A stretch of 64,000 nucleotides of DNA from Fonticula alba ATCC 38817 (GCA_000388065.2 KB932201.1), one strand, 5' to 3'. Shown: positions 1 to 64,000, counted from the stretch's first letter. Made by a program: numbers and translations. Notes: generated by a model not told the origin, from the sequence alone.

Positions 1-1480
1 CCCCCCCCCCTCCCCCCGCTCCCCCGTTCTCAGCCATGCCGCACACCCGTCGCAGACAGCCGCATACTCTCGCCAGAGGGGACCACCAAAGAAGATACGC
101 CCGAGGGCCGGGAGGGCGGGAGACACACTCCGGCGGGTCCCTGGACGGGATGTAAGTTTGAATAATGCATCGGTATTTGCTGGTGCGGAGACACCCCTGG
201 CGAGCCAGGGGGCTGTTGCCACCACCCCCGCGAGGCCCTTCCAGTACCCGGCCGTTTTCTCCCCCCCCCCCCCCAGGTGGGAGATGCCTGAGGATGCTGG
301 CCGCCTTTGCGCCGGCCGCGCTGGGCCGATCTGCGCCGTTGCCCACCCCAAGGGAGCTGATCGGCCGCGGCCTTTTGTTGCGGGGATCAGCCATTGACCT
401 CCTCGCCCCAAAGGGCGAGCACCTCTCGCGCGTGCCGGTCTCTCCCCACCGGTCAAGGCGCTCACGGCCCAAGACCCCGGATGTGCCTTGGGTCGAGCAT
501 CGGCGGATGCTCTTTTTCTCGCTCGCGCTTGCGCCGGACCTTTGCCGAGACACGGGGGCCACCACACGGCACCACGATTCGCCAGGCCCCCGCACCCCGC
601 CTCCCCGACCCGGATGCTCCTGCCCCGGCCAGGCATGCACCCCTGGCGCGGCCCCGAGTGTTGTTCCCCTGTTCCCCTGTTTCCCCGGGTCCGCCCGGGG
701 GAGGGAGGGGGGGGGGGGGNNNNNNNNNNNNNNNNNNNNNNNNNNNNNNNNNNNNNNNNNNNNNNNNNNNNNNNNNNNNNNNNNNNNNNGGGGGGGGGGG
801 GAGGGGGGCGAGAGAGAGAGAGGGGAGAGCCACCCCCCTCCCCGTTCAGCCCCAGGGGGACGGTCCCCCTGGCCCGGCACCGGGCGCACTAGGACCCATG
901 GTCCCCCACTCGCACTGCCGCTTGGTGGCCTGCCTTCCTGCCTGCCTTCGCCGTGTCCAGTCAGGCATGTCTGTCAACGATTTGAGGGGCGCCCGAAGGA
1001 CCTTGCGGCTTGTGGCGCCCCGGCACTGCATTCCCCCCCTCCTCTCCCCTGCCTGCCCGCCTGCCTTTCCGCTTGCTTGCCTCTCCTTCATCCTACCCTC
1101 CGGCCCTGCGGCAAAGCGACAGCCCTCCCCCCGCTCTTGCTCCCTCCCCCTCTCGCCCGCCTGTTCGTCACCCTCCTCCCTGACTTCTTGCTGATCTGGG
1201 GCCTTGCGACTTTCTGCTCACATCCTCATCCTCCCCGCCGCCCTCCCTCCGTGCCGCCTCCGCCCCGCCCCAATACTAGGCGTCGAATCTGTGAGCTTTT
1301 TGTGCGACATCTCCCCCCTCCGGCCTCCGGCCTCTTCCTCTTCCCTGCCCCCCAGTTGCACATTACTCATCCTCTCCTGTCCCTGTCGCCTCGGTGGTGT
1401 GCTTCGCCCCTCCTGCCCAGCTGTGTGGCGCCTGAACAGGTCCAGCCCCGCCACCCCAGGTCCCTGCCCCCCGAGTTGTG

Positions 1481-2567
1481 ATGTCTGCCACGCCGATCGA
1501 GGGTGCGCCCTCCGTGGCCTTGTCCCTGCCATTGCCCCATGGCTTTCGCCCCGTGTTGTACCTCATGCTCCGGAGCACCTCGCTGACTGCCGAGCTGGCA
1601 TCGTCCTGTCTCTCCTCGCCCCCTCCCTCCTCCTTCTCCTCTTCCAGTGCTGGCGATCGCCTCTTTTGATGGAACTGATGACGATGAGCTTGGCTTCAGC
1701 CTCGGCGATACGCTGACCGTGATCGACAAGCCTTCCGATCACTGGTGGCTGGCCCGCCATCGCAATGAGGCCGGTTTCATCCCCTCCACCCATGTCCGGC
1801 CCATTTCCGGTACGCCCTGTCATCGCACCTGTTCTCCTGTATGATGGTACCGGAGGTCGTCCCCCCCCCCCCCCCCACTCACGCCGTCCCCTTTCCCCAC
1901 CTTCATCCAGAGGTCCAGTTTTGCCAGGCACTGGCTCCGCTGGACTCGGCCGGCGAGGGGACTCTGCACCTGGACAAGGGCGACGTGGCACTCTTCCTAA
2001 CCACGGTGCGCTCCATGCTCCCTCCCCCCTCCCCCTGTCCCGCCTCCCCGTCCCATACACATGCATGTGGACACACATATGCATGTCCACACATGTGTGC
2101 GCCTTTTCCTTGGCCTCCGCTGACTCGACTACCTCCCCCCCCCCCCCCCCCCCCCCATACCTTGAGGATGGTCTTCTCCTGATCCTCAAGAACGGCCTGA
2201 CGGGCTCTTTCCATGGCCATTCAATCAAACTCTTCCCCAGTGGGTATGTCCCGGGCTCTGGGCCACCACCTGGAGAGGAGGACGATGACGCCCCCGATGG
2301 TTATGGCGATGTGGCTCCCGAGCCAGAGGAGGATGTCGACAGTGGTGGCAGTGGTACTGCTGGTTTCGGCTCCCCCCCGGCTCCTCTTCCTCGGCCGACC
2401 CCGGCCTCGCGTTTCTCGCCGCCCCCATCGGCGACGGCTGGCTTCGCCGGGCCACCGCCGCCGGTGGCTCCCCGCCCGGTTCCTGCCGTATGTCCAACCC
2501 GGCATCCCTTCCCCCCCTTCCCGCCCCCTCCCTGGCTGACATCCTCCCTTCCGCTTCTCCCTCCCTC

Positions 2568-2599
<32 letters not shown>

Positions 2600-4338
2600 C
2601 CAGTCCCCCCCTCCCGAGGAGGATGCCATCGATACGTCTACTCCACCGAATCCGTTCACTTCCCTGCGGAGGGCTCCCTCGGTGGCTGCGCGCCCGAAGC
2701 CCCCTGCCGAATCACCTTCCGACGTGCGTGCACACATGGACAGCATGTGCCTCATTCCCGCTGGCCAATCCACGAATGCATCGCCCTCCTTTCCCCGACC
2801 TGAAACTCATCTTGTCTCTTCCCTCTCCCCCTGCCCCCCTCCCTCCCTCCCTCCCGGGCTTCCTCCTCCTCGCCTCCTGTCACCGGGTGCCCTCGCAGCC
2901 TGATGAGCAGCCTCAGATGCGCAACATGTCAGCCGCTTCCGTGCAAAATCGCATGACCGTCCGTTCGCAGTATTCGCCCTCTGGTGTGCTGGTTCCGGTG
3001 CTCGTTCCTCCCGGGGCCAATGCCGGGCCGGACAATGAGCTATTGGCCAAGCTCAACCGCCGGCGTTTCGATGATGATGATTCAGATGCCCCCTCTTCCG
3101 GGCCCCCCTCGTCTGCTGGGAGCCCGGGCCTGGCCTCAGCGTCTGGTGGCAGCAGCGGCAGTAGCAGCAGCAGCAGCAGCAGCGGCTTTTCCTCTCCACC
3201 AGCCGCCTTTTCTCGTCCACCGGCCGCGGCCCCTCCCTCGGCGACGGCATCGCAGCCGGCCCCTTCGGCGAGTACCAATGATGATGCCTCGAACGGCAAT
3301 TCCGGCGACTCCTCCGGCCGCGGGCGCTTCTTCGGCTTCAACAAGATGTCCTCGCTGACAGGTGGCCTGCCAAAGCCGGCCCCGAAGCCGGCCCCCAAGC
3401 CCAAGCCCTCCGATTCTGGCAACGCCCCCGAGTCGACGGCCAAGCCCGACTCTGACAAGCCCAGTGGGGGGATTGCCCTGCCGTTTGGCGCGCGGTCGCT
3501 ATTTGGTGGCCCCCCGCCGACGGGCACCAAGCCTCCTGCCGGGGGGCCGACCGGCGCAGGCGCTGGCGGTTTCTCCGGCCCACCGCCGCCCATCGGCCGC
3601 AAGCCCAGCACCGCGGCCACCGCGACCGCCCCCCCGTCCGATGGTCAGCCCTCCTCCCCTTCGACCGGTGGTCCTCAGAACCCCCGGCTGCGGCATCTGA
3701 CGGCGGACCGCGCGCGGAGTGCCCAGCGTCGGCCGCCGTCGGTGCGCGGGGCGGCCGCGGCCGCGGCCGCGGATGCCGCCAACAAGCCCACCCCCGGAGC
3801 CTTCGGTCCGTCGGATACTGCCCCCATTTCCGGATCGACCAGTGGGAAGCCCACTCCCGGGAGCAAGCCACGCGCGCCGGTCCCCGCTGCGGCTGCCTTT
3901 GGTGGCCCGCCGCCGTCGTCGACCACGACGACCGCCGCCGGCCCCACGACCGCATCTGCCGCTGGTGCTGCTGCCTCTTCTGGGGATTCTCCCTCGCGGG
4001 CGAGGAGCGCCAGCCGGCCTTCCCTCGGGTCGGCCACCTCGACCGAGAGCCTGTCTGCGGAGCAGCTGGAGTCGGTCGTCTCCCGGGAGATGGCCGCTCC
4101 TCTGGCGGCCATCGACAACCTTCGTCGCAAGCTCGAGGAGGAGAAGGCGCGCTCGGAAGCCCTGGCCAAGCAGGTTGAGGCCAGCAAGAAGAGCCACGAG
4201 ACGCTGATTACCATGCTGAACTCCATGGCGCAGGAGAAGCACGAGCTGGCCAAGAAGGTTGCCTCCATTGAGGCGAAGATGGCCTTCGTTGTGGAATACC
4301 TGAACGGCGTTGGGGCACACATCCCGCTGAACATGTGA
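1481..4338 (+). CDS. SH3-SH3, Pro-rich, CPI motif and C-terminal coiled-coil adaptor (CD2AP/CIN85-like)
   Basis: Exons 1481-1502, 1648-1809, 1911-2005, 2167-2487, 2604-2723, 2899-4338, all phase-compatible (intron 3 needs a GAG acceptor). SH3 #1 VLAIASFDGTDDDELGFSLGD...HWWLARHRNEAGFIPSTHV; degenerate SH3 #2 FCQALAPLDSAGEGTLHLDKGD/DGLLLILKNGLTGSF; LRHLTADRARSAQRRPP; terminal heptads IDNLRRKLEEEKARSEALAKQVE. Confidence 0.85.
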
Positions 4339-4885
4339 GAGACTATGGAGGCTTTTCGCCCGCGGGCCTTCTTCCCTCGCCGCCGCCGCCGCCGCCGTCC
4401 CCTTTCCTTTCTCGTCGAATGAACAGCTCCACCTTTACTCCGTCCTCTCTCTCTCTCTCTCTCTCTCTTTCCTGCGCACGCACTCAGCACGCCCACGCAC
4501 GCACCTCTGCCCTGTGATCTTCGGACTCTCCTCTTTTGGCGGAGACCGAAGCCCCGCACACGGGTAATCGGGGGCTGATGGGTGGGATGTGCCTGCTTTC
4601 GTTGTTGTGGAGGGCGTTTTTTTTATTGGTATTGGGCATGTGCATAGCTTCCCTCCATCAAGGAGGCGCATGGAGGGGGGGGGGGGGGGGGGAGAAGGGA
4701 ACCCAATGGGGTATCTGTTTCTTTCTCCACGGGTGATGCCTTTGGTGTGTCTCGCTGTGTTGGGGCATTTTTCCCCGGAAGCGAGAGGTACCTGCAGTAT
4801 CGGCCGACGGGTGGGCCAGAACAACGGGCATACACGCCCCTACCGGCTGGCGCAGGGGAAGATGCACGCGCGCGTGAGCACCATC

Positions 4886-5273
4886 TTACTGGGGGGAAGA
4901 GGAGCCACCGAAGGCCTGGTAGGACTCGGCACCGCCGCGACCGAAGCCACCGGGGCCGAAGAGCTTGGAGTAGCAGGGGTTGTGGCAGTAGGGCTGGCCG
5001 GAGTTCTCAGCGTGGGAGCCGGGAGCCAGGACCTTGTTGCAGTGGTTGCAGCGCAGGCACGAGGCGTGCCAGTCCTTGCCGAGGGAGGTCTTGCGCTCAG
5101 CTACGTCGGGGGAGGCACAAAAAAGGCGAGCGAAAGAGAGAGAGAGAGAGTTAGTGGAGGGGCGATGATGGGGTTCGGCGCGCGCAAAGGAGGATGAGGG
5201 GGCCGGGGTGCGACAAGGGCAGTGGGTACACACCGAAGTAAACCTCCTTGGTGCACTTGGGACACTTGGCCAT
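4886..5273 (-). CDS. CRIP1: Cysteine-rich protein 1 (single LIM domain), 84 aa
   Basis: Exons 5273-5234 and 5100-4886 (GT-AG, phase 1) give [38 protein letters not shown]...[23 protein letters not shown]. This is a full LIM Cys/His pattern with the CRIP-type Gly-rich tail. Confidence 0.95.
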
Positions 5274-7790
5274 GTTGACGGTGGTTGTGGGTGGAAGAGG
5301 GGGGGGGGAAGGAGAGCGGTGTGAATCGGAAAAAAGGGGTGCTATTTGCTCCGCCCCCGGAGCCACCGGCTCCTGACGCCGCTTAAATATGGTCTCCCGC
5401 GCGCTCCGTCCCGGCAACTTTGCGTGAATCCCCGCCGCATCTCGCCCGCGATGGCAGCGCAAGCCGGGGAGCGTACCTTCACGGGCCGAGGCGTGTCACA
5501 CCGAGGCTTGGAAAGTCCATGGGCCGTTTGCGCCGGTCCCCAGTGTCCGGCCTTGTGTTCGCGCCTGCCACACATTGCCACGCCCGGAGGGCGTCAGAGC
5601 GGTGCCTCCTGCCCCTCCCCCCCCCNNNNNNNNNNNNNNNNNNNNNNNNNNNNNNNNNNNNNNNNNNNNNNNNNNNNNNNNNNNNNNNNNNNNNNNNNNN
5701 NNNNNNNNNNNNNNNNNNNNNNNNNNNNNNNNNNNNNNNNNNNNNNNNNNNNNNTGGCCCCCCCCCCCCCCCCCCCCCCCCCCCGGCCCCTGGACGAGGC
5801 CGCCGGAGGGACTCCCCGAAGCATCATGCCACTTGTCGGGGAAAAGGTGCGACCCCGGAGCTGGCCGCCTCTTGCGGCCGGTGTGCAGCCTCTCACGGTC
5901 CGTTGGCGGGGCGCGGGCGATCACCACCAGGATAGCTGGCGGAGGCCAGACCCGGAGCCTGGCGAGGCAGGAATGCGTCCGGCCCCGCTCGAGGGGCGGC
6001 GGTGGGCGATCGCCCTGGGTCCGTCGCCCGTTGCCGAGTATCCGCATCACCGAGAATCTCACAAGGGCGCTCGGGCACTTCTGGCTTCCCCCCCTCCCCC
6101 CATCTGGGAGGCCAAGCGGGTGAGGTGCTTTCCAGGCGGAAAACGCTTGAGGAGGGGTCTAAGAAAAGGAAAAGTTGCTCCCCCGGACCCCCCCCTCCCA
6201 TGGTGCCCCTCTTGTGTGTGGTACTACCCCTGGCCCCCTCCTGGCTGCCCCCGGCATGTAGGCAAGGAGCAGAGGGCGCACCGTGTGAATGGCCAAAAAG
6301 CCCAAAGGGAGGACACTTGGGCGACGCGCAGTGGATGCGTGGGCGCCAGTGAAGCTCCGTGTACGACCGCCGTGCACAGCCAGCCCCATCAAGGGCGCCA
6401 AGGAGACTCAACGGGGGCGGGGGGCGGGGAAGGAAAAATATCAGCCCAGAGGTGGTGGGGGAGAACGCGCGTGGAAAAAGGCGCGCACTTGTCCGGCCGG
6501 GGATTCCACGTTCACCCGCGGCACGAGGGTCGGCCCGACGATAAAAAAAATAAATGAGACGCTGGGAGGTCTCGCCCAACGGCATAACAGGCGCATACGT
6601 GGGCAGATGCTGTAAATATAACATGCTAAAGGTCATGTTGATCAAATGACTGGGCCGGCATACTCATCACACGACCGCGTGCCACGTGTAGCGCGCTTCT
6701 CACGGACTCGGTCTTTCATCAAAGGAGTGACACTTTGACCGAGGGCCGTGCCGGGAAACTGCTCTTGGCAAAGAGCACCCTAGGCATGAGGAGAGGGCGC
6801 GCCAAGCTGGGAGAAAAAATACAGTCGCCTAGAGGGCGAGGATCTTGCAACCGGATCCGACACGAGTCCGGGTGCGTGCGAAAGAAACGGGATGGTACAA
6901 AATAAAAGGGACTCGCGGGGAAGACGAAGAACAGGCGTTCGAGGGTGTTACCGGTGTTTCGGTGACTCTTTCCCATGGTCTCCGACACCCTGCTGCTGGG
7001 GTCTTCGCTCTCGGGAGATGTCCTGGAGGAAGTCTCCCCTTCGACCTTTGGATTCGGTTAGGCAGCAGATCTGAGACCTCCAAACTTGCCTGTGTCTCCC
7101 TCGTCATTGGCGCTCTGTACAGGCCTAAGGTCGGCGGCCGTTCGGGAGCCAGGTTACCCCACTTTTCTCCTCGGAGGAACACTGTTTAGAATGCCGCCAT
7201 GTGTCACGGGGCTCAACTGCGTGCCTTCTGGATTCAATCAAGTGATCCACCTCCCCGGGTCGCGTCGGATCCCACCCACTGGAAGCCGCGCCCCGCCACT
7301 CCACATTGTCATCTAACACACACACACGCGTTCACGCGCGTCGTGGCGAAAGAAATGGCCCGCACATACACGCGTGAACAAACACAGGCTCGCACCCAGC
7401 CCCTTCGCCGTCTCTTCTCGTTTCATGTCCCTTTCCAAAAAAAAAGGGGATGTATTTTTGTGCCGATTGGTGTGGGCCTCAAGGGGGGGGGGGGGGGGAA
7501 GGGCGAGGCACACTCACTAAGGGGCGGCGCCTCCCCACCCCGGGCCCGAAGCAAGTTCGCGAGATGGGTGCACACGCACCACTCCCGGCCCTCTTTTCTT
7601 GTCTGCCCGGCTCCCCTCTCTCGGTGCCCTTGTCGGTGTACCACTCCTGCACATGGATCTTCCCAACAAGATGGGCTTGCGGGAGAAGGGGGAGAGGGGG
7701 GGGGGAAGAAACTATGTGCAGCAAAGAAAAAGACCAGGGGAGCACATGATTCAGCAGCTGGGAGGAGATTCAGGCGGCGGGGGGGGGGGC

Positions 7791-9340
<1,550 letters not shown>

Positions 9341-10837
9341 GGCACACACGCGCGGGCACAGGGCCAGGAAACGGGGGGAGAGGGAAGCGACGAGCAAAAG
9401 CTCAGGGAAGGAGCAAGAAGAGAGGAGGGGGAAGGAGGGAGGAAGATGGATGAGGGATGGCGCTCGTCGCCGGGGCCGCGGTGGAGCGTTTTGGCCTCGA
9501 TAAGGCGCAAGCCGATCAGAAGAACAAGAGGACGGAGCCACTAGATCGCACTTTCCATGTCCCCTCCACCGCCCCCCTCCTCCCTGTCCCGCCGCCCCCA
9601 TCCAGCCAGTCTTTCCACCTGGCCCTCACCTCATCTGCCGTTGTCCGTTCCTGCTCCCTCAGCTGCCCCTCCTCGATGGCTCCCTCAACAGTTACTGTCT
9701 TGTCCTCACAAGGACACTCAGGGCCCTGCGACTTCCCCCCGGAAGGGGTCGGGTGGACTCAAGTCGGAGGAGAAACACGAGAGGCTGCCAAAGGAGCTAT
9801 CAGCGTTGGAGGAGCGCTGTGCTTGGGAATGGTCCCGTCTATTCTGAATATCTCGCGTGATATCCAGGCGACACTCTCGCTCCCAGTTTAAACCTCTTAA
9901 CTTGTATCACATCCATGCAAAGCCCCGTTAGTTGTGAAAGCTATACCCAACCCGGAGAGCTGGCGTTCAGTTTGAGCCGCTCGGGCTCGCCCACCTCTCC
10001 CGGGGCATGCACGATCCTTTTTTTTTGCCTTTCTTACCGGCACCCTCACATTCCCCCTTCGGACAACATAAAAGGAGTGGAGGGAGGCGGAGAAGAGAGA
10101 AGGCTGACGCACGAGAACTAGGTCAGCATAGAGTGGGTTTCGGCTGGGCAGGACACGGATGGGAGAGCAGACCGAAAGAGCATGCACAGATGTATTGGAT
10201 ATGTACAAGTGAGCTTCTAGGCAGGGGGGGGGTCTCCGTTGGGTGTGGTCGGGGGACAAAAAAAACACGCACACATGCAAGCGCATCCCCAATGTGGCAA
10301 GGAAACAGGGGCAAATTGATGCGCTGCATACAATGAAAGGAGGAGGGGAGGAGGAGAGAGGGAGGGAGAGACGCAAAGAGAACGGGGTTTCTTCGAGGCA
10401 GATCGATCGGAACTGTCTATGAGATGATCTTGAACGAGGGAAAGAGTGGGAGAGGGGGGAAAAGGGGGAAAAGGGGGAAAAGGGGGAAACGAGGGCCATC
10501 GCCGCTAACTGCACGGCAAGGAGAGATTGATGGGGGAAGGGAAAAGAAAGAAGGAGAGAGAGAGAAGGGGGGGGGGGGACAGGGGAAGAAAATGCAGGGG
10601 CACAAAGATGCCTGAGGGTCGGGCCGGAGGGGCAGGTAGAACTGCTTCGGGTTGCTTGCCTCCTCACGGAGCATGGGGAGGAAGAAGGGAGAGAGCAGAG
10701 GGCGACACACATGGGGTATTGAGGCTCCGTTCCCTGGGCCGGGGCCTCCTGCCTTCTCTGTCTCTCTCGTAGCTTCTCACAAGGTTGAGGCATCGTCCCC
10801 TTCCGAAAGTGATGGAACCCCAGCGCACGCACACAAA

Positions 10838-13800
10838 TCACTGTAGAGTTGCCGAGGCGGATGGAGGAACAATGCGCGGAGAGTGGCGCCGAGAGCGCCG
10901 AGACCCACCGCCGCCAGATGAGGGGGCATGGGCCTGATGATGGCCATTGTTGCCGCCACCGCCACCACTGTTGCCGTGGTGATGATGGTGGTGATGGTGG
11001 TGATGACCGCTGCTGCTGCCGCCGCCGCCGCCGCCCATTGAAGCTTGGCCACCGCCGCGGCCAGAGCCACGACCATTGCCGGAGGAGGATCCCGACGACT
11101 GGCCGCCATTGCGACGGTCCGACCCGCTGCCAACATTGCCGTTGCTGCTGCCGCCGCCGCCGCCGCCACTGCCGCCACCGCCACTGCCGCCACTGGACAT
11201 CGAGGGCGCATACCCGCCCGAGGGATGGTGGTGGTGATGATGAAAGCCCCCGCCGTTGATGCCGACGCCGGCATTGCCAAGGGCAGCGTACTGTGGCTGC
11301 TGTGAGAAGGGCGACGCGCCGCCGGAATTCGGATGCATGGGCGACACCTGGCCGCCAACATAATGCCCATGGTGTTGCGGAGGATGGTGAGGGTGGTGAA
11401 GGTGCTGTGCCGTCGAGGGAGGAGGCGGAGGCGCGCCCGCCATGGAGGCGCCCTGCTGCACATAATGGTGGCTGCCAAAGGGCAACACACCGACAGGGGT
11501 CCCCCCGGCTGCCTGATATGGGCTGGGCATTCCTCCAGCCGCCGGATGGTGATGGCCATACGCCATGCCACCAGCACCTCCAGCGCCAGCGCCAGCGCCG
11601 GCACCCGCCAGAAGGTGCAGCCGGGCAGCATCACTTAAATCCATTGCCGAAGGTGACATCTGCTGCGGATGATGGTAGTGCTGCTGTTGCTGCTGCTGCT
11701 GCGCGAGACCGGTGGCCTGTTTGGGATGGTGGTGTTCCATGCTCGGGGCCATGGGGCCGGGTGCCGTTCCGACATGTGCAAGACCATGGTGCATCCCGGA
11801 CAGAGAAGGTGGGCCGCCATCTCCGGGCATTTGAGACGAGGCTGAGATGTAGTATGGGTGCTGCTGATGGTGGTGTTGGAGGTGATGGTACGAGGATAGC
11901 ATATGGTGTGACGGGCCTCCATTGGAGGAAGAGGCGTGCAGCTGGTGTGGATGGTGGACTGTGGGCGAATTGCTGCCGCCGCCACCGCCATTAGATGAAG
12001 ACAATATCGCGGACATGGCATATGCCCCGGCAGTTGGGGCACCGGAATGATGATGCAATTGTTGCTGACCCGTTGACATGGCCATCGACCCATGGTGGTA
12101 TGACTGCGTCGGTGAGGCAAGGTGATGGTACGGCTGCTGGGCGGCTTGCTGTGGCATATGGTGATAAGCCGGCGAAGGGGGCGCCGTCCCTGGGTGGGAC
12201 ATGTGATGCTGCGCGTGCGGGGAGTGGGGAAGGTGCGGATGGAAGGAGCCACTGCCGGCAGCCTTCAACACCGCCTCCGTGGCGTCCCCGCCGACCGATC
12301 GGGCAGCTGGCATATCGGAGGACGCCTCATGTGCGGAACTCGTGGCAAAGGTGCCTCCATTCAAGGGGTGAGGGGTGTAGGCTGAGCGACCGCCTCCATG
12401 GGTGTTGCTGCTGCTGCTGCTGCCGCCATTGCCGGTGGAAGCAGCGACACTCGAACCACTGCGGTTGACAAGTGACACGTTGCCGGCTGTGTGGCCGCTA
12501 CTGCTGGGCTTCTTTTGGCGATGGCCAGCTGCACCGGCATTGGAGACAGAGGCAGGCGGCATGGCGGCAGTTGCGGCGGTGCCAGCAGCACCAGCGGCAG
12601 TCGTGCGAGCGGCCGATGCGACACTCGCAACAGTGGCGGTGGTCCCGGTCGAGGGGGATGTCTGGTCGGCGCCGGAGATCACCTCCGGGCGCTTGGTTGG
12701 CTGGTCAACTGTCGCTGCGCCAGGGGGGTCCGTGGTGACATTCGAGCTCGACGGATTGGCGACGATCCCCGCGGTGCCTGACGGAACAGCCGGACCACCG
12801 ACACCGGACGGCGTGGAGGTGGGGGAGGTGGGCCGCGAGGCGGCAGTGGCAGCGGCGGCCGAGCCACTGGCGGCGGCACCAGTACTCCCGGGGGCAGTCG
12901 ACGCCGAGGACACCAGCAACGACAGGGGACCGCCGCCAACAAGCACCGACCCGCGGAAGCCGGTGACCTTGGTGGCCTGTGGGCCCTTGGGGCCGACAAG
13001 GCGCGTATACTCCACCGGCTCACCATCCGCCAGGGTGTTGTGCCCGGACAGGGTCAGACCACAAATGGCCGTGTGGTGGACAAAGAGGTCCGGCTCGCTG
13101 GGAAGCAGAACTGGATCCAGATCCGAGGGGCTGAGGACCAGTCCTTTGCTGGCGGCCAGCGCAAGTACCTCTTCAGAGGAGGGGACTATGCATGGGAAGA
13201 TTACCACGTCAGCGAAAGTAAAAGTGGGTAGGGCGAGAGAGAGGGAGAGAGGGAGAGAGGGAGAGAGAGGAAGAGGGAGAGCGAAGGATTGGGAGATGGA
13301 AGAGAGATGAAAATGGAGAGGATAGAAGTGGGCAAAGGTATACGCACCGGAGGGGGAAGGCGAGGCGGCGCTGTCCTCGGCGGGTGACTCGTCGGCTGAC
13401 GATGTGGCCGTTGCCGGGGCGGTAGCAGCGTTTCCGGAGGAAATGAGCGATGCCACGGCGGCCAGCGCGGCCGAAGCCGCCGATCCGGAGGAGGTTGTTG
13501 TAGCCAGGACCGCTGCGATCGAGGCCGGAGAGAACCCCTCGCTCGGGATGTCGGAAGTAGCGTCCCCAAGCCCGGGGGTGGTGGTGCTGCTGTCCGCGGC
13601 CAAAGACGAGGTGGCCAAGATGCGAGCAGCCGTGTGGGCCAACTCAAGGCGACGCTCCAGCTGCTCAAGTGTCAGAGGCACAATGAAGCCATAGCCCCGG
13701 GAGAGGTTGAAGAACTTCACCAGCCCGACACGACGATTGTCGCCCTTGGCCACAACATAGGAAGGCTCATTGAAGCTGGGCAGCATGTGGCCAGCCGTGA

Positions 13801-16800
13801 TGACACGCTCGAGGAGAGCCTGTGCCGCGGCCGTGGTGGTGATGTCGGTCGAGGTGGCACCGGCGGCGACGGAGCCGGAGGTGGCACAGGCGTCGGCGGT
13901 GATGAGGACAGTGGCACCGGCGGCAACAGGGCCATTGTCATCATCGCCCAGGCCGCCTCCGGAGGCCTTCGGGGCACCCTCAGTATCACTGATGTCTGAC
14001 GTGCTGAGGACCGGGGCTTCGAGAGCCTGGCCGACGGAATCGACGAGACTGCTTGCAGCCGTGCCAGCAGACCCGGCGATCGTGGCCGCGGATCCCGGGG
14101 AAGAGGACAGCCCGGGAGAGGAGGCAATCGAGGAGGCAGTATCCTCGGCCTTGGCCTCCTCCGAGTTGGTCGCGTCCTGCTCCTGCTGCTCGTGGCCCTC
14201 CTCCTCGTCCTGGTCCTCTTCGTCAGCCTCCTCGAGGGTGGTCCACTCGGGCAATTGCTGACGACTACCAGGTCCAGCACTGGCGCCAACACCAACGCGT
14301 CCCTGTCCCGAGCGCCAGCCCGAGAAAAGGACGTTCGGCTCGCTGGCTCGGCGGCCAGTTTGCCAGACAACATTCCGCATGAGCTTATGCATCTGGACTT
14401 CATGATGCTGGGCCGCGTGTGCTTCGTTCAAGTCCGCCGCAAAGGAGTCCGACAGGGGAGACGGGTCATCATGGTGACCGCTGGCCGGGGGCGAATGCTC
14501 CGGCGGCGGGGTCATTCCGGGACCGCTGTCGGCCGGTGGCGACGGCTGGACATCGGCCGCGGCCGGCGAAGGGCTGGGCGAGGCGGAGATGGATGATGTG
14601 CCGCCAGTGACGACGCTGGCATCCGCGCCGGGGGCCGGCCGACGCTTGACTTGCACACTGTCATAGTGCTGGCCCTCGTTCAGGGAACAGAGGTAGAGGC
14701 AATGCGGGTGGTTGCCCGAGGTGAGGATGATCGGCGTGCGCGGACCGACGTAGGTGACGATGTCGCGGCTGAACCGGGGGGCACATTGTTGATGGTCAGA
14801 CAATCGAAGGGGGAAGGGGATGTGGCAGCGGTGGCAGATGACACACCTGTAGAGTTCGGAGATGATGTCCAGCTCAATCTGCGTGGTGTGAGGGACGCGA
14901 TTTTGGGCAAGCTGCTCGATGAAGGTATCCAGGAGGAGGCGCGCGTCGATGGGGCTCGGGCTGCCCTTCGAGGAGGGGGTCTCCTCGGTCTGGGCATCCG
15001 GCTCTTCGGCTGGGAGGTCAGCCAGCTTGTCGGCCAAAAGGCGCACATACGTGTCAGCCTGCTCACGAAGGTGGCTGATGACACTGGCCTGGATCTGGTC
15101 AACCGGGATGTCAAGCTGGGGTTTTTTTTTGGGAGCCGGAGGAGGGGAAGAGGGATGGATGAGTAGGTCAGGAGGAGCACAGGCAAGGCGAGGAAGCAAC
15201 TACACCGGAAAGGGAAGCATGGGCGCGAGTGCAGATACAACTTACCTGAGCCGATACGGCACGATACTGGACAGGGGGAGGGGGAAAGAAGGGGCAGGAG
15301 GCACAAAGAGCAAGGGGAATTGAGGGCGGGTTAGGCGGCAACATATACACACTGGAAGTGCTGATGGATCTCTGGACAGCGCGCGTGACAGGAGAGGAGG
15401 AAGAGAGAGAGAGAGAGAGAGGAGGGGGGGGGGAGTAGCGGAACGCACAAGAGACCCGGGGCCGAAGGGGATGCGCAGGCGCTCAAGGGCCTGCTGCGAG
15501 AGGAAGTTGTCCAGCTCGGTCAGCTGTGCACGCACTGCCTCACTGGCCACCGCATCGAAATACTGGTTGCCATCGGCATCGGCGGTGGGGGTGGAGGTGC
15601 CGCTGCCGCTGCCGCTGCCGGCCGGGGAGGACGAGCCGTGGCCAGGCGCCAGGACGTCCTCGTTTTTGGAAAGAGCACCAGCGGCTGTGGGGAGGAGGGC
15701 CATCGCCGCCGGGGCTGCACTGCCTCCATCGGCCGCCAGGGGCGATGGAGGGGTGGCCGGCCGAGAGATGGACATTGACGAGGTCAATGGGCTGCTTTGT
15801 GAGGGGGGATGCTGCTGCTGTTGGCCGGCGGTGCCGGCCCCGAGCCGAGCCAGGGTGGCCGGATCGGTAGCCGGAGCCGACATGTGCATGTGGTGATGCC
15901 CAAGTAGGTGGTGGTAATGCCCGCCAAGCGGATGGCCGGCATGGCCGCCATTGAGGGGGTGTGTCAGGTAGGGACCGCTCGGGCCGAACAGGTCATCTGT
16001 CGGATGGTGAGGATGGTGGGCATGGTGAAAGGCGAGCCCCGAAGGCCCGGGAACCGTGCTGGCCGAGGGGGGTGGCACCCCGAGCGAGGAGAAGATGTAT
16101 GAGCTAGGGCCGGCGCCTGACAGGAAGGGCGGCCCACCTGGGGAAAGACCACCGGCAAGGGGATGGTCCCCGGCATTCGGGGGACTCAGCGCCAGGCCGG
16201 CCGCATGGAAGGTGCTTTGGGCGCCGCCGGAAAGGGATGGCCGACGGCCGCCACCGCCGCCGCCGCTAAACATGGACAGCTGCGTGGGCAGCGCGGAGTT
16301 TGGGCCACCGGTGAAGGGGTCGGAGTTGGCGGCGGCCGCCGCGGCCAGGGACAGACTGCCGGAACGCGCGCGAAAAGCCGGCGTCGGTGAGGAGGAGGCC
16401 ATGGGGATGGCCGCGGTGCGAGAGCCGCTGCGACTGCGGGGCCGGCTGGAGGAGCCGGCTCCACCGCCGGAGGGACCGCCGCCGCTGCCGCCGCTGCCGC
16501 CGCCACTGTTGCCGGTGCCGCCCGGCCCGGTGCCATGGCCAACGGAGGCGGACATCAATGGCGCGCGCATCATCCGCTGGTTGCTGATGCCGGAGGGGCC
16601 GGCGCCGGAAAAGCTGGCCCGCCGAGCCGACGGGAAAACCAAATTCCCCGAGGAGAAGGACATGCCGCCGGCACCGGCCTGCCCGGGGCCCGGGAGCGAT
16701 GGGCCGCCACCAGGGCCGCCATACCCGTGATGGTGTGGATGGGGAGGGTGCGGATGCTGTGCCGTCGGTGGCATCTGCTGCGGCGGTTGCTGCTGCTGCT

Positions 16801-17038
16801 GCTGCTGCTGCTGCGAAGGATGAAGGTGAGCGCTGTTGGGGCCGCCTGGCGTGCCGCTCAGGCCCAGATGCCCACCAGGGCCGGGGTAGTGGAGGCTGCC
16901 ATTGCCCGGGAGGCCGGGCTGCTGCTGGGTCGGGTTGAAGCCCGAGGGGTGGATTGGCGGGACGAAGCTACTCGGCGGCGGGGAGGGCGTGTACAGCGGG
17001 AAGGGCGGGAGGAAGGCCGAGGGGGAGGGCATCGACAT
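10838..17038 (-). CDS. ~1880-aa protein: N-terminal disordered region, OTU-like domain (Cys->Ser), split cold-shock domain, His/Gln/Gly-rich tail
   Basis: Exons 17038-15449, 15266-15246 (21 nt), 15115-14847, 14768-13348, 13185-10838; the last two introns (78 and 162 nt) are in-frame and stopless. OTU: LDNFLSQQALERLRIPFGPGSL/YRAVSAQ/LDIP...SHLRE...QIELDIISELY...NEGQHYDSV. CSD: VGLVKFFNLSRGYGFIVP...DLFVHHTAI...LADGEPVEY...KGPQATKVTG. Confidence 0.8.
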
Positions 17039-17734
17039 GGTGTCGGCTGCCTTCGAAGGAGGAAGAAGAGGTGGAAAGAGCCAGGGATGTCGGGGGGGGG
17101 GGAGGGGGGAGGGAAGGGAGAGAGCGAGACGGGGAAGGATCGCACGCGCGCACGCTGACTGACCAGGCCGGGGCCAATCTAGACGGCCGTGCTGCTGCCA
17201 GAGAAGAGGGGGGGTGTCAACCTTGCGTGGGCCTGTGGGGCTTCGTGTGAGTGGGACGACGGTCCAGGCGGGAGGAGGAGAAGGAGGAGGAGAGCGAGGA
17301 GGAGAGCGAGGAGGAGAGCGAGGAGGAGGGAGGGTGTCTGGGGCACGCGTACTAGACGCGAGCGGTGCTCCGAGGGCCGCGGGAGACGAGCGGCGAGTAC
17401 GCCGAGCCGCCAGGGACAGTTGGGCGGAGCGAGGGGAAAGGGGGAGGAGGCGAGATCTCGGGTATGTGGTGGTACGGAAGGATGGGGAGGAGGAGGGGGG
17501 GCTGCAAGGGAGCAATGGGCGGGGGGAGGGAGGAAAGGAGGCGCAAGGGGAGGGAGGGAGGGAGGAAGGGAAACAGGCGGGAAGCACTCGTCCATCAGGG
17601 CAGGTAGCAGGCGCATGCGGCGGAGCGGCCACTCGGCTGAGTCAGGGACTTGCTGACGGGGCGGGCGACGATGAGGCCGCGCAGACTAGCCGGCGACAAT
17701 CCTCGCTGGGCGTATCCACGCCTCGGCCAGTTGG

Positions 17735-17776
17735 CGGGCGGGCGGGCGGGCGGGCGGGCGGGCGGGCGGGCGGGCG
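17735..17776. repeat. (GGGC)n tetranucleotide run adjoining an assembly gap
   Basis: About 10 tandem GGGC units ending at the N-gap 17777-17855. Confidence 0.85.
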
Positions 17777-18540
17777 NNNNNNNNNNNNNNNNNNNNNNNN
17801 NNNNNNNNNNNNNNNNNNNNNNNNNNNNNNNNNNNNNNNNNNNNNNNNNNNNNNNCCCCCGTCACAGGCGGGCCGTAAGAGTGGCATCTGCGCGCCGGTT
17901 ATGGGGGACGTGGCGGGGGCGAGGCCGGGGAGGGGGGGGGGGGCCAAGTTGGATGGGCCGGACGGCGGCCCCGGTAGTGGGGGCAACGGCGGCGCGGGAC
18001 GGAGCACCCCCGGCAGGGGGCGATCCGCGTCTTGACACGGAAGCGCCGGAGCCGGCCGCCAGGACACGCATGGGACGTCGGTCCGGGGCAGACCGGCGCT
18101 CAACCGCGATCGTAGCATCCCCTGGCCGCCCCCGGCCCGGCGCCCGGCCCGGCGGAAGGGACACCCCCGCTTGCCCCTCGCTCTTTCCCCGGAGAAGGGG
18201 GCAAGGCGGGCCCCGGGGCCCGAGGGGAGCGCCGCAGAGGACCGGTCGACTCGGGGGACTGCGCGACCCGAGAACAGGGGGCGCCGGAGCGAGGGGCGCC
18301 CGGGCCGCCATTATGCCGGACACTCCCTCGGGATGCCCTCGAGCACCGCCAGGGGGCGGGGGGGTGGGCGTTTCCCAGCGCCGAGTCTGGGGGGGGGGGG
18401 GGCGAGCTGTGGGCATCTCCATTACCCGGGCCTTCGTGGGCTTGGCCCTCCCCAAGTGGTGCTGTTTGCCTGAGGTCCCACCGCCAGGCCACGGGCCGGG
18501 GCAGATGGGAAAGAGCTACGCACACGCGCAAGCACCCACC

Positions 18541-18572
<32 letters not shown>

Positions 18573-18861
18573 GGCAGCAAGGCTGGCCACGGGGCTGTAC
18601 TCTCCCACCACCGGCTACCCTAGGGCGGTGCGGCGGGGGGGCTCAGCCCGGCGAGAAAAGGGCAAAGACGTCGGTGCCGACCATAACCCGAGGACGGGGG
18701 GGGAAAGAACGAGCCGGAGACAGCCTCCAGGTGCAACCCTGCCTCCGTGTCTACAGCATGCGCGCCCCCCCCCCCCCCCCCCCCCGCCCCCCCATCCCCC
18801 TTCCCCCCCGTCCCTCCCGCCTCCCCAAACAGTGTTCCTCCCCCTCCCCCCCCCCCCCCCG

Positions 18862-18895
<34 letters not shown>

Positions 18896-20687
18896 CACAC
18901 CCTGCACCCGCCGAGAGGCGGGTCTTGTTGCTGGTGTCAGCGCGTGTGATGATCTCCGAGCGCACGGGCAAGGGGTGCAGCCGAGACTTGCCCCCTTGTG
19001 ACGAGGGGCGGGGGCATATTCACAAATATGGCCTGGAAATGAATATACCCAAATATTCTACAAAACTCCAGCATATAAATGTGCGCCATCAGGCCGTGGT
19101 TCCCCCCTCCCATGGACGGCACATGTGCTCCAAGTGCCCGCCCCCGGGGGGGAAAGGGCGTTGATTTTGAGGGGCACGGGGTGCGTGTGTGTGTGGGATT
19201 CTTTCCCCGCCCCCCCTCCCTGACGGAGGGCTGGCGGAAAAAATCGCCGCCATGCATTTCCCGAGGCGCCTTCGGGGAACCAGCTGGTGGCGCCAGGGGG
19301 GGGGGGGGGGGCGGGGGGCGCTGCACCGAGGCCCACGACGCCCATGGGCCTTGGCTTTCAAGGAGAGGAGACACACATATGCGCGCCCGAGACACACCAC
19401 GTCTTTCGGCCACGCCACCGGGGGGGGGGGCGGGTGCAGGGGAGCCGGGGCAGGGCGAGGGCAGGGTGGACATGTTGCCGCCGTCCTTTTCCCCATAAGC
19501 ACACGGGCCGCCCTGGCCCAGGGCGGCGGGGCCGATGGACGACCCACCCGCGTCTGACCTTTGCTCCTGCGCGGCGGGTCCTCGGCTCCTGTCTTTAGTC
19601 TGCCCCCTCTTCGCGCCTCCGTCAAGTGGCAGTGCCCCGGCAGCGGCGTCTCCCTGCTCGGGGATGTACCGAGGTCTCCGCGTCTATGGCCACACATGCG
19701 GCCGGCCGGCCGTCCCCCGCCCCCCCCCGTCTCTCCTTCCGTCCCCCGTCCTCCCCCCGCCCCGGGCAGGCTCAAGGGTCGCTCTGGCCGGGCCCTTGCC
19801 TTTCCTGGGCCCGAGATTAATTGAGCGCCCTCGGTGTCCGGGTGAATCGTTGACTCCCGTTCTTGTCGCGCGAGAGCGACGCGTTGCCTTCTCTCGTCTC
19901 GTCCCGCGGGCATTAAGAAATACCCCTCGCGCGTGTGGCCCCATTCCAACTCCTCGGCGCCGGTGGCTGGGAACCAGGGGCCGGACACCCCGGCGCCGCC
20001 GTGTTACGGCGGCCGCCAGGGCATGCGCGCGCTCACGCGCGTGCGTACGCATGGATGCCTGTACAAGCGCACGCCTGGAGGCCCGGTGCCCCTCTCCCTC
20101 CCCCCCGGGAGGCCGGGCCTCCTCAGGGGACAAGCCCTACACCCTCGCCAGCGACGTCAGACAGCTCCTGCACTGGGGCGGGGGGCCAGGGCGCGCCGCC
20201 TCCCCTCCTGCTATGCCAGGTGGCCTTCCGCACCCTTGGCTGTGTGGCCGGTGGGTGGGGTCGTGGTGTTGGCCCTGCCCGAGCGTCGCGCACCGGCCGG
20301 GGTACCTGTTTGCCGCCGGCTGGCCGCCGGCACGCCGTCCTGGGCTCCCCATGACAGCATCCCGAGGCGATCAGCCCCCGGGCCCGAGGCCGCTGCCCTT
20401 CAGCTGGGCCGACACACCAGCCAGCCGCCCCTCACCGAAGTGGCTGATGCTCCCGAGTCCAAACGCGGCATCGGTGACACCCGCCCCCCCCCCCCCCGCC
20501 CCGCGAGGTGACACCCTGTCTGTGGATCGTGCCTGTGTGCATTGTGCATGGATTGTGCGCGTTGTGCCCTGTGTCGAGGCGGGCGTGGCTGGCAATGTGT
20601 GTATGTGTGTGTCGCGGTTGCCTGGGAGGCAGGCAGGCGTGCCCCCGCCCGGCCCACCCCCGCAGACGCTCTGCCGCAGCTGGCCCG

Positions 20688-20719
<32 letters not shown>

Positions 20720-23700
20720 GAGCTTCTTCCCTCGGCAGGCGTCTCATTCTCTCGCGCGCCTCTGCACCCATGGGGCGAGCCGTGTCCACGAGCATGCAGA
20801 CAGGGGGTCGGCCCCTGGCTCGACCCCGGGCCCTTTTCGCCTGCTGCCTGCCCTTCTCCCTCGCCGCGTTCTACCTCTGCCTCGCTCGGCCCTGCGCTTC
20901 GGAGGCTGGTCTGGCAGTGTGTGTGTGTGGTTATGGTGTGGAGGTCCTGCGGCATTGTCGGCCGCCGCCCCGGTGGGGCTTGTGGATTGTTCGGGCATTC
21001 CTGCCCGCGCCGCGGCATGCTTGAGAGTGTGTGCGCCGCAGTGTGCGACACCCACGCACACCGGGTCCCCCCCCCGGGGGGCTGGGGGCGGGCAGCAGGC
21101 CGGCCGGGAAGGGGTGGGGCGGGCGAGGGGTCAGACGGGGAACCCTCGCCCTCGGCCCCGGGCGAGTGAAACCCATCGGCCAGGAGCGGTCATCCAGCCG
21201 ATTGGACAAAACTCCCGACCTGGCTGGCGATTCCCAGGCACTCTGGCGTGCGCGCGCGCGCGCGCGAGTGTGTTCCCTCAGCGTCACAATCCCGCGCGAC
21301 CTTGGCGCCTGCGCGATATGCCCCACCCTGAGGCAGCGTGAAATCGAGGCGACATTTAGGACCGGCGCGGGCCGGCCGGCAGGCAGGCTCTCGCACCCCG
21401 GAGACCGGACTGGTGCGCGGCGGGTCGCCACTTCTGTCTCGTCCCCTGCCGCGCCGGCGCCGCGTCTCTGCTCAGTGCCCCGGGCAGCCCTCGGCCCGGG
21501 CGCGAGGGGCGAGTCATTTAGCCGGTGCCCGCTGCACCCGCCAGACCCCTCTCTGACTGGCGGCCGGTGGGGGGGGGCACCGCTGGGCGCCCATGCGCGC
21601 TCGGGTCCTGCTCGCACGCCTTGCCCCTCAAGCGTAACCCCCCAAAAAAAAGGTCCGTGGGCAGATTCGGCCTTTCCTTGTGCCCTTCTTTCCTTCCGGC
21701 GGCCTTCTGGGAATCGACCTCGCCCCCCCCCCCCTTTCGCCGTGGACCACCCAGGCGGTGGGCGATCTCTCTGACGCCGCTCCTGAGGGGCGCACGGCAC
21801 GGCACTGAGGCCGGGGCACTGGCAGCGCCTCGCATGTGGCCTTTGCCGGCCGACCGCCCCGCGCACGCCAGGCGCCTCCCCGCTGCCCCCTGTATTTCGG
21901 GCCCCGCTGTGACCGTTTGCGCGGTCGTTCGGTCGGCCGGCCGGCCGGCGAGTTGGTCATCTCCCCGAGGTTTGGCCATCATGCCGCGGAGGATACCTTC
22001 AACTGAGCTCCAGTACCGGGGGGGGGGGGAGAAGGGGCGGGGGTGAGGGTGCACCGGGTGGGGCCACACACGCCCACGCCCACACGCCCACACACACACA
22101 CACACACACACACGTAACGAGAGACGAGGTCCTGCCGTTGCAAGGGTGCCCCGGGGCGGACCGGCCTGGACGAGCACTGGCCGATTGCGCCCCAACGTCT
22201 GGCAGGCTGGATGCTCGGTGGGCGTGGACAACCGGCGTCGTCCCCCGGGGGCGGCGAGGGCCAACAAACGGCCTCGGTCGCGCAGGCCGGCACCAAAATG
22301 AGCGCCTGTCTCCTGCCCCGGCCCCGTGCCGCTGCCCGGTCCCGCTGCCCGGGCGCCCCGCCTTCGCCTCCCTGAGCGCGGCTTCTACCCTGGCGTTTTT
22401 TTTTTTCCCTTCCTGTAGGGGCCCCGGCGCGCCGCGCGTCGGCCCCGCCTCCGGCAGGTCGGCCCCGCCCCTGGCTCCCAGCGCGCCTGATGGTGGCGGG
22501 GCTCTGCCCTTCTCTCGCCCCCCCTAGCCCCGTATCCCGGCCGCCTGGTGCGCTGTGGCCGCAAGGCACCGGGGGGGGGACAGGGCGAACTCACGATCAC
22601 AAGCCAGTCCTGTCTGTTCTCCGGCTCTAATTTGCCTCTTCCAAGGGGCTTTCGGTGGTGCCTGGAGCGCCTGGCATGGGTGCACGCGTGTCCGTGAGGC
22701 AGGGAGGCGCCGGTGCCGGCCTCTCGGGGTCGGGATGTTCGCCAGGACCAGCCCGGCCTCGATGCCGTGTGCCCAGGGGGGTCAGTGTGTTTCAACAGCT
22801 GCCCGGAGGCGGCCCATGTGTGCCCGTTGCCCCTAGCCCCCCCGCCGGCCGGCCGGCCCGCCCCTGCCTCATAAACACACACGTATACGCCCGTGCGCAA
22901 GTCGCGCGAGGAGGGCCGGCCCGAGCCAGAGGGAAAGAGGGGGGTCCCGGGCGAAACGGAGCCCTGGGTCGTGGCTCAGCGGCCTGCAGCAGGGCGAGGG
23001 GCCGGGACACAGTGGCGAGACACGCGCCCGAACGAGTTGCTGGTCTGGAGGGCGCAGCCCGCCCCCCCCCCCCCGCACCCCAAGTCGCGTCCCTACCTAC
23101 TACAAGGGCAGTGGTAGAGCAGTGTCAAGCCCCCTTCCCTGAGGGTCGGGACCTTCCCTTGTGGGGCACTTGGCCCGGCCCCCGGCCTGGGGAGGGAACT
23201 ACAAGAGGGCACCTGCACTGGCTGATCCCCCCCCCGCCCCCCGGAAGGCGGGGCCTGAGGCCCGGTATGAGGCGCGAGCAATGGCAGCGATGCCATGAGG
23301 CCCAGGAGAAGCCTCGACTGAGACCGAGGATTTGCAGGGTATCGCCCCCGACTTCGTTGCTCCCCCCCCGCCGTCGGGCGGTCTATGCGCAGGCGGTGAG
23401 CAACCTTGCGATGCCCCGCCCCCGGCCTTCCCTCCCCGACTCGTGCGACTTTGTCCGCTTGCCCGCGAGTGGCAAGTTGCGATCCACCTGGCCTGCCGCA
23501 ATCCCGGGCTCGGGATCCCCGCCCCTGGTGCGGCGCCGCCCCTGTCCGACTGGGAGGGAGCTCAGCCCCCCGCGCGCGCCCCAGGGACGCCTGGCGCGGG
23601 GCCAACAGCAGCAACGTCGTCTAAAATAACAACAAAACAACCGACATACCACCGGGATGGGCAAAAACCCAAAGGCACCCACTCTCATCCACAAGGACAT

Positions 23701-23934
23701 GGACAACATTCCCATGGGCAGAGGCGCGCATGCGGCCGGGCCACAAGTGCTCATGCAAGGAGGGCACATCCGCGGACGCACGCCACTCTCCAAAATAGCC
23801 CGGCCCAGATGGACCCGCCCCCGTGCGCGCGCGCGCGCGCGCGCCAGGCCGGCCCATTCCGTGGCATTCTGGGGAAGGTGTCCAGATACGGAGCACCCGA
23901 GCCTCACGTGTCCACAACATACACACACATGTAT

Positions 23935-26900
23935 TTAGTCGATCATGGGATCTGCCGCCCCGCCGGCCGCCCGATGGTCCGCCGCCTGCGCCGCGGCCGA
24001 GGCCGACGAGGAAGAGGAGGAGGAGGAGGAGGAAAAGACCGTGGGCGTGGCGGAAAAGGACCTTGTGTGCAGGAGACTCCCCACGCGCGAGGAGATGTGC
24101 TGCAAGTGCGAGGGCTTCACGCGGTTGGCCGAGCCCTTGCCCACCGGGGCGGTGTAGTGCGCATCCGGGGTGGAAAGCCCGCAAATCCGCTCACAGAGCC
24201 CCGACTGGGCGCCAGTCGGCAGGAAGGCCAACATGGCGGCCTGCTCATTGAGAAGCAGGGCAAAGGCCTCGGCCGCGGCCGAGGGAATGGCATCGGCCCC
24301 GATGCATGAGCCCCCGGAGGAAGCCCCCCCGGCCGGCGAGCCCGATGATGACGCCGGCCCGCCACCACCGCCACCGGCCGACCCGGAGGAAGTCGCCGGG
24401 ACAGACTGCGTCGGCGAGCCGGGCGACCCGCCAGCCCCGGCCGAGGAGAACCCACGCGAACCGGCACCCTCAGACCCGGATGCCGATGAAGCACCCGACC
24501 CTGCCGGGCCGTCGGCGGTGGGCGAGGAAAACAGGATGACCAGTCGCCGGGCGGAGGAGGTTCCCGTGTCGGCGGTCGATCCGCTTCCGGTACCACCGCC
24601 ACGGGGAGGGACCACCAGCTCCACAATCGGCTGTGTGGAGGCCAGGCTGCCAACGCGCAGGCAGCTCAGGGAAATCCAAATGAACGAGAAGCTGAAGGAC
24701 TGGGCCGCACTGGGCGACGCAGGGGCCTCCCCGGGCTCCAGGGACCCACCCGACGGTGTGGGGGGGATGTGAATCTGCCCGGTGCTGGCTGCCCGGCGCC
24801 CGTACAGGATGTCCGCCGGCTTGAAAGGCGGGGCCACATTCGACTGGGATGCACCGGGGCCGGTGTCGGACCCGGGCGACGGGTCGACCACTTCGGCCTC
24901 CCCATGCTTGCCCTGCTTCTGGAGGAGGATCGAGTCATTGAAGAGGTAAATCGAATAGGAAGAAGGAAGCTGCTGCGAAGCGGTGTCCAGCATCAGCAGC
25001 ACATTACTGAAGCTATAGATGAGCCGGCGCTCGGGGGTGTTGAGGGACTATGGGACACACGTCGGTATGGGGGGCGGGGAGGCAGCGCGAGCGGCAGCGG
25101 CAGCGCGCGAAATGCCCACCCGGTTGGAACCGCGAGAGGCCAGTGTACAGGGGCAATGCAGGATGTTAGTGTGAGCGCCATGGCAAGGTGTGGCTCCCTG
25201 GATGCCCCCCCCCCTCCCCTCTTCCCTCCACTCACCGCCCATCCGCTTCATGGCAAACGTACAGGGATGCCAGTGGCCGTGGCCAGGGCGCTGATGGCCG
25301 AGCTGGAGCTACTGCCCCCGGACAGGCGGATCTCATTGCTGACGATCGAGGTGTACATCTTCCGCAGGGCCGAATCGGTGACCTCCACCGGGGCGGCCGT
25401 GGTCACCGGCTGCGGGGGGGGAACAAACTTCCGCCCAGGCGAGGCCTCCTCATTGCCGAGAGCGTCCAGACCGGAGAGGGACTTTGAGTGGGTTTGGTGC
25501 AGGTGCTCGCCGGCGATCGGCTGACCGAGGGAGTTCTTTTTGGATTGCTTCTTGCGCGAGGAGCTGGCCACCGGGGAGGAAAACCGCCGACCACCACCGC
25601 AGGAGCTCATGACCGGGGTTCCACCGGACATGGAGGCCATGGTCTTCCGCGGGGGGGCTGCCGTGGGGCTTGAATCGAGCTCCTCCTGGCCGATGGTGCC
25701 ATCCAATGGCACGAGGGCCGAGTCGGTCAGGGAGGCCCCGATGCTCAGCAGCGCATCAATGTCAAAGCTCGACGGATGCCGACACGGCATGTCATCGCCC
25801 GTCTCCAGGGGAGATAGCTGCCCAAGAGCCGGGACACCCACCTGCCCGGCCAGGCTGTCGGTCGAGGCCACCAGAGCCATTACATGATCGATGTCTCGCT
25901 GGGAGGAGGAGCTCGGGCTGGGAGAAGGGGCCCGGGGGCTGCCCGGGTAGGAGTCCCCCCCTAGGGGAGAGGCATCGGCCGCCAGATCGCCGGCAAGCGC
26001 GGTGGCCGTCAGCGCCGGGCTCAGCTGCTTGGCCGCGGCCAGGGCCGCATGCTCGGCGGCCGAGGAGGCGGACGCCGCAGCCCCCTCGGCCGATGCGCCG
26101 GTGCCGCGGCCGCCGCCACCGGCCGACAGGCCAAGCAGGGAGGACGCCGGCGACAGCGGCTCACCATCCGAAATGCCCGCCACCGAGGAGGAGGACAGGC
26201 GGGCATTGGCCGCACCGGCGGCCATGGAATTGCCAACCGAGACCAGATTCAAGACTCGATCGATGTCCTGTGCGCTGGCCAGCGACGCTTGCGAGCCGCC
26301 GAAGGACGAGCAGCTCAGGTGCCCCCCATCGGAGGCCAGCAGCTCGGACCCGGTGGAGGTGAACCCGCCAACGGAGTCAATCGATCCCAGGGAAAAGGAG
26401 GAGGTCGACCCGGCCAGCCGCAAAACATGGTCAATGTCCTGGGCACTCGTCGACCGGGTGCGCTCGGTGGTCCGAGTCAGATACCCATCGTGCTCCGGAG
26501 AATGGCCATCAATCGAGGAGTCTGATGAGGAGTACTCCGAGTCGGAATCCGAGCCGGGCGTCGTGTCCGAGCCGGACATCGACCGGAACCCGACGTCAGG
26601 GGCAGCGGCATCCTCATCACCATGGTGTTGTTCCTGCTGCAGGGCATCGGCAGGAGTGCCAGCCGCTGGCCCTGTAATCTCCGGGTCCTGGGAGGGGGCC
26701 ATGTCCGGGGCGGGGTTGGCGGCGTCGGCGGCTGCCGCGGCTGCCACGGCCGACCGACCGGTGGCGATGGCTGCCGCCTCGGGGGCCAGGCGCGCCAGGG
26801 GCTGGAGCTGTGGCCGCAGTGACCTCCGGCAATTGTCCACGAACTCCGAGCAGGTCATGCGCCGACTGCGAGATGCCTTCAGCTGGGGGCTGTGGGCATC

Positions 26901-27988
26901 GGTATTGAGCATCAGCAGGGCAAAGGCCAGGATGAAGGCCGTGTCTGTGGGGCGTAGCGACGACAGGGGGAAGGCGGGAGAGGGGAGGGAGGGGGAGGCG
27001 GAGCAGGTAGACGGTCAGCCAGCCAGCCAGCCAGCCGGGAAATGAGGGAGGGGAGGGGGTGGCGGGCTGAAGGTGCGACCAGGGGCCGCTGTGTGGAGGG
27101 CAGCAGGGGAGAGGGTGGCACTGGCGCACCGGAGAGCAAGAAAACCCCAGGGTTTTGCTGGCAATAGGCCTCGGAGAAGGACTCCAGGATTCGGGAGATT
27201 GCTTGGGCCTCGAGACCGGTCACCGTGAAGTTGGCCGATGTCAGGAACTTGCTGTGGTGCACATTGCGGAGCAGGAGCGCCGGGGGGCGGGGGNNNNNNN
27301 NNNNNNNNNNNNNNNNNNNNNNNNNNNNNNNNNNNNNNNNNGGATGGCAGTGGGGGACGGGCAGCCAGTGAGCTGGCATGGCCAGTTTGTGGGAGACAGC
27401 AAGCGTGTTGACGTGTGCATGTGTGTCCAAATGTTTAAAGATGGAAATACATATATATAATAGACGTGCGAGGGGGAGGAGGAGAACGCACCGAAAGGCT
27501 GCCTCCAAATTCAGGCCCTGCATGGGAAAGTGCATGCAGAAAGCCTCCCGGACCCGGTTGGAGTGGGTGTCCCGGCCGGCGATGTAGCCGCCAACACGGT
27601 GCCGGTCGAGAGCCGGCTCGCGAAGGAGAAAGCGCGCAATGGCCTCGATCATGGGCCCGGGGAGCTCCTCGAAGTCCAGCTCCCCGGGAGCAGCAGCCAG
27701 CAGGGAGGCCATCTTGTCGGCATCAGCAGCGGAGGCCAATGCGAAGAAGCCATGGCGAATGAGGAGCTCGATGCCCTTTGTCCATGTGCATGAGTCCGGT
27801 TAGAGCGGGTGCAGTGACCGGGTATGCGCGGGGCGAGAGCGGTGATGATGGAGGTGGCCGAGACAGCAGCGGGCTCTTCCCGGGCGTACCAGCTTCGGCG
27901 AGAGATGGAAGACATAGATGTCGGCGTAGAAGAGAGACCGGACCTGCTTGGCGTCCGAGGCCTGGATGGTCGTCGAAGTGACGGTCAT
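23935..27988 (-). CDS. Sec7-PH Arf guanine nucleotide exchange factor (BRAG/IQSEC-like PH), 1099 aa
   Basis: Exons 27988-27890, 27775-27492, 27251-27130, 26944-25263, 25047-23935 sum to 3300 nt. Sec7: FHLSPKL/GIELLIRHG, RVGGYIAG, FTVTGLEAQAISRILESF, DTAFILAFALLMLNTDAH, LRKMYTSIVSNEIRL. PH: ERRLIY...IYLFNDSILLQK. Intron 2 contains an N-gap. Confidence 0.88.
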
Positions 27989-28562
27989 GTCTCGGAGGGA
28001 GAGTCGGGAGGGGGGGGGGGGAGCAGGCCGCCGGCAAGGGAGCGGCTGGTGTCGTGGGCAGGGGCAGGTGTCGGCAGGCGCAGAGAGAGGGAAGGGAGAG
28101 AGAGAGAGACGAAGGGGAGGAGAAGGGGGAGGGGGAGAGGAGGAAGAGAGGCGGAAGGAGAGAGAGAGGGAGAGGGGGGGAGAGAGTGATCTAGCGCCTT
28201 TGTAGGGGGCCGGGCCGCCGAGAGGCCTCTTGTTTTTGCCTCCCCTGAAGCAGAGGCCCCCCTCACCTCGGCCGCTCTCCGGCGTGGAGGATGGGGTGTT
28301 CCTCGAGGGGGCGGGGGGACTGGCGCGGAATTCCTTCTCCGTCATGGGCCGGCTTCCTGTGATATGTGGCGATGCAGCCACCTTCTGCAAGCGCCCATCT
28401 GACCCCCCCCCCCCCCCCCCCCCCCCGCCAGGCAAGGGACGGGGGGGGGGGGACGGCAGGTCTCGCGCATGCTGCCAAGCCCAAAGCAGACACCTCAAGC
28501 TTCCGGGAGCTGTGCAGCCGCCGGGAATGCCCCTCTCCATGGGCTCGCATGTGCATGGGTGT

Positions 28563-28566
<4 letters not shown>

Positions 28567-28617
<51 letters not shown>
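28567..28617. repeat. (GT)n microsatellite
   Basis: About 25 GT units running into the N-gap 28618-28708. Confidence 0.9.
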
Positions 28618-30167
28618 NNNNNNNNNNNNNNNNNNNNNNNNNNNNNNNNNNNNNNNNNNNNNNNNNNNNNNNNNNNNNNNNNNNNNNNNNNNNNNNNNNN
28701 NNNNNNNNGGCTGGCCCGAGGGGGGAAGGGGGGGGGGGGGGGCCTATGTCCTGCCCTTGTCTCTGCCCTCCGGTGCGTGGCCCCTGTGCACCCCTTGGGG
28801 CCCCGGGGCCAGCGGAGCTCCCCCGGTGCGAGGGACGGGGTGCGATCTTGCCTGATTGGTGGACCTGCGCCCGGGGTCCCACGGGCTGGGGGCGCCCCCG
28901 TCCCCGTCCCCCGGAATGTCGACGGACCCGAGGGAGGTCCTTCATAGGATGTGTCATTGAAAAGGCCGGCCCACAAGAGGGGCCATGTTGCGCCGACGTT
29001 CGGCCCCTGCCGGCGCCCCACTCTCTGCTCCCCCCCCCCCCCCCCCGGGGTGGGGGCGGCGGCGGCCTAGCTGGGCTTACCCTATTCGACAAGATCGGAG
29101 CTGCGGCCAAACTCCGCGCGCCGCCCCGGGCGGCCCAGATGGCTAAAGGTCCGGCGGCAACCGTCAGGCGACGGCGCCAGGGGGGGGGGCGAGGCGCATG
29201 CCGTTGGAGCCGCATCTGGCGGGCTGGCGTGGCTCAGCGAGAGCCGGAGCATTTGAGCCGGGGGCCGGGGGATGTGCGGGTGCTCCTCCCAATGTTGTTT
29301 TTCCGGCGGTGACACCTACGCTGGCCACTTCGCCGGCAGCGCCCGGGGGACTTTTTTTTTTTCCCGAGCCGCGCTTTTTTCTCCCTCCAGCCGGGCCACA
29401 CAATCCGGCACTTCAAGTGCGGAGGGAGCGCACGCGCATTCCAGAGCCCGGCCGCTCCCCAACCACCCGATCTTGGTCGGGCTGGGCCTGGCCACACCGC
29501 CGGCCCCCCTCGGCCTGTCCCTCCGTTGAGCGTCGGAGGTCTCGGCAAAAGGCCCGACCGGCGTGTCTCTTGGGGGATCCTGCTCCCCCGCGTCCCGCGC
29601 CCGGCGCCCCGGTCCTCTGCCTCCCTGCGCTTGAAGATAGAGACGGCCGAGGTCCCCCCGCCCGCCCTTTGTATGCCCTCCTTCGGTGGACAAGTGCTCC
29701 CCCCTCCCCCAGAGACCCAGCAATTGGCACCGCGGGGCCCGCGGTGCCCCTGTGCGCGTCAATCGCCGTGAAATGCTCGATTCATGCAATCGTTGGCAGG
29801 TGGCATATCCGACGAATTCCTCCGCCCGCGCCCGCCCGTGCTCCCCCCATCCTGGAATCATGCCGGCTGACACGCCCGGCCGCCGCGCCGCAGGTTTTCT
29901 TCTTTCGGCATCACTCCAGCCAGCCGAGAAACGGCCCCCAGTAACCCCGGCCCGTGGTGCGTAAGTATGTGTCCCACACACGGCGGGACATTGGTGCTCG
30001 GGGCCTCGCAGGCTCACAGATGACCGAGAAAGCTGGTGTGGATGTGGATGCGCGGAGGGAGGAGGATACACACACACGAAGAGAGAGAAAGCGAGAGAGA
30101 GAGAGAGAGAGATGGAGAGAGAGGCTGCGGACACACATGGCTTGTATTCAACCGATGAGTCACCCCG

Positions 30168-30624
30168 TCACCAGAATTCGAAGAGGGCCGTCTCGCGCAT
30201 GGCCCGGAACCGGTGCAGGAGATACTGGTCACGATGCATCCAAGCGTCGCCGGTCCCATCGAAGCAGGGCCAGTCCTCCTGCTCGGGGTCTTCCTGCTTC
30301 GGGGCGGAGGCGACACAGGGCATCGGGGGAGCTGGAGTCGCGGCGCTCTCGGTCGAGGTGCCCTCTGTTGCTGCTGCTGCGGTGGCGGCGGCAGCGGCAG
30401 CGGCCTCGGCCTCGGCCGCAGCACTTTCGGCCGCCTGTGCCACGGCGGCCAGCTTGATCGCCGAGGAATTCGGCAGCTCGTTGATGTTGTCCAGTCGGGC
30501 GATGATGGAGCCGCCCTTCCAGGCCAAGTGCGCGGGGTTGATCTCCACCGAGGCCAAGGCAATCTGCCCGGCCAAGTCGGCGGCCACACGCTCGGTCAGG
30601 GGGAAGTTCTGTGCAGCCGTGGCA

Positions 30625-30684
<60 letters not shown>

Positions 30685-33600
30685 GCAGCGGCAGCAGCGG
30701 CCTGTGAGGCCTGATTACCACGGCCACGCTTGGCCGAGGGCGGTGCCGCCGGCACCTCCGGCAGGGCAATACCATTGCGGGCCGATGCATCAGGCTCGGG
30801 CGCCAGCAGCCCCTCGGGCGGGGACAAGAGCAGTGACCGGAGCCGATCGGTCACCGCCCGACCGAGGTGCTTCAAGGACTGATCGTTGGTCCCTCCAACA
30901 ATCAGCACGGCCCCGATCAGCCGGGCGAGACGCTCCTCGGAAATGCCTTGGGGGAGAGCATGTCAGCTTGGTCAGCATGAAAGCAGAAGCACCGGCCTAC
31001 ATGGCTTCTGGCTTGTGCATCAACCCGCGCCTTGTGGCCTGCACTATCACGGGAAAGTGCGTATGTGTGTGCGTATGTGTGTGCGTATGTGTAGCGAGTG
31101 CGACATGTGCGCGTACCGGCTGCTTGCAGGGACTTTAGGATGGCCAGATCCAGCGGGTCCGAGGTCGTTTGGCGCACCGAGCAAAGGTCCGCACAAAGGA
31201 GCCCATGCATGCCGGGCGGAACAAAGCGCTCCAGCAGCGGATCCAAAGGCCGATCATTGTCCACCGACGAGGGAGGAACGAGTCGGGCACCGACAAATGC
31301 CTGCCGCCCGGGGCCATGCGCCAGCAGCACACCTTGTGAGATGGATGCCTGGCTGGCAGGGGCGTTGCCCTCCTTGGCTGTGCCAGAGGCCGATGTCCCC
31401 GGGCCGGGGGAATCCGAGCGGCCGGTGGTGCCCGACCCGACGGCCTTTGCCTTCTTCTTGGAAGCGGCGGTTGTGCCGCCAGCCGCGCCGGCCGACGCAG
31501 GGCCGGCCTTGGTCAGTGACAGGAAAAGGTCCTCAGCACCATCGGTCTTGCTTTCGGCCTTGCTGGATCTGGATCCCGTGTAATGGGGCGAGAATAAAGG
31601 GCGGGACCCCCCGGGGGGTCCCATGGACGAGGTTAGGGCAGGATGTCCAAAGAGAGGCACAAGCGGGGAAGGGAAGACAGCGCACGCACTTTTTGGATGA
31701 TGTGCCGGCCGAGCCGGTGGGAGTAGCCGCAAGTGTGGCAGGAGAAGCGGCAGAGGCGGCCGTGGATGTCGAATCAGTCGATTGGCTCGGTGGAGCGGGC
31801 GGCCGGTAGGTAGTCGAAACCATGGTCGAGACACTGGGAATGGCCGTGGTGACATTGGACAGCGAGATGGCACCACGGGCGGCCGAGGCCGCGGTGGCAG
31901 AGGCACCGGCCGCAAGCGTCGTCACGCCATAGATGATTGTCGACTGAGCGAGGGAGTTGCGTGTGTATGCGTGTGTGTGTGTGTGTATGCGTGTGTGTGC
32001 ATGCGTGTGTCGGAGAAGGAGAAGAAGAAAGAGGAGGAGGGAAGGTTCGGTAAGCAAAGGGCAGCACCGCAAAAAGGGCCAGGGGTCATGTCGAGGTCCA
32101 AAGGCCGGCGCACATCCTGATCCAAGGGGGGAAGGGCATCAGGCAGGAGGATATCCTGCTGGGTTTTCAGGGCCGCGGCGGCCGACTCCAGCGACACGTC
32201 CGCCGAGTTGATGGGCCCCTCGCCCGGGGCCTCCAGCAAAAGACGCAGGGAGAGGGCGGAAAATTGGCTGGCCGCATTTTCGGCACTGATAATGGCATCG
32301 TGGCTGAAATTGCCAAGCTGGTGGCTTTCCACCAAGAGGCGTAGCCCGGCGAGAATGTGGTCCAATTCCGCCACACGCTCGGCCAAGGTCGGCACCGTCG
32401 GCCGGGGGAGCAGTTTCGGGAAGAAGAGGGCCTGCGACGAAAGTATGGCCAGTTAGCTGGGCATGAGAGGACAGGCAAGAGGGAAGGCCGCCGATTGGCA
32501 GCAGCCGGCAAAGTGCCCGCGCTGGCGGGCCCTCTCGCAAGCGGCACTCCACGCACCAATGATGACATGAAGGGCTCGTCATACAGGTAATGGGAGATCT
32601 CAAAGGTGTTGGCCGCCTGATGCCGAACATGGTCCAACAGCTCCTTGATGACGGGATCAACCTTTGATGCCGCGGGACAGTGGGATGGCATCACCACAAA
32701 TGGTCAAGTTAGTGGAGGATCCCCTTCAGCCAGCCGGGGAAAGGGGTTTCCCGAAGGGAGGGGGGGAGGGGGCCACGCACAAGTTCTAGGGTTTGGCAGG
32801 ATTCACGAATTTGGCAGAGAGTGCGGAAAATGCGGTACTGGTCGACGGACACGCGGAAGGAGTGGATATCACCGCGGCCGGTGGCCCGGAGCAGGCCCCC
32901 ATCCGGGAGGGCGATGCGCGCAGCCAGGGGAGACGACCGGCGTTGGAGCATCCACGCGAAGGCAGTAGCCAGTTGATCGGAGCCATATGCCAGGCGCACG
33001 CGGGAGGCCTTCAGCGACACGCCATCCTCCACGCAGGACACCTTGATTGACTGGCTGCCGATGTCGACCACCAGCGCCGAGGAGAGCCCGGCACCGAAGG
33101 CACTGCAAACGCCCTCCTGCAGGCGCGACCAGCCACCGTCGGACGGAAGGGAGGGGAAGGGAGCCGAGGAGGAGCGAGGGAGAAGGGGAGAAGAAGAAAA
33201 GGCGGAGGAAGGACCAGAGCCAGACCAGAGGACCGGAGTTAGACCAAAGGACAAGGGTCGAATCGGATGCGGCGGCGCAAGCCGAGCAGACACATGGTGC
33301 AGGTCGGGTTCGTGCCTGGTGAAAGAGCAGACCTCGCAGGCCGAGTTGGTTGAAGAAGAGTTCCGAGTAGAGATCCAGATCCAATTCGGTTGTATGGTCG
33401 GGCACAATGAGCAGCAGGTTGATGGTCTGCCCGGGGGGGTTGGGTGAGGGGGACCAGGGAAAGGGAGAAAAAGAAAAAGAAGGCCGACACACGTGCGAGG
33501 GAGAATAGCGCGGGAACAGGGTCAGAGGCTGAGTCGGGCACGAGGGAATGCAAGGGCAGAAGGGCCAACAGCCGGGCCAAGGGGAGGAGCATGTACCCGC

Positions 33601-35558
33601 ATGTGCTCGGCCAGTTGGGCGGGGCTGATTTCCGGGTGATGCCCCCCTCGGCGGCCGGCGGCCAACTCGTGGCCAATGACCCGGCGAAAAACATGGCGGA
33701 AGAAGCCACCCGCGTCGAGCAGCCACCGCCCGGCTGCCTGGCCACGCCGGTGAATCGCGGCCAGTTCCTGGGCCCCGGTGGCAGCCGGCCGACGGCCGGC
33801 CTCCTCCGGCAGGTACGTCATGACCACGGCCTCGGCCGATTCGGTGGGATGGTCGCCACCAGGGCCGGCGGCCAAGTTCAGTGAGCTTGCCGAGGGGGAG
33901 GCAATGGCCGTGGCACCCGACCGCGAGGTGGCTCCCAGGGCCAACGGGCCGCTTCGACTGGGAAAGCGTTCCAATGAGGCGTCCATCTGATCCAGCAGCT
34001 CCTCCAGAGCACGGAGTTCCGGCGAGCCGGCCTCCAAAGCGGCCAGGTCGTAGTAGGTCGCCAGGTTCGGCCGGCCCTGGGCATTGAAGAGCCAGCGCAG
34101 GTCGCAGGGGCTGCGCTGGTCGTCCAGTTGGAGGGCCTTTGCAAAGGGTGTCAGAGGGGGCATGCAGAAGACATGGCCGGAGGGAGGCACACGCGGCGTA
34201 CCTCCGCGCCGAAGTACGACTGGCCGGGCATGGCTGTCACATACTCCGCCGGATCCGGATCACTATCGATCGGGACCTCACGAAAGCCGGCCGACTGGTT
34301 GTAGGAGATCTCCTGTAAAGTGTGTCGCAAGGGGCGGGGGGGGGGGGGGGGGGGGTAGCAGGCATGAGGAAACGGGAAAGTGCACAGGGAAGCACCACCG
34401 AGCGGGGAAGAGCACAAATACTCGGAGCAGAGGTACCTCTTGGATGATGCGTCGGATGCCGAGTTTGACGAAATCGCGCAATTGACGCTCAGCCAGGCCA
34501 ATCTCGATGACCGCCTGGATGGAAGTGGCCGACTGTCAGTACGCCGGGGGCAGCTGCTCGTGCACAAATGAGCCTGTGAATGGCCGGGTGCCCGTCACAG
34601 GGGGAAGAGGGGGGGGGGAGGGAGGAAAGGGAGGAGGAGGAGGAGGAGCGGGGACAGGTGACGGCGGCAGGGCTGCCCGGATGAGAGGCATCGCCCAGGC
34701 AACATGGCGTACCTCATCCGTTGCAATGCTGTCGAGGAGGGAGCTCGAATCCTCAGCTGGCGTGGCCCGGCTCGAGGTCGGGCAAGCAACGACAGGAGGG
34801 AAGGCCAGCGGGGCGACGCTCTGGCACTGGCCGGCATACAGCTGTCGAGAGCCAATGTGGATGACAACCGTCCGGGTGGGCAGCGGCGGCTGTGCCAGGG
34901 CCAGAGCTTGCAGCGAGAATTTGGCCCGACCGCATTCGACCCGCGAAGTTTCGACCTTGGGCATGCTGGTCGGCTGCTCGGCCAGGCTCGTGGGGGCATC
35001 CCGCTCGGGCAGCTCGACCTTCATCGAATCCAGGCCGCAAAGCGCCTCGGGGGCGGCAGGGTCACCGGGGGCCCCGGGATCCTGGCCCTCAGCCGGCGCA
35101 TCGGCGTTCCGGGCAGTGTCATACCCCCGCCGGAGGGCTGATCGCCGGGAGGCCGGCACCACGAAGGAGTTGGTTCGGAGGAGAAGCGACCCGAGCGAGC
35201 GCATCGGCCCGGTGATCAGCGGAATGGAGGGGATGCGAGTTTCCAGCACGGCACGCGGCGCGGGCCCGGCGGCAGCGGCCCCGGCCGCGGCGGTCGCCCC
35301 GCTGGAGGCGCCCGCCGCCTGGGTGGAAGTCAGACCTCCTGCAGCAGCCGGGCCCCGAGCGCGACCGCGCCCGCCGGTGGCTGAGGCGCCTGACCCGGCG
35401 GACCTCCGAGCAGTGGGCGCAGGGGTCGATTCTCCGGAGGCCTTGCCACTGTTGATGGTCAGGACAAGCGCCGGCTTTTTGGTGCGTCCAGGTGCATCAC
35501 CTTGATCGGACTGCGCGGCGGAGCGCGCGCGCTTCCGCGCCGGGGCGGGAGTCGACAT
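30168..35558 (-). CDS. ARP8: Actin-related protein 8 (INO80 complex), 1315 aa, 11 exons
   Basis: Exons 35558-34713, 34532-34437, 34312-34202, 34136-33597, 33426-33316, 33116-32781, 32661-32557, 32431-32114, 31943-31690, 31568-31117, 30946-30168 (3948 nt). Motifs VVIHIGS, LLIVPD, FHQ/EGVCSAFGAGLSSALVVDIGSQSIKVSCVEDGVS..RVRLAYG, LDLAILKSL, VLIVGG, AWKGGSI, terminal LFEFW. Confidence 0.92.
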
Positions 35559-36544
35559 GTGCAGAGGGCAGGAGAAGTGGAGCGGGCGCGGGAGATGGGC
35601 AGGGGAGGAGGGGCGAGCAGGGACCGAGGAGGAAGGGCGGACAGGGAGAGGGAGAGAGAGAGAGAGAGGAGGGGAGGGACCGACGGCGACGAGCGGAGGG
35701 AAGAAAAACCACGTTGGTGAAAGGTGAGAGGGAGGCGGGAGGGGCGGAAAGAGACTACAGCCCCGGAGCTGTCCGGGATCCGCCTGCGCGGCTGCTGAAA
35801 TGGCTTCCAGCGAGGGAGCCCAGACCTTGGGCCCCCGCCGGCTCCCTCCGGCCCGGGCCTCCGACACGGATGCATGATGCCTGGCGCGACGAGGGAGGCA
35901 CGCGCAGGGGGTGCCCGGTTTCGGCAGCGACACCCCCTCGGCCGCCAGTGCGGAGGAAAAAATAATAAAAATAAACCCGCCTGCCGCCCGCCATCCTCCG
36001 GCCCGGCAGGCGACTGGGGAGAGGTAACGGAGGAGCGCGGCCCCGAGATCAGGGAGGCAAGCGCGCACCCCGGGGGCGCGCCAGCGCCAGTTCGTGGCGC
36101 CCCCGCACGCGAAACAGAGCCATCGGGCCATTCGTTGGCAGTCAATCGGGGGGCCTCGCCTCTAGTGTCCCAGCCCTTCGCCCTTCGCCCCTCCCCCTCT
36201 CCCTCCCCCGCCGGGGTGGGCATGTGGCGGCGCGCCAAAGGTGGTTTCGGCTTCCGGTCGCCTCTTCGGCCTGGGGCCTTGGGCCCATAATGAGGGCCCA
36301 AATAGGAGGATGATGGGGTGTATTTTGGCAGAAGAATGCACATGTGGTCGCACATGCGTGTGCGTGTGCGTGTGCGTGTGAGCACAGATGGATGGATTGG
36401 TCTGTTTCTTTCATATCGCTCTCTTTCTCTTGGGGAACGCGAGAAAAGGGTCCAACTGGGCGAGATGGGGACGCCTGCGCCGGTCTCGCTCTTTTGTTTG
36501 CGCACTCGGCCGGGCCTGCTCGGCTGTGCAGAACCCAGTGCCAG

Positions 36545-38017
36545 CTAGATCTGCAGCTCGAGCTCCAGCTTGAGGTTGGTGCGGATCCAATCCGGCAGGC
36601 GGGCAAAGCGCCGGTGCACGCCAGTTGACGGCCAGTAATGCGGGGCCAACAGCAGCTGTCGGAGGGTGCGCTCCGGCAGGAGGAGCTCCAGCGCATCGGG
36701 CGATGTGACCGCCACCCCGGCTGGCCAGGGGCGCTTGACGATCAGGTCATACCGGAGTAGGCGATTCGAGTGGGCCACCGCATCCGGGCCCGGGGTGTAG
36801 GCGCCGGACCAGCCGGCGAAGTGCGCGGAAAAGGTGCTCGGCTCGGTGCCGGCCAGTACCACAGTCACGCCGGCACGCGGGTCGAGCCCCACATGCGACG
36901 CATATTCGGCCGCCACGCGCACAAGCAACTCAAAGGAGCAGGACCCGATCGTCAGACCGAGACTTTCGAGCACCGGAGACGACCCGGCGTCCGCGACCGA
37001 GGGCACCGGTGGCAGGAAGGCCGGGCACATCGGGCCAATCCAGAGGAAGACCCCGGGCCGAGGGGGGGCCCCCTCTCCCGGGGCCGGGTCGGTCGTGACA
37101 TCGCGCAGTGAGCGAACAGCCGGGTCGACAATGTACGCGCAGTCCGGCCGCAAGTCGCGCTGGTGGAACGTCCGCACGGGAAGCCGCTCGAGATTGATGT
37201 ACGGCGAGGCCAGGTTGGGGAAGGAGATTTCCAAGAGGACAGGCCAGAGGGGCTGGAGCACGGAGAGCCGGGCAGACGCGGGAGTCAGATGGGATTATCG
37301 AAAGAGGGAATGCCATCCAAGCGGAGGGGGGAGAAAGGGGGAAAGAGTGCGAGGACGAGCGAGAGAAGGGGGAGAAAAGGGACATCGGAGAGATGCATGC
37401 TGGACGGATGAATGCGCACCGTGGGCCGTGAGGGGATCGGCGGGGCCGGGATCGGGCGGCCAATCATGCCAACCGGCGTGTCGGTGTCCAGCCCCAGGTA
37501 GTGGCAAAAGTGCCGCCAAGCAGCGGCCATACGGGGAGTTGCAGCGACAGGCAGCTTCCCATCGGGCCCCGGCGGCTCGGAAATGGTCTCTGTCGCGGCC
37601 GAGGACCCCATGGCCTGGGCGATGTGCTGGGCATTGGCCACCTCGGCCGGGCTGGCCAGAGACCCAGCCCACACGACCGTGAAGGCAGTGCGATCGGGCC
37701 CGGCCCCAGCGCCAGGACCGCCCACCTCACCAGCAAGACTTCCCACGCGCGCCTGGAGGATGAAGCAGTCCCTGCTGTTTAGGGCGCTCCAGTGGCAATC
37801 CGCCTCGACGGCCAGATCGCGCATGCCAGCCAGGTAGGGCTTCAGCTGATAGAGCGTGACAGCTGTGACTGGGGTGTTGTCGGGGCCAGCCTCCGTCGAC
37901 ACCAAGGTCGACAGCCAGTGGAGGTGTTGCGTCAGGCTGGCCTGCCGCTGGGCGTGAGGGCCGGCAGACACCGTCACCAGGGGATCGACAGCATTGGCGG
38001 CCGTGGTGGTGGAGGTA

Positions 38018-38053
<36 letters not shown>

Positions 38054-39916
38054 GCAGTGGCGATCATTGGCTTGGAGCCGGGTGATGCTGTCTTGGGCGA
38101 GCCCGAAGTGCCGGCCTCCAGCGGCGGCACTCGGAACAGGCGACTGGGATTGTGCCTGAACGTCAGACGGGGATGGCTTGCCCCGCGACGGTACACCAGC
38201 GGCCGGCCAATGAATGTCGTAAACCAGTTCGGCTCCTCGAATTGAGAGATGATGAAGAGCTGTTTCGATTTGGCGGCGGCAGCAGCAGCAGCAGCAAGGG
38301 AAGTCACAGGGTCAGGAGGGGCGGGGGAGGGGCAGGGAAGCGCGCGGAGGCGGAGAGAGGGGGGAAGGAAAAAAACCCCGGACAAGAAACAAATCGGTGG
38401 TACGCACCCGAGGAAGGGCCCCAGCCAGCTGGAACTCATTGATCAGACCACGAGCAATCTTACGCTTGAACTGAGGCCCAGGCAAGATCGATGGCGAAAG
38501 GCCGTGCGAAAGGGGCGAGCAGAAAGAAAAGGGAAGAAGGACGAAGTCAGTGGTACAGGGGGGGGGGGGGGATCTGGTCAGCACAAGCCGAACGCCAACG
38601 CACGCGGGTCGTTTGTGAACCCTGCCACAGGATGAGGGTGCGCTCGGGTGAGAGGGCACTCTCGTCGATGTAGAAAAACAGGCAGTCCTCCGAGAAGAGG
38701 AGCAGCGGCGGTGGCGGAACCCCGGTGGTGAAGGGAACCCCCTCGAAAAGCGCGTCGCGGGTGACATCCAGCGACTTCTGCTCGACCTCGTCCACCAGGA
38801 AGACACGCCCCTGGGCCGATGCCAGGGAGATGCCGGCCGAGTGGGAGTCCGTTTGGATGGATCCAGCACCGGCGCGCCGGCCCGGGACCAACTGCATCCA
38901 GGGGGCCTCGCGCCCGGTGGGTGAGACGACAAAGTCGTCCGCCTGGCCGAAGGTGGCCAGGACCTTGACATGCTCGCGGATTTGTGGCAGAGCTAAGGAG
39001 CGCGGAGGGGAAGGGAGGAGGAGATGGCAGTAGCAGCAGCAGCAGCAGCATGAGGATCAGCAAATCGAGGAGCCATAAGGGGGGGGGGGGCAATGGGCCG
39101 GCATGGGGAAAAAGGCAGGGGCCCCCTTGGTGCGTACTGTCCAGGGAGAGGAGCGACGAGGAGTCAAACCAGTCATCGAACTTGCTTCGCCAGAAGACAC
39201 TCTCACGGCCGGAAACCTCGCTACGCACGGTGGCAAAGCAGGTGTTACTGGCCAGGCCATTGCTGGGAGTCCCGGCCGGGGCGTCGGCCGAGCGGTCATT
39301 GACTTCATGGTCGGAGTCAATGCTGCCGATGGAGGGCCGCCGGGAGTCAGGCTGCCGAGTGGGCGAGACGCCGGCGGCCGTCACAGCCGCGCCCCGGCTG
39401 CCACCGGCCCGCTTGAAGAGCCGCCGCTCAACAAAGGCCTCAGCCCGGTCGACCGCCAGCAGGGCGGCCGTCACCCGCAGGACAGTCGGCGTCCGCGGCC
39501 CGACCCAGGTGAACACCTCGCCGGCCTCGGTGTCCAAAACATAGGCGGCTCCAGGGTCCAGCGAGGGGCGCAGCCGTCCGGAGGCCGCCTGCGCCGACTC
39601 ATCGGCTGATATGGCCACCCGCTCGACCACGGTGCCGCTGGCGTGATCCGAGTCGCTGGGGTTGGCAGCCACCCGGAGCAGGGTGTATGCCCGGGTCCAG
39701 GCGCCCTCCTCCACGGCATCGAGGCCGGCATCATACTCGGACGTGACATCCGCCCGGCGGCCATGTAGGGTCTGCCAAAATTCCGCCGTGTCATCTGGGG
39801 CAAGGACCGAGAGTTAGGTGGAGTCAAGACAGGGGGGCGGATGGCAAGAAGAGAAGCCCCAGCACGGGGGGACCCATATTGGGGCGCAAAAATAATGACA
39901 ATCAAACCCGATAACA

Positions 39917-39949
<33 letters not shown>

Positions 39950-42900
39950 CATTCAACACCGGCCAGGCACAAAGGTACATGGCAGCCCCATTCCGGAGAC
40001 GCACCGGACACGGTGATGATGTTGGCCGAGAAGTAATCCTGCAGGGCAACATCGCGGGCAAAGAGACGAGCAGCATCGCGCTCCCGCCGGGAGGCCCGGC
40101 GCCCGGACCAAACGTAGATATTGGCATCAAAGGCTCGGTACTGCGACGACTGGCTCCCGGCCGGCGGGACAGATGTGGCCGCGGCTGGCTGGGACTCGAT
40201 GATCAGCACGAAGGCGTCGCCCTCATTGAGGCGCGACACCGACAACTCGGGGATCAGCCGCGCGCGCACCACCGAATGGCCCTTCAGCGTGTAGAGGAAT
40301 GTGCGCTGCAGGGCGCAAAGTAATGCCGGGCGAGAGCGAAAAGGCCAACACCAGGGAGGAGGCACAGCGACCGGGGGTCAGCACGCCCGAGGCAAGGGAG
40401 GACGGCGAAAGGCAGCGGAGAGGCACATGAACAGCACACCATGAGGGAGGCAAAGGGGGCAAGGGGGAAAGGAAACGCACCGGCGCCGACACAGGCGGGA
40501 TGTAATCCTGGATGCGCTCGCGCAAGGACCGGAGGAAGTCCGAAGCCGCGTCGGCCCGCTGCTCGTGGGCTGACGCGGCGGCCGGCTCGGCCTCGGGGTC
40601 GGCGGCGTCCAGGCGAGCACGCTGCTCCCGGTGCGACAGGACCGACATGGCCCAGTTGGGCAATTCCCGCGCCGCGCCGGGGCCAGCACCGGCGGAACTC
40701 GGACTGACCGGCGACAGGGGGGGCGGCGTGTGCAATGCTGAGGCCATCGTATCGGGCCCGAGGAGGAGGCTGGCCCGAGCACCGGCAAGCAGGCGAATGG
40801 TGTGGCGACGATCACGAATGAGATCTTGATTCCGCAGACGGCTCACGTTCGGCGCCCCGGACGACGCCAGGGCACCCTCGAAGCTGACCGACGCGTCGAT
40901 GGCTTCCGCACTGCGGGGCGCTGCACTCTGGAGAATGGAATACCTGATGCTCTGCCGCGTGGCCACCGAGGTGGAGGTCGAAGTGGCCCTTGCCCGAGCG
41001 GCCGCCCCTGGCTGGGGGAGAACCAAATGCAAGGCATCCGACTCATCGCGCAGACGCCGCAGCAGCGCCACAACATCCGCCTGCAGGGATACCCCTGGGA
41101 CCACGACAAGCACCGAGGCCGGCAGGGGAGCCGCCGGTGACACCGGCGACACCGGCGACAGCGGACTGCCCGTGGAGGAAGTAGCCGCCGAGGCCGGGCC
41201 AATGTCAATGCGCACCACATGCACGATGTCCGGCCCCGGGCCTGCCGAGTCTTCGGAGGAGGTGGGCCGCAATGTGCGCACAGTCAAAGGGGTCACCTCG
41301 CGGAGACGTGTCACCGGGATGGATAGCAAGGGAGCGGTGGACCATTCGCCCGAACCGCGAAGCTGCACATGCTCCAATGACAAGTCCGTGCACAGAACCG
41401 CCGCCGTCTGGCGGGCCAGCAGCGGGGTGATATCCTCCTCGTCGCTGACCATGGCCAAAGGGGCGGCCAGCGAGTCGTCGCACAGGCGAACCGAAACCCC
41501 GGCCAGGAGCAGGCGTCGGACGCACGCCCGATCCAGCGAGCGACACGCCAGGTGGCGCTGCTGCACCAGCGAGCTACCCTGGGCGCTGTTTCGCAGAAGC
41601 TGAGATCAAAGCAGTGGGACAGCCCCCCATGCGTTAGGACAGGAAGAGACGCGAAGAACCGGGCAGGGGCACATGTCGTCGCTGACAAGGGCCGGGAAAA
41701 AAAAAAGGGGGACAGGCTTCGTACCAGCGAGTGGATGGTCTTCCAAGTGGTGGTGATCTGGCCGCCAACGCCGCCGGCGCCACGGGTAGCAGCCCGATAA
41801 GCGAGGATATCCTGCACCGGCAGGGGGAAGCGCCGCAAAGTGTGATTGGTCTCCAGTGCTGTCAGGAGCTTCTCGAACCCGAGCATGGTCGATCCATTGT
41901 TGTCGAGGGAGACGGATTGCAGGGTGGAGTTGTGCTTGAGAACTCTGCAGGGGGAAGATCATGGGTCGACAAAGGGACGGAGGTCAGGGTGCGAGAGGAA
42001 AAAGAAGAGGAGGCGGACAGATGGCAGAAGGTATGGGAATCAAGAGGAGAGAGAGAGAGATAGGGAGAGAGAGATAGGGAGAGAGAGATAGGGAGAGAGA
42101 GATAGGGAGAGAGAGATAGGGAGAGAGAGAAAGAAAGAGAGAAAGAGAGAAAGAGAGAAAGAGAGAAAGAGAGAAAGAGAGAAAGAGAGAAAGAGAGAAA
42201 GAGAGAAAGAGAGAAAGAGAAAAAGAGAGAAAGAGAGAAATAGAGAGAGAAGACGTACTCAACAAGGGCCACGAGAGCGGCATCCTCGCCAGCATGTCCA
42301 CTCAGATCTACCGCCCGCAGGCTCTGATTGAACCGCAGGGCGGGCAAGATGGCTTCGACGAGATCCTGACGCAGGCAACATGCCCCGGCCCGGCCAGATG
42401 ACTGGCCATAATCCCCGCGCATGGACAGCCGTTCGATGCATGGGCCTTGGGTGACGTCGGCGCTGGGGGCGGTGGCTGCGCCATCGCTCCGATCGCTGGC
42501 CACGCAACTCCGCAGCATCTGTGCAAAGAGTTGTGCCGGGCGGGAAACCGGCGCCGGGGGGCCGGCACCCGATCGAGACCCGCCAGTGCCCGGGCCAAAG
42601 CGCATGCGCCCATGCTCGCCGGGGCTGTGCGCCGCGCCAAAGCACCGGTCCATCACCAGCGATCGGAGGGATGACGACCCGGCCAGCAAGGAGGAGGCAA
42701 CCGCCTCGAGGCCGGCATTCCCAAGGAAGTTGTCACTAATGTCCAGGGCCACGATATTGTGCGAGATCAGGCCGAAAATCAACTCCGCGGTTTCGGCATT
42801 CAGGCCAACGTCGCGCAACACCAGGCACACATCCGCCAGGCAGGGATTGACCAAGAGATACCGGATGAACACCGGCAGGGAGTCCAGGGACAGAGGGTTG

Positions 42901-43773
42901 TGGCTCATGTCGAGGTACTGCGCGACACACCGCGGGGATCCCACCAAGATGAAGCGGGGGGCGAGGGGGGGGGGGGNNNNNNNNNNNNNNNNNNNNNNNN
43001 NNNNNNNNNNNNNNNNNNNNNGGGCAGACGCACCTTCAAATTTTCGCAATGCTGGATAATGTCCGACAGGGGCTTTAGGCAGGAGGTTTCATTCTCGGAA
43101 ATGTCCAGATACTTGAGACTCCGAGCGCAGCCCTTGGAGAAGTCCTCTGTCCAGAGGGGGTGCGAGCCGGGGCGCGAGATCCCAGGAAGGAGGGAGGGAA
43201 GGGAAGGTCAGGGGAGGGGGGGGGGGATAAGCGAAGGCCCGCCAAGCCTGATGGACGAGCCGAAGCAGAAGCACCACAGAAGGATGGGAGGGGAGAGGGA
43301 AGAAGAAAAGAGCCCATCCAAGAAAAAAAAGCCAGCTCACGCACCGACGACATATTCCAGCTTCAGGCGGGTGCGAGCAATGTCCAGGCGCTCGAGGTTG
43401 ACCGCGGCACGGAGGACCGGCGACAGGGCCGACAGCACGTAGCGGTCCAGGCGAATGGACCGAAGCTCCAGTCGGGTCAGATTGGCCGGCTGCAGGAGCA
43501 GCAACGATCGACACAGGGCGGCCATTCCCCGACCGCGGGGATTGGTCACCGACTCGGAGATGGCCAGCCCCCGGAGGCTGATGCCGCATGTGAGCAGGTA
43601 GTCCGCCAGGGAGGTGAGCGCTCGGTCGCAGAGGAGGTTGCCGCTGAGATCCAGCGAGTGGAGCTCGCTGGCCGTGGGACCATCTGCCGGGGAGACCCGC
43701 GCAGATGTGGAGCTTGGCGAGAAGAAAGTCATCGAGGAGGAGGGAGACATCCCGACGGCCGCGGCGACACCGC

Positions 43774-43804
<31 letters not shown>

Positions 43805-46024
43805 GCCAGAGGCGATTGCCACCGAGGAGCCGGCCCCATCGACCGCCGGGTGCAAGAGACGCGCCCGGCCAGCCAACAGTTCCACCGGATCGACGGTCAG
43901 TCCCACGCGCGACGCCTCGATGTAGGCGAAGGGGGTCCGATCTCCAAGAGCCATGAGCTGTGCCAGGGCGTCCAGCGCCAGGGGCGACAAGGGCAGGTAG
44001 GCGGCGTGCGCTTTCTCACGGGCCGTCGCCCCATTGAGGCCGCTGCCACTGCTGCTGCCCAGAGCACGGTGCCGCCGGGTGCGCAAAGGCAACGCCGGCA
44101 GCGGAGCCCCGGGCGAGGAGGTGGCCTCCTCGGCGGCGAGTGCGGTCGGATTCTGGTGGTCCGGCGAGGCGACCCCCTCCGACCCGTCCGAGGAAAGAAT
44201 CCCCGGACTGAAGGAGGACGCCATGGCCAGGGTCCGGCTGGCACCGAGGGCCAAAGCAACGATCGACGCCCCGAGCCCCTCGAAGCTGGTGCTGTCGCTG
44301 GTGGTGGCGGACGAGCTGACAGCCGGGCCGCCGGCCGCGCCAGCCGCGGCCAGGAAATCCAACCGGGTATTGAGCGGATCAAATTGCGACCGGGGAACCT
44401 GGCCCCCCTGGGCGTGGATCGCCGCGAGATGCAACTCCGGCGAGGGGTCCGGCCCGAAGGTCAAGCTGCTCCAGCGTCGCGAGTAGGCCAGCGACCAGAG
44501 CAGCGCCGCCATGTGGTCGTGCACCGTGTCCAAATCCAAATCCGGCCGCCAAAAGCGCCCCATGCGGAAGGTGCCCCGCAGGAGGGGATGCCCATGGGCG
44601 GAGGAAAGCTTCCCCGGCACCTCGGACCCATCCAGGTAGCTGGCGGAGTCGGCCTGGGCCGCGTGGTGCGCGAGCTCGGCTGCAGCCAGGGCCGCTTCCT
44701 CGGCCGCCAGGGTTCCCAAAACCAAAAGGTGCGACTGCAGCGGCGTCAGGGCCTTGGGAAAGCGGAAGCACGACGCCCGGTAGGAAAGGGCGAAATCCGC
44801 CGGATCGCCATGGGGAAGATGCGCCTTGAGAACGGCGAGGCTGTTTGCGAAAGGGAGGCAAAAGCAAAGCAGGTAAGAAGACCGGCGGCGGAAGGACGTC
44901 GGGCGATTGGGGGGGGGGGAGGGGGGGGAGGGTGGAGAGGAAGGGCAGAGCGAAGCGCATGACGAACCGATCGGGTGGCGTCACCTCCAGCGAGAAGGGA
45001 AGTCTCGGGGAGGAGGGGTACACGGCGTAGAAGCGCTCCAGCAACACTCGGATGAAGGGGTCACACATGCCCGGGGAAAACCGGATGAAGACATGCAGGG
45101 TAGTCTGGGAAGCGGGAACGCTGCCACCCCCGGCAGGCAGTTCGACGCCATTGATGCTGGTGCCGGGAGGGGCATCCGGTCCGGCAGGAGGAGCATCGGC
45201 AGCGCCGGATCCGGCCGCCGGATCCGGGTCCTCGTCACCCTGACGGCGTGAGAGGGTCTCGGCGGCAATGGACGAGTCGAAGGGGGACTGGCATTCGAGG
45301 ATCAGCTCGTTGGGGGACGCCTCGGAATTGACAATCGCCACGTCAAGGAGGTGAATCTGGTGGAAGATCTACGCCGAACATGCATGTGTGAGCAAATGGA
45401 AGGGGCTCGAGGTTTGTCGTTGTTTGTTTGTTTGTTTGTTTTTTGCCTGGTGTGTGCGTGTGCGTGGCGCGCTCCGGTGGGAGAGCCCTGACAAGCTGGA
45501 GAGAGGGCACGGGCGCTCGTGCGGGGGCGTACTTTCGTGGAGTCGGCGAAAAAGATGTTGAAGTCATCAATCAACACCAGGCCCGAGGACACCGCGGCGA
45601 AGGTGCCGGGGATGGTGCTGCTGCACTGCCCGGCCATCGGGGCACGCCCCCCTTGCAGAGCCTGGGCCACCATGGAAAAGGACCCGGGCGAGCCGATCAA
45701 ACGCTGACACTTGAACTCCACCGATGGGTCGGAGAAGTATTCGACGGTGCCGCGCTTTTCGAGCTCCTGCTTCAGGAGGTCTGCGAGGCGTGAGGCGTTA
45801 GCTTGAGACATGGCGCACGGGGGGGGGGGGGCAAGAAGAAAGGAGGGGCGCGCGAACAGGCCAGAGTGAGCGAGGCGCGCGAGGAAAGGTGGAGAGCGAG
45901 ACGCACCCTCAGCCGAAGCGGAGGGGGCCCCGGTGGCAGCGCGTGCGGGTTGATTCCAAATGGCCAGCTTCGTGACCAGACGGTCAACCCGAGACGAGGA
46001 GACGGAAGGCGAGGCGGCGGCCAT
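36545..46024 (-). CDS. CARMIL-type PH+LRR fused to five gelsolin repeats and a villin headpiece, 2432 aa, 14 exons
   Basis: Exons 46024-45907, 45801-45533, 45368-45022, 44840-43345, 43146-43034, 42917-42259, 41944-41725, 41599-40481, 40305-40005, 39794-39138, 38992-38604, 38470-38408, 38259-37420, 37252-36545 = 7299 nt; all GT-AG with matching phases. RI-type LRRs end in LDNNGSTMLGFEKLLTALETNHTLRRFPLPVQD...LLRN. Gelsolin motifs include LNEGDAFVL..IYVWSG and LNSRDCFIL..VVWAG. Headpiece FARLPDWIRTNLK. Confidence 0.85.
42046..42250. repeat. Purine-rich minisatellite/microsatellite in intron 6 of the CARMIL-villin gene
   Basis: About five copies of a 14-nt GAGAGATAGGGAGA unit followed by tandem GAGAAAGA units. 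Confidence 0.85.
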
Positions 46025-48179
46025 GGCTGATGGGAGCCCGGCGCACGCCGACCGGGGGAGGGCGGGGGGGAGGGGGGGGGGGGGGGGGGGGGGGACGAGC
46101 CGAGGGCCAACCGTCGGCTTGAGATTGAGGAGAGGCTGGCAAAAGGCACAAGGGGCAGGAGGCGTCAAGACGGAAGGGGAACAGGGGGCAGAGGAGGGGC
46201 AAGTGCTTGCTGGTCCCCGGGCGCCGGTGCGCCGGGCCGAACAAGCCGCCCATCAAGGGCCTCCGAGGGGGGGGGGGGACTGAGGCGAAACACGAAGCCA
46301 AAGGGGCGTGAAAATTCCTCTATGCGCCCGACCATCAAATTCAGGGGAGGAGGGGGGCGAGGCACGATCGACCGTGTCAGCAGGGGAACACAGCCAAGGG
46401 GCTGGTTTTCCTCCACCCCACCCCTTGGCGGGTACGTCTGAGGGCGCTCTGTTCGCTCTCTGGAGGGGGCGGCCTACCCCCCGGTGCCTCCCGGCAAAGA
46501 TGATCTAGCGGGGCCCGGTTTCCGGGCGGGGAGCGGGCGGAGGGGAGGGGGGGGGAACACTCAGCGAACACGCAGACTCCTGCGTTGTCGGGCAGGGTCC
46601 GCCGAAGACTCCTCGGTCAGATGCGGGGCCGGGACAGGGGGGCAGGCGCGCCCAGAAGGAACCCTTACGAAGCAAGGCCATTACTGGTCCACACACACAC
46701 TCGCACACACACACGCCGGCCCTGGGGCGCCCACAGGGGCGTCCCTCTGCCAAGCAGCGTTGGCGCCGTTTGCCTGGCTGGGGGGTCTCGAGCGCGTTCT
46801 CTGCTGGCGCCCCACACACAGGACCAAGTGCAAGGCAAGGGGCAACAGCATCCCCACATTCACGGACACACCAACCGAGACACGGACTCACGAGCATACG
46901 CACACACGTACACACATGTACGCGTACACACATATACGCGTACAGACGTACACATGTACACACGTACACACACACACACATACACATGTACACGTACACA
47001 CATACACACGCAGAGGCCCAAGCAATGGCGTCCATCGGCCAGGCCGATCAGCATCGCGTGTGGCATCTCATGCCTGTGCGCAGGAGGGGGACGGGGGGGG
47101 GGGGGGGGGGGGCACCAGTATCCTCTCCCAGCCCGCCCGCCCCCCGCCCTCCTGTGAGAAGGGGGCCACGGTGCACCCCCAGCCTTCGGCATCCTCATTT
47201 CCCCCACCCCTCCCCCCTCGCCGAGCGATGCGAGCCACACGAAAGACAAATGTGTACACACTAACTTGAGCATTGTTCTGCCCTCCCCGCTCCCCTGACC
47301 CATGCCTGGCCCTCCTGGGCACCCCCGCCCCTCTTGGCCCAGGCGGGGTCTTCCCGGGCACCTCCCTCGCCCCTCCGTTGTCGCCACACCGAGCTGGGGC
47401 AGGCGACGGCGCGAATGGTTCCGGCAAGGCGCGCGGGGTCGAGGCACGAAGCTCGGGCCGGGCGAGAGCCCACGGAAGGCGCACGAGCCCCTTGTTGGCA
47501 CAAAGTGGCGTGTGTCCTACTCACCTGATCATATGTTGGTCGATTGGACGGCGGTGTGATCGGCCAGACACGCGCTTCCCATTCCATCCAGAGGTCGCCC
47601 GAGGCCGGCCGCGGCCCTTTTTCTTCCCGTGCAAGAACCATTTCCGCCGGTCCCCCTCTCTCCCCCAGGTCTCTCTCCCCAGGGGGTGGCGTCCTCCTGA
47701 ATAACAAATTCAACCGCGCCCACCAGGGGGACCAAGGGCAGGGCGTCCGCGAAGCATCCGGGACATCCGGGGGGTGGTAAGCGCCGGGGGCGGGCTCATG
47801 TAAGATCCGGCGCGAGCGGGCGCCCCTTTTTTAGACCAAGCTCCTAGCCCCTGGTGGGCCCTCGGCACCCCGGGCCCAGCCCCAGCCCGCGCAGGCCGGC
47901 CCAGTGTAAGCCCGCGAGCGCAGGAGCGCCCGCGCGTGCGCACGCGCGCACGCGCGATGGAAATCAGGATCGGGTCCGGGGCATACCCTCGCTGGGCCTC
48001 CGGCATATCGGCACTTTTCGGGACCCAGTGGCCTCTCCCCCTGCCCCCCGGTGTGGGGCCCCAAAAGCTCCCTACATCCCCCTCTCCCCCCCATTTCCGG
48101 CTGCATCCCCCTGCCCGCCTCTTCCTTTGCCTCTCCCCCTCCTCCCATCCTCCCCTCTCGTCAAACACATTCACACACC

Positions 48180-51100
48180 ATGGAGGACAACCCTGCCGAT
48201 GAGTACCGCGTAGAACCGCGGCCCGATGACGCGGCCATCGACCGTGTCCCCTCCGCCGGATCACTGCCGGTGGAGGATGGCGAGGGCGAGGACCCCGACA
48301 CCGGATCGGTGCCCGAGTCCCCGGACGCCGAGCTCGACCCGAATGCCAGTCTCCGCCAGCGGATTCGCGAGATCATGATCAATTCCGAGCTCTCTGAAAC
48401 CGAGAAGGCCCGGCGTGTGCAGGTCCGCGATGCCTCCCGCGCATCTGCTTCGCTCCCCCTTTTGCACTTGGCGGCGACTAACACGGGGAAATCCCCCCCC
48501 CCCCAAACCCCAGGCCCTCTTTACTACCGGCCATGTGTATGGCGACGAGTCCCCTGGCGAAGACGTCCCCGACACTGTGTCGTGTGACGACGTCAATGAC
48601 CAGGACCCCGAAGCCCCGTCTGCTTGCCTGAAGAAGGCCACCACCGTGCCTCAGCCGCTGGTTCTCAGCCATTACCAGGTGCGTGCCCGGCCGGCATTTC
48701 TCCCCGCCTGGCAGGTGTCCTCCTGTTCCACACGCGCACTTGTAGTGTCCTGTGCTTTTCCCTCCCCCGGTCGCGTCCCCCCTCCCCCCCCCCTTCCCCA
48801 CGCGTGCTCACATTGATGGAATCTCCCCCTGCTCATCCAACCCTGGCCACGGTAGGATGGCACGATGTTTCCCTTCCCCCAAAGTGGCCCGGCTGATGGG
48901 GTGTCTCCGGCGATCCCTGCCGGCACGCATCTCGGCTGCCGGCACTACCAGTCGAGCGTCCTCCTGCTGGTGAACTGCTGCAACTCCTGGTTCCCATGTC
49001 GCCTGTGCCATGACGACACGGACATCCAGCAGCACTTCCGCGCGACCGCTGCCAAGTTCGCCCGGCAAGCTGGCCGGCCCGAGCCCCCGCAGCTCATCTG
49101 CCCGGAGACTGTCGACCGGTACAGCATCACCACCATGTGCTGCACTCGCTGTGGAACGGTCCAGCCGGTTGGCCAGCACTGCACCGCCTGCGACACGGAC
49201 ATCTCGGATTACTATTGCGACGTGTGCCATCTCTTCCAGACTGGGGCCAAGCGCAGCATCTTCCATTGTGAACACTGCCGGATCTGTCGGATTTCCGATG
49301 GCCAGAGCTTCCACTGCTTCGACTGCGGTGTCTGCATCGACTATCAGGGGAAAGATGACCACCTGTACGTGCTCGATGTCCTTCCTCCCGGTCCTTGCTC
49401 CGGTGCCTCTCCTCGACATGCGGGAGGGGGGCTCTGATTTTCCCACCTCCTCCTCCTGTGTTTGACTAACTGCCCGTCTCGGGCACATGTGGGGCCCCCC
49501 TTGTGATGGGTGCAGGTGTGTCAAAAATCTGCTGGACCACCACTGCCCCATCTGCAATGAGTACCTGGCACATTCGATTGCCAATTCCTGCATTTTGGTG
49601 CGCAATCCCCCATCCATACGCGCCCGCCCTCTCTCTGACTTGGTCCACGGCCTGTTGCCCCTCCCTTTGACTTTGCCTCTCTCTCTCTCTCTCCGTGTCT
49701 CTGACCCCTTGACCTCCGTACCTTTCAGCCCTGCCACCATCCCATCCACACGGAGTGTCTAAACTCCATGCTTGGCAACAATATCTACCAGTGCCCGATT
49801 TGCAAGGCCACCTGCGTGGTGCGTCTCCTTTGATTCGATCGTGTCTCCCTTCTCGGCAGCCAACTCTCCGCCGGTGCCGCTCTCGCTCACCCTTCGTCCT
49901 TCTCTCTCTCCCTCCCTCCCTTCTCCTCCCCCTCCGCCCTGCTACAGGACATGTCTATTGAGTGGCTTCGGCGCGATTTGCTGCACTTCTTCCTTCGCTT
50001 CCCGACCGATCTCCGCAGCTGGAAGGTTCTGGTTGGCTGTAATGACTGCAAGAAAAAGTATGCATTTGGTCTTTTCTCCCATGGCGGCGGTGGCGATGAT
50101 GATGATGTTGTTGTTTTTGTGACCCATTGACTTACCCCGGCCTTCCTCCCCCCCCCCCCCCCCCCAGGACTGTCACCTTCTATTCGCACTTTCCCCGCTG
50201 TGGACACTGCCCCTCATACAATGTCAGCGAACTGATGGCCCATCGGGAGGCCGATGTTCCGGAGCCGGATTGGTGTGATCCCGGCGAGCGCGGCCTCTCC
50301 GCCGAGGGAGTGGCATATCGCTTTGGCGACCCGGTCATCGAAAAGCGCCTGGATGATCTCTACGACAAACGCACCCCGGATCAGCGTCTGGCCACCATTC
50401 AGTTCGGTGACATGCTCACCAGCATGACCGCCCAGTCGATATCGGTCAGCGTGCGCGCTCAGCTCGAAGGCGGCGATGGCTCCGCTCCATTGGACTTCCT
50501 CAGTGCCCTGAGTTCCTTGGCCGGTCAGGATGAAGATCATGACCACGACCACGACCATGACCATGACCATGACCACGACCACGACCATGACTATGACCAC
50601 GACCACGACCATGACTATGACCATGACCACGATCACGACCACGACCACGACCATGATTTTAGTCAGGATGAGGACAGCGAAGCTGCCACCATGTCCGATG
50701 AGGATGGTCACGAATTCACCGATGCCCTTGAGGAAGATGCGGCCCTGATGCCGGGTGCCCGAATCTCGGCGGCCCCCTCCTCGGCCAGGTCGGATGTGTC
50801 ATCCGGGGAGAGCCTGGTCCTCGTGGAGAATGAAGTCCGCTCCGAATCAGGGTCTCTCCCCCCGGCGGGTGGTGACCAGGACTTTGTCATCTTGTCCCCG
50901 CCCCCCGAGTTGGCCATTGAGTCGGCGGCCAGTGAGTCCTCATCGGAGGCACTGGTCCCTGATGCAGGACAACAGGAGCCGGCACATGCTGACCATGACA
51001 CCGATGAGGAGAGCCACTCGCCATCGCGCCACTCCGCCGCCGCGTTGGTCCCCGAGCTGGCTGGCGATTTGTACGAGTCCTCCCTGACGGCGGACCAGCT

Positions 51101-51323
51101 TTCGGACGCCATCGATCGAATCCGCAAGGAGATTGCCGACGAGGATGACGATGAGCACTCCGTCATTGTGGAGACACTGCGGCTGATCAAGCTGGCTGAG
51201 GCCGGCGAGGTTCTGCCCCACACACCCTGCGGGCCGCCATCCAAGGTCATTGAGAAGATGCTGGTTCTCTACCCGGCCATCCACATTCTCTTCCGCCAGC
51301 GCCTGACCAACCGGCGGCCTTGA
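48180..51323 (+). CDS. RCHY1: CHY zinc finger / RING-H2 E3 ligase (Pirh2-like) with long acidic C-terminal extension, 784 aa
   Basis: Exons 48180-48422, 48514-48678, 48856-49364, 49516-49597, 49729-49818, 49948-50057, 50168-51323 (2355 nt). CHY GCRHY..CCNSWFPCRLCHDD; CTCHY YYCDVCHLF..FHCEHCRICR; RING CPICNEYL..PCHHPIHTECL..CPICK; zinc ribbon CNDCKK..CGHCPSYN. Confidence 0.92.
50535..50657 (+). repeat. Coding (Asp-His)n tandem repeat, about 20 units
   Basis: GAC/GAT-CAC/CAT hexamers in frame: DHDHDHDHDHDHDHDHDYDHDHDHDYDHDHDHDHDHDHD. Confidence 0.95.
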
Positions 51324-51433
51324 AGCAAGGGCGGCCCCTCTGGTGGGTATAGCCATCACTGGCTGGGGGAATAGACTGCATCTGCGCATGCGTGCACAGG
51401 GAATACCCCCAGCCCGCCCTCCTCCTCCCCCCT

Positions 51434-51478
<45 letters not shown>

Positions 51479-51615
51479 CACATATATATGTATCCATGCA
51501 TATACACCTGCACCCAGACACGTACGCACACACGCTTCTTGCAAACCGAGCACAATGCCGGAGGGAATCTATATTACAAGGAGGAGAAGGGAATGCTGAA
51601 GGGGTGCGGGGTGGA

Positions 51616-51879
51616 TTAGTCGGATGTAGCAGCGGCAGCGGGGGTCACATGGCTGTCAGAGGTGGCGGCCACCGCCGCGGCAGCCGCAGCCTCCTGGTCA
51701 AGCTGGTCCATGATCCCCTGGATCTTGGCCATCTCCTCCTCCTGCTTCTTGGAAGCGTCGAACATGGATCCGACCAGGAAGGACCCGAAGAACATACTTC
51801 CGGCGAAGGTGGCAAACTGGCGGGTCTTCACCCAGTCCATGTTGGCAATCTTCCGGCTGGCATTGTTGGCGGCGGTCAT
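51616..51879 (-). CDS. 87-aa single-TM protein, possibly F1Fo ATP synthase subunit e (Atp21/Tim11-like)
   Basis: ATG-initiated ORF with strong G/C third-position bias. One hydrophobic segment FATFAGSMFFGSFLVGSMF followed by a charged coiled-coil SKKQEEEMAKIQGIMDQLDQE. Family call is by recalled register only. Confidence 0.6.
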   Translation of the reverse strand: MTAANNASRKIANMDWVKTRQFATFAGSMFFGSFLVGSMFDASKKQEEEMAKIQGIMDQLDQEAAAAAAVAATSDSHVTPAAAATSD

Positions 51880-52381
51880 GCTTGCGGTGCTGAAGCGGAA
51901 AGGAGGTGGACAGGCTGCAAGGCGCAGAGGAGGGGTGGGCAGCAGGGGGCAAAGAGAGGGAGAGAGAGAGGGGGAACGAAGGGGAGGAGATGGTGGTCGA
52001 GATGGTGGTACATCCTGCCTGCGGCGGGCTCTGGCTGCCCGTCATCCCCCTTTTGAGGCGGAGAAAGTTGCCCTCCCAATACACGGCACCCATCTTCAGC
52101 ATCCCCACCCTCGAGGGTGTGAAGGGCCCGAAGGCGCGGCGGAATGGACTGTCCTCCGCCCCCCCCCCCCCCGGCCGGGCCGCGCCCACCACGCCTGCAG
52201 CACCAAAGCCCCACGCATCGGCACCCTGAGAAGGGGCAGTTGCTATATCACGTGCATGTGAAGTGTATTTAGGTTGGGAGTATGAATCTCGACGTTCGGC
52301 GGGCGAGGGGCGAGGGGCGAGGGGCGAGGGGCGAGGGGGGGGGGGGGGGGCGGGGTGGGGTGGGGTGCAGCGAGCCCACAA

Positions 52382-54487
52382 TTACTTCTTGCCCTTTGTG
52401 TCGGTCTCCTCGCCGGTCGGGGTGAAAAGCCCCTCCAGCGGGGGAGCATCCAGGCTGAGGGCCTGTCGCAGGGAATGCGTGGCCGAACCACGGGCGAGGG
52501 GCTTCGGCTGCCCGCCGCCGCAGGAGGAACCGGCCGCCACGCGGTCGGGATCCTCCGGACTCCAGCCGTGCATGTGCAGGATGTCGAAAGTGGCCGGGAT
52601 GCTGCCATCCGGCTCGCCGTACATCTCTTTGTGTGCGCACGTACGTGTTTTGCGAATTGTCCGGCTCGCGAGTGAGTAACTGGGCACGATTGAGAATAGA
52701 TGGCCGGGGGAAAGAGCCGGCCAAAGTGAGCGAGGCAGGGAGGGGAGAAGGAAAATCCAGGCAAGGGAGGATCCCGCAGGCCCGTGACGCACCCTTGTAG
52801 ATGGCGGCCGCCGCGATCAGGGTGTCCTTCGAAAGAGATGGCTGACTGCGAGGGGGAGGGAGGGTGGGAGGCGGAGAAGGAGGAAAAGAGCATGTGTGTG
52901 TGTGAGAGAGAGAGAGTGTGTGTGTGTGTGTGTGTGCGTGTGCATGTCAGTGAATCAAGAAACGAGGGAGGCCCTGCAAGAGGGAGAGAGGAGATTGACT
53001 GCGGAACTGCGCGTGCATGTTGTGTATGTGGGTGTGTCTATCCGCACCGCTGGACATCGGCGCTGGACTCGCCCATGGCCTGGAGGTCCGAAAGAAGAGC
53101 AAACATGTCGGGGTACCGGACCACGATCGAATCGATGTCGACTAGTGGGGTCATGGCAAGCGACGCGGGCGGAGAGGAGAGAGGCGGAGGGGCGATCCGT
53201 GGGAGTGAGTGGGACCATGCCACGCGGGGGCGAGGAGCGAGGGCCACCGAGGCGGGAATGTCGCGCACCGGAGGTCATGGTAAATCCAGCACGGGTGAGA
53301 ACGCCCGGGAGGTCCTTGATGTCTGTGTGGAGAGAAGCGGAACAGAGGTCAGCTTGGTCATCTCGGGAGGCATATGACCGACGAGGATATGCGACCGTAC
53401 CAATGAGCGGGGAGATATGGGGCGACATGCCACCCTCGCGGTCAAGCTGGGCCAGCATGAGGCTCGTGCTGTCGGTACGACACAGCAAGCAGGGCAGAGG
53501 CCATGCGAAGGAGATTCAATGGGCATGAGATAAGATCGAGCAAGCCGAGAGCACCGGGCGAGCGAGGGAAAGGCGAAGATAAAAAAGTGCCGGCGGCAGT
53601 GCGTACCGCAGCTCAAAGAGCGTCTGCCCACCGAATACACAGCCGACAAACGGAGCATCTGGCTTGAGCGCCAGGCGGATCTGAGACAAAGCCCCAACCA
53701 GGTCGTTGGTCCAGTGGAGACTGAGCGAGGAAATGGCCGCATCAAAGGGGCCGTGCTGGTGCAGCGGCTCGCACAGGGCCAGCTGCTCCTCGTCATGCAC
53801 AAAGGCCATGTAGGGGACCGCGTCCTCCTGCTCAATCAGATCCTCAGTGGAGCGATCCTCCGCGTCGGAGTCCCCATCGGCGGCGGCGGCGGCGGCGGCG
53901 GTGGTGGAGGAGGCGGCGGCGGTGGTGGCGGTGGTGGCACCGGCCGGAGCACTGCCCCCCGCCAGGAGATCGGCCAGGGGGTCAGCCCCGGCGTCAGCCG
54001 GCGGGCTGGAGGCGGCCGCAGCCGCGGCGGCCTCCATCCGCTGGGTGCGCATTTCTTGGCCCCGGCGGACCATCTCCCCACTAAGCTCCACACCGTAGAC
54101 CGAGCCCATCTTCTCCGGGTCGGCAAAGCGCGCGACATGGCCAAAGCGAGCTCCAACATCCAGGACCTTCTCAAACCGGCCCATGATGTCGCGGATGCGG
54201 TCCACCGAACGCAGAGCCATGTGGTCGTGCAGGTAGGCGGCCTGCTCGGCATCCGGGTGGAAGGCCGCCCGGTCGCGCTGCAGGCGCTTGGTCTCGCGAT
54301 CGAAGACAATTTGCGCACTGCGGAAAGAGGCGCCAAGCTTGGGCTTGGAAGCCGACGAGTGCAAGTCCGGGCTGTAGGGGGTGGACCCGCTGTCGGAGGT
54401 GGGCGTCGTGGTGGACAGACTCCGGGCAGCATGGGGGGCCGCCGCCATGGAGAAGGTCCGACGGGCAAGCAGGGACCGGGCGAGCAT
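52382..54487 (-). CDS. NDUFAF5: Mitochondrial complex I assembly factor / SAM-dependent methyltransferase-fold protein, 490 aa
   Basis: Exons 54487-53607, 53468-53269, 53141-53048, 52845-52793, 52626-52382 (1473 nt). Motifs VFDRETKRLQRDRAA-like (IVFDRETKRLQRDRAA), VLDVGA, FDAAISSLSLHWTNDL, GGQTLFELR, DREGGMSPHISP, LSDLQAMGES, IPATFDILHMHGWSP; Arg/Ser-rich presequence. Confidence 0.95.
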
Positions 54488-54859
54488 ACTTTGAGGGAGG
54501 GGGGGGGGGGACAAGGAGAGAGGGGAAGAAAGCGAGGGAGTAGGGGGTCGGGGACAACACGGAGAGCGATTGGGGGGATGGACCGGAACCCCCCGGAGCA
54601 AATCCGGCAAGCACAGTCTTGAGTGTTCTCGCAATCGAGGCACCGGGGTGGAAATCTGAGCAAGGGGACATCTATTTCGGAACGACTTGGGGCAGGGGAT
54701 AGGGAGAGAGACCAGGGTGAGATACCTGTGTCCGGGGAGAAGGGAGAGCGTCGGAACGACCGCGTCGCGGTAACACGTTCCCCCCCCCCCCACGCCGCGC
54801 CGCGGGGCAGAAGCCCGAGTCGAGCGGCGGCACCTCATCATCGCGTTGAGGCCACGTGT

Positions 54860-55915
54860 TCACTCCCAGAGCTGGCGCGGGTCCGCCAGGTACTCCAGGT
54901 ACATGGCCTTGTTGTAGAGGGAGATCTCAGACTCGTTGCCTGCGCGGGGGCACGTCGTGGGGGATATGGCGGGGCCGAAGGTGAGAGAGGGGCTAGCGTG
55001 TGCGCATGCGCGCATGTGTGTGTGTGTGTGTGGAGAACAGCGGCGTGCAGACAAAGGGAAGAGAGGTGGAGGAAAAGGAGCGGGTGGTTGGGGTGGATGG
55101 AGGCGGAAAACGCACGGACACCGCTGTCCCAAAGGGACATGTGGGGGTCCAGAACGAGGTGCTCGCTGCCGGTGTTGATGATGAGGTCGCCCTTCTGCAT
55201 GGGCCAGCAGCGGAGGGGAGAGGCAGAGAGGCGGGGTGTGATCGGTAAGCACATGCAGGGCGGCAGCCGGTTGGCGTGTCGGATGAGGACCACGAACCTT
55301 GCTCATGTGGGCGGTGTGGTAAATCTTGAGGGTGTCTGAGAGGGGGGGGGGGCGATTGTCAGCTCAAAACAACACCAAGCCACAGGACTTTTCTTTCTCC
55401 CAGCGGGGAGGGCCATCGCGGGCCGAAAGGAGGGCAACATACCGAAGGTGATCGTCCGGAAGGGGCGGAAGGCACTTTCAGTGGCAATCGCTGAGGAAGC
55501 CGGCAGGATGACGTAAAGCGGCGAGGGAGACGAAGGTCAGCGGACACCGGGTGAAAGGGGGAGGGATGTGTCAATGGGCATTTGGGATGTGGCGCGCACC
55601 GGCGAGGGACATCTCCAGCAGGTCCCGCCCGGTGGTGGTCTTCAGGTTGATGTTCCGCAGGATGAGGTTGCGCGAGTTGCGGAAGGTAATGGAGCGGATC
55701 TGCCAGGCAACGAGTGATGTTAGCATCGGGGACGGGGGGGGGGGAGTCTGTGAACCATGTGCGAACGTGGGGGCCGATCGTTGGGCCCCGCGGGAGCGAG
55801 GGAGGGAAGCCTCGCGCACCACGCGGATGGTGAGGATGGCCGACTCGGAGTTCATCTGGCTGGTCATCATCGGCGGCACCGGGGTGCCAGCAGAGGCGCT
55901 GCTATCGGAGGACAT
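54860..55915 (-). CDS. UPF0538/DUF2340 family protein (C2orf76/Aim29-like), 146 aa
   Basis: Exons 55915-55820, 55699-55600, 55490-55443, 55335-55298, 55194-55116, 54939-54860 (441 nt) give LTIRVIRSITFRNSRNLILRNINL...PFRTITFDTLKIYHTAHMSK...GVRNESEISLYNKAMYLEYLADP. Confidence 0.85.
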
Positions 55916-56545
55916 GACGGCGAGGGATCTTCTGGCCGGGGAGGCGAGCGGGGGAGGGGCAGGAAGAGCGCGCGGGCAGACCGGCGAGCGGAAGGAGGGT
56001 GGAGGGCAATGGGGGGGGAGGGGGGGGGGGGGTGGACTGACTCATGACGGCAGGTGAAGGGGGGGGACGGCTCGGGGGCGGCCGAAAAAAAGAGAAAAAT
56101 CCAGCCCCGGTCTGGGCCACCGCGCAACTGCCGATGGAAGCGCCCTGACGAACCTCCAGATATGCGGATCTCCGTTGGTATTTGGGCCTTCGATCGCCCT
56201 GGTTTGATGCGGTAAGCAAGCCCCGGATGTGGCACGCTTGTACTCGGGGGCGGGGCTCTGCGTGTGTGTGTGTGTGGGTGGGTGGGTGTGTGTGTGGGTG
56301 TGGGTGTGGGTGTGGGTGTGGGTGTGGGTGTGTGGGTGTGGGTGTGAAAGAGCGAGAGGCCGTCGCGGTTTGTCGGTGCGCTGGTCCGGGATGGCGGCAG
56401 GGCAGGGCAGAGCGGGGGCGGCCACACCTTCGGCGAGGCGGGATATTCGTCAGCCGGTGCTCTGCGGCCGGGGGACTCTCCCCGGCCCGGCAGACGCCAA
56501 CCCCCCCCCCCCGCTCCTTGCCCTATTCACGTCCTCCTGTCAACC

Positions 56546-57318
56546 ATGTCCTGCCCTGCCTCGGCCTCCAACCCCACCACTGATCAGCCTGCCAAGCGCC
56601 CTCGCACCGAGGAGACCGGCCCGATTGCCACCTCGCCGGCTTGCATGGCGGCCCCGGACACGTCTGCCCCCCGGCCGCCGATGATGACGGTGCCTCCCTC
56701 GATCGAGAAGATCACCCTCTACAGCTACTGGCGCTCGAGCTGCTCGTGGCGCGTGCGCATGGCCCTCAACCTGAAGGAGCTGCCGTATGAGAACCGCCCG
56801 GTGAACTTGATCCTGGATGGCGGCGAGCAGAACAAGGAGGAGTACGAGAAGCTCAACCCGAACCGCGCGGTGCCCACCCTGGTGATGGACCTCCGCCGGC
56901 ATCCGGCCAAGAAGTGCGGCCAGCCCGACCCGGAGGGCCCGCCCATGGAGAACCCCATCACCACCCTCACTCTGACCCAGTCGATGGCCATCATCGAGTT
57001 CCTGGAGGACCTGCTGCGTGACCGTGGGGTCCGGCTGCTGCCGGTGTGCCCGCTGGCTCGCGCTCGCATTCGCGCCATGGCCCTGCAGATTGTCGCCGAC
57101 ACCCAGCCCGTGCAGAACGCCCGTGTCATCGCCCACGTTGGTAAGCCGGTTGACCAGGGCGGTCTTGGTGGCTCTGCGCCGGAGTGGGCCAACAAGTGGA
57201 TCACCACCGGTCTGGTTGGTATGTGGCCGGCCCTTCATGCCGCATGTGTTGACATTGGGTGGGTCTATTTTGTCGTCCTCTAACTCCTTGCCAACGATGC
57301 GCTCGTCCTTTCATGGGG

Positions 57319-57362
<44 letters not shown>

Positions 57363-57620
57363 CTCGCTCCTTCGCAACCTCCCTTCTTGGACATAGCCCT
57401 CGAGAAGCTGGCCATCCAGCATGCCGGCAAGTACATGTACGGTGACACCATCTCCCTGGCCGACATTTGCCTCATTCCCCAGCTGTACAATGCCCGGCGC
57501 TTCAATGTCGACCTGTCGGCCATGCCGACCCTCCTGCGTGTGGAGGCCAACCTCCAGGAGATTGAGGCCATCGCCAAGGCGCACCCGGACCTGCAGCCTG
57601 ACGCCCCGAAGCAGGAGTGA
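56546..57620 (+). CDS. GSTZ1: Zeta-class glutathione S-transferase / maleylacetoacetate isomerase, 298 aa
   Basis: Exons 56546-57218 and 57397-57620 (phase 1). LYSYWRSSCSWRVRMAL signature, LNPNRAVPTL, QSMAIIEFL, DTISLADICLIPQLYNARRF, AHPDLQPDAP. Exact start Met uncertain. Confidence 0.95.
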
Positions 57621-58405
57621 TGTGCCATCTGCCCATGTCTCCACCTCCGCTGGAGGCCCTGAGTCCCCCTCCCCGTCTCCATGTCGAGCACGCCGCCTCC
57701 CTCCGAGCTGACACGCGTACACACATGCACGCATATGTGAGCATGCCGAGGAGGCTGCTGGACATGCCTGTGTGTGAATGTGCGAATGCGTGTGTGTGCG
57801 CGCACATGCGCGTGCGTGTTTGTTCGTCTGCGCACATGCGTGTGCGCACACACGCACACATATACATATGCACGCCGCCGCGCCCATGGCCGCCTCGACG
57901 CCTGGGAAAAACCGCTCCCATCACGGTTCTGGCTTGTCTAACTGTGCCCTACAAATAAAGAAGAACCCCCATGGAGAGTAGCCAGCCTGGTGTCAAAGCG
58001 TTGGCGCCTCAGCGCGTGACCGCTCCGATCGGGCGCCTTCATATGNNNNNNNNNNNNNNNNNNNNNNNNNNNNNNNNNNNNNNNNNNNNNNNNNNNNNNN
58101 NNNNNNNNNNNNNNNNNNNNNNNNNNNGGGGGGGGGGTGAGGACGAGCTGTGGGACTGGTCAACCATGTCCGCCAATGGCCCGAATATGTCCGAGCCATG
58201 GGCCGCCAGTCGGATCGCGAGTGTTCTTTCACAAGGCCCCGAGGCAGGGACAGGGGGGGAGGGGGGCTAGAATCGGGGGCGACCCCCGTGCGGGGATGGG
58301 ATCTCCCGTGGCTCCATGACTCGTTCAAAGGCGGATCAAGGCCGCGCGGATGTGGGCCAGTCCTGATGGAGGACTAACTGCTCAGCCCGTTCCCTCTCTG
58401 GTTCC

Positions 58406-58480
58406 CCCCCCCCGCCCCCGCCCCCGCCCCCCCCCCCCCCCCCCCCCCCCCCCCGCCCCCCCCCCCCCCCCCCCCGCCCC
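58406..58480. repeat. Poly-C/CCCCCG tract (G-quadruplex-prone on the minus strand)
   Basis: About 70 nt of nearly pure C with interspersed G, upstream of the BI-1 homolog. Confidence 0.7.
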
Positions 58481-58682
58481 GGCCCCCTCCTCAGGCGCGC
58501 ATCTGCGGGCACTGGGCAAGATCGCTTCCTCGGCCGGCCCACCCAAAGGGAACTCTGGAGGCGCGCGCTCGCCGGCCCCGTCCGTAGGCCAATGCTCCCT
58601 CCTCTCCCCCACCCTCTCCCCCGAACCGTCGACCCTTCTTTACCTGTCCTCGCACAGCTCCCTTTGCCTCTCCTCTTGTGCT

Positions 58683-58716
<34 letters not shown>

Positions 58717-58722
58717 TCAACC

Positions 58723-60126
58723 ATGAATCGGCCACCGGTGTGGCCTCCGACGCAGGAGCCATCGCCCCACCTGCGCCAGCATCTCCGGCTGATCTTCCGC
58801 ACGGTCTCGGTCACCTTCCTTGGTGTGGCAGTCGGGACGGCCCTCAACATCCAAACCCCACTGCTCCGAACGGCCTACGAGACGGTGTACGGGCATATGC
58901 TGCATGTGCCGATCCTGTCCGGCATCCTCCACCTGCCGACACCTCTCTTCCAGATGGTTTTCATCGGGCTTTTTGTGCTGCAACTGTATCTGGCTTACCG
59001 GTGGCGCCGGTCACGCATTGACACGGGGGACCCGCCGGCTGCTGCGGCGGCGGCGGCGGCGGCTGCCTCCGCCGCCTCGGGCCCGGGCCCGGATCCGGCC
59101 TCCAGCTTTCGCGCGCACCTGAGCTCCTTCTTCACGGAAGCTTGGTCGACGCAACCGCCCCCGACGTCGGCCCCATCCGGGCCGGCTGACTGCGGCGCCA
59201 CCAGCCAACGTCCCACAGCCTCCACCACGGCCCAGCCCTGGTCGCTGTCATCACTGGTGACCACCCCGGCCGGGTGGATGAACCTGCGTCTGGGCACAAT
59301 CGGCCTGATGTCGGCCATGCTCGGCCCGCGCATCCTCAGCATGATTACCCCGCTCACACACCAGCCAAGCATGCTTTTGTGCGTCCGGTCGCCGGTCCCT
59401 CCCCTCCTTCTGCTTGCTTTTTTTTTTCATGCTTCACTCACTCGAGGAGGGTGCCGCTTTTTTTTTTGCCGCCCTTCTACTCACACACACTTTCCTGGCT
59501 CTCGGGCGGGGCTACACACGGCCGGGCGGGCAAAATGAAACCCACCTCAGCGGCACATTTGTCTTCCTCCTGCAGAGTGCTCTCTTCGGCATGGTGGCCG
59601 CCACGGAGGGCAACCTGCTGGCTCTGCCGCCATGGGTGTCACGTCGTGCGTGTGGGACTCCCACCATGCATCCCTCCACGCGCGATGTCGCTGGAAAGGC
59701 CACTAACCGCTACTGTCCACCCTGGCCCGTCGCCGATCCTTGTGCCTGTGCCATGGCCGGGGTCGAAACACAGTCATCGAACAGGGCTCCTCGGTGGCGA
59801 TGTTCGCCTTGCTTGGGTCCTTCTTTGCGCGGCATCTCTTCTCCTCGCACTACATGTCCTTCATGCTACCACTGGCGCTGCTTACGCTGAGCGTGTCATA
59901 TTTCTTCACCGAGTTGCAGTTCATCGCCCGCCGACACGAGTGGGCCGTGACCATGCGGCAGCCCACCCCGGACCCGGTGCTCGAGGCCAGCCGGCTGTTG
60001 CTTCACATCAAGGAGATCATCCGCATCCTGATGCTGCTGCTGTCATCGCAGTCGACGCGCGACGGTGGCCGCCGGCGGGCCGGGGCACAGGGCGGACATC
60101 ACCGGTCCCAGCGCCGCGAGGACTGA
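58723..60126 (+). CDS. Bax inhibitor-1 (TMBIM6)-like multi-pass membrane protein
   Basis: Three exons, approximately 58723-59380, 59576-59635 and 59774/59785-60126; exact junctions ambiguous. N-terminal LRQHLRLIFRTVSVTFLGVAVG and C-terminal YFFTELQFI...DPVLEASRLLLHIKEIIRILMLLL follow BI-1 TM1 and TM6/7 patterns. Confidence 0.72.
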
Positions 60127-60864
60127 CCATTTGGCCGTGTCCGGTGGGGAGACCCCCCCCCCCCCCCCCCCCCGCAATGCCCCCCTGGCGCGGCGGCCTC
60201 CTCCCTGTCCCCCCCCCTATCCCGCGAGGCCGAGGGCGCACGTACGCCGCACAGGCGCACTCACCCACGGGGCCATATGGCAATAGAATGGCATCCATCT
60301 TGTCGTACAAAGGGGAGATGGACAATTCAGACCACGGCAGCGGCGGCGGCGGCTGAACACCAACGCAACGCACGAGAGGGGTGGTCTAGTCTTGGATTTA
60401 TTGTGAAATTTGAAAGGGCCGTCTTTTTTTGTCTCCTCGTGCCACGGAGGCGCGCACAGCACAAGTGGTGGAAATATCATGCCAACACACACACACACAC
60501 ACACACACATGGCGACATGGACTTATACGCCTATGAGGAGGGAGAAGGAGGGAGGAGGACACATCTGCCAGCTGACTCGACCAGGACCCTTCGGAGATCG
60601 AGACAGCACATATGGTACATATATGCACATACACTGATACGCATGTGAAAGGCCCCATGTGTGCACTGTAACAACTACCAGAGGGGGGGGGGGTGGCAGC
60701 ATAAGTCCAAGCAGAGCAGGAGTACATGGAGGCGAGAGGGGGACTCGGCACACATGCATATTCATCATGCGCACAGGCGTGTGTGTATATGTGTGCATGT
60801 GTGTGTGTGTGTGGAGGGGCATACACACGTCCCTAGGAAGCATGCACAACACGGGCGATGGCAC

Positions 60865-63475
60865 CTAGTTCACGGGCGAGAGAACCGGGCTATCGATGTC
60901 GAAGCCCAGGGCCACCTCGCCGTCAACCCAGGAGGCCAGCTTCTTGGTGGCCGCCAGGATGAGGCCCACGAACACCGGGGAGGGCTCAAGCGGGCGCGAC
61001 AGGTACTCCGGATGGAACTGAGTAGCCACGTAGAAGGGGTGGGGGAGGACGACCTCCGGGACGGAATCGCCGTCCTTCGAGGGGATGGCGGCAGCGGCAG
61101 CCACGGCATCAGAGGCCTCGGCAGGCGAGTGCCCCTCCGCGCCAGTGGCAGCCTCAGCGGCAGCGGCAGCCCGAGCGGCAAAGGCATCCGACGGGGGGAT
61201 CACCGCGTCCAGGTGCGTGGCCGGCACCGAAACATGGGACAGCTCCAGGATCTCCATGCGCTTGCCCTGCTCGCACTTGGCAACGAACTTCATGCCAGCG
61301 GCCTCGATCTGGTCCACCAGCTCCGGGTTCACCTCATACCGGTGGCGGTGGCGCTCGAACACGGACTCCTGGTTGCCGTACAGGCGCCGGGCGATGGACT
61401 CCTCCTGGCTGACAACGAACTTGGACTCGCGGCGGCCAAGGCGCATTCCGCCGCCCAGCTTGGTCTTGGACACCTCGGGCATGTGGACAATGACCGGGGT
61501 CTTGGCCTCGGGACGGAACTCCTCCGAATGGGCGTCTGCGTGAGTGGTGTTCAAGCAGGCATGGGGGGGGGGGGGAAGAGGGAGAGGGGGAAGGGACATA
61601 TACACGCACGAGCGCATCAGGGTCAGTGCTTGGGTGGGAACAGGAAAAGATGAAGAAAGGGGGAAAAGACGGCCATACGCACCCTCAAGCTTCAGGACGT
61701 TGCGCACAAACTCCACAACGGCCAGCTGCATCCCCAGGCAGATGCCGAGGAAGGGGTGGCGGTTGAGACGAGCCCAGCGGGCCGCGGCGATCATGCCCTC
61801 GATGCCACGCTCACCGAAGCCGCCCGGCACCAGGATGCCATCCGAGCCGCAAACCAGCTGCCAAGCCTCGTAGTAGCGCAGCGGCTGGCGGATCTCCGTC
61901 TCCGGCTCCAGGTCCGACGACTCGACCCAGGAGATCTCCAGGCGATGACCGCCCACAGCCAGGGTCGCATGCTCCAGGGACTTGGTGATGGACATGTAGG
62001 AATCCCGGAGCTCGGTGTACTTGCCGACCAGGGCAATGCGCACGGCCGGCGAGCTCATGTCCCGGTCGAAGCGAGCGTTCAAACGCGACCAGCGATCCAG
62101 CAGCAGCGACTCGGCCGGCGGCGGGCCCAGGTTCAGACGCAGGCACAGCTGCGTCACCAGGCCCTCATTGCGCAGAGCCAGCGGCACATGGTAGATGGAC
62201 CGCGAGTCGGGAACCGAAATGATCTGGTCCACGCCGACATTGCAGAACATGGAGATCTTCTCCTTGATCGAGCGCTCAATCGGGATCTTGGAGCGGCACA
62301 TGATCTGAACCGAGAGCAGGGGACCACAGAACGGAAGGAGGCGCCCAGAGGGAGGGAGGGAGGGAGAGAGAGAGAGAGAGAGGAGGGGGGGACCCGCGTC
62401 AGGAAGGTCAACACACAAAGCAGGCTCAGCCGCCACCAGCAGATGCCAAAAGGGAAGGCCACAATCGGAAGCCCGACCGTGGCATCGACGCACAAAGTCC
62501 GGCATGAGGCCCAGGCCGCGGAGATCGCGCACGCTGGCCTGCGTGGGCTTGGTCTTGAGCTCGTTCTCCGCACCGAGGGCCGGCACAAGGGACACATGCA
62601 TGAAGCAGATGTTTTCGCGGCCGACACGGAACTGGAACTGGCGCATGGCCTCCACGAAGGGGGCACTCTCGATGTCGCCGACCGTGCCGCCGAGCTCGAT
62701 CACACAGACGTCCGGCTCAACGCCGGACCCGTCGACGGCCACCTTAGAAACGTCCTGGATCCACTGCTGGATCTCGTCGGTGATGTGGGGAACGACTGTT
62801 TTTTTTTCACCAGCAACGAGAGGGCGGCGGAAGGTCAGTCCCATGGTGGCATGCAGAGAAGAGCCACGCCCGAGGGGAGCCCGCGGCCGGGAAAGGGGCA
62901 AAGCCCAGCGCACCCTGGACGGTCTTGCCGAGGTAGTCGCCACGGCGCTGGACATGGAAAATGTGCAAGCACACCCCACCCGGAGAAGGAGGAGAGGCGT
63001 GGATCGACCCCGACCCCGACACACCCGCACATATATGCATGTGCGCGTAAGGACGGGCCCATACGGGGAGCACATGGGGATTAGCAAGAGAAACGCCCCT
63101 CAGGAAGCAGCAGACACACATGCGCGCAAAAACAATATGCCACGAAGAGAGCCCAAGGATCAGACGCACCTCCTTCTCGATGACCTGGTTGTACACCTTG
63201 CCGGTGGTGATGTTGTTGTTGCGGGTGGTTGTCACGCCGAGGAAACGCTCGTAGTTGCCCAGATCCAGGTCAACCTCGCCGCCATCGTCCAGCACGAACA
63301 CCTCGCCATGCTCGATGGGGTTCATCAGGCCGGCGTCGATGTTCAGGTAGGGGTCCACCTTGAGGACGGTCACATGCAGGCCGAGGGAGCGCAGCAGCAG
63401 GGCCGTCGACGATGCGATGATGCCCTTGCCGATGCCGGAGATGACACCACCAGAGACGACGATGTATTTGACCAT
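60865..63475 (-). CDS. CTPS1: CTP synthase, 644 aa
   Basis: Exons 63475-63170, 62947-62914, 62795-62494, 62304-61683, 61535-60865 (1935 nt). [70 protein letters not shown] (catalytic Cys), [15 protein letters not shown]. Confidence 0.98.
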
Positions 63476-64000
63476 GGTGTGTTGCCTGCGCGTGTCTGTG
63501 CATGGTCATGGAGGGGGGAGGGGGAGGTGGCCCCGAGGGGGAGAAGGAGAGGGCGGGAGAAGGAGGCGCGAGGATGGGGAAATGTCAGTGCCAGGCCAAG
63601 CGAGGAGGAGCGGCGAGGACAAATCCCCGAGCAAGCGAGGACGGGGGAGAGACAATCCCAAGGGAATGCACGAGGCAGACGCACTGTCAAGCGGAGGGGA
63701 GGACAGGGGGGGAAGAGCTGAGATAAAGCTNNNNNNNNNNGGGGAGGACAGGGGGGGAAGAGCTGAGATAAAGCTCTTTGGGGGGGTGGGCGGGGGGGGG
63801 CACACGGGGGGTGGAGTTCTCTCCAAGCGTCCGGGAGTGGGCTGGCGGACTTCTAGGTAAAGTGCAGCTGGGGAGGGGAGCCGGGCGTCACGGTGAAGAT
63901 GAGAGCAGGCCCCAGCCGGGGCACTGGCGAAGGGGGACATCCCTGAAATAGGTGCGCGCTCATGGTCGCATGCAGTAGGGCAGCGAAGGAGGGAGGCACG

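What the first reader, a model, noticed from the sequence alone, without database searches (positions are those of the whole stretch)
36545..46024. CARMIL-villin chimera: PH+LRR head joined to gelsolin repeats G2-G6 and a headpiece
Seen: 14 GT-AG exons splice in phase into one 2432-aa ORF. The key joint IPPVSAP/RTFLYTLKG (40481/40305) is a clean phase-0 intron with no stop or new start in between. The N-half has a CARMIL-like PH (LVLIDDFNIFF../IFHQIHLLDV), RI-type LRRs and the CARMIL-like cap NHTLRRFPLPVQD...LLRN. The C-half has five gelsolin-like repeats and a villin headpiece. Known: CARMILs normally end in a CPI tail, Flightless-I uses a different LRR type with no headpiece, and Dictyostelium villidin has five gelsolin repeats plus headpiece behind a coronin/PH head. 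I do not know of this combination. Inference: a membrane-targeted, possibly dimeric scaffold that binds actin filaments directly rather than through capping protein.
Basis: partly seen in the sequence, partly recalled or inferred. Interest (0 to 1): 0.88.

Follow-up and report, generated by a model that had tools for sequence, protein, structure and literature searches.

The report
Fonticula CARMIL-head, villin-tail fusion gene
This is a real, transcribed single gene of the slime-mould-like amoeba Fonticula alba that joins the front half of the actin regulator CARMIL to a villin-like actin-binding tail, but it is already annotated and already mentioned in a 2024 paper.

Summary
Fourteen GT-AG exons on the minus strand (46024..36545) give one ORF. 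It is identical to the public protein H696_00867 of Fonticula alba, which is 2443 aa rather than 2432.

RNA contigs from two samples contain the key joint 40481|40305. One contig runs from the LRR exon through the cap, linker and G2 exons to the G3 exon, and its further letters reach toward G4. The assembly gap at 42977-43021 lies inside intron 5, and RNA bridges it with exactly exon 5 in between.

- **N half:** a CARMIL homologue. It matches CARMIL1 (PDB 4K17) at E 7e-20 against 7e-7 for ribonuclease inhibitor, and it carries the CARMIL-specific cap motif.
- **C half:** collinear with villin/gelsolin G2-G6. There is no G1, and the tail ends in a degenerate headpiece-like motif.
- **Not found:** the capping-protein-interaction (CPI/CSI) motif, CARMIL_C, and the dimerisation domain. 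The PH domain could not be verified.

The combination is not new. Hummel et al. [quoted passage not shown]

The same stretch was also noted once more by this scan (s1-065847). Interest is low to moderate.

The parts
36545..46024 (-). Whole CDS of Fonticula alba H696_00867 (2443 aa, 14 exons). Exons: 46024-45907, 45780-45533, 45368-44968, 44840-43345, 43146-43034, 42917-42259, 41944-41725, 41599-40481, 40305-40005, 39794-39138, 38992-38604, 38470-38408, 38259-37420, 37252-36545 (stop included).
   Evidence: This exon set translates exactly to P0001. P0001 was found with the exon 8 translation at 100% identity and is named. Introns 3 to 9 were seen as joints in RNA contigs, and intron 10 as a loose end that maps to exon 11. 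Introns 1, 2 and 11 to 13 rest on the annotation and splice consensus only.
44968..45620 (-). Candidate PH-like region (about aa 95-255; LVLIDDFNIFF.. / IFHQIHLLDV.. / ..FIRVLLERFYAVYP) with a roughly 45-aa low-complexity insert.
   Evidence: The resemblance to the CARMIL PH is visual only. Pfam, hhalign and HMM tests gave no hit. The single-sequence AF2 model has pLDDT 37.
42639..43675 (-). RI-type LRR block (aa 645-885; parts of exons 4, 5 and 6), collinear with CARMIL1 residues 275-515.
   Evidence: phmmer against PDB 4k17_A gives 7.2e-20 overall. A CARMIL N-terminal HMM matches aa 645-885 at 6.8e-8.
42918..43033 (-). Intron 5, which contains the assembly gap 42977-43021.
   Evidence: The sequence shows the donor GTGCGT at 43033 and the acceptor cgcAG at 42918. 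The RNA joint 42917|43034, with exactly the 113-nt exon 5 between exons 6 and 4, is.
41779..42350 (-). Last LRRs and the CARMIL-specific C-terminal cap (aa 982-1067; NHTLRRFPLPVQD), followed at the start of exon 8 by LLRN.
   Evidence: The cap exon hits 4k17_A residues 600-644 best, at E 2.6e-5. The CARMIL HMM matches aa 982-1067 at 6.5e-17.
40481..41599 (-). Exon 8: a 373-aa lineage-specific linker (aa 1086-1458) that stands where CARMIL has its HD, CPI/CSI and proline-rich tail. It holds an ANK-like stretch and a possible PH-like segment.
   Evidence: It has no homologue among 1.84 billion representatives other than itself, apart from ankyrin-repeat proteins that match aa 15-68 of the exon. 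It has no CPI/CSI and no HD. The nearest named Atlas clusters are all PH-like, but with scores under 0.9, so this is a lead only. AF2 was uninformative.
40306..40480 (-). Intron 8, the head-to-tail joint (175 nt, phase 0).
   Evidence: The sequence is. The RNA joint 40305|40481 is present in all four runs, within contigs of 2 to 3.3 kb, and the depth there fits no intronic coverage.
39138..40305 (-). Gelsolin-like repeats equivalent to G2 (exon 9 and the start of exon 10) and G3 (exon 10). G2 keeps the KGxxVVRA motif.
   Evidence: Pfam Gelsolin scores 46.4 bits (cut-off 21) for aa 1476-1559. As separate pieces, G2 scores 4.3e-7 and G3 0.011. The stretch aligns with villin 9jus residues 132-226.
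37474..38992 (-). Gelsolin-like repeats equivalent to G4 (exons 11, 12 and the start of 13) and G5 (exon 13), with a poly-Ala/Thr insert between them.
   Evidence: Gelsolin chains match query 458-559 at about 5e-5, and villin residues 441-504 align to query 454-515. For G5, all 8 PDB hits are gelsolin at the G5 position, the best at 0.013.
36797..37252 (-). Gelsolin-like repeat equivalent to G6.
   Evidence: All four PDB hits are villin, gelsolin or adseverin at the end of G6. Their E-values of 0.9 to 2 are not significant alone, but they are collinear.
36545..36694 (-). Degenerate villin-headpiece-like C-terminus (..RFARLPDWIRTNLKLELELQI, then stop).
   Evidence: Pfam VHP gives E 0.019 and 15.4 bits, below the cut-off of 27, and covers only profile positions 18-35. 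PDB phmmer finds no headpiece. The position at the very C-terminus after G6 is as in villins.

Best explanation
**What is shown**
A single Fonticula alba gene (H696_00867) is transcribed and spliced into one mRNA that encodes a 2443-aa chimera with three parts.
1. The head is homologous to the N-terminal module of CARMIL. It has an RI-type LRR horseshoe with lineage-specific inserts and the CARMIL-specific cap.
2. A 373-aa orphan linker stands where CARMIL has its dimerisation domain and its capping-protein-binding CPI/CSI tail. No CPI motif is recognisable.
3. The tail is villin-like, with five gelsolin repeats equivalent to G2-G6 (G1 absent) and a degenerate headpiece-like end.

**What is inferred**
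The protein has lost, or never had, CARMIL's defining activity of binding capping protein through a CPI motif. [quoted passage not shown] The coupling would run through the G2-type F-actin site (KGxxVVRA is kept) and perhaps through the headpiece.

Without G1 it should not sever or cap barbed ends as gelsolin and villin do. It would then act as a cortex/membrane-to-F-actin linker or scaffold, in the manner of supervillin and villidin, which use the same kind of G1-poor gelsolin-plus-headpiece tail.
For: - **One gene.** The exon set translates exactly to the public protein.
- **One transcript.** RNA contigs from two samples carry the joint 40305|40481 and the neighbouring joints with no intronic depth, and a single contig spans the LRR exon to the G3 exon.
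- **CARMIL head.** 4k17_A scores 7.2e-20 against 7.1e-7 for RI. The cap exon hits CARMIL1 residues 600-644. About 80 of 90 hits are CARMIL1/3. The HMM gives 6.8e-8 and 6.5e-17.
- **No CPI/CSI.** There is no RPK or RPR anywhere in the protein and no relaxed regex hit. An HMM built from 75 CARMIL CPI/CSI regions finds nothing at E<=1000. No CARMIL_C is found.
- **Tail.** Pfam Gelsolin scores 46.4 bits. The tail is collinear with villin 9jus from residue 132, the start of G2, to residue 720. G5 and G6 pieces hit only gelsolin-family chains. VHP scores E 0.019. The nearest Atlas clusters all carry Gelsolin, the top ones with VHP as well.
- **Meaning of G1 loss.** Eckert et al. 2011 (PMC3203266) link G1 of villin to capping, nucleation and G-actin binding. 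Pestonjamasp et al. 1997 (PMC2140202) describe segment 2 and the headpiece as F-actin sites.
Against: - No biochemical data exist.
- Only one gelsolin repeat passes Pfam's threshold. G4 and G6 rest on weak collinear matches.
- The headpiece is below threshold. It has lost residues that, by my memory of villin (K65, K71, F76), matter for F-actin binding.
- The PH domain, and with it membrane targeting, is unverified.
- Contigs cannot exclude minor isoforms, an internal start or intron retention.
- Depth is somewhat higher over the 3' half (about 10-13) than over the 5' exons (about 4-9).
- A very divergent CPI-like peptide could escape motif and profile searches that were trained on animal CARMILs.
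Confidence: 0.72

Rival explanations
1. The protein is a functional CARMIL, a capping-protein regulator, that simply gained a gelsolin tail. A cryptic, diverged CPI-like peptide in the linker would still bind capping protein. Hummel et al. 2024 list the protein as a CARMIL, which this reading would fit.
For: Hummel et al. list it as the F. alba CARMIL. The head is clearly CARMIL-like. CPI motifs are short and evolve fast.
Against: The strict and relaxed CPI patterns give no match, and there is no RPK or RPR anywhere. A CPI+CSI profile from 75 CARMILs gives no hit at E<=1000. No CARMIL_C is found. A good CPI-like motif sits instead in another gene of the same window.
Confidence: 0.12
2. The fused mRNA is a minor or read-through form. 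On this view the working products are two separate proteins: a CARMIL-like head, ended by intron 8 retention at the stop at 40226, and a G1-less villin-like tail made from an internal start.
For: If intron 8 is retained, the frame runs to a stop at 40226. Contig depth is somewhat higher on the 3' half. Assembled contigs drop rare variants.
Against: All four runs show the spliced joint, and no contig lies over intron 8. The exon 9 reading frame has no ATG at its start and begins in mid-domain at G2. The loose ends near 40273, 40610 and 40694 lack splice dinucleotides, sit in GC-rich words and map nowhere in the window, so they look like assembly chimeras.
Confidence: 0.08
3. The tail is a decayed relic. 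The gelsolin repeats and headpiece would be too degenerate to bind actin, and the protein would work only through its LRR head and disordered regions.
For: Four of the five repeats fall below Pfam's threshold, as does VHP. Long low-complexity inserts are present. The Atlas 'recognition' values are low.
Against: The roughly 1000-aa tail keeps an open frame across six exons and is expressed. Conserved cores survive, such as KGxxVVRA in G2, (E)PxxF...W at the ends of repeats, and LPxW..NLK in the headpiece. The whole proteome of this GC-rich organism is rich in Ala/Gly/Pro inserts, so weak scores are expected.
Confidence: 0.08

Closest known systems
CARMIL1/LRRC16A (PDB 4K17, 9EC0) and CARMIL3
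   Same: The RI-type LRR horseshoe is collinear over CARMIL1 residues 275-515 and 600-647. The CARMIL-specific cap N(H/Y)TLxxxPxPxxD...LLRN is present. CARMILs are the best and dominant hits.
   Different: There is no CPI/CSI motif, no CARMIL_C and no detectable helical dimerisation domain. The PH domain is unverified. Large inserts interrupt the sequence. About 1000 aa of gelsolin repeats are added at the C-terminus. No other CARMIL hit carries PF00626.
Villidin / class-4 coronins (Dictyostelium villidin; Eckert et al. 2011, PMC3203266)
   Same: The tail consists of four to five gelsolin repeats that have lost G1, plus a C-terminal headpiece, and it sits behind a non-villin head. Villidin has PH domains just before the gelsolin repeats, and the F. 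alba linker has a weak PH-like lead in the same place.
   Different: The head is a CARMIL LRR module, not a coronin beta-propeller. No WD or coronin domain is found. Homology of the linker to the villidin PH domains was not tested, because no villidin sequence was available to the tools.
Supervillin (p205)
   Same: It is a large membrane-associated F-actin side-binder whose C-terminal part is villin/gelsolin-like and ends in a headpiece. Segment 2 and the headpiece are its conserved actin-binding sites (PMC2140202).
   Different: The supervillin head is largely disordered and binds myosin II and other partners. It is not an LRR module. It is known from animals.
Flightless-I
   Same: It is the classic LRR-plus-gelsolin fusion.
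   Different: By my memory of the family, Flightless-I has short SDS22-type LRRs, six gelsolin repeats including G1, and no headpiece. Here the LRRs are RI-type and CARMIL-like, there are five repeats, and a headpiece-like end is present. The two look like independent fusions.
Fungal Bsp1, group I (Hummel et al. 2024, PMC10881157)
   Same: It is a holomycotan protein that combines a capping-protein-regulator lineage with C-terminal gelsolin domains. [quoted passage not shown]
   Different: Bsp1 has a CPI motif, at most three gelsolin domains, no LRR head and no headpiece. The F. alba protein has no recognisable CPI.

Membership tests
CARMIL | An RI-type LRR domain most similar to CARMIL LRRs and collinear with them | tested here: met
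   4k17_A scores 7.2e-20 against 7.1e-7 for RI. About 80 of 90 database hits are CARMIL1/3. The HMM matches aa 645-885 and 982-1067.
CARMIL | The CARMIL-specific C-terminal LRR cap (NYTLRFMPIPMYD ... LLRN in CARMIL1) | tested here: met
   The cap exon aligns to 4k17 residues 600-644 at E 2.6e-5. The columns N, T, L, P, P, D and LLRN are conserved in the alignment.
CARMIL | An N-terminal non-canonical PH domain (Pfam Carm_PH, PF17888) | tested here: inconclusive
   There is no Pfam hit. hhalign finds only the N-cap stretch at E 0.42. The PH HMM gives no hit. The AF2 model has pLDDT 37. A visual strand-pattern similarity remains. [quoted passage not shown]
CARMIL | A helical dimerisation (HD) domain after the cap | tested here: inconclusive
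   An HMM from 52 animal CARMILs gives no hit at E<=100. The HD is poorly conserved, so absence cannot be proven by sequence.
CARMIL | A capping-protein-interaction motif LxHxTxxRPK(x6)P plus a CSI motif | tested here: not met
   The strict and relaxed regexes give no match, and there is no RP[KR] in the whole protein. A CPI+CSI HMM from 75 CARMILs gives no hit at E<=1000, and shuffled controls score at most 5 bits.
CARMIL | The CARMIL_C domain (PF16000) | tested here: not met
   It is absent from my scan and from the precomputed list, which holds only PF00626 and PF27087. It is present in the CARMIL hits.
Villin/gelsolin superfamily | Gelsolin-type repeats (PF00626) | tested here: met
   The score is 46.4 bits against a cut-off of 21. 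The further repeats are weak but collinear.
Villin (canonical) | Six repeats G1-G6, including the capping and severing repeat G1 | tested here: not met
   The homology starts at villin residue 132, the start of G2, directly after the joint. The linker has no gelsolin hit.
Villin (canonical) | A C-terminal villin headpiece (PF02209) | tested here: inconclusive
   The score is 15.4 bits against a cut-off of 27, with E 0.019, over only the second half of the profile. PDB phmmer finds no headpiece. The LPxW..NLK.E..L motif is present at the very C-terminus.
Villidin / class-4 coronin | An N-terminal coronin (WD) domain | tested here: not met
   No coronin or WD Pfam hit appears in P0001.
Villidin / class-4 coronin | PH domains followed by a G1-less gelsolin array and VHP | tested here: inconclusive
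   The G1-less array is met. The PH-like nature of the linker is only an Atlas lead with scores under 0.9, and the AF2 model was unusable.
Flightless-I | SDS22-type short LRRs plus six gelsolin repeats and no headpiece | tested here: not met
   The LRRs are RI-type, with RI, NLRP and CARMIL as best hits. There are five repeats and a headpiece-like end.
Bsp1 (fungal CPI protein) | A CPI motif followed by at most three gelsolin domains | tested here: not met
   There is no CPI and there are five repeats. No Bsp1 sequence was available for direct comparison.

The most novel reading that the evidence does not exclude
The tail (a PH-like linker, then G2-G6, then a headpiece) is a villidin / class-4-coronin tail whose coronin propeller was exchanged for a CARMIL LRR head. 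On this reading, Fonticula records a domain swap between two ancient actin-regulator families. This fusion, with a CPI later lost in Fonticula, would also be a relative of the ancestor of the fungal Bsp1 proteins.
Probability: 0.2. Interest if true: 0.5.

Novelty: already known. Interest (0 to 1): 0.3.

Why it matters
Fungi lost CARMIL, and Fonticula sits at the base of the fungal side of the tree. Its only reported CARMIL-like gene has swapped the capping-protein-binding tail for a direct actin-binding tail. This is a natural experiment in how regulators of actin capping are rewired, and it bears on the origin of the fungal CPI protein Bsp1 (Hummel et al. 2024).

It also shows that the CPI motif is absent, which weakens the simple 'Bsp1 descends from the F. 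alba CARMIL tail' idea unless Fonticula lost the CPI secondarily. The architecture itself is not a discovery.

Tried and rejected
- **Pfam on single exon ORFs** gave almost nothing. The full protein was needed.
- **Word-indexed homologue searches** with the whole N half and the whole C half returned only the protein itself. Low-complexity words probably swamped the candidates. Only the LRR+cap region worked.
- **The linker search** against 1.84 billion representatives found no relatives. Two ankyrin-repeat proteins matched one ANK-like stretch.
- **Atlas on G6 plus the headpiece** gave bacterial and phage Rep clusters at low recognition, which I discarded. Two earlier Atlas calls failed on a format slip.
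- **AF2 without an alignment**, on the linker and on the PH candidate, gave pLDDT 33 and 37, which is unusable. No fold search was therefore run.
I did not pursue it.
- **MAFFT** placed the CARMIL PH against the wrong F. alba segment. That part of the alignment was ignored.
- **Profiles built from animal CARMILs** for the PH, HD and CPI found nothing.
- **The loose ends of RNA contigs** at 40273, 40610, 40694, 43835 and 44350 were considered as alternative exons. I rejected this because they lack splice dinucleotides, sit in GC-rich words and are absent from the window.
- **A second CARMIL or a villin in the genome** could not be searched for. The scan's notes list none.

Full report
**Observation**

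The window is GC-rich eukaryotic DNA, about 65% GC. I read the minus strand between 46100 and 36500 in three frames and joined the open stretches through GT..AG introns. Most donors read GTGCGT or GTACG. This gave 14 exons in phase.

Exon 8 ends at 40481 (..IPPVSAP) before GTGCGT, and exon 9 begins at 40305 (RTFLYTLKG) after ccctgcAG. The intron is 175 nt and phase 0.

My first model had 2415 aa. It differed from the public protein at the acceptor of intron 1 and at intron 3. The corrected exon list reproduces that protein residue for residue, 2443 aa.

**Identity**

A search of 1.84 billion representative proteins with the translation of exon 8 found one 2443-aa protein at 100% identity. The match lay at its residues 1086-1458. 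The word-indexed database names it 'hypothetical protein H696_00867 [Fonticula alba]', and UniRef calls it 'Gelsolin-like domain-containing protein'. The public annotation therefore already carries the fused model.

**Transcript evidence**

Four RNA runs of 2012 from two samples hold 86% of the sampled words of 40005-41599. I laid their contigs on 39100-45090. They show these joints, each with CT..AC ends on the plus strand, which is GT..AG on the gene's strand:
- 39794|40005
- 40305|40481
- 41599|41725
- 41944|42259
- 42917|43034
- 43146|43345
- 44840|44968

Depth in the bins that cover introns equals what the exon edges alone would give, so the contigs are spliced RNA and not DNA.

One contig of 3255 nt (X1 record 1) lies on exon 10, exon 9, exon 8 and exon 6. 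The 220 letters between its exon 8 and exon 6 pieces equal the length of exon 7. Its remaining 683 letters extend beyond 39138, and the first 30 of them map to the start of exon 11. It therefore links the LRR region to at least the third gelsolin-like repeat (G3), with further letters reaching toward G4.

This splice junction can only arise from a pre-mRNA that contains both halves. Contigs cannot exclude rare isoforms. Depth is somewhat higher over the 3' half, about 10-13, than over the 5' exons, about 4-9.

**Assembly gap**

The Ns at 42977-43021 start 12 bases after the donor ENLK|GTGCGT and lie in intron 5. An RNA contig carries exon 6, then exactly 113 letters, then exon 4. Those 113 letters equal the length of exon 5. 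No exon is hidden in the gap, and the frame is continuous.

**N half**

- As single exon pieces, the LRR exons hit ribonuclease inhibitor, NLRPs and CARMIL.
- The cap exon hits mouse CARMIL1 (4k17) residues 600-644 best, at E 2.6e-5.
- Residues 1-1100 taken together hit 4k17_A at 7.2e-20 and human CARMIL1 (9ec0) at 6.6e-19. The best ribonuclease inhibitor scores 7.1e-7.
- With the LRR+cap region as query, about 80 of 90 hits are animal CARMIL1 or CARMIL3. None of them carries a gelsolin domain.
- A profile of 72 CARMIL N-termini matches aa 645-885 at 6.8e-8 and aa 982-1067 at 6.5e-17.
- The alignment shows the cap N-x-T-L-x-x-x-P-x-P-x-x-D and LLRN conserved.

The head is a CARMIL homologue. 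The other CARMIL hallmarks are not there or cannot be shown:
- There is no Carm_PH and no CARMIL_C in Pfam.
- hhalign finds only the N-cap stretch (MAALLWSLAYSRRW against LAVIVASMAYNTWF) at E 0.42.
- Profiles of the animal PH and HD regions find nothing.
- A single-sequence AF2 model of the PH candidate is unusable, at pLDDT 37.
- There is no CPI motif. No strict or relaxed pattern matches, there is no RPK or RPR anywhere in the protein, and a CPI+CSI profile from 75 CARMILs gives no hit at E<=1000.

**Linker**

Exon 8 (aa 1086-1458) has no relatives in the 1.84-billion library. The only other hits were two ankyrin-repeat proteins that match one ANK-like stretch. Its nearest named Atlas clusters are all PH-like families: Myosin_TH1, PH_PLEKHM2, hSac2, Carm_PH and PH_BEACH. 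Their scores are below 0.9, so this is a lead only. The AF2 model was unusable, at pLDDT 33.

**C half**

- Pfam Gelsolin passes threshold for aa 1476-1559, at 46.4 bits.
- As separate pieces, G2 scores 4.3e-7, G3 0.011, G5 0.31 and VHP 0.019. The VHP score of 15.4 bits is below the cut-off of 27.
- Against the PDB, the tail hits villin (9jus) at 3.2e-5 and gelsolins at about 5e-5.
- The alignment pieces are collinear. Query 21-54 aligns with villin 132-165, the start of G2. Query 82-140 aligns with 170-226, query 454-515 with 441-504 (G4), and query 881-918 with 681-720, the end of G6.
- The G5 piece hits only gelsolins at the G5 position, the best at 0.013.
- The G6 piece hits only villin, gelsolin and adseverin at the end of G6, with E 0.9-2.
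- The whole linker plus tail is nearest to Gelsolin+VHP clusters in the Atlas, at weak scores of 0.72.

The homology starts at G2 directly after the joint, so G1 is absent.

The last residues, RFARLPDWIRTNLKLELELQI, share the LPxW..NLK.E..L pattern of villin headpieces as I remember them. They lack several residues that I recall as important for F-actin binding. PDB phmmer finds no headpiece. The headpiece is therefore probable but degenerate.

**What is known**

The paper's text does not mention the headpiece, the missing G1, the transcript evidence or whether a CPI motif is present. Its Figure 5A was not readable here.

Eckert et al. 2011 (PMC3203266) describe class-4 coronins (villidin). 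[quoted passage not shown] The F. alba tail resembles that module. I could not test this because no villidin sequence was available to the tools.

**Mechanism (inferred)**

With no CPI motif and no G1, the protein is unlikely either to regulate capping protein as CARMILs do or to sever and cap as gelsolin and villin do. What remains is a CARMIL head, whose partners are unknown and whose PH is unverified, tied to an F-actin side-binding tail. That tail keeps the G2 motif KGxxVVRA and perhaps a working headpiece. The protein would then be a linker or scaffold in the manner of supervillin (PMC2140202) and villidin.

**Verdict**

The novelty claim fails. The increments over the literature are the checked gene model, the RNA support, the G2-G6-plus-headpiece reading, the absence of a CPI/CSI motif and the link to villidin.

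Noticed in passing
window about 3688, + strand (inside 1481-4338): A good CPI-like motif, LRHLTADRARSAQRRPP, is the only match to a relaxed CPI pattern in all six frames of the window. It lies in the gene that another first-stage note (s1-066873) reads as a CD2AP/CIN85-like adaptor. Hummel et al. 2024 say that CIN85/CD2AP were detected only in holozoans, so a Fonticula member would extend that range.
   Followed up: partly
window about 41555-41395, minus strand (aa 1100-1153 of the protein): One ankyrin-repeat-like stretch (..LDRACVRRLLLAGVSVRLCDDSLAAPLAMV..) sits at the start of the linker. It drew two long ankyrin-repeat proteins as the only non-self hits (E 5.6e-14, summed over 22 repeats). 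Pfam does not call an ANK repeat there.
   Followed up: partly
window 40857: All RNA contigs of all four runs read T where the assembly has C on the plus strand. This changes codon 1333 from GGG (Gly) to GAG (Glu). It could be an assembly error, a strain difference or editing, and it needs a DNA run of the same strain.
   Followed up: partly
window 42042-42251 (intron 6): A CT-rich microsatellite-like array, (ctctctttct)n followed by (ctccctatctctct)n, fills most of intron 6. The read-laying tool skipped it as a repeat.
   Followed up: no
window 40273, 40610, 40694, 43835, 44350: Low-depth RNA contigs leave the gene at GC-rich words and continue with sequence that is not in the window. They have no splice dinucleotides, so they are probably k-mer assembly chimeras with other GC-rich transcripts.
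   Followed up: partly
window 720-789, 5626-5754, 8954-8963, 17777-17855, 27294-27341, 28618-28708, 58046-58127, 63731-63740: There are eight further assembly gaps in this 64-kb window. Gene models of the neighbouring genes may be affected.
   Followed up: no
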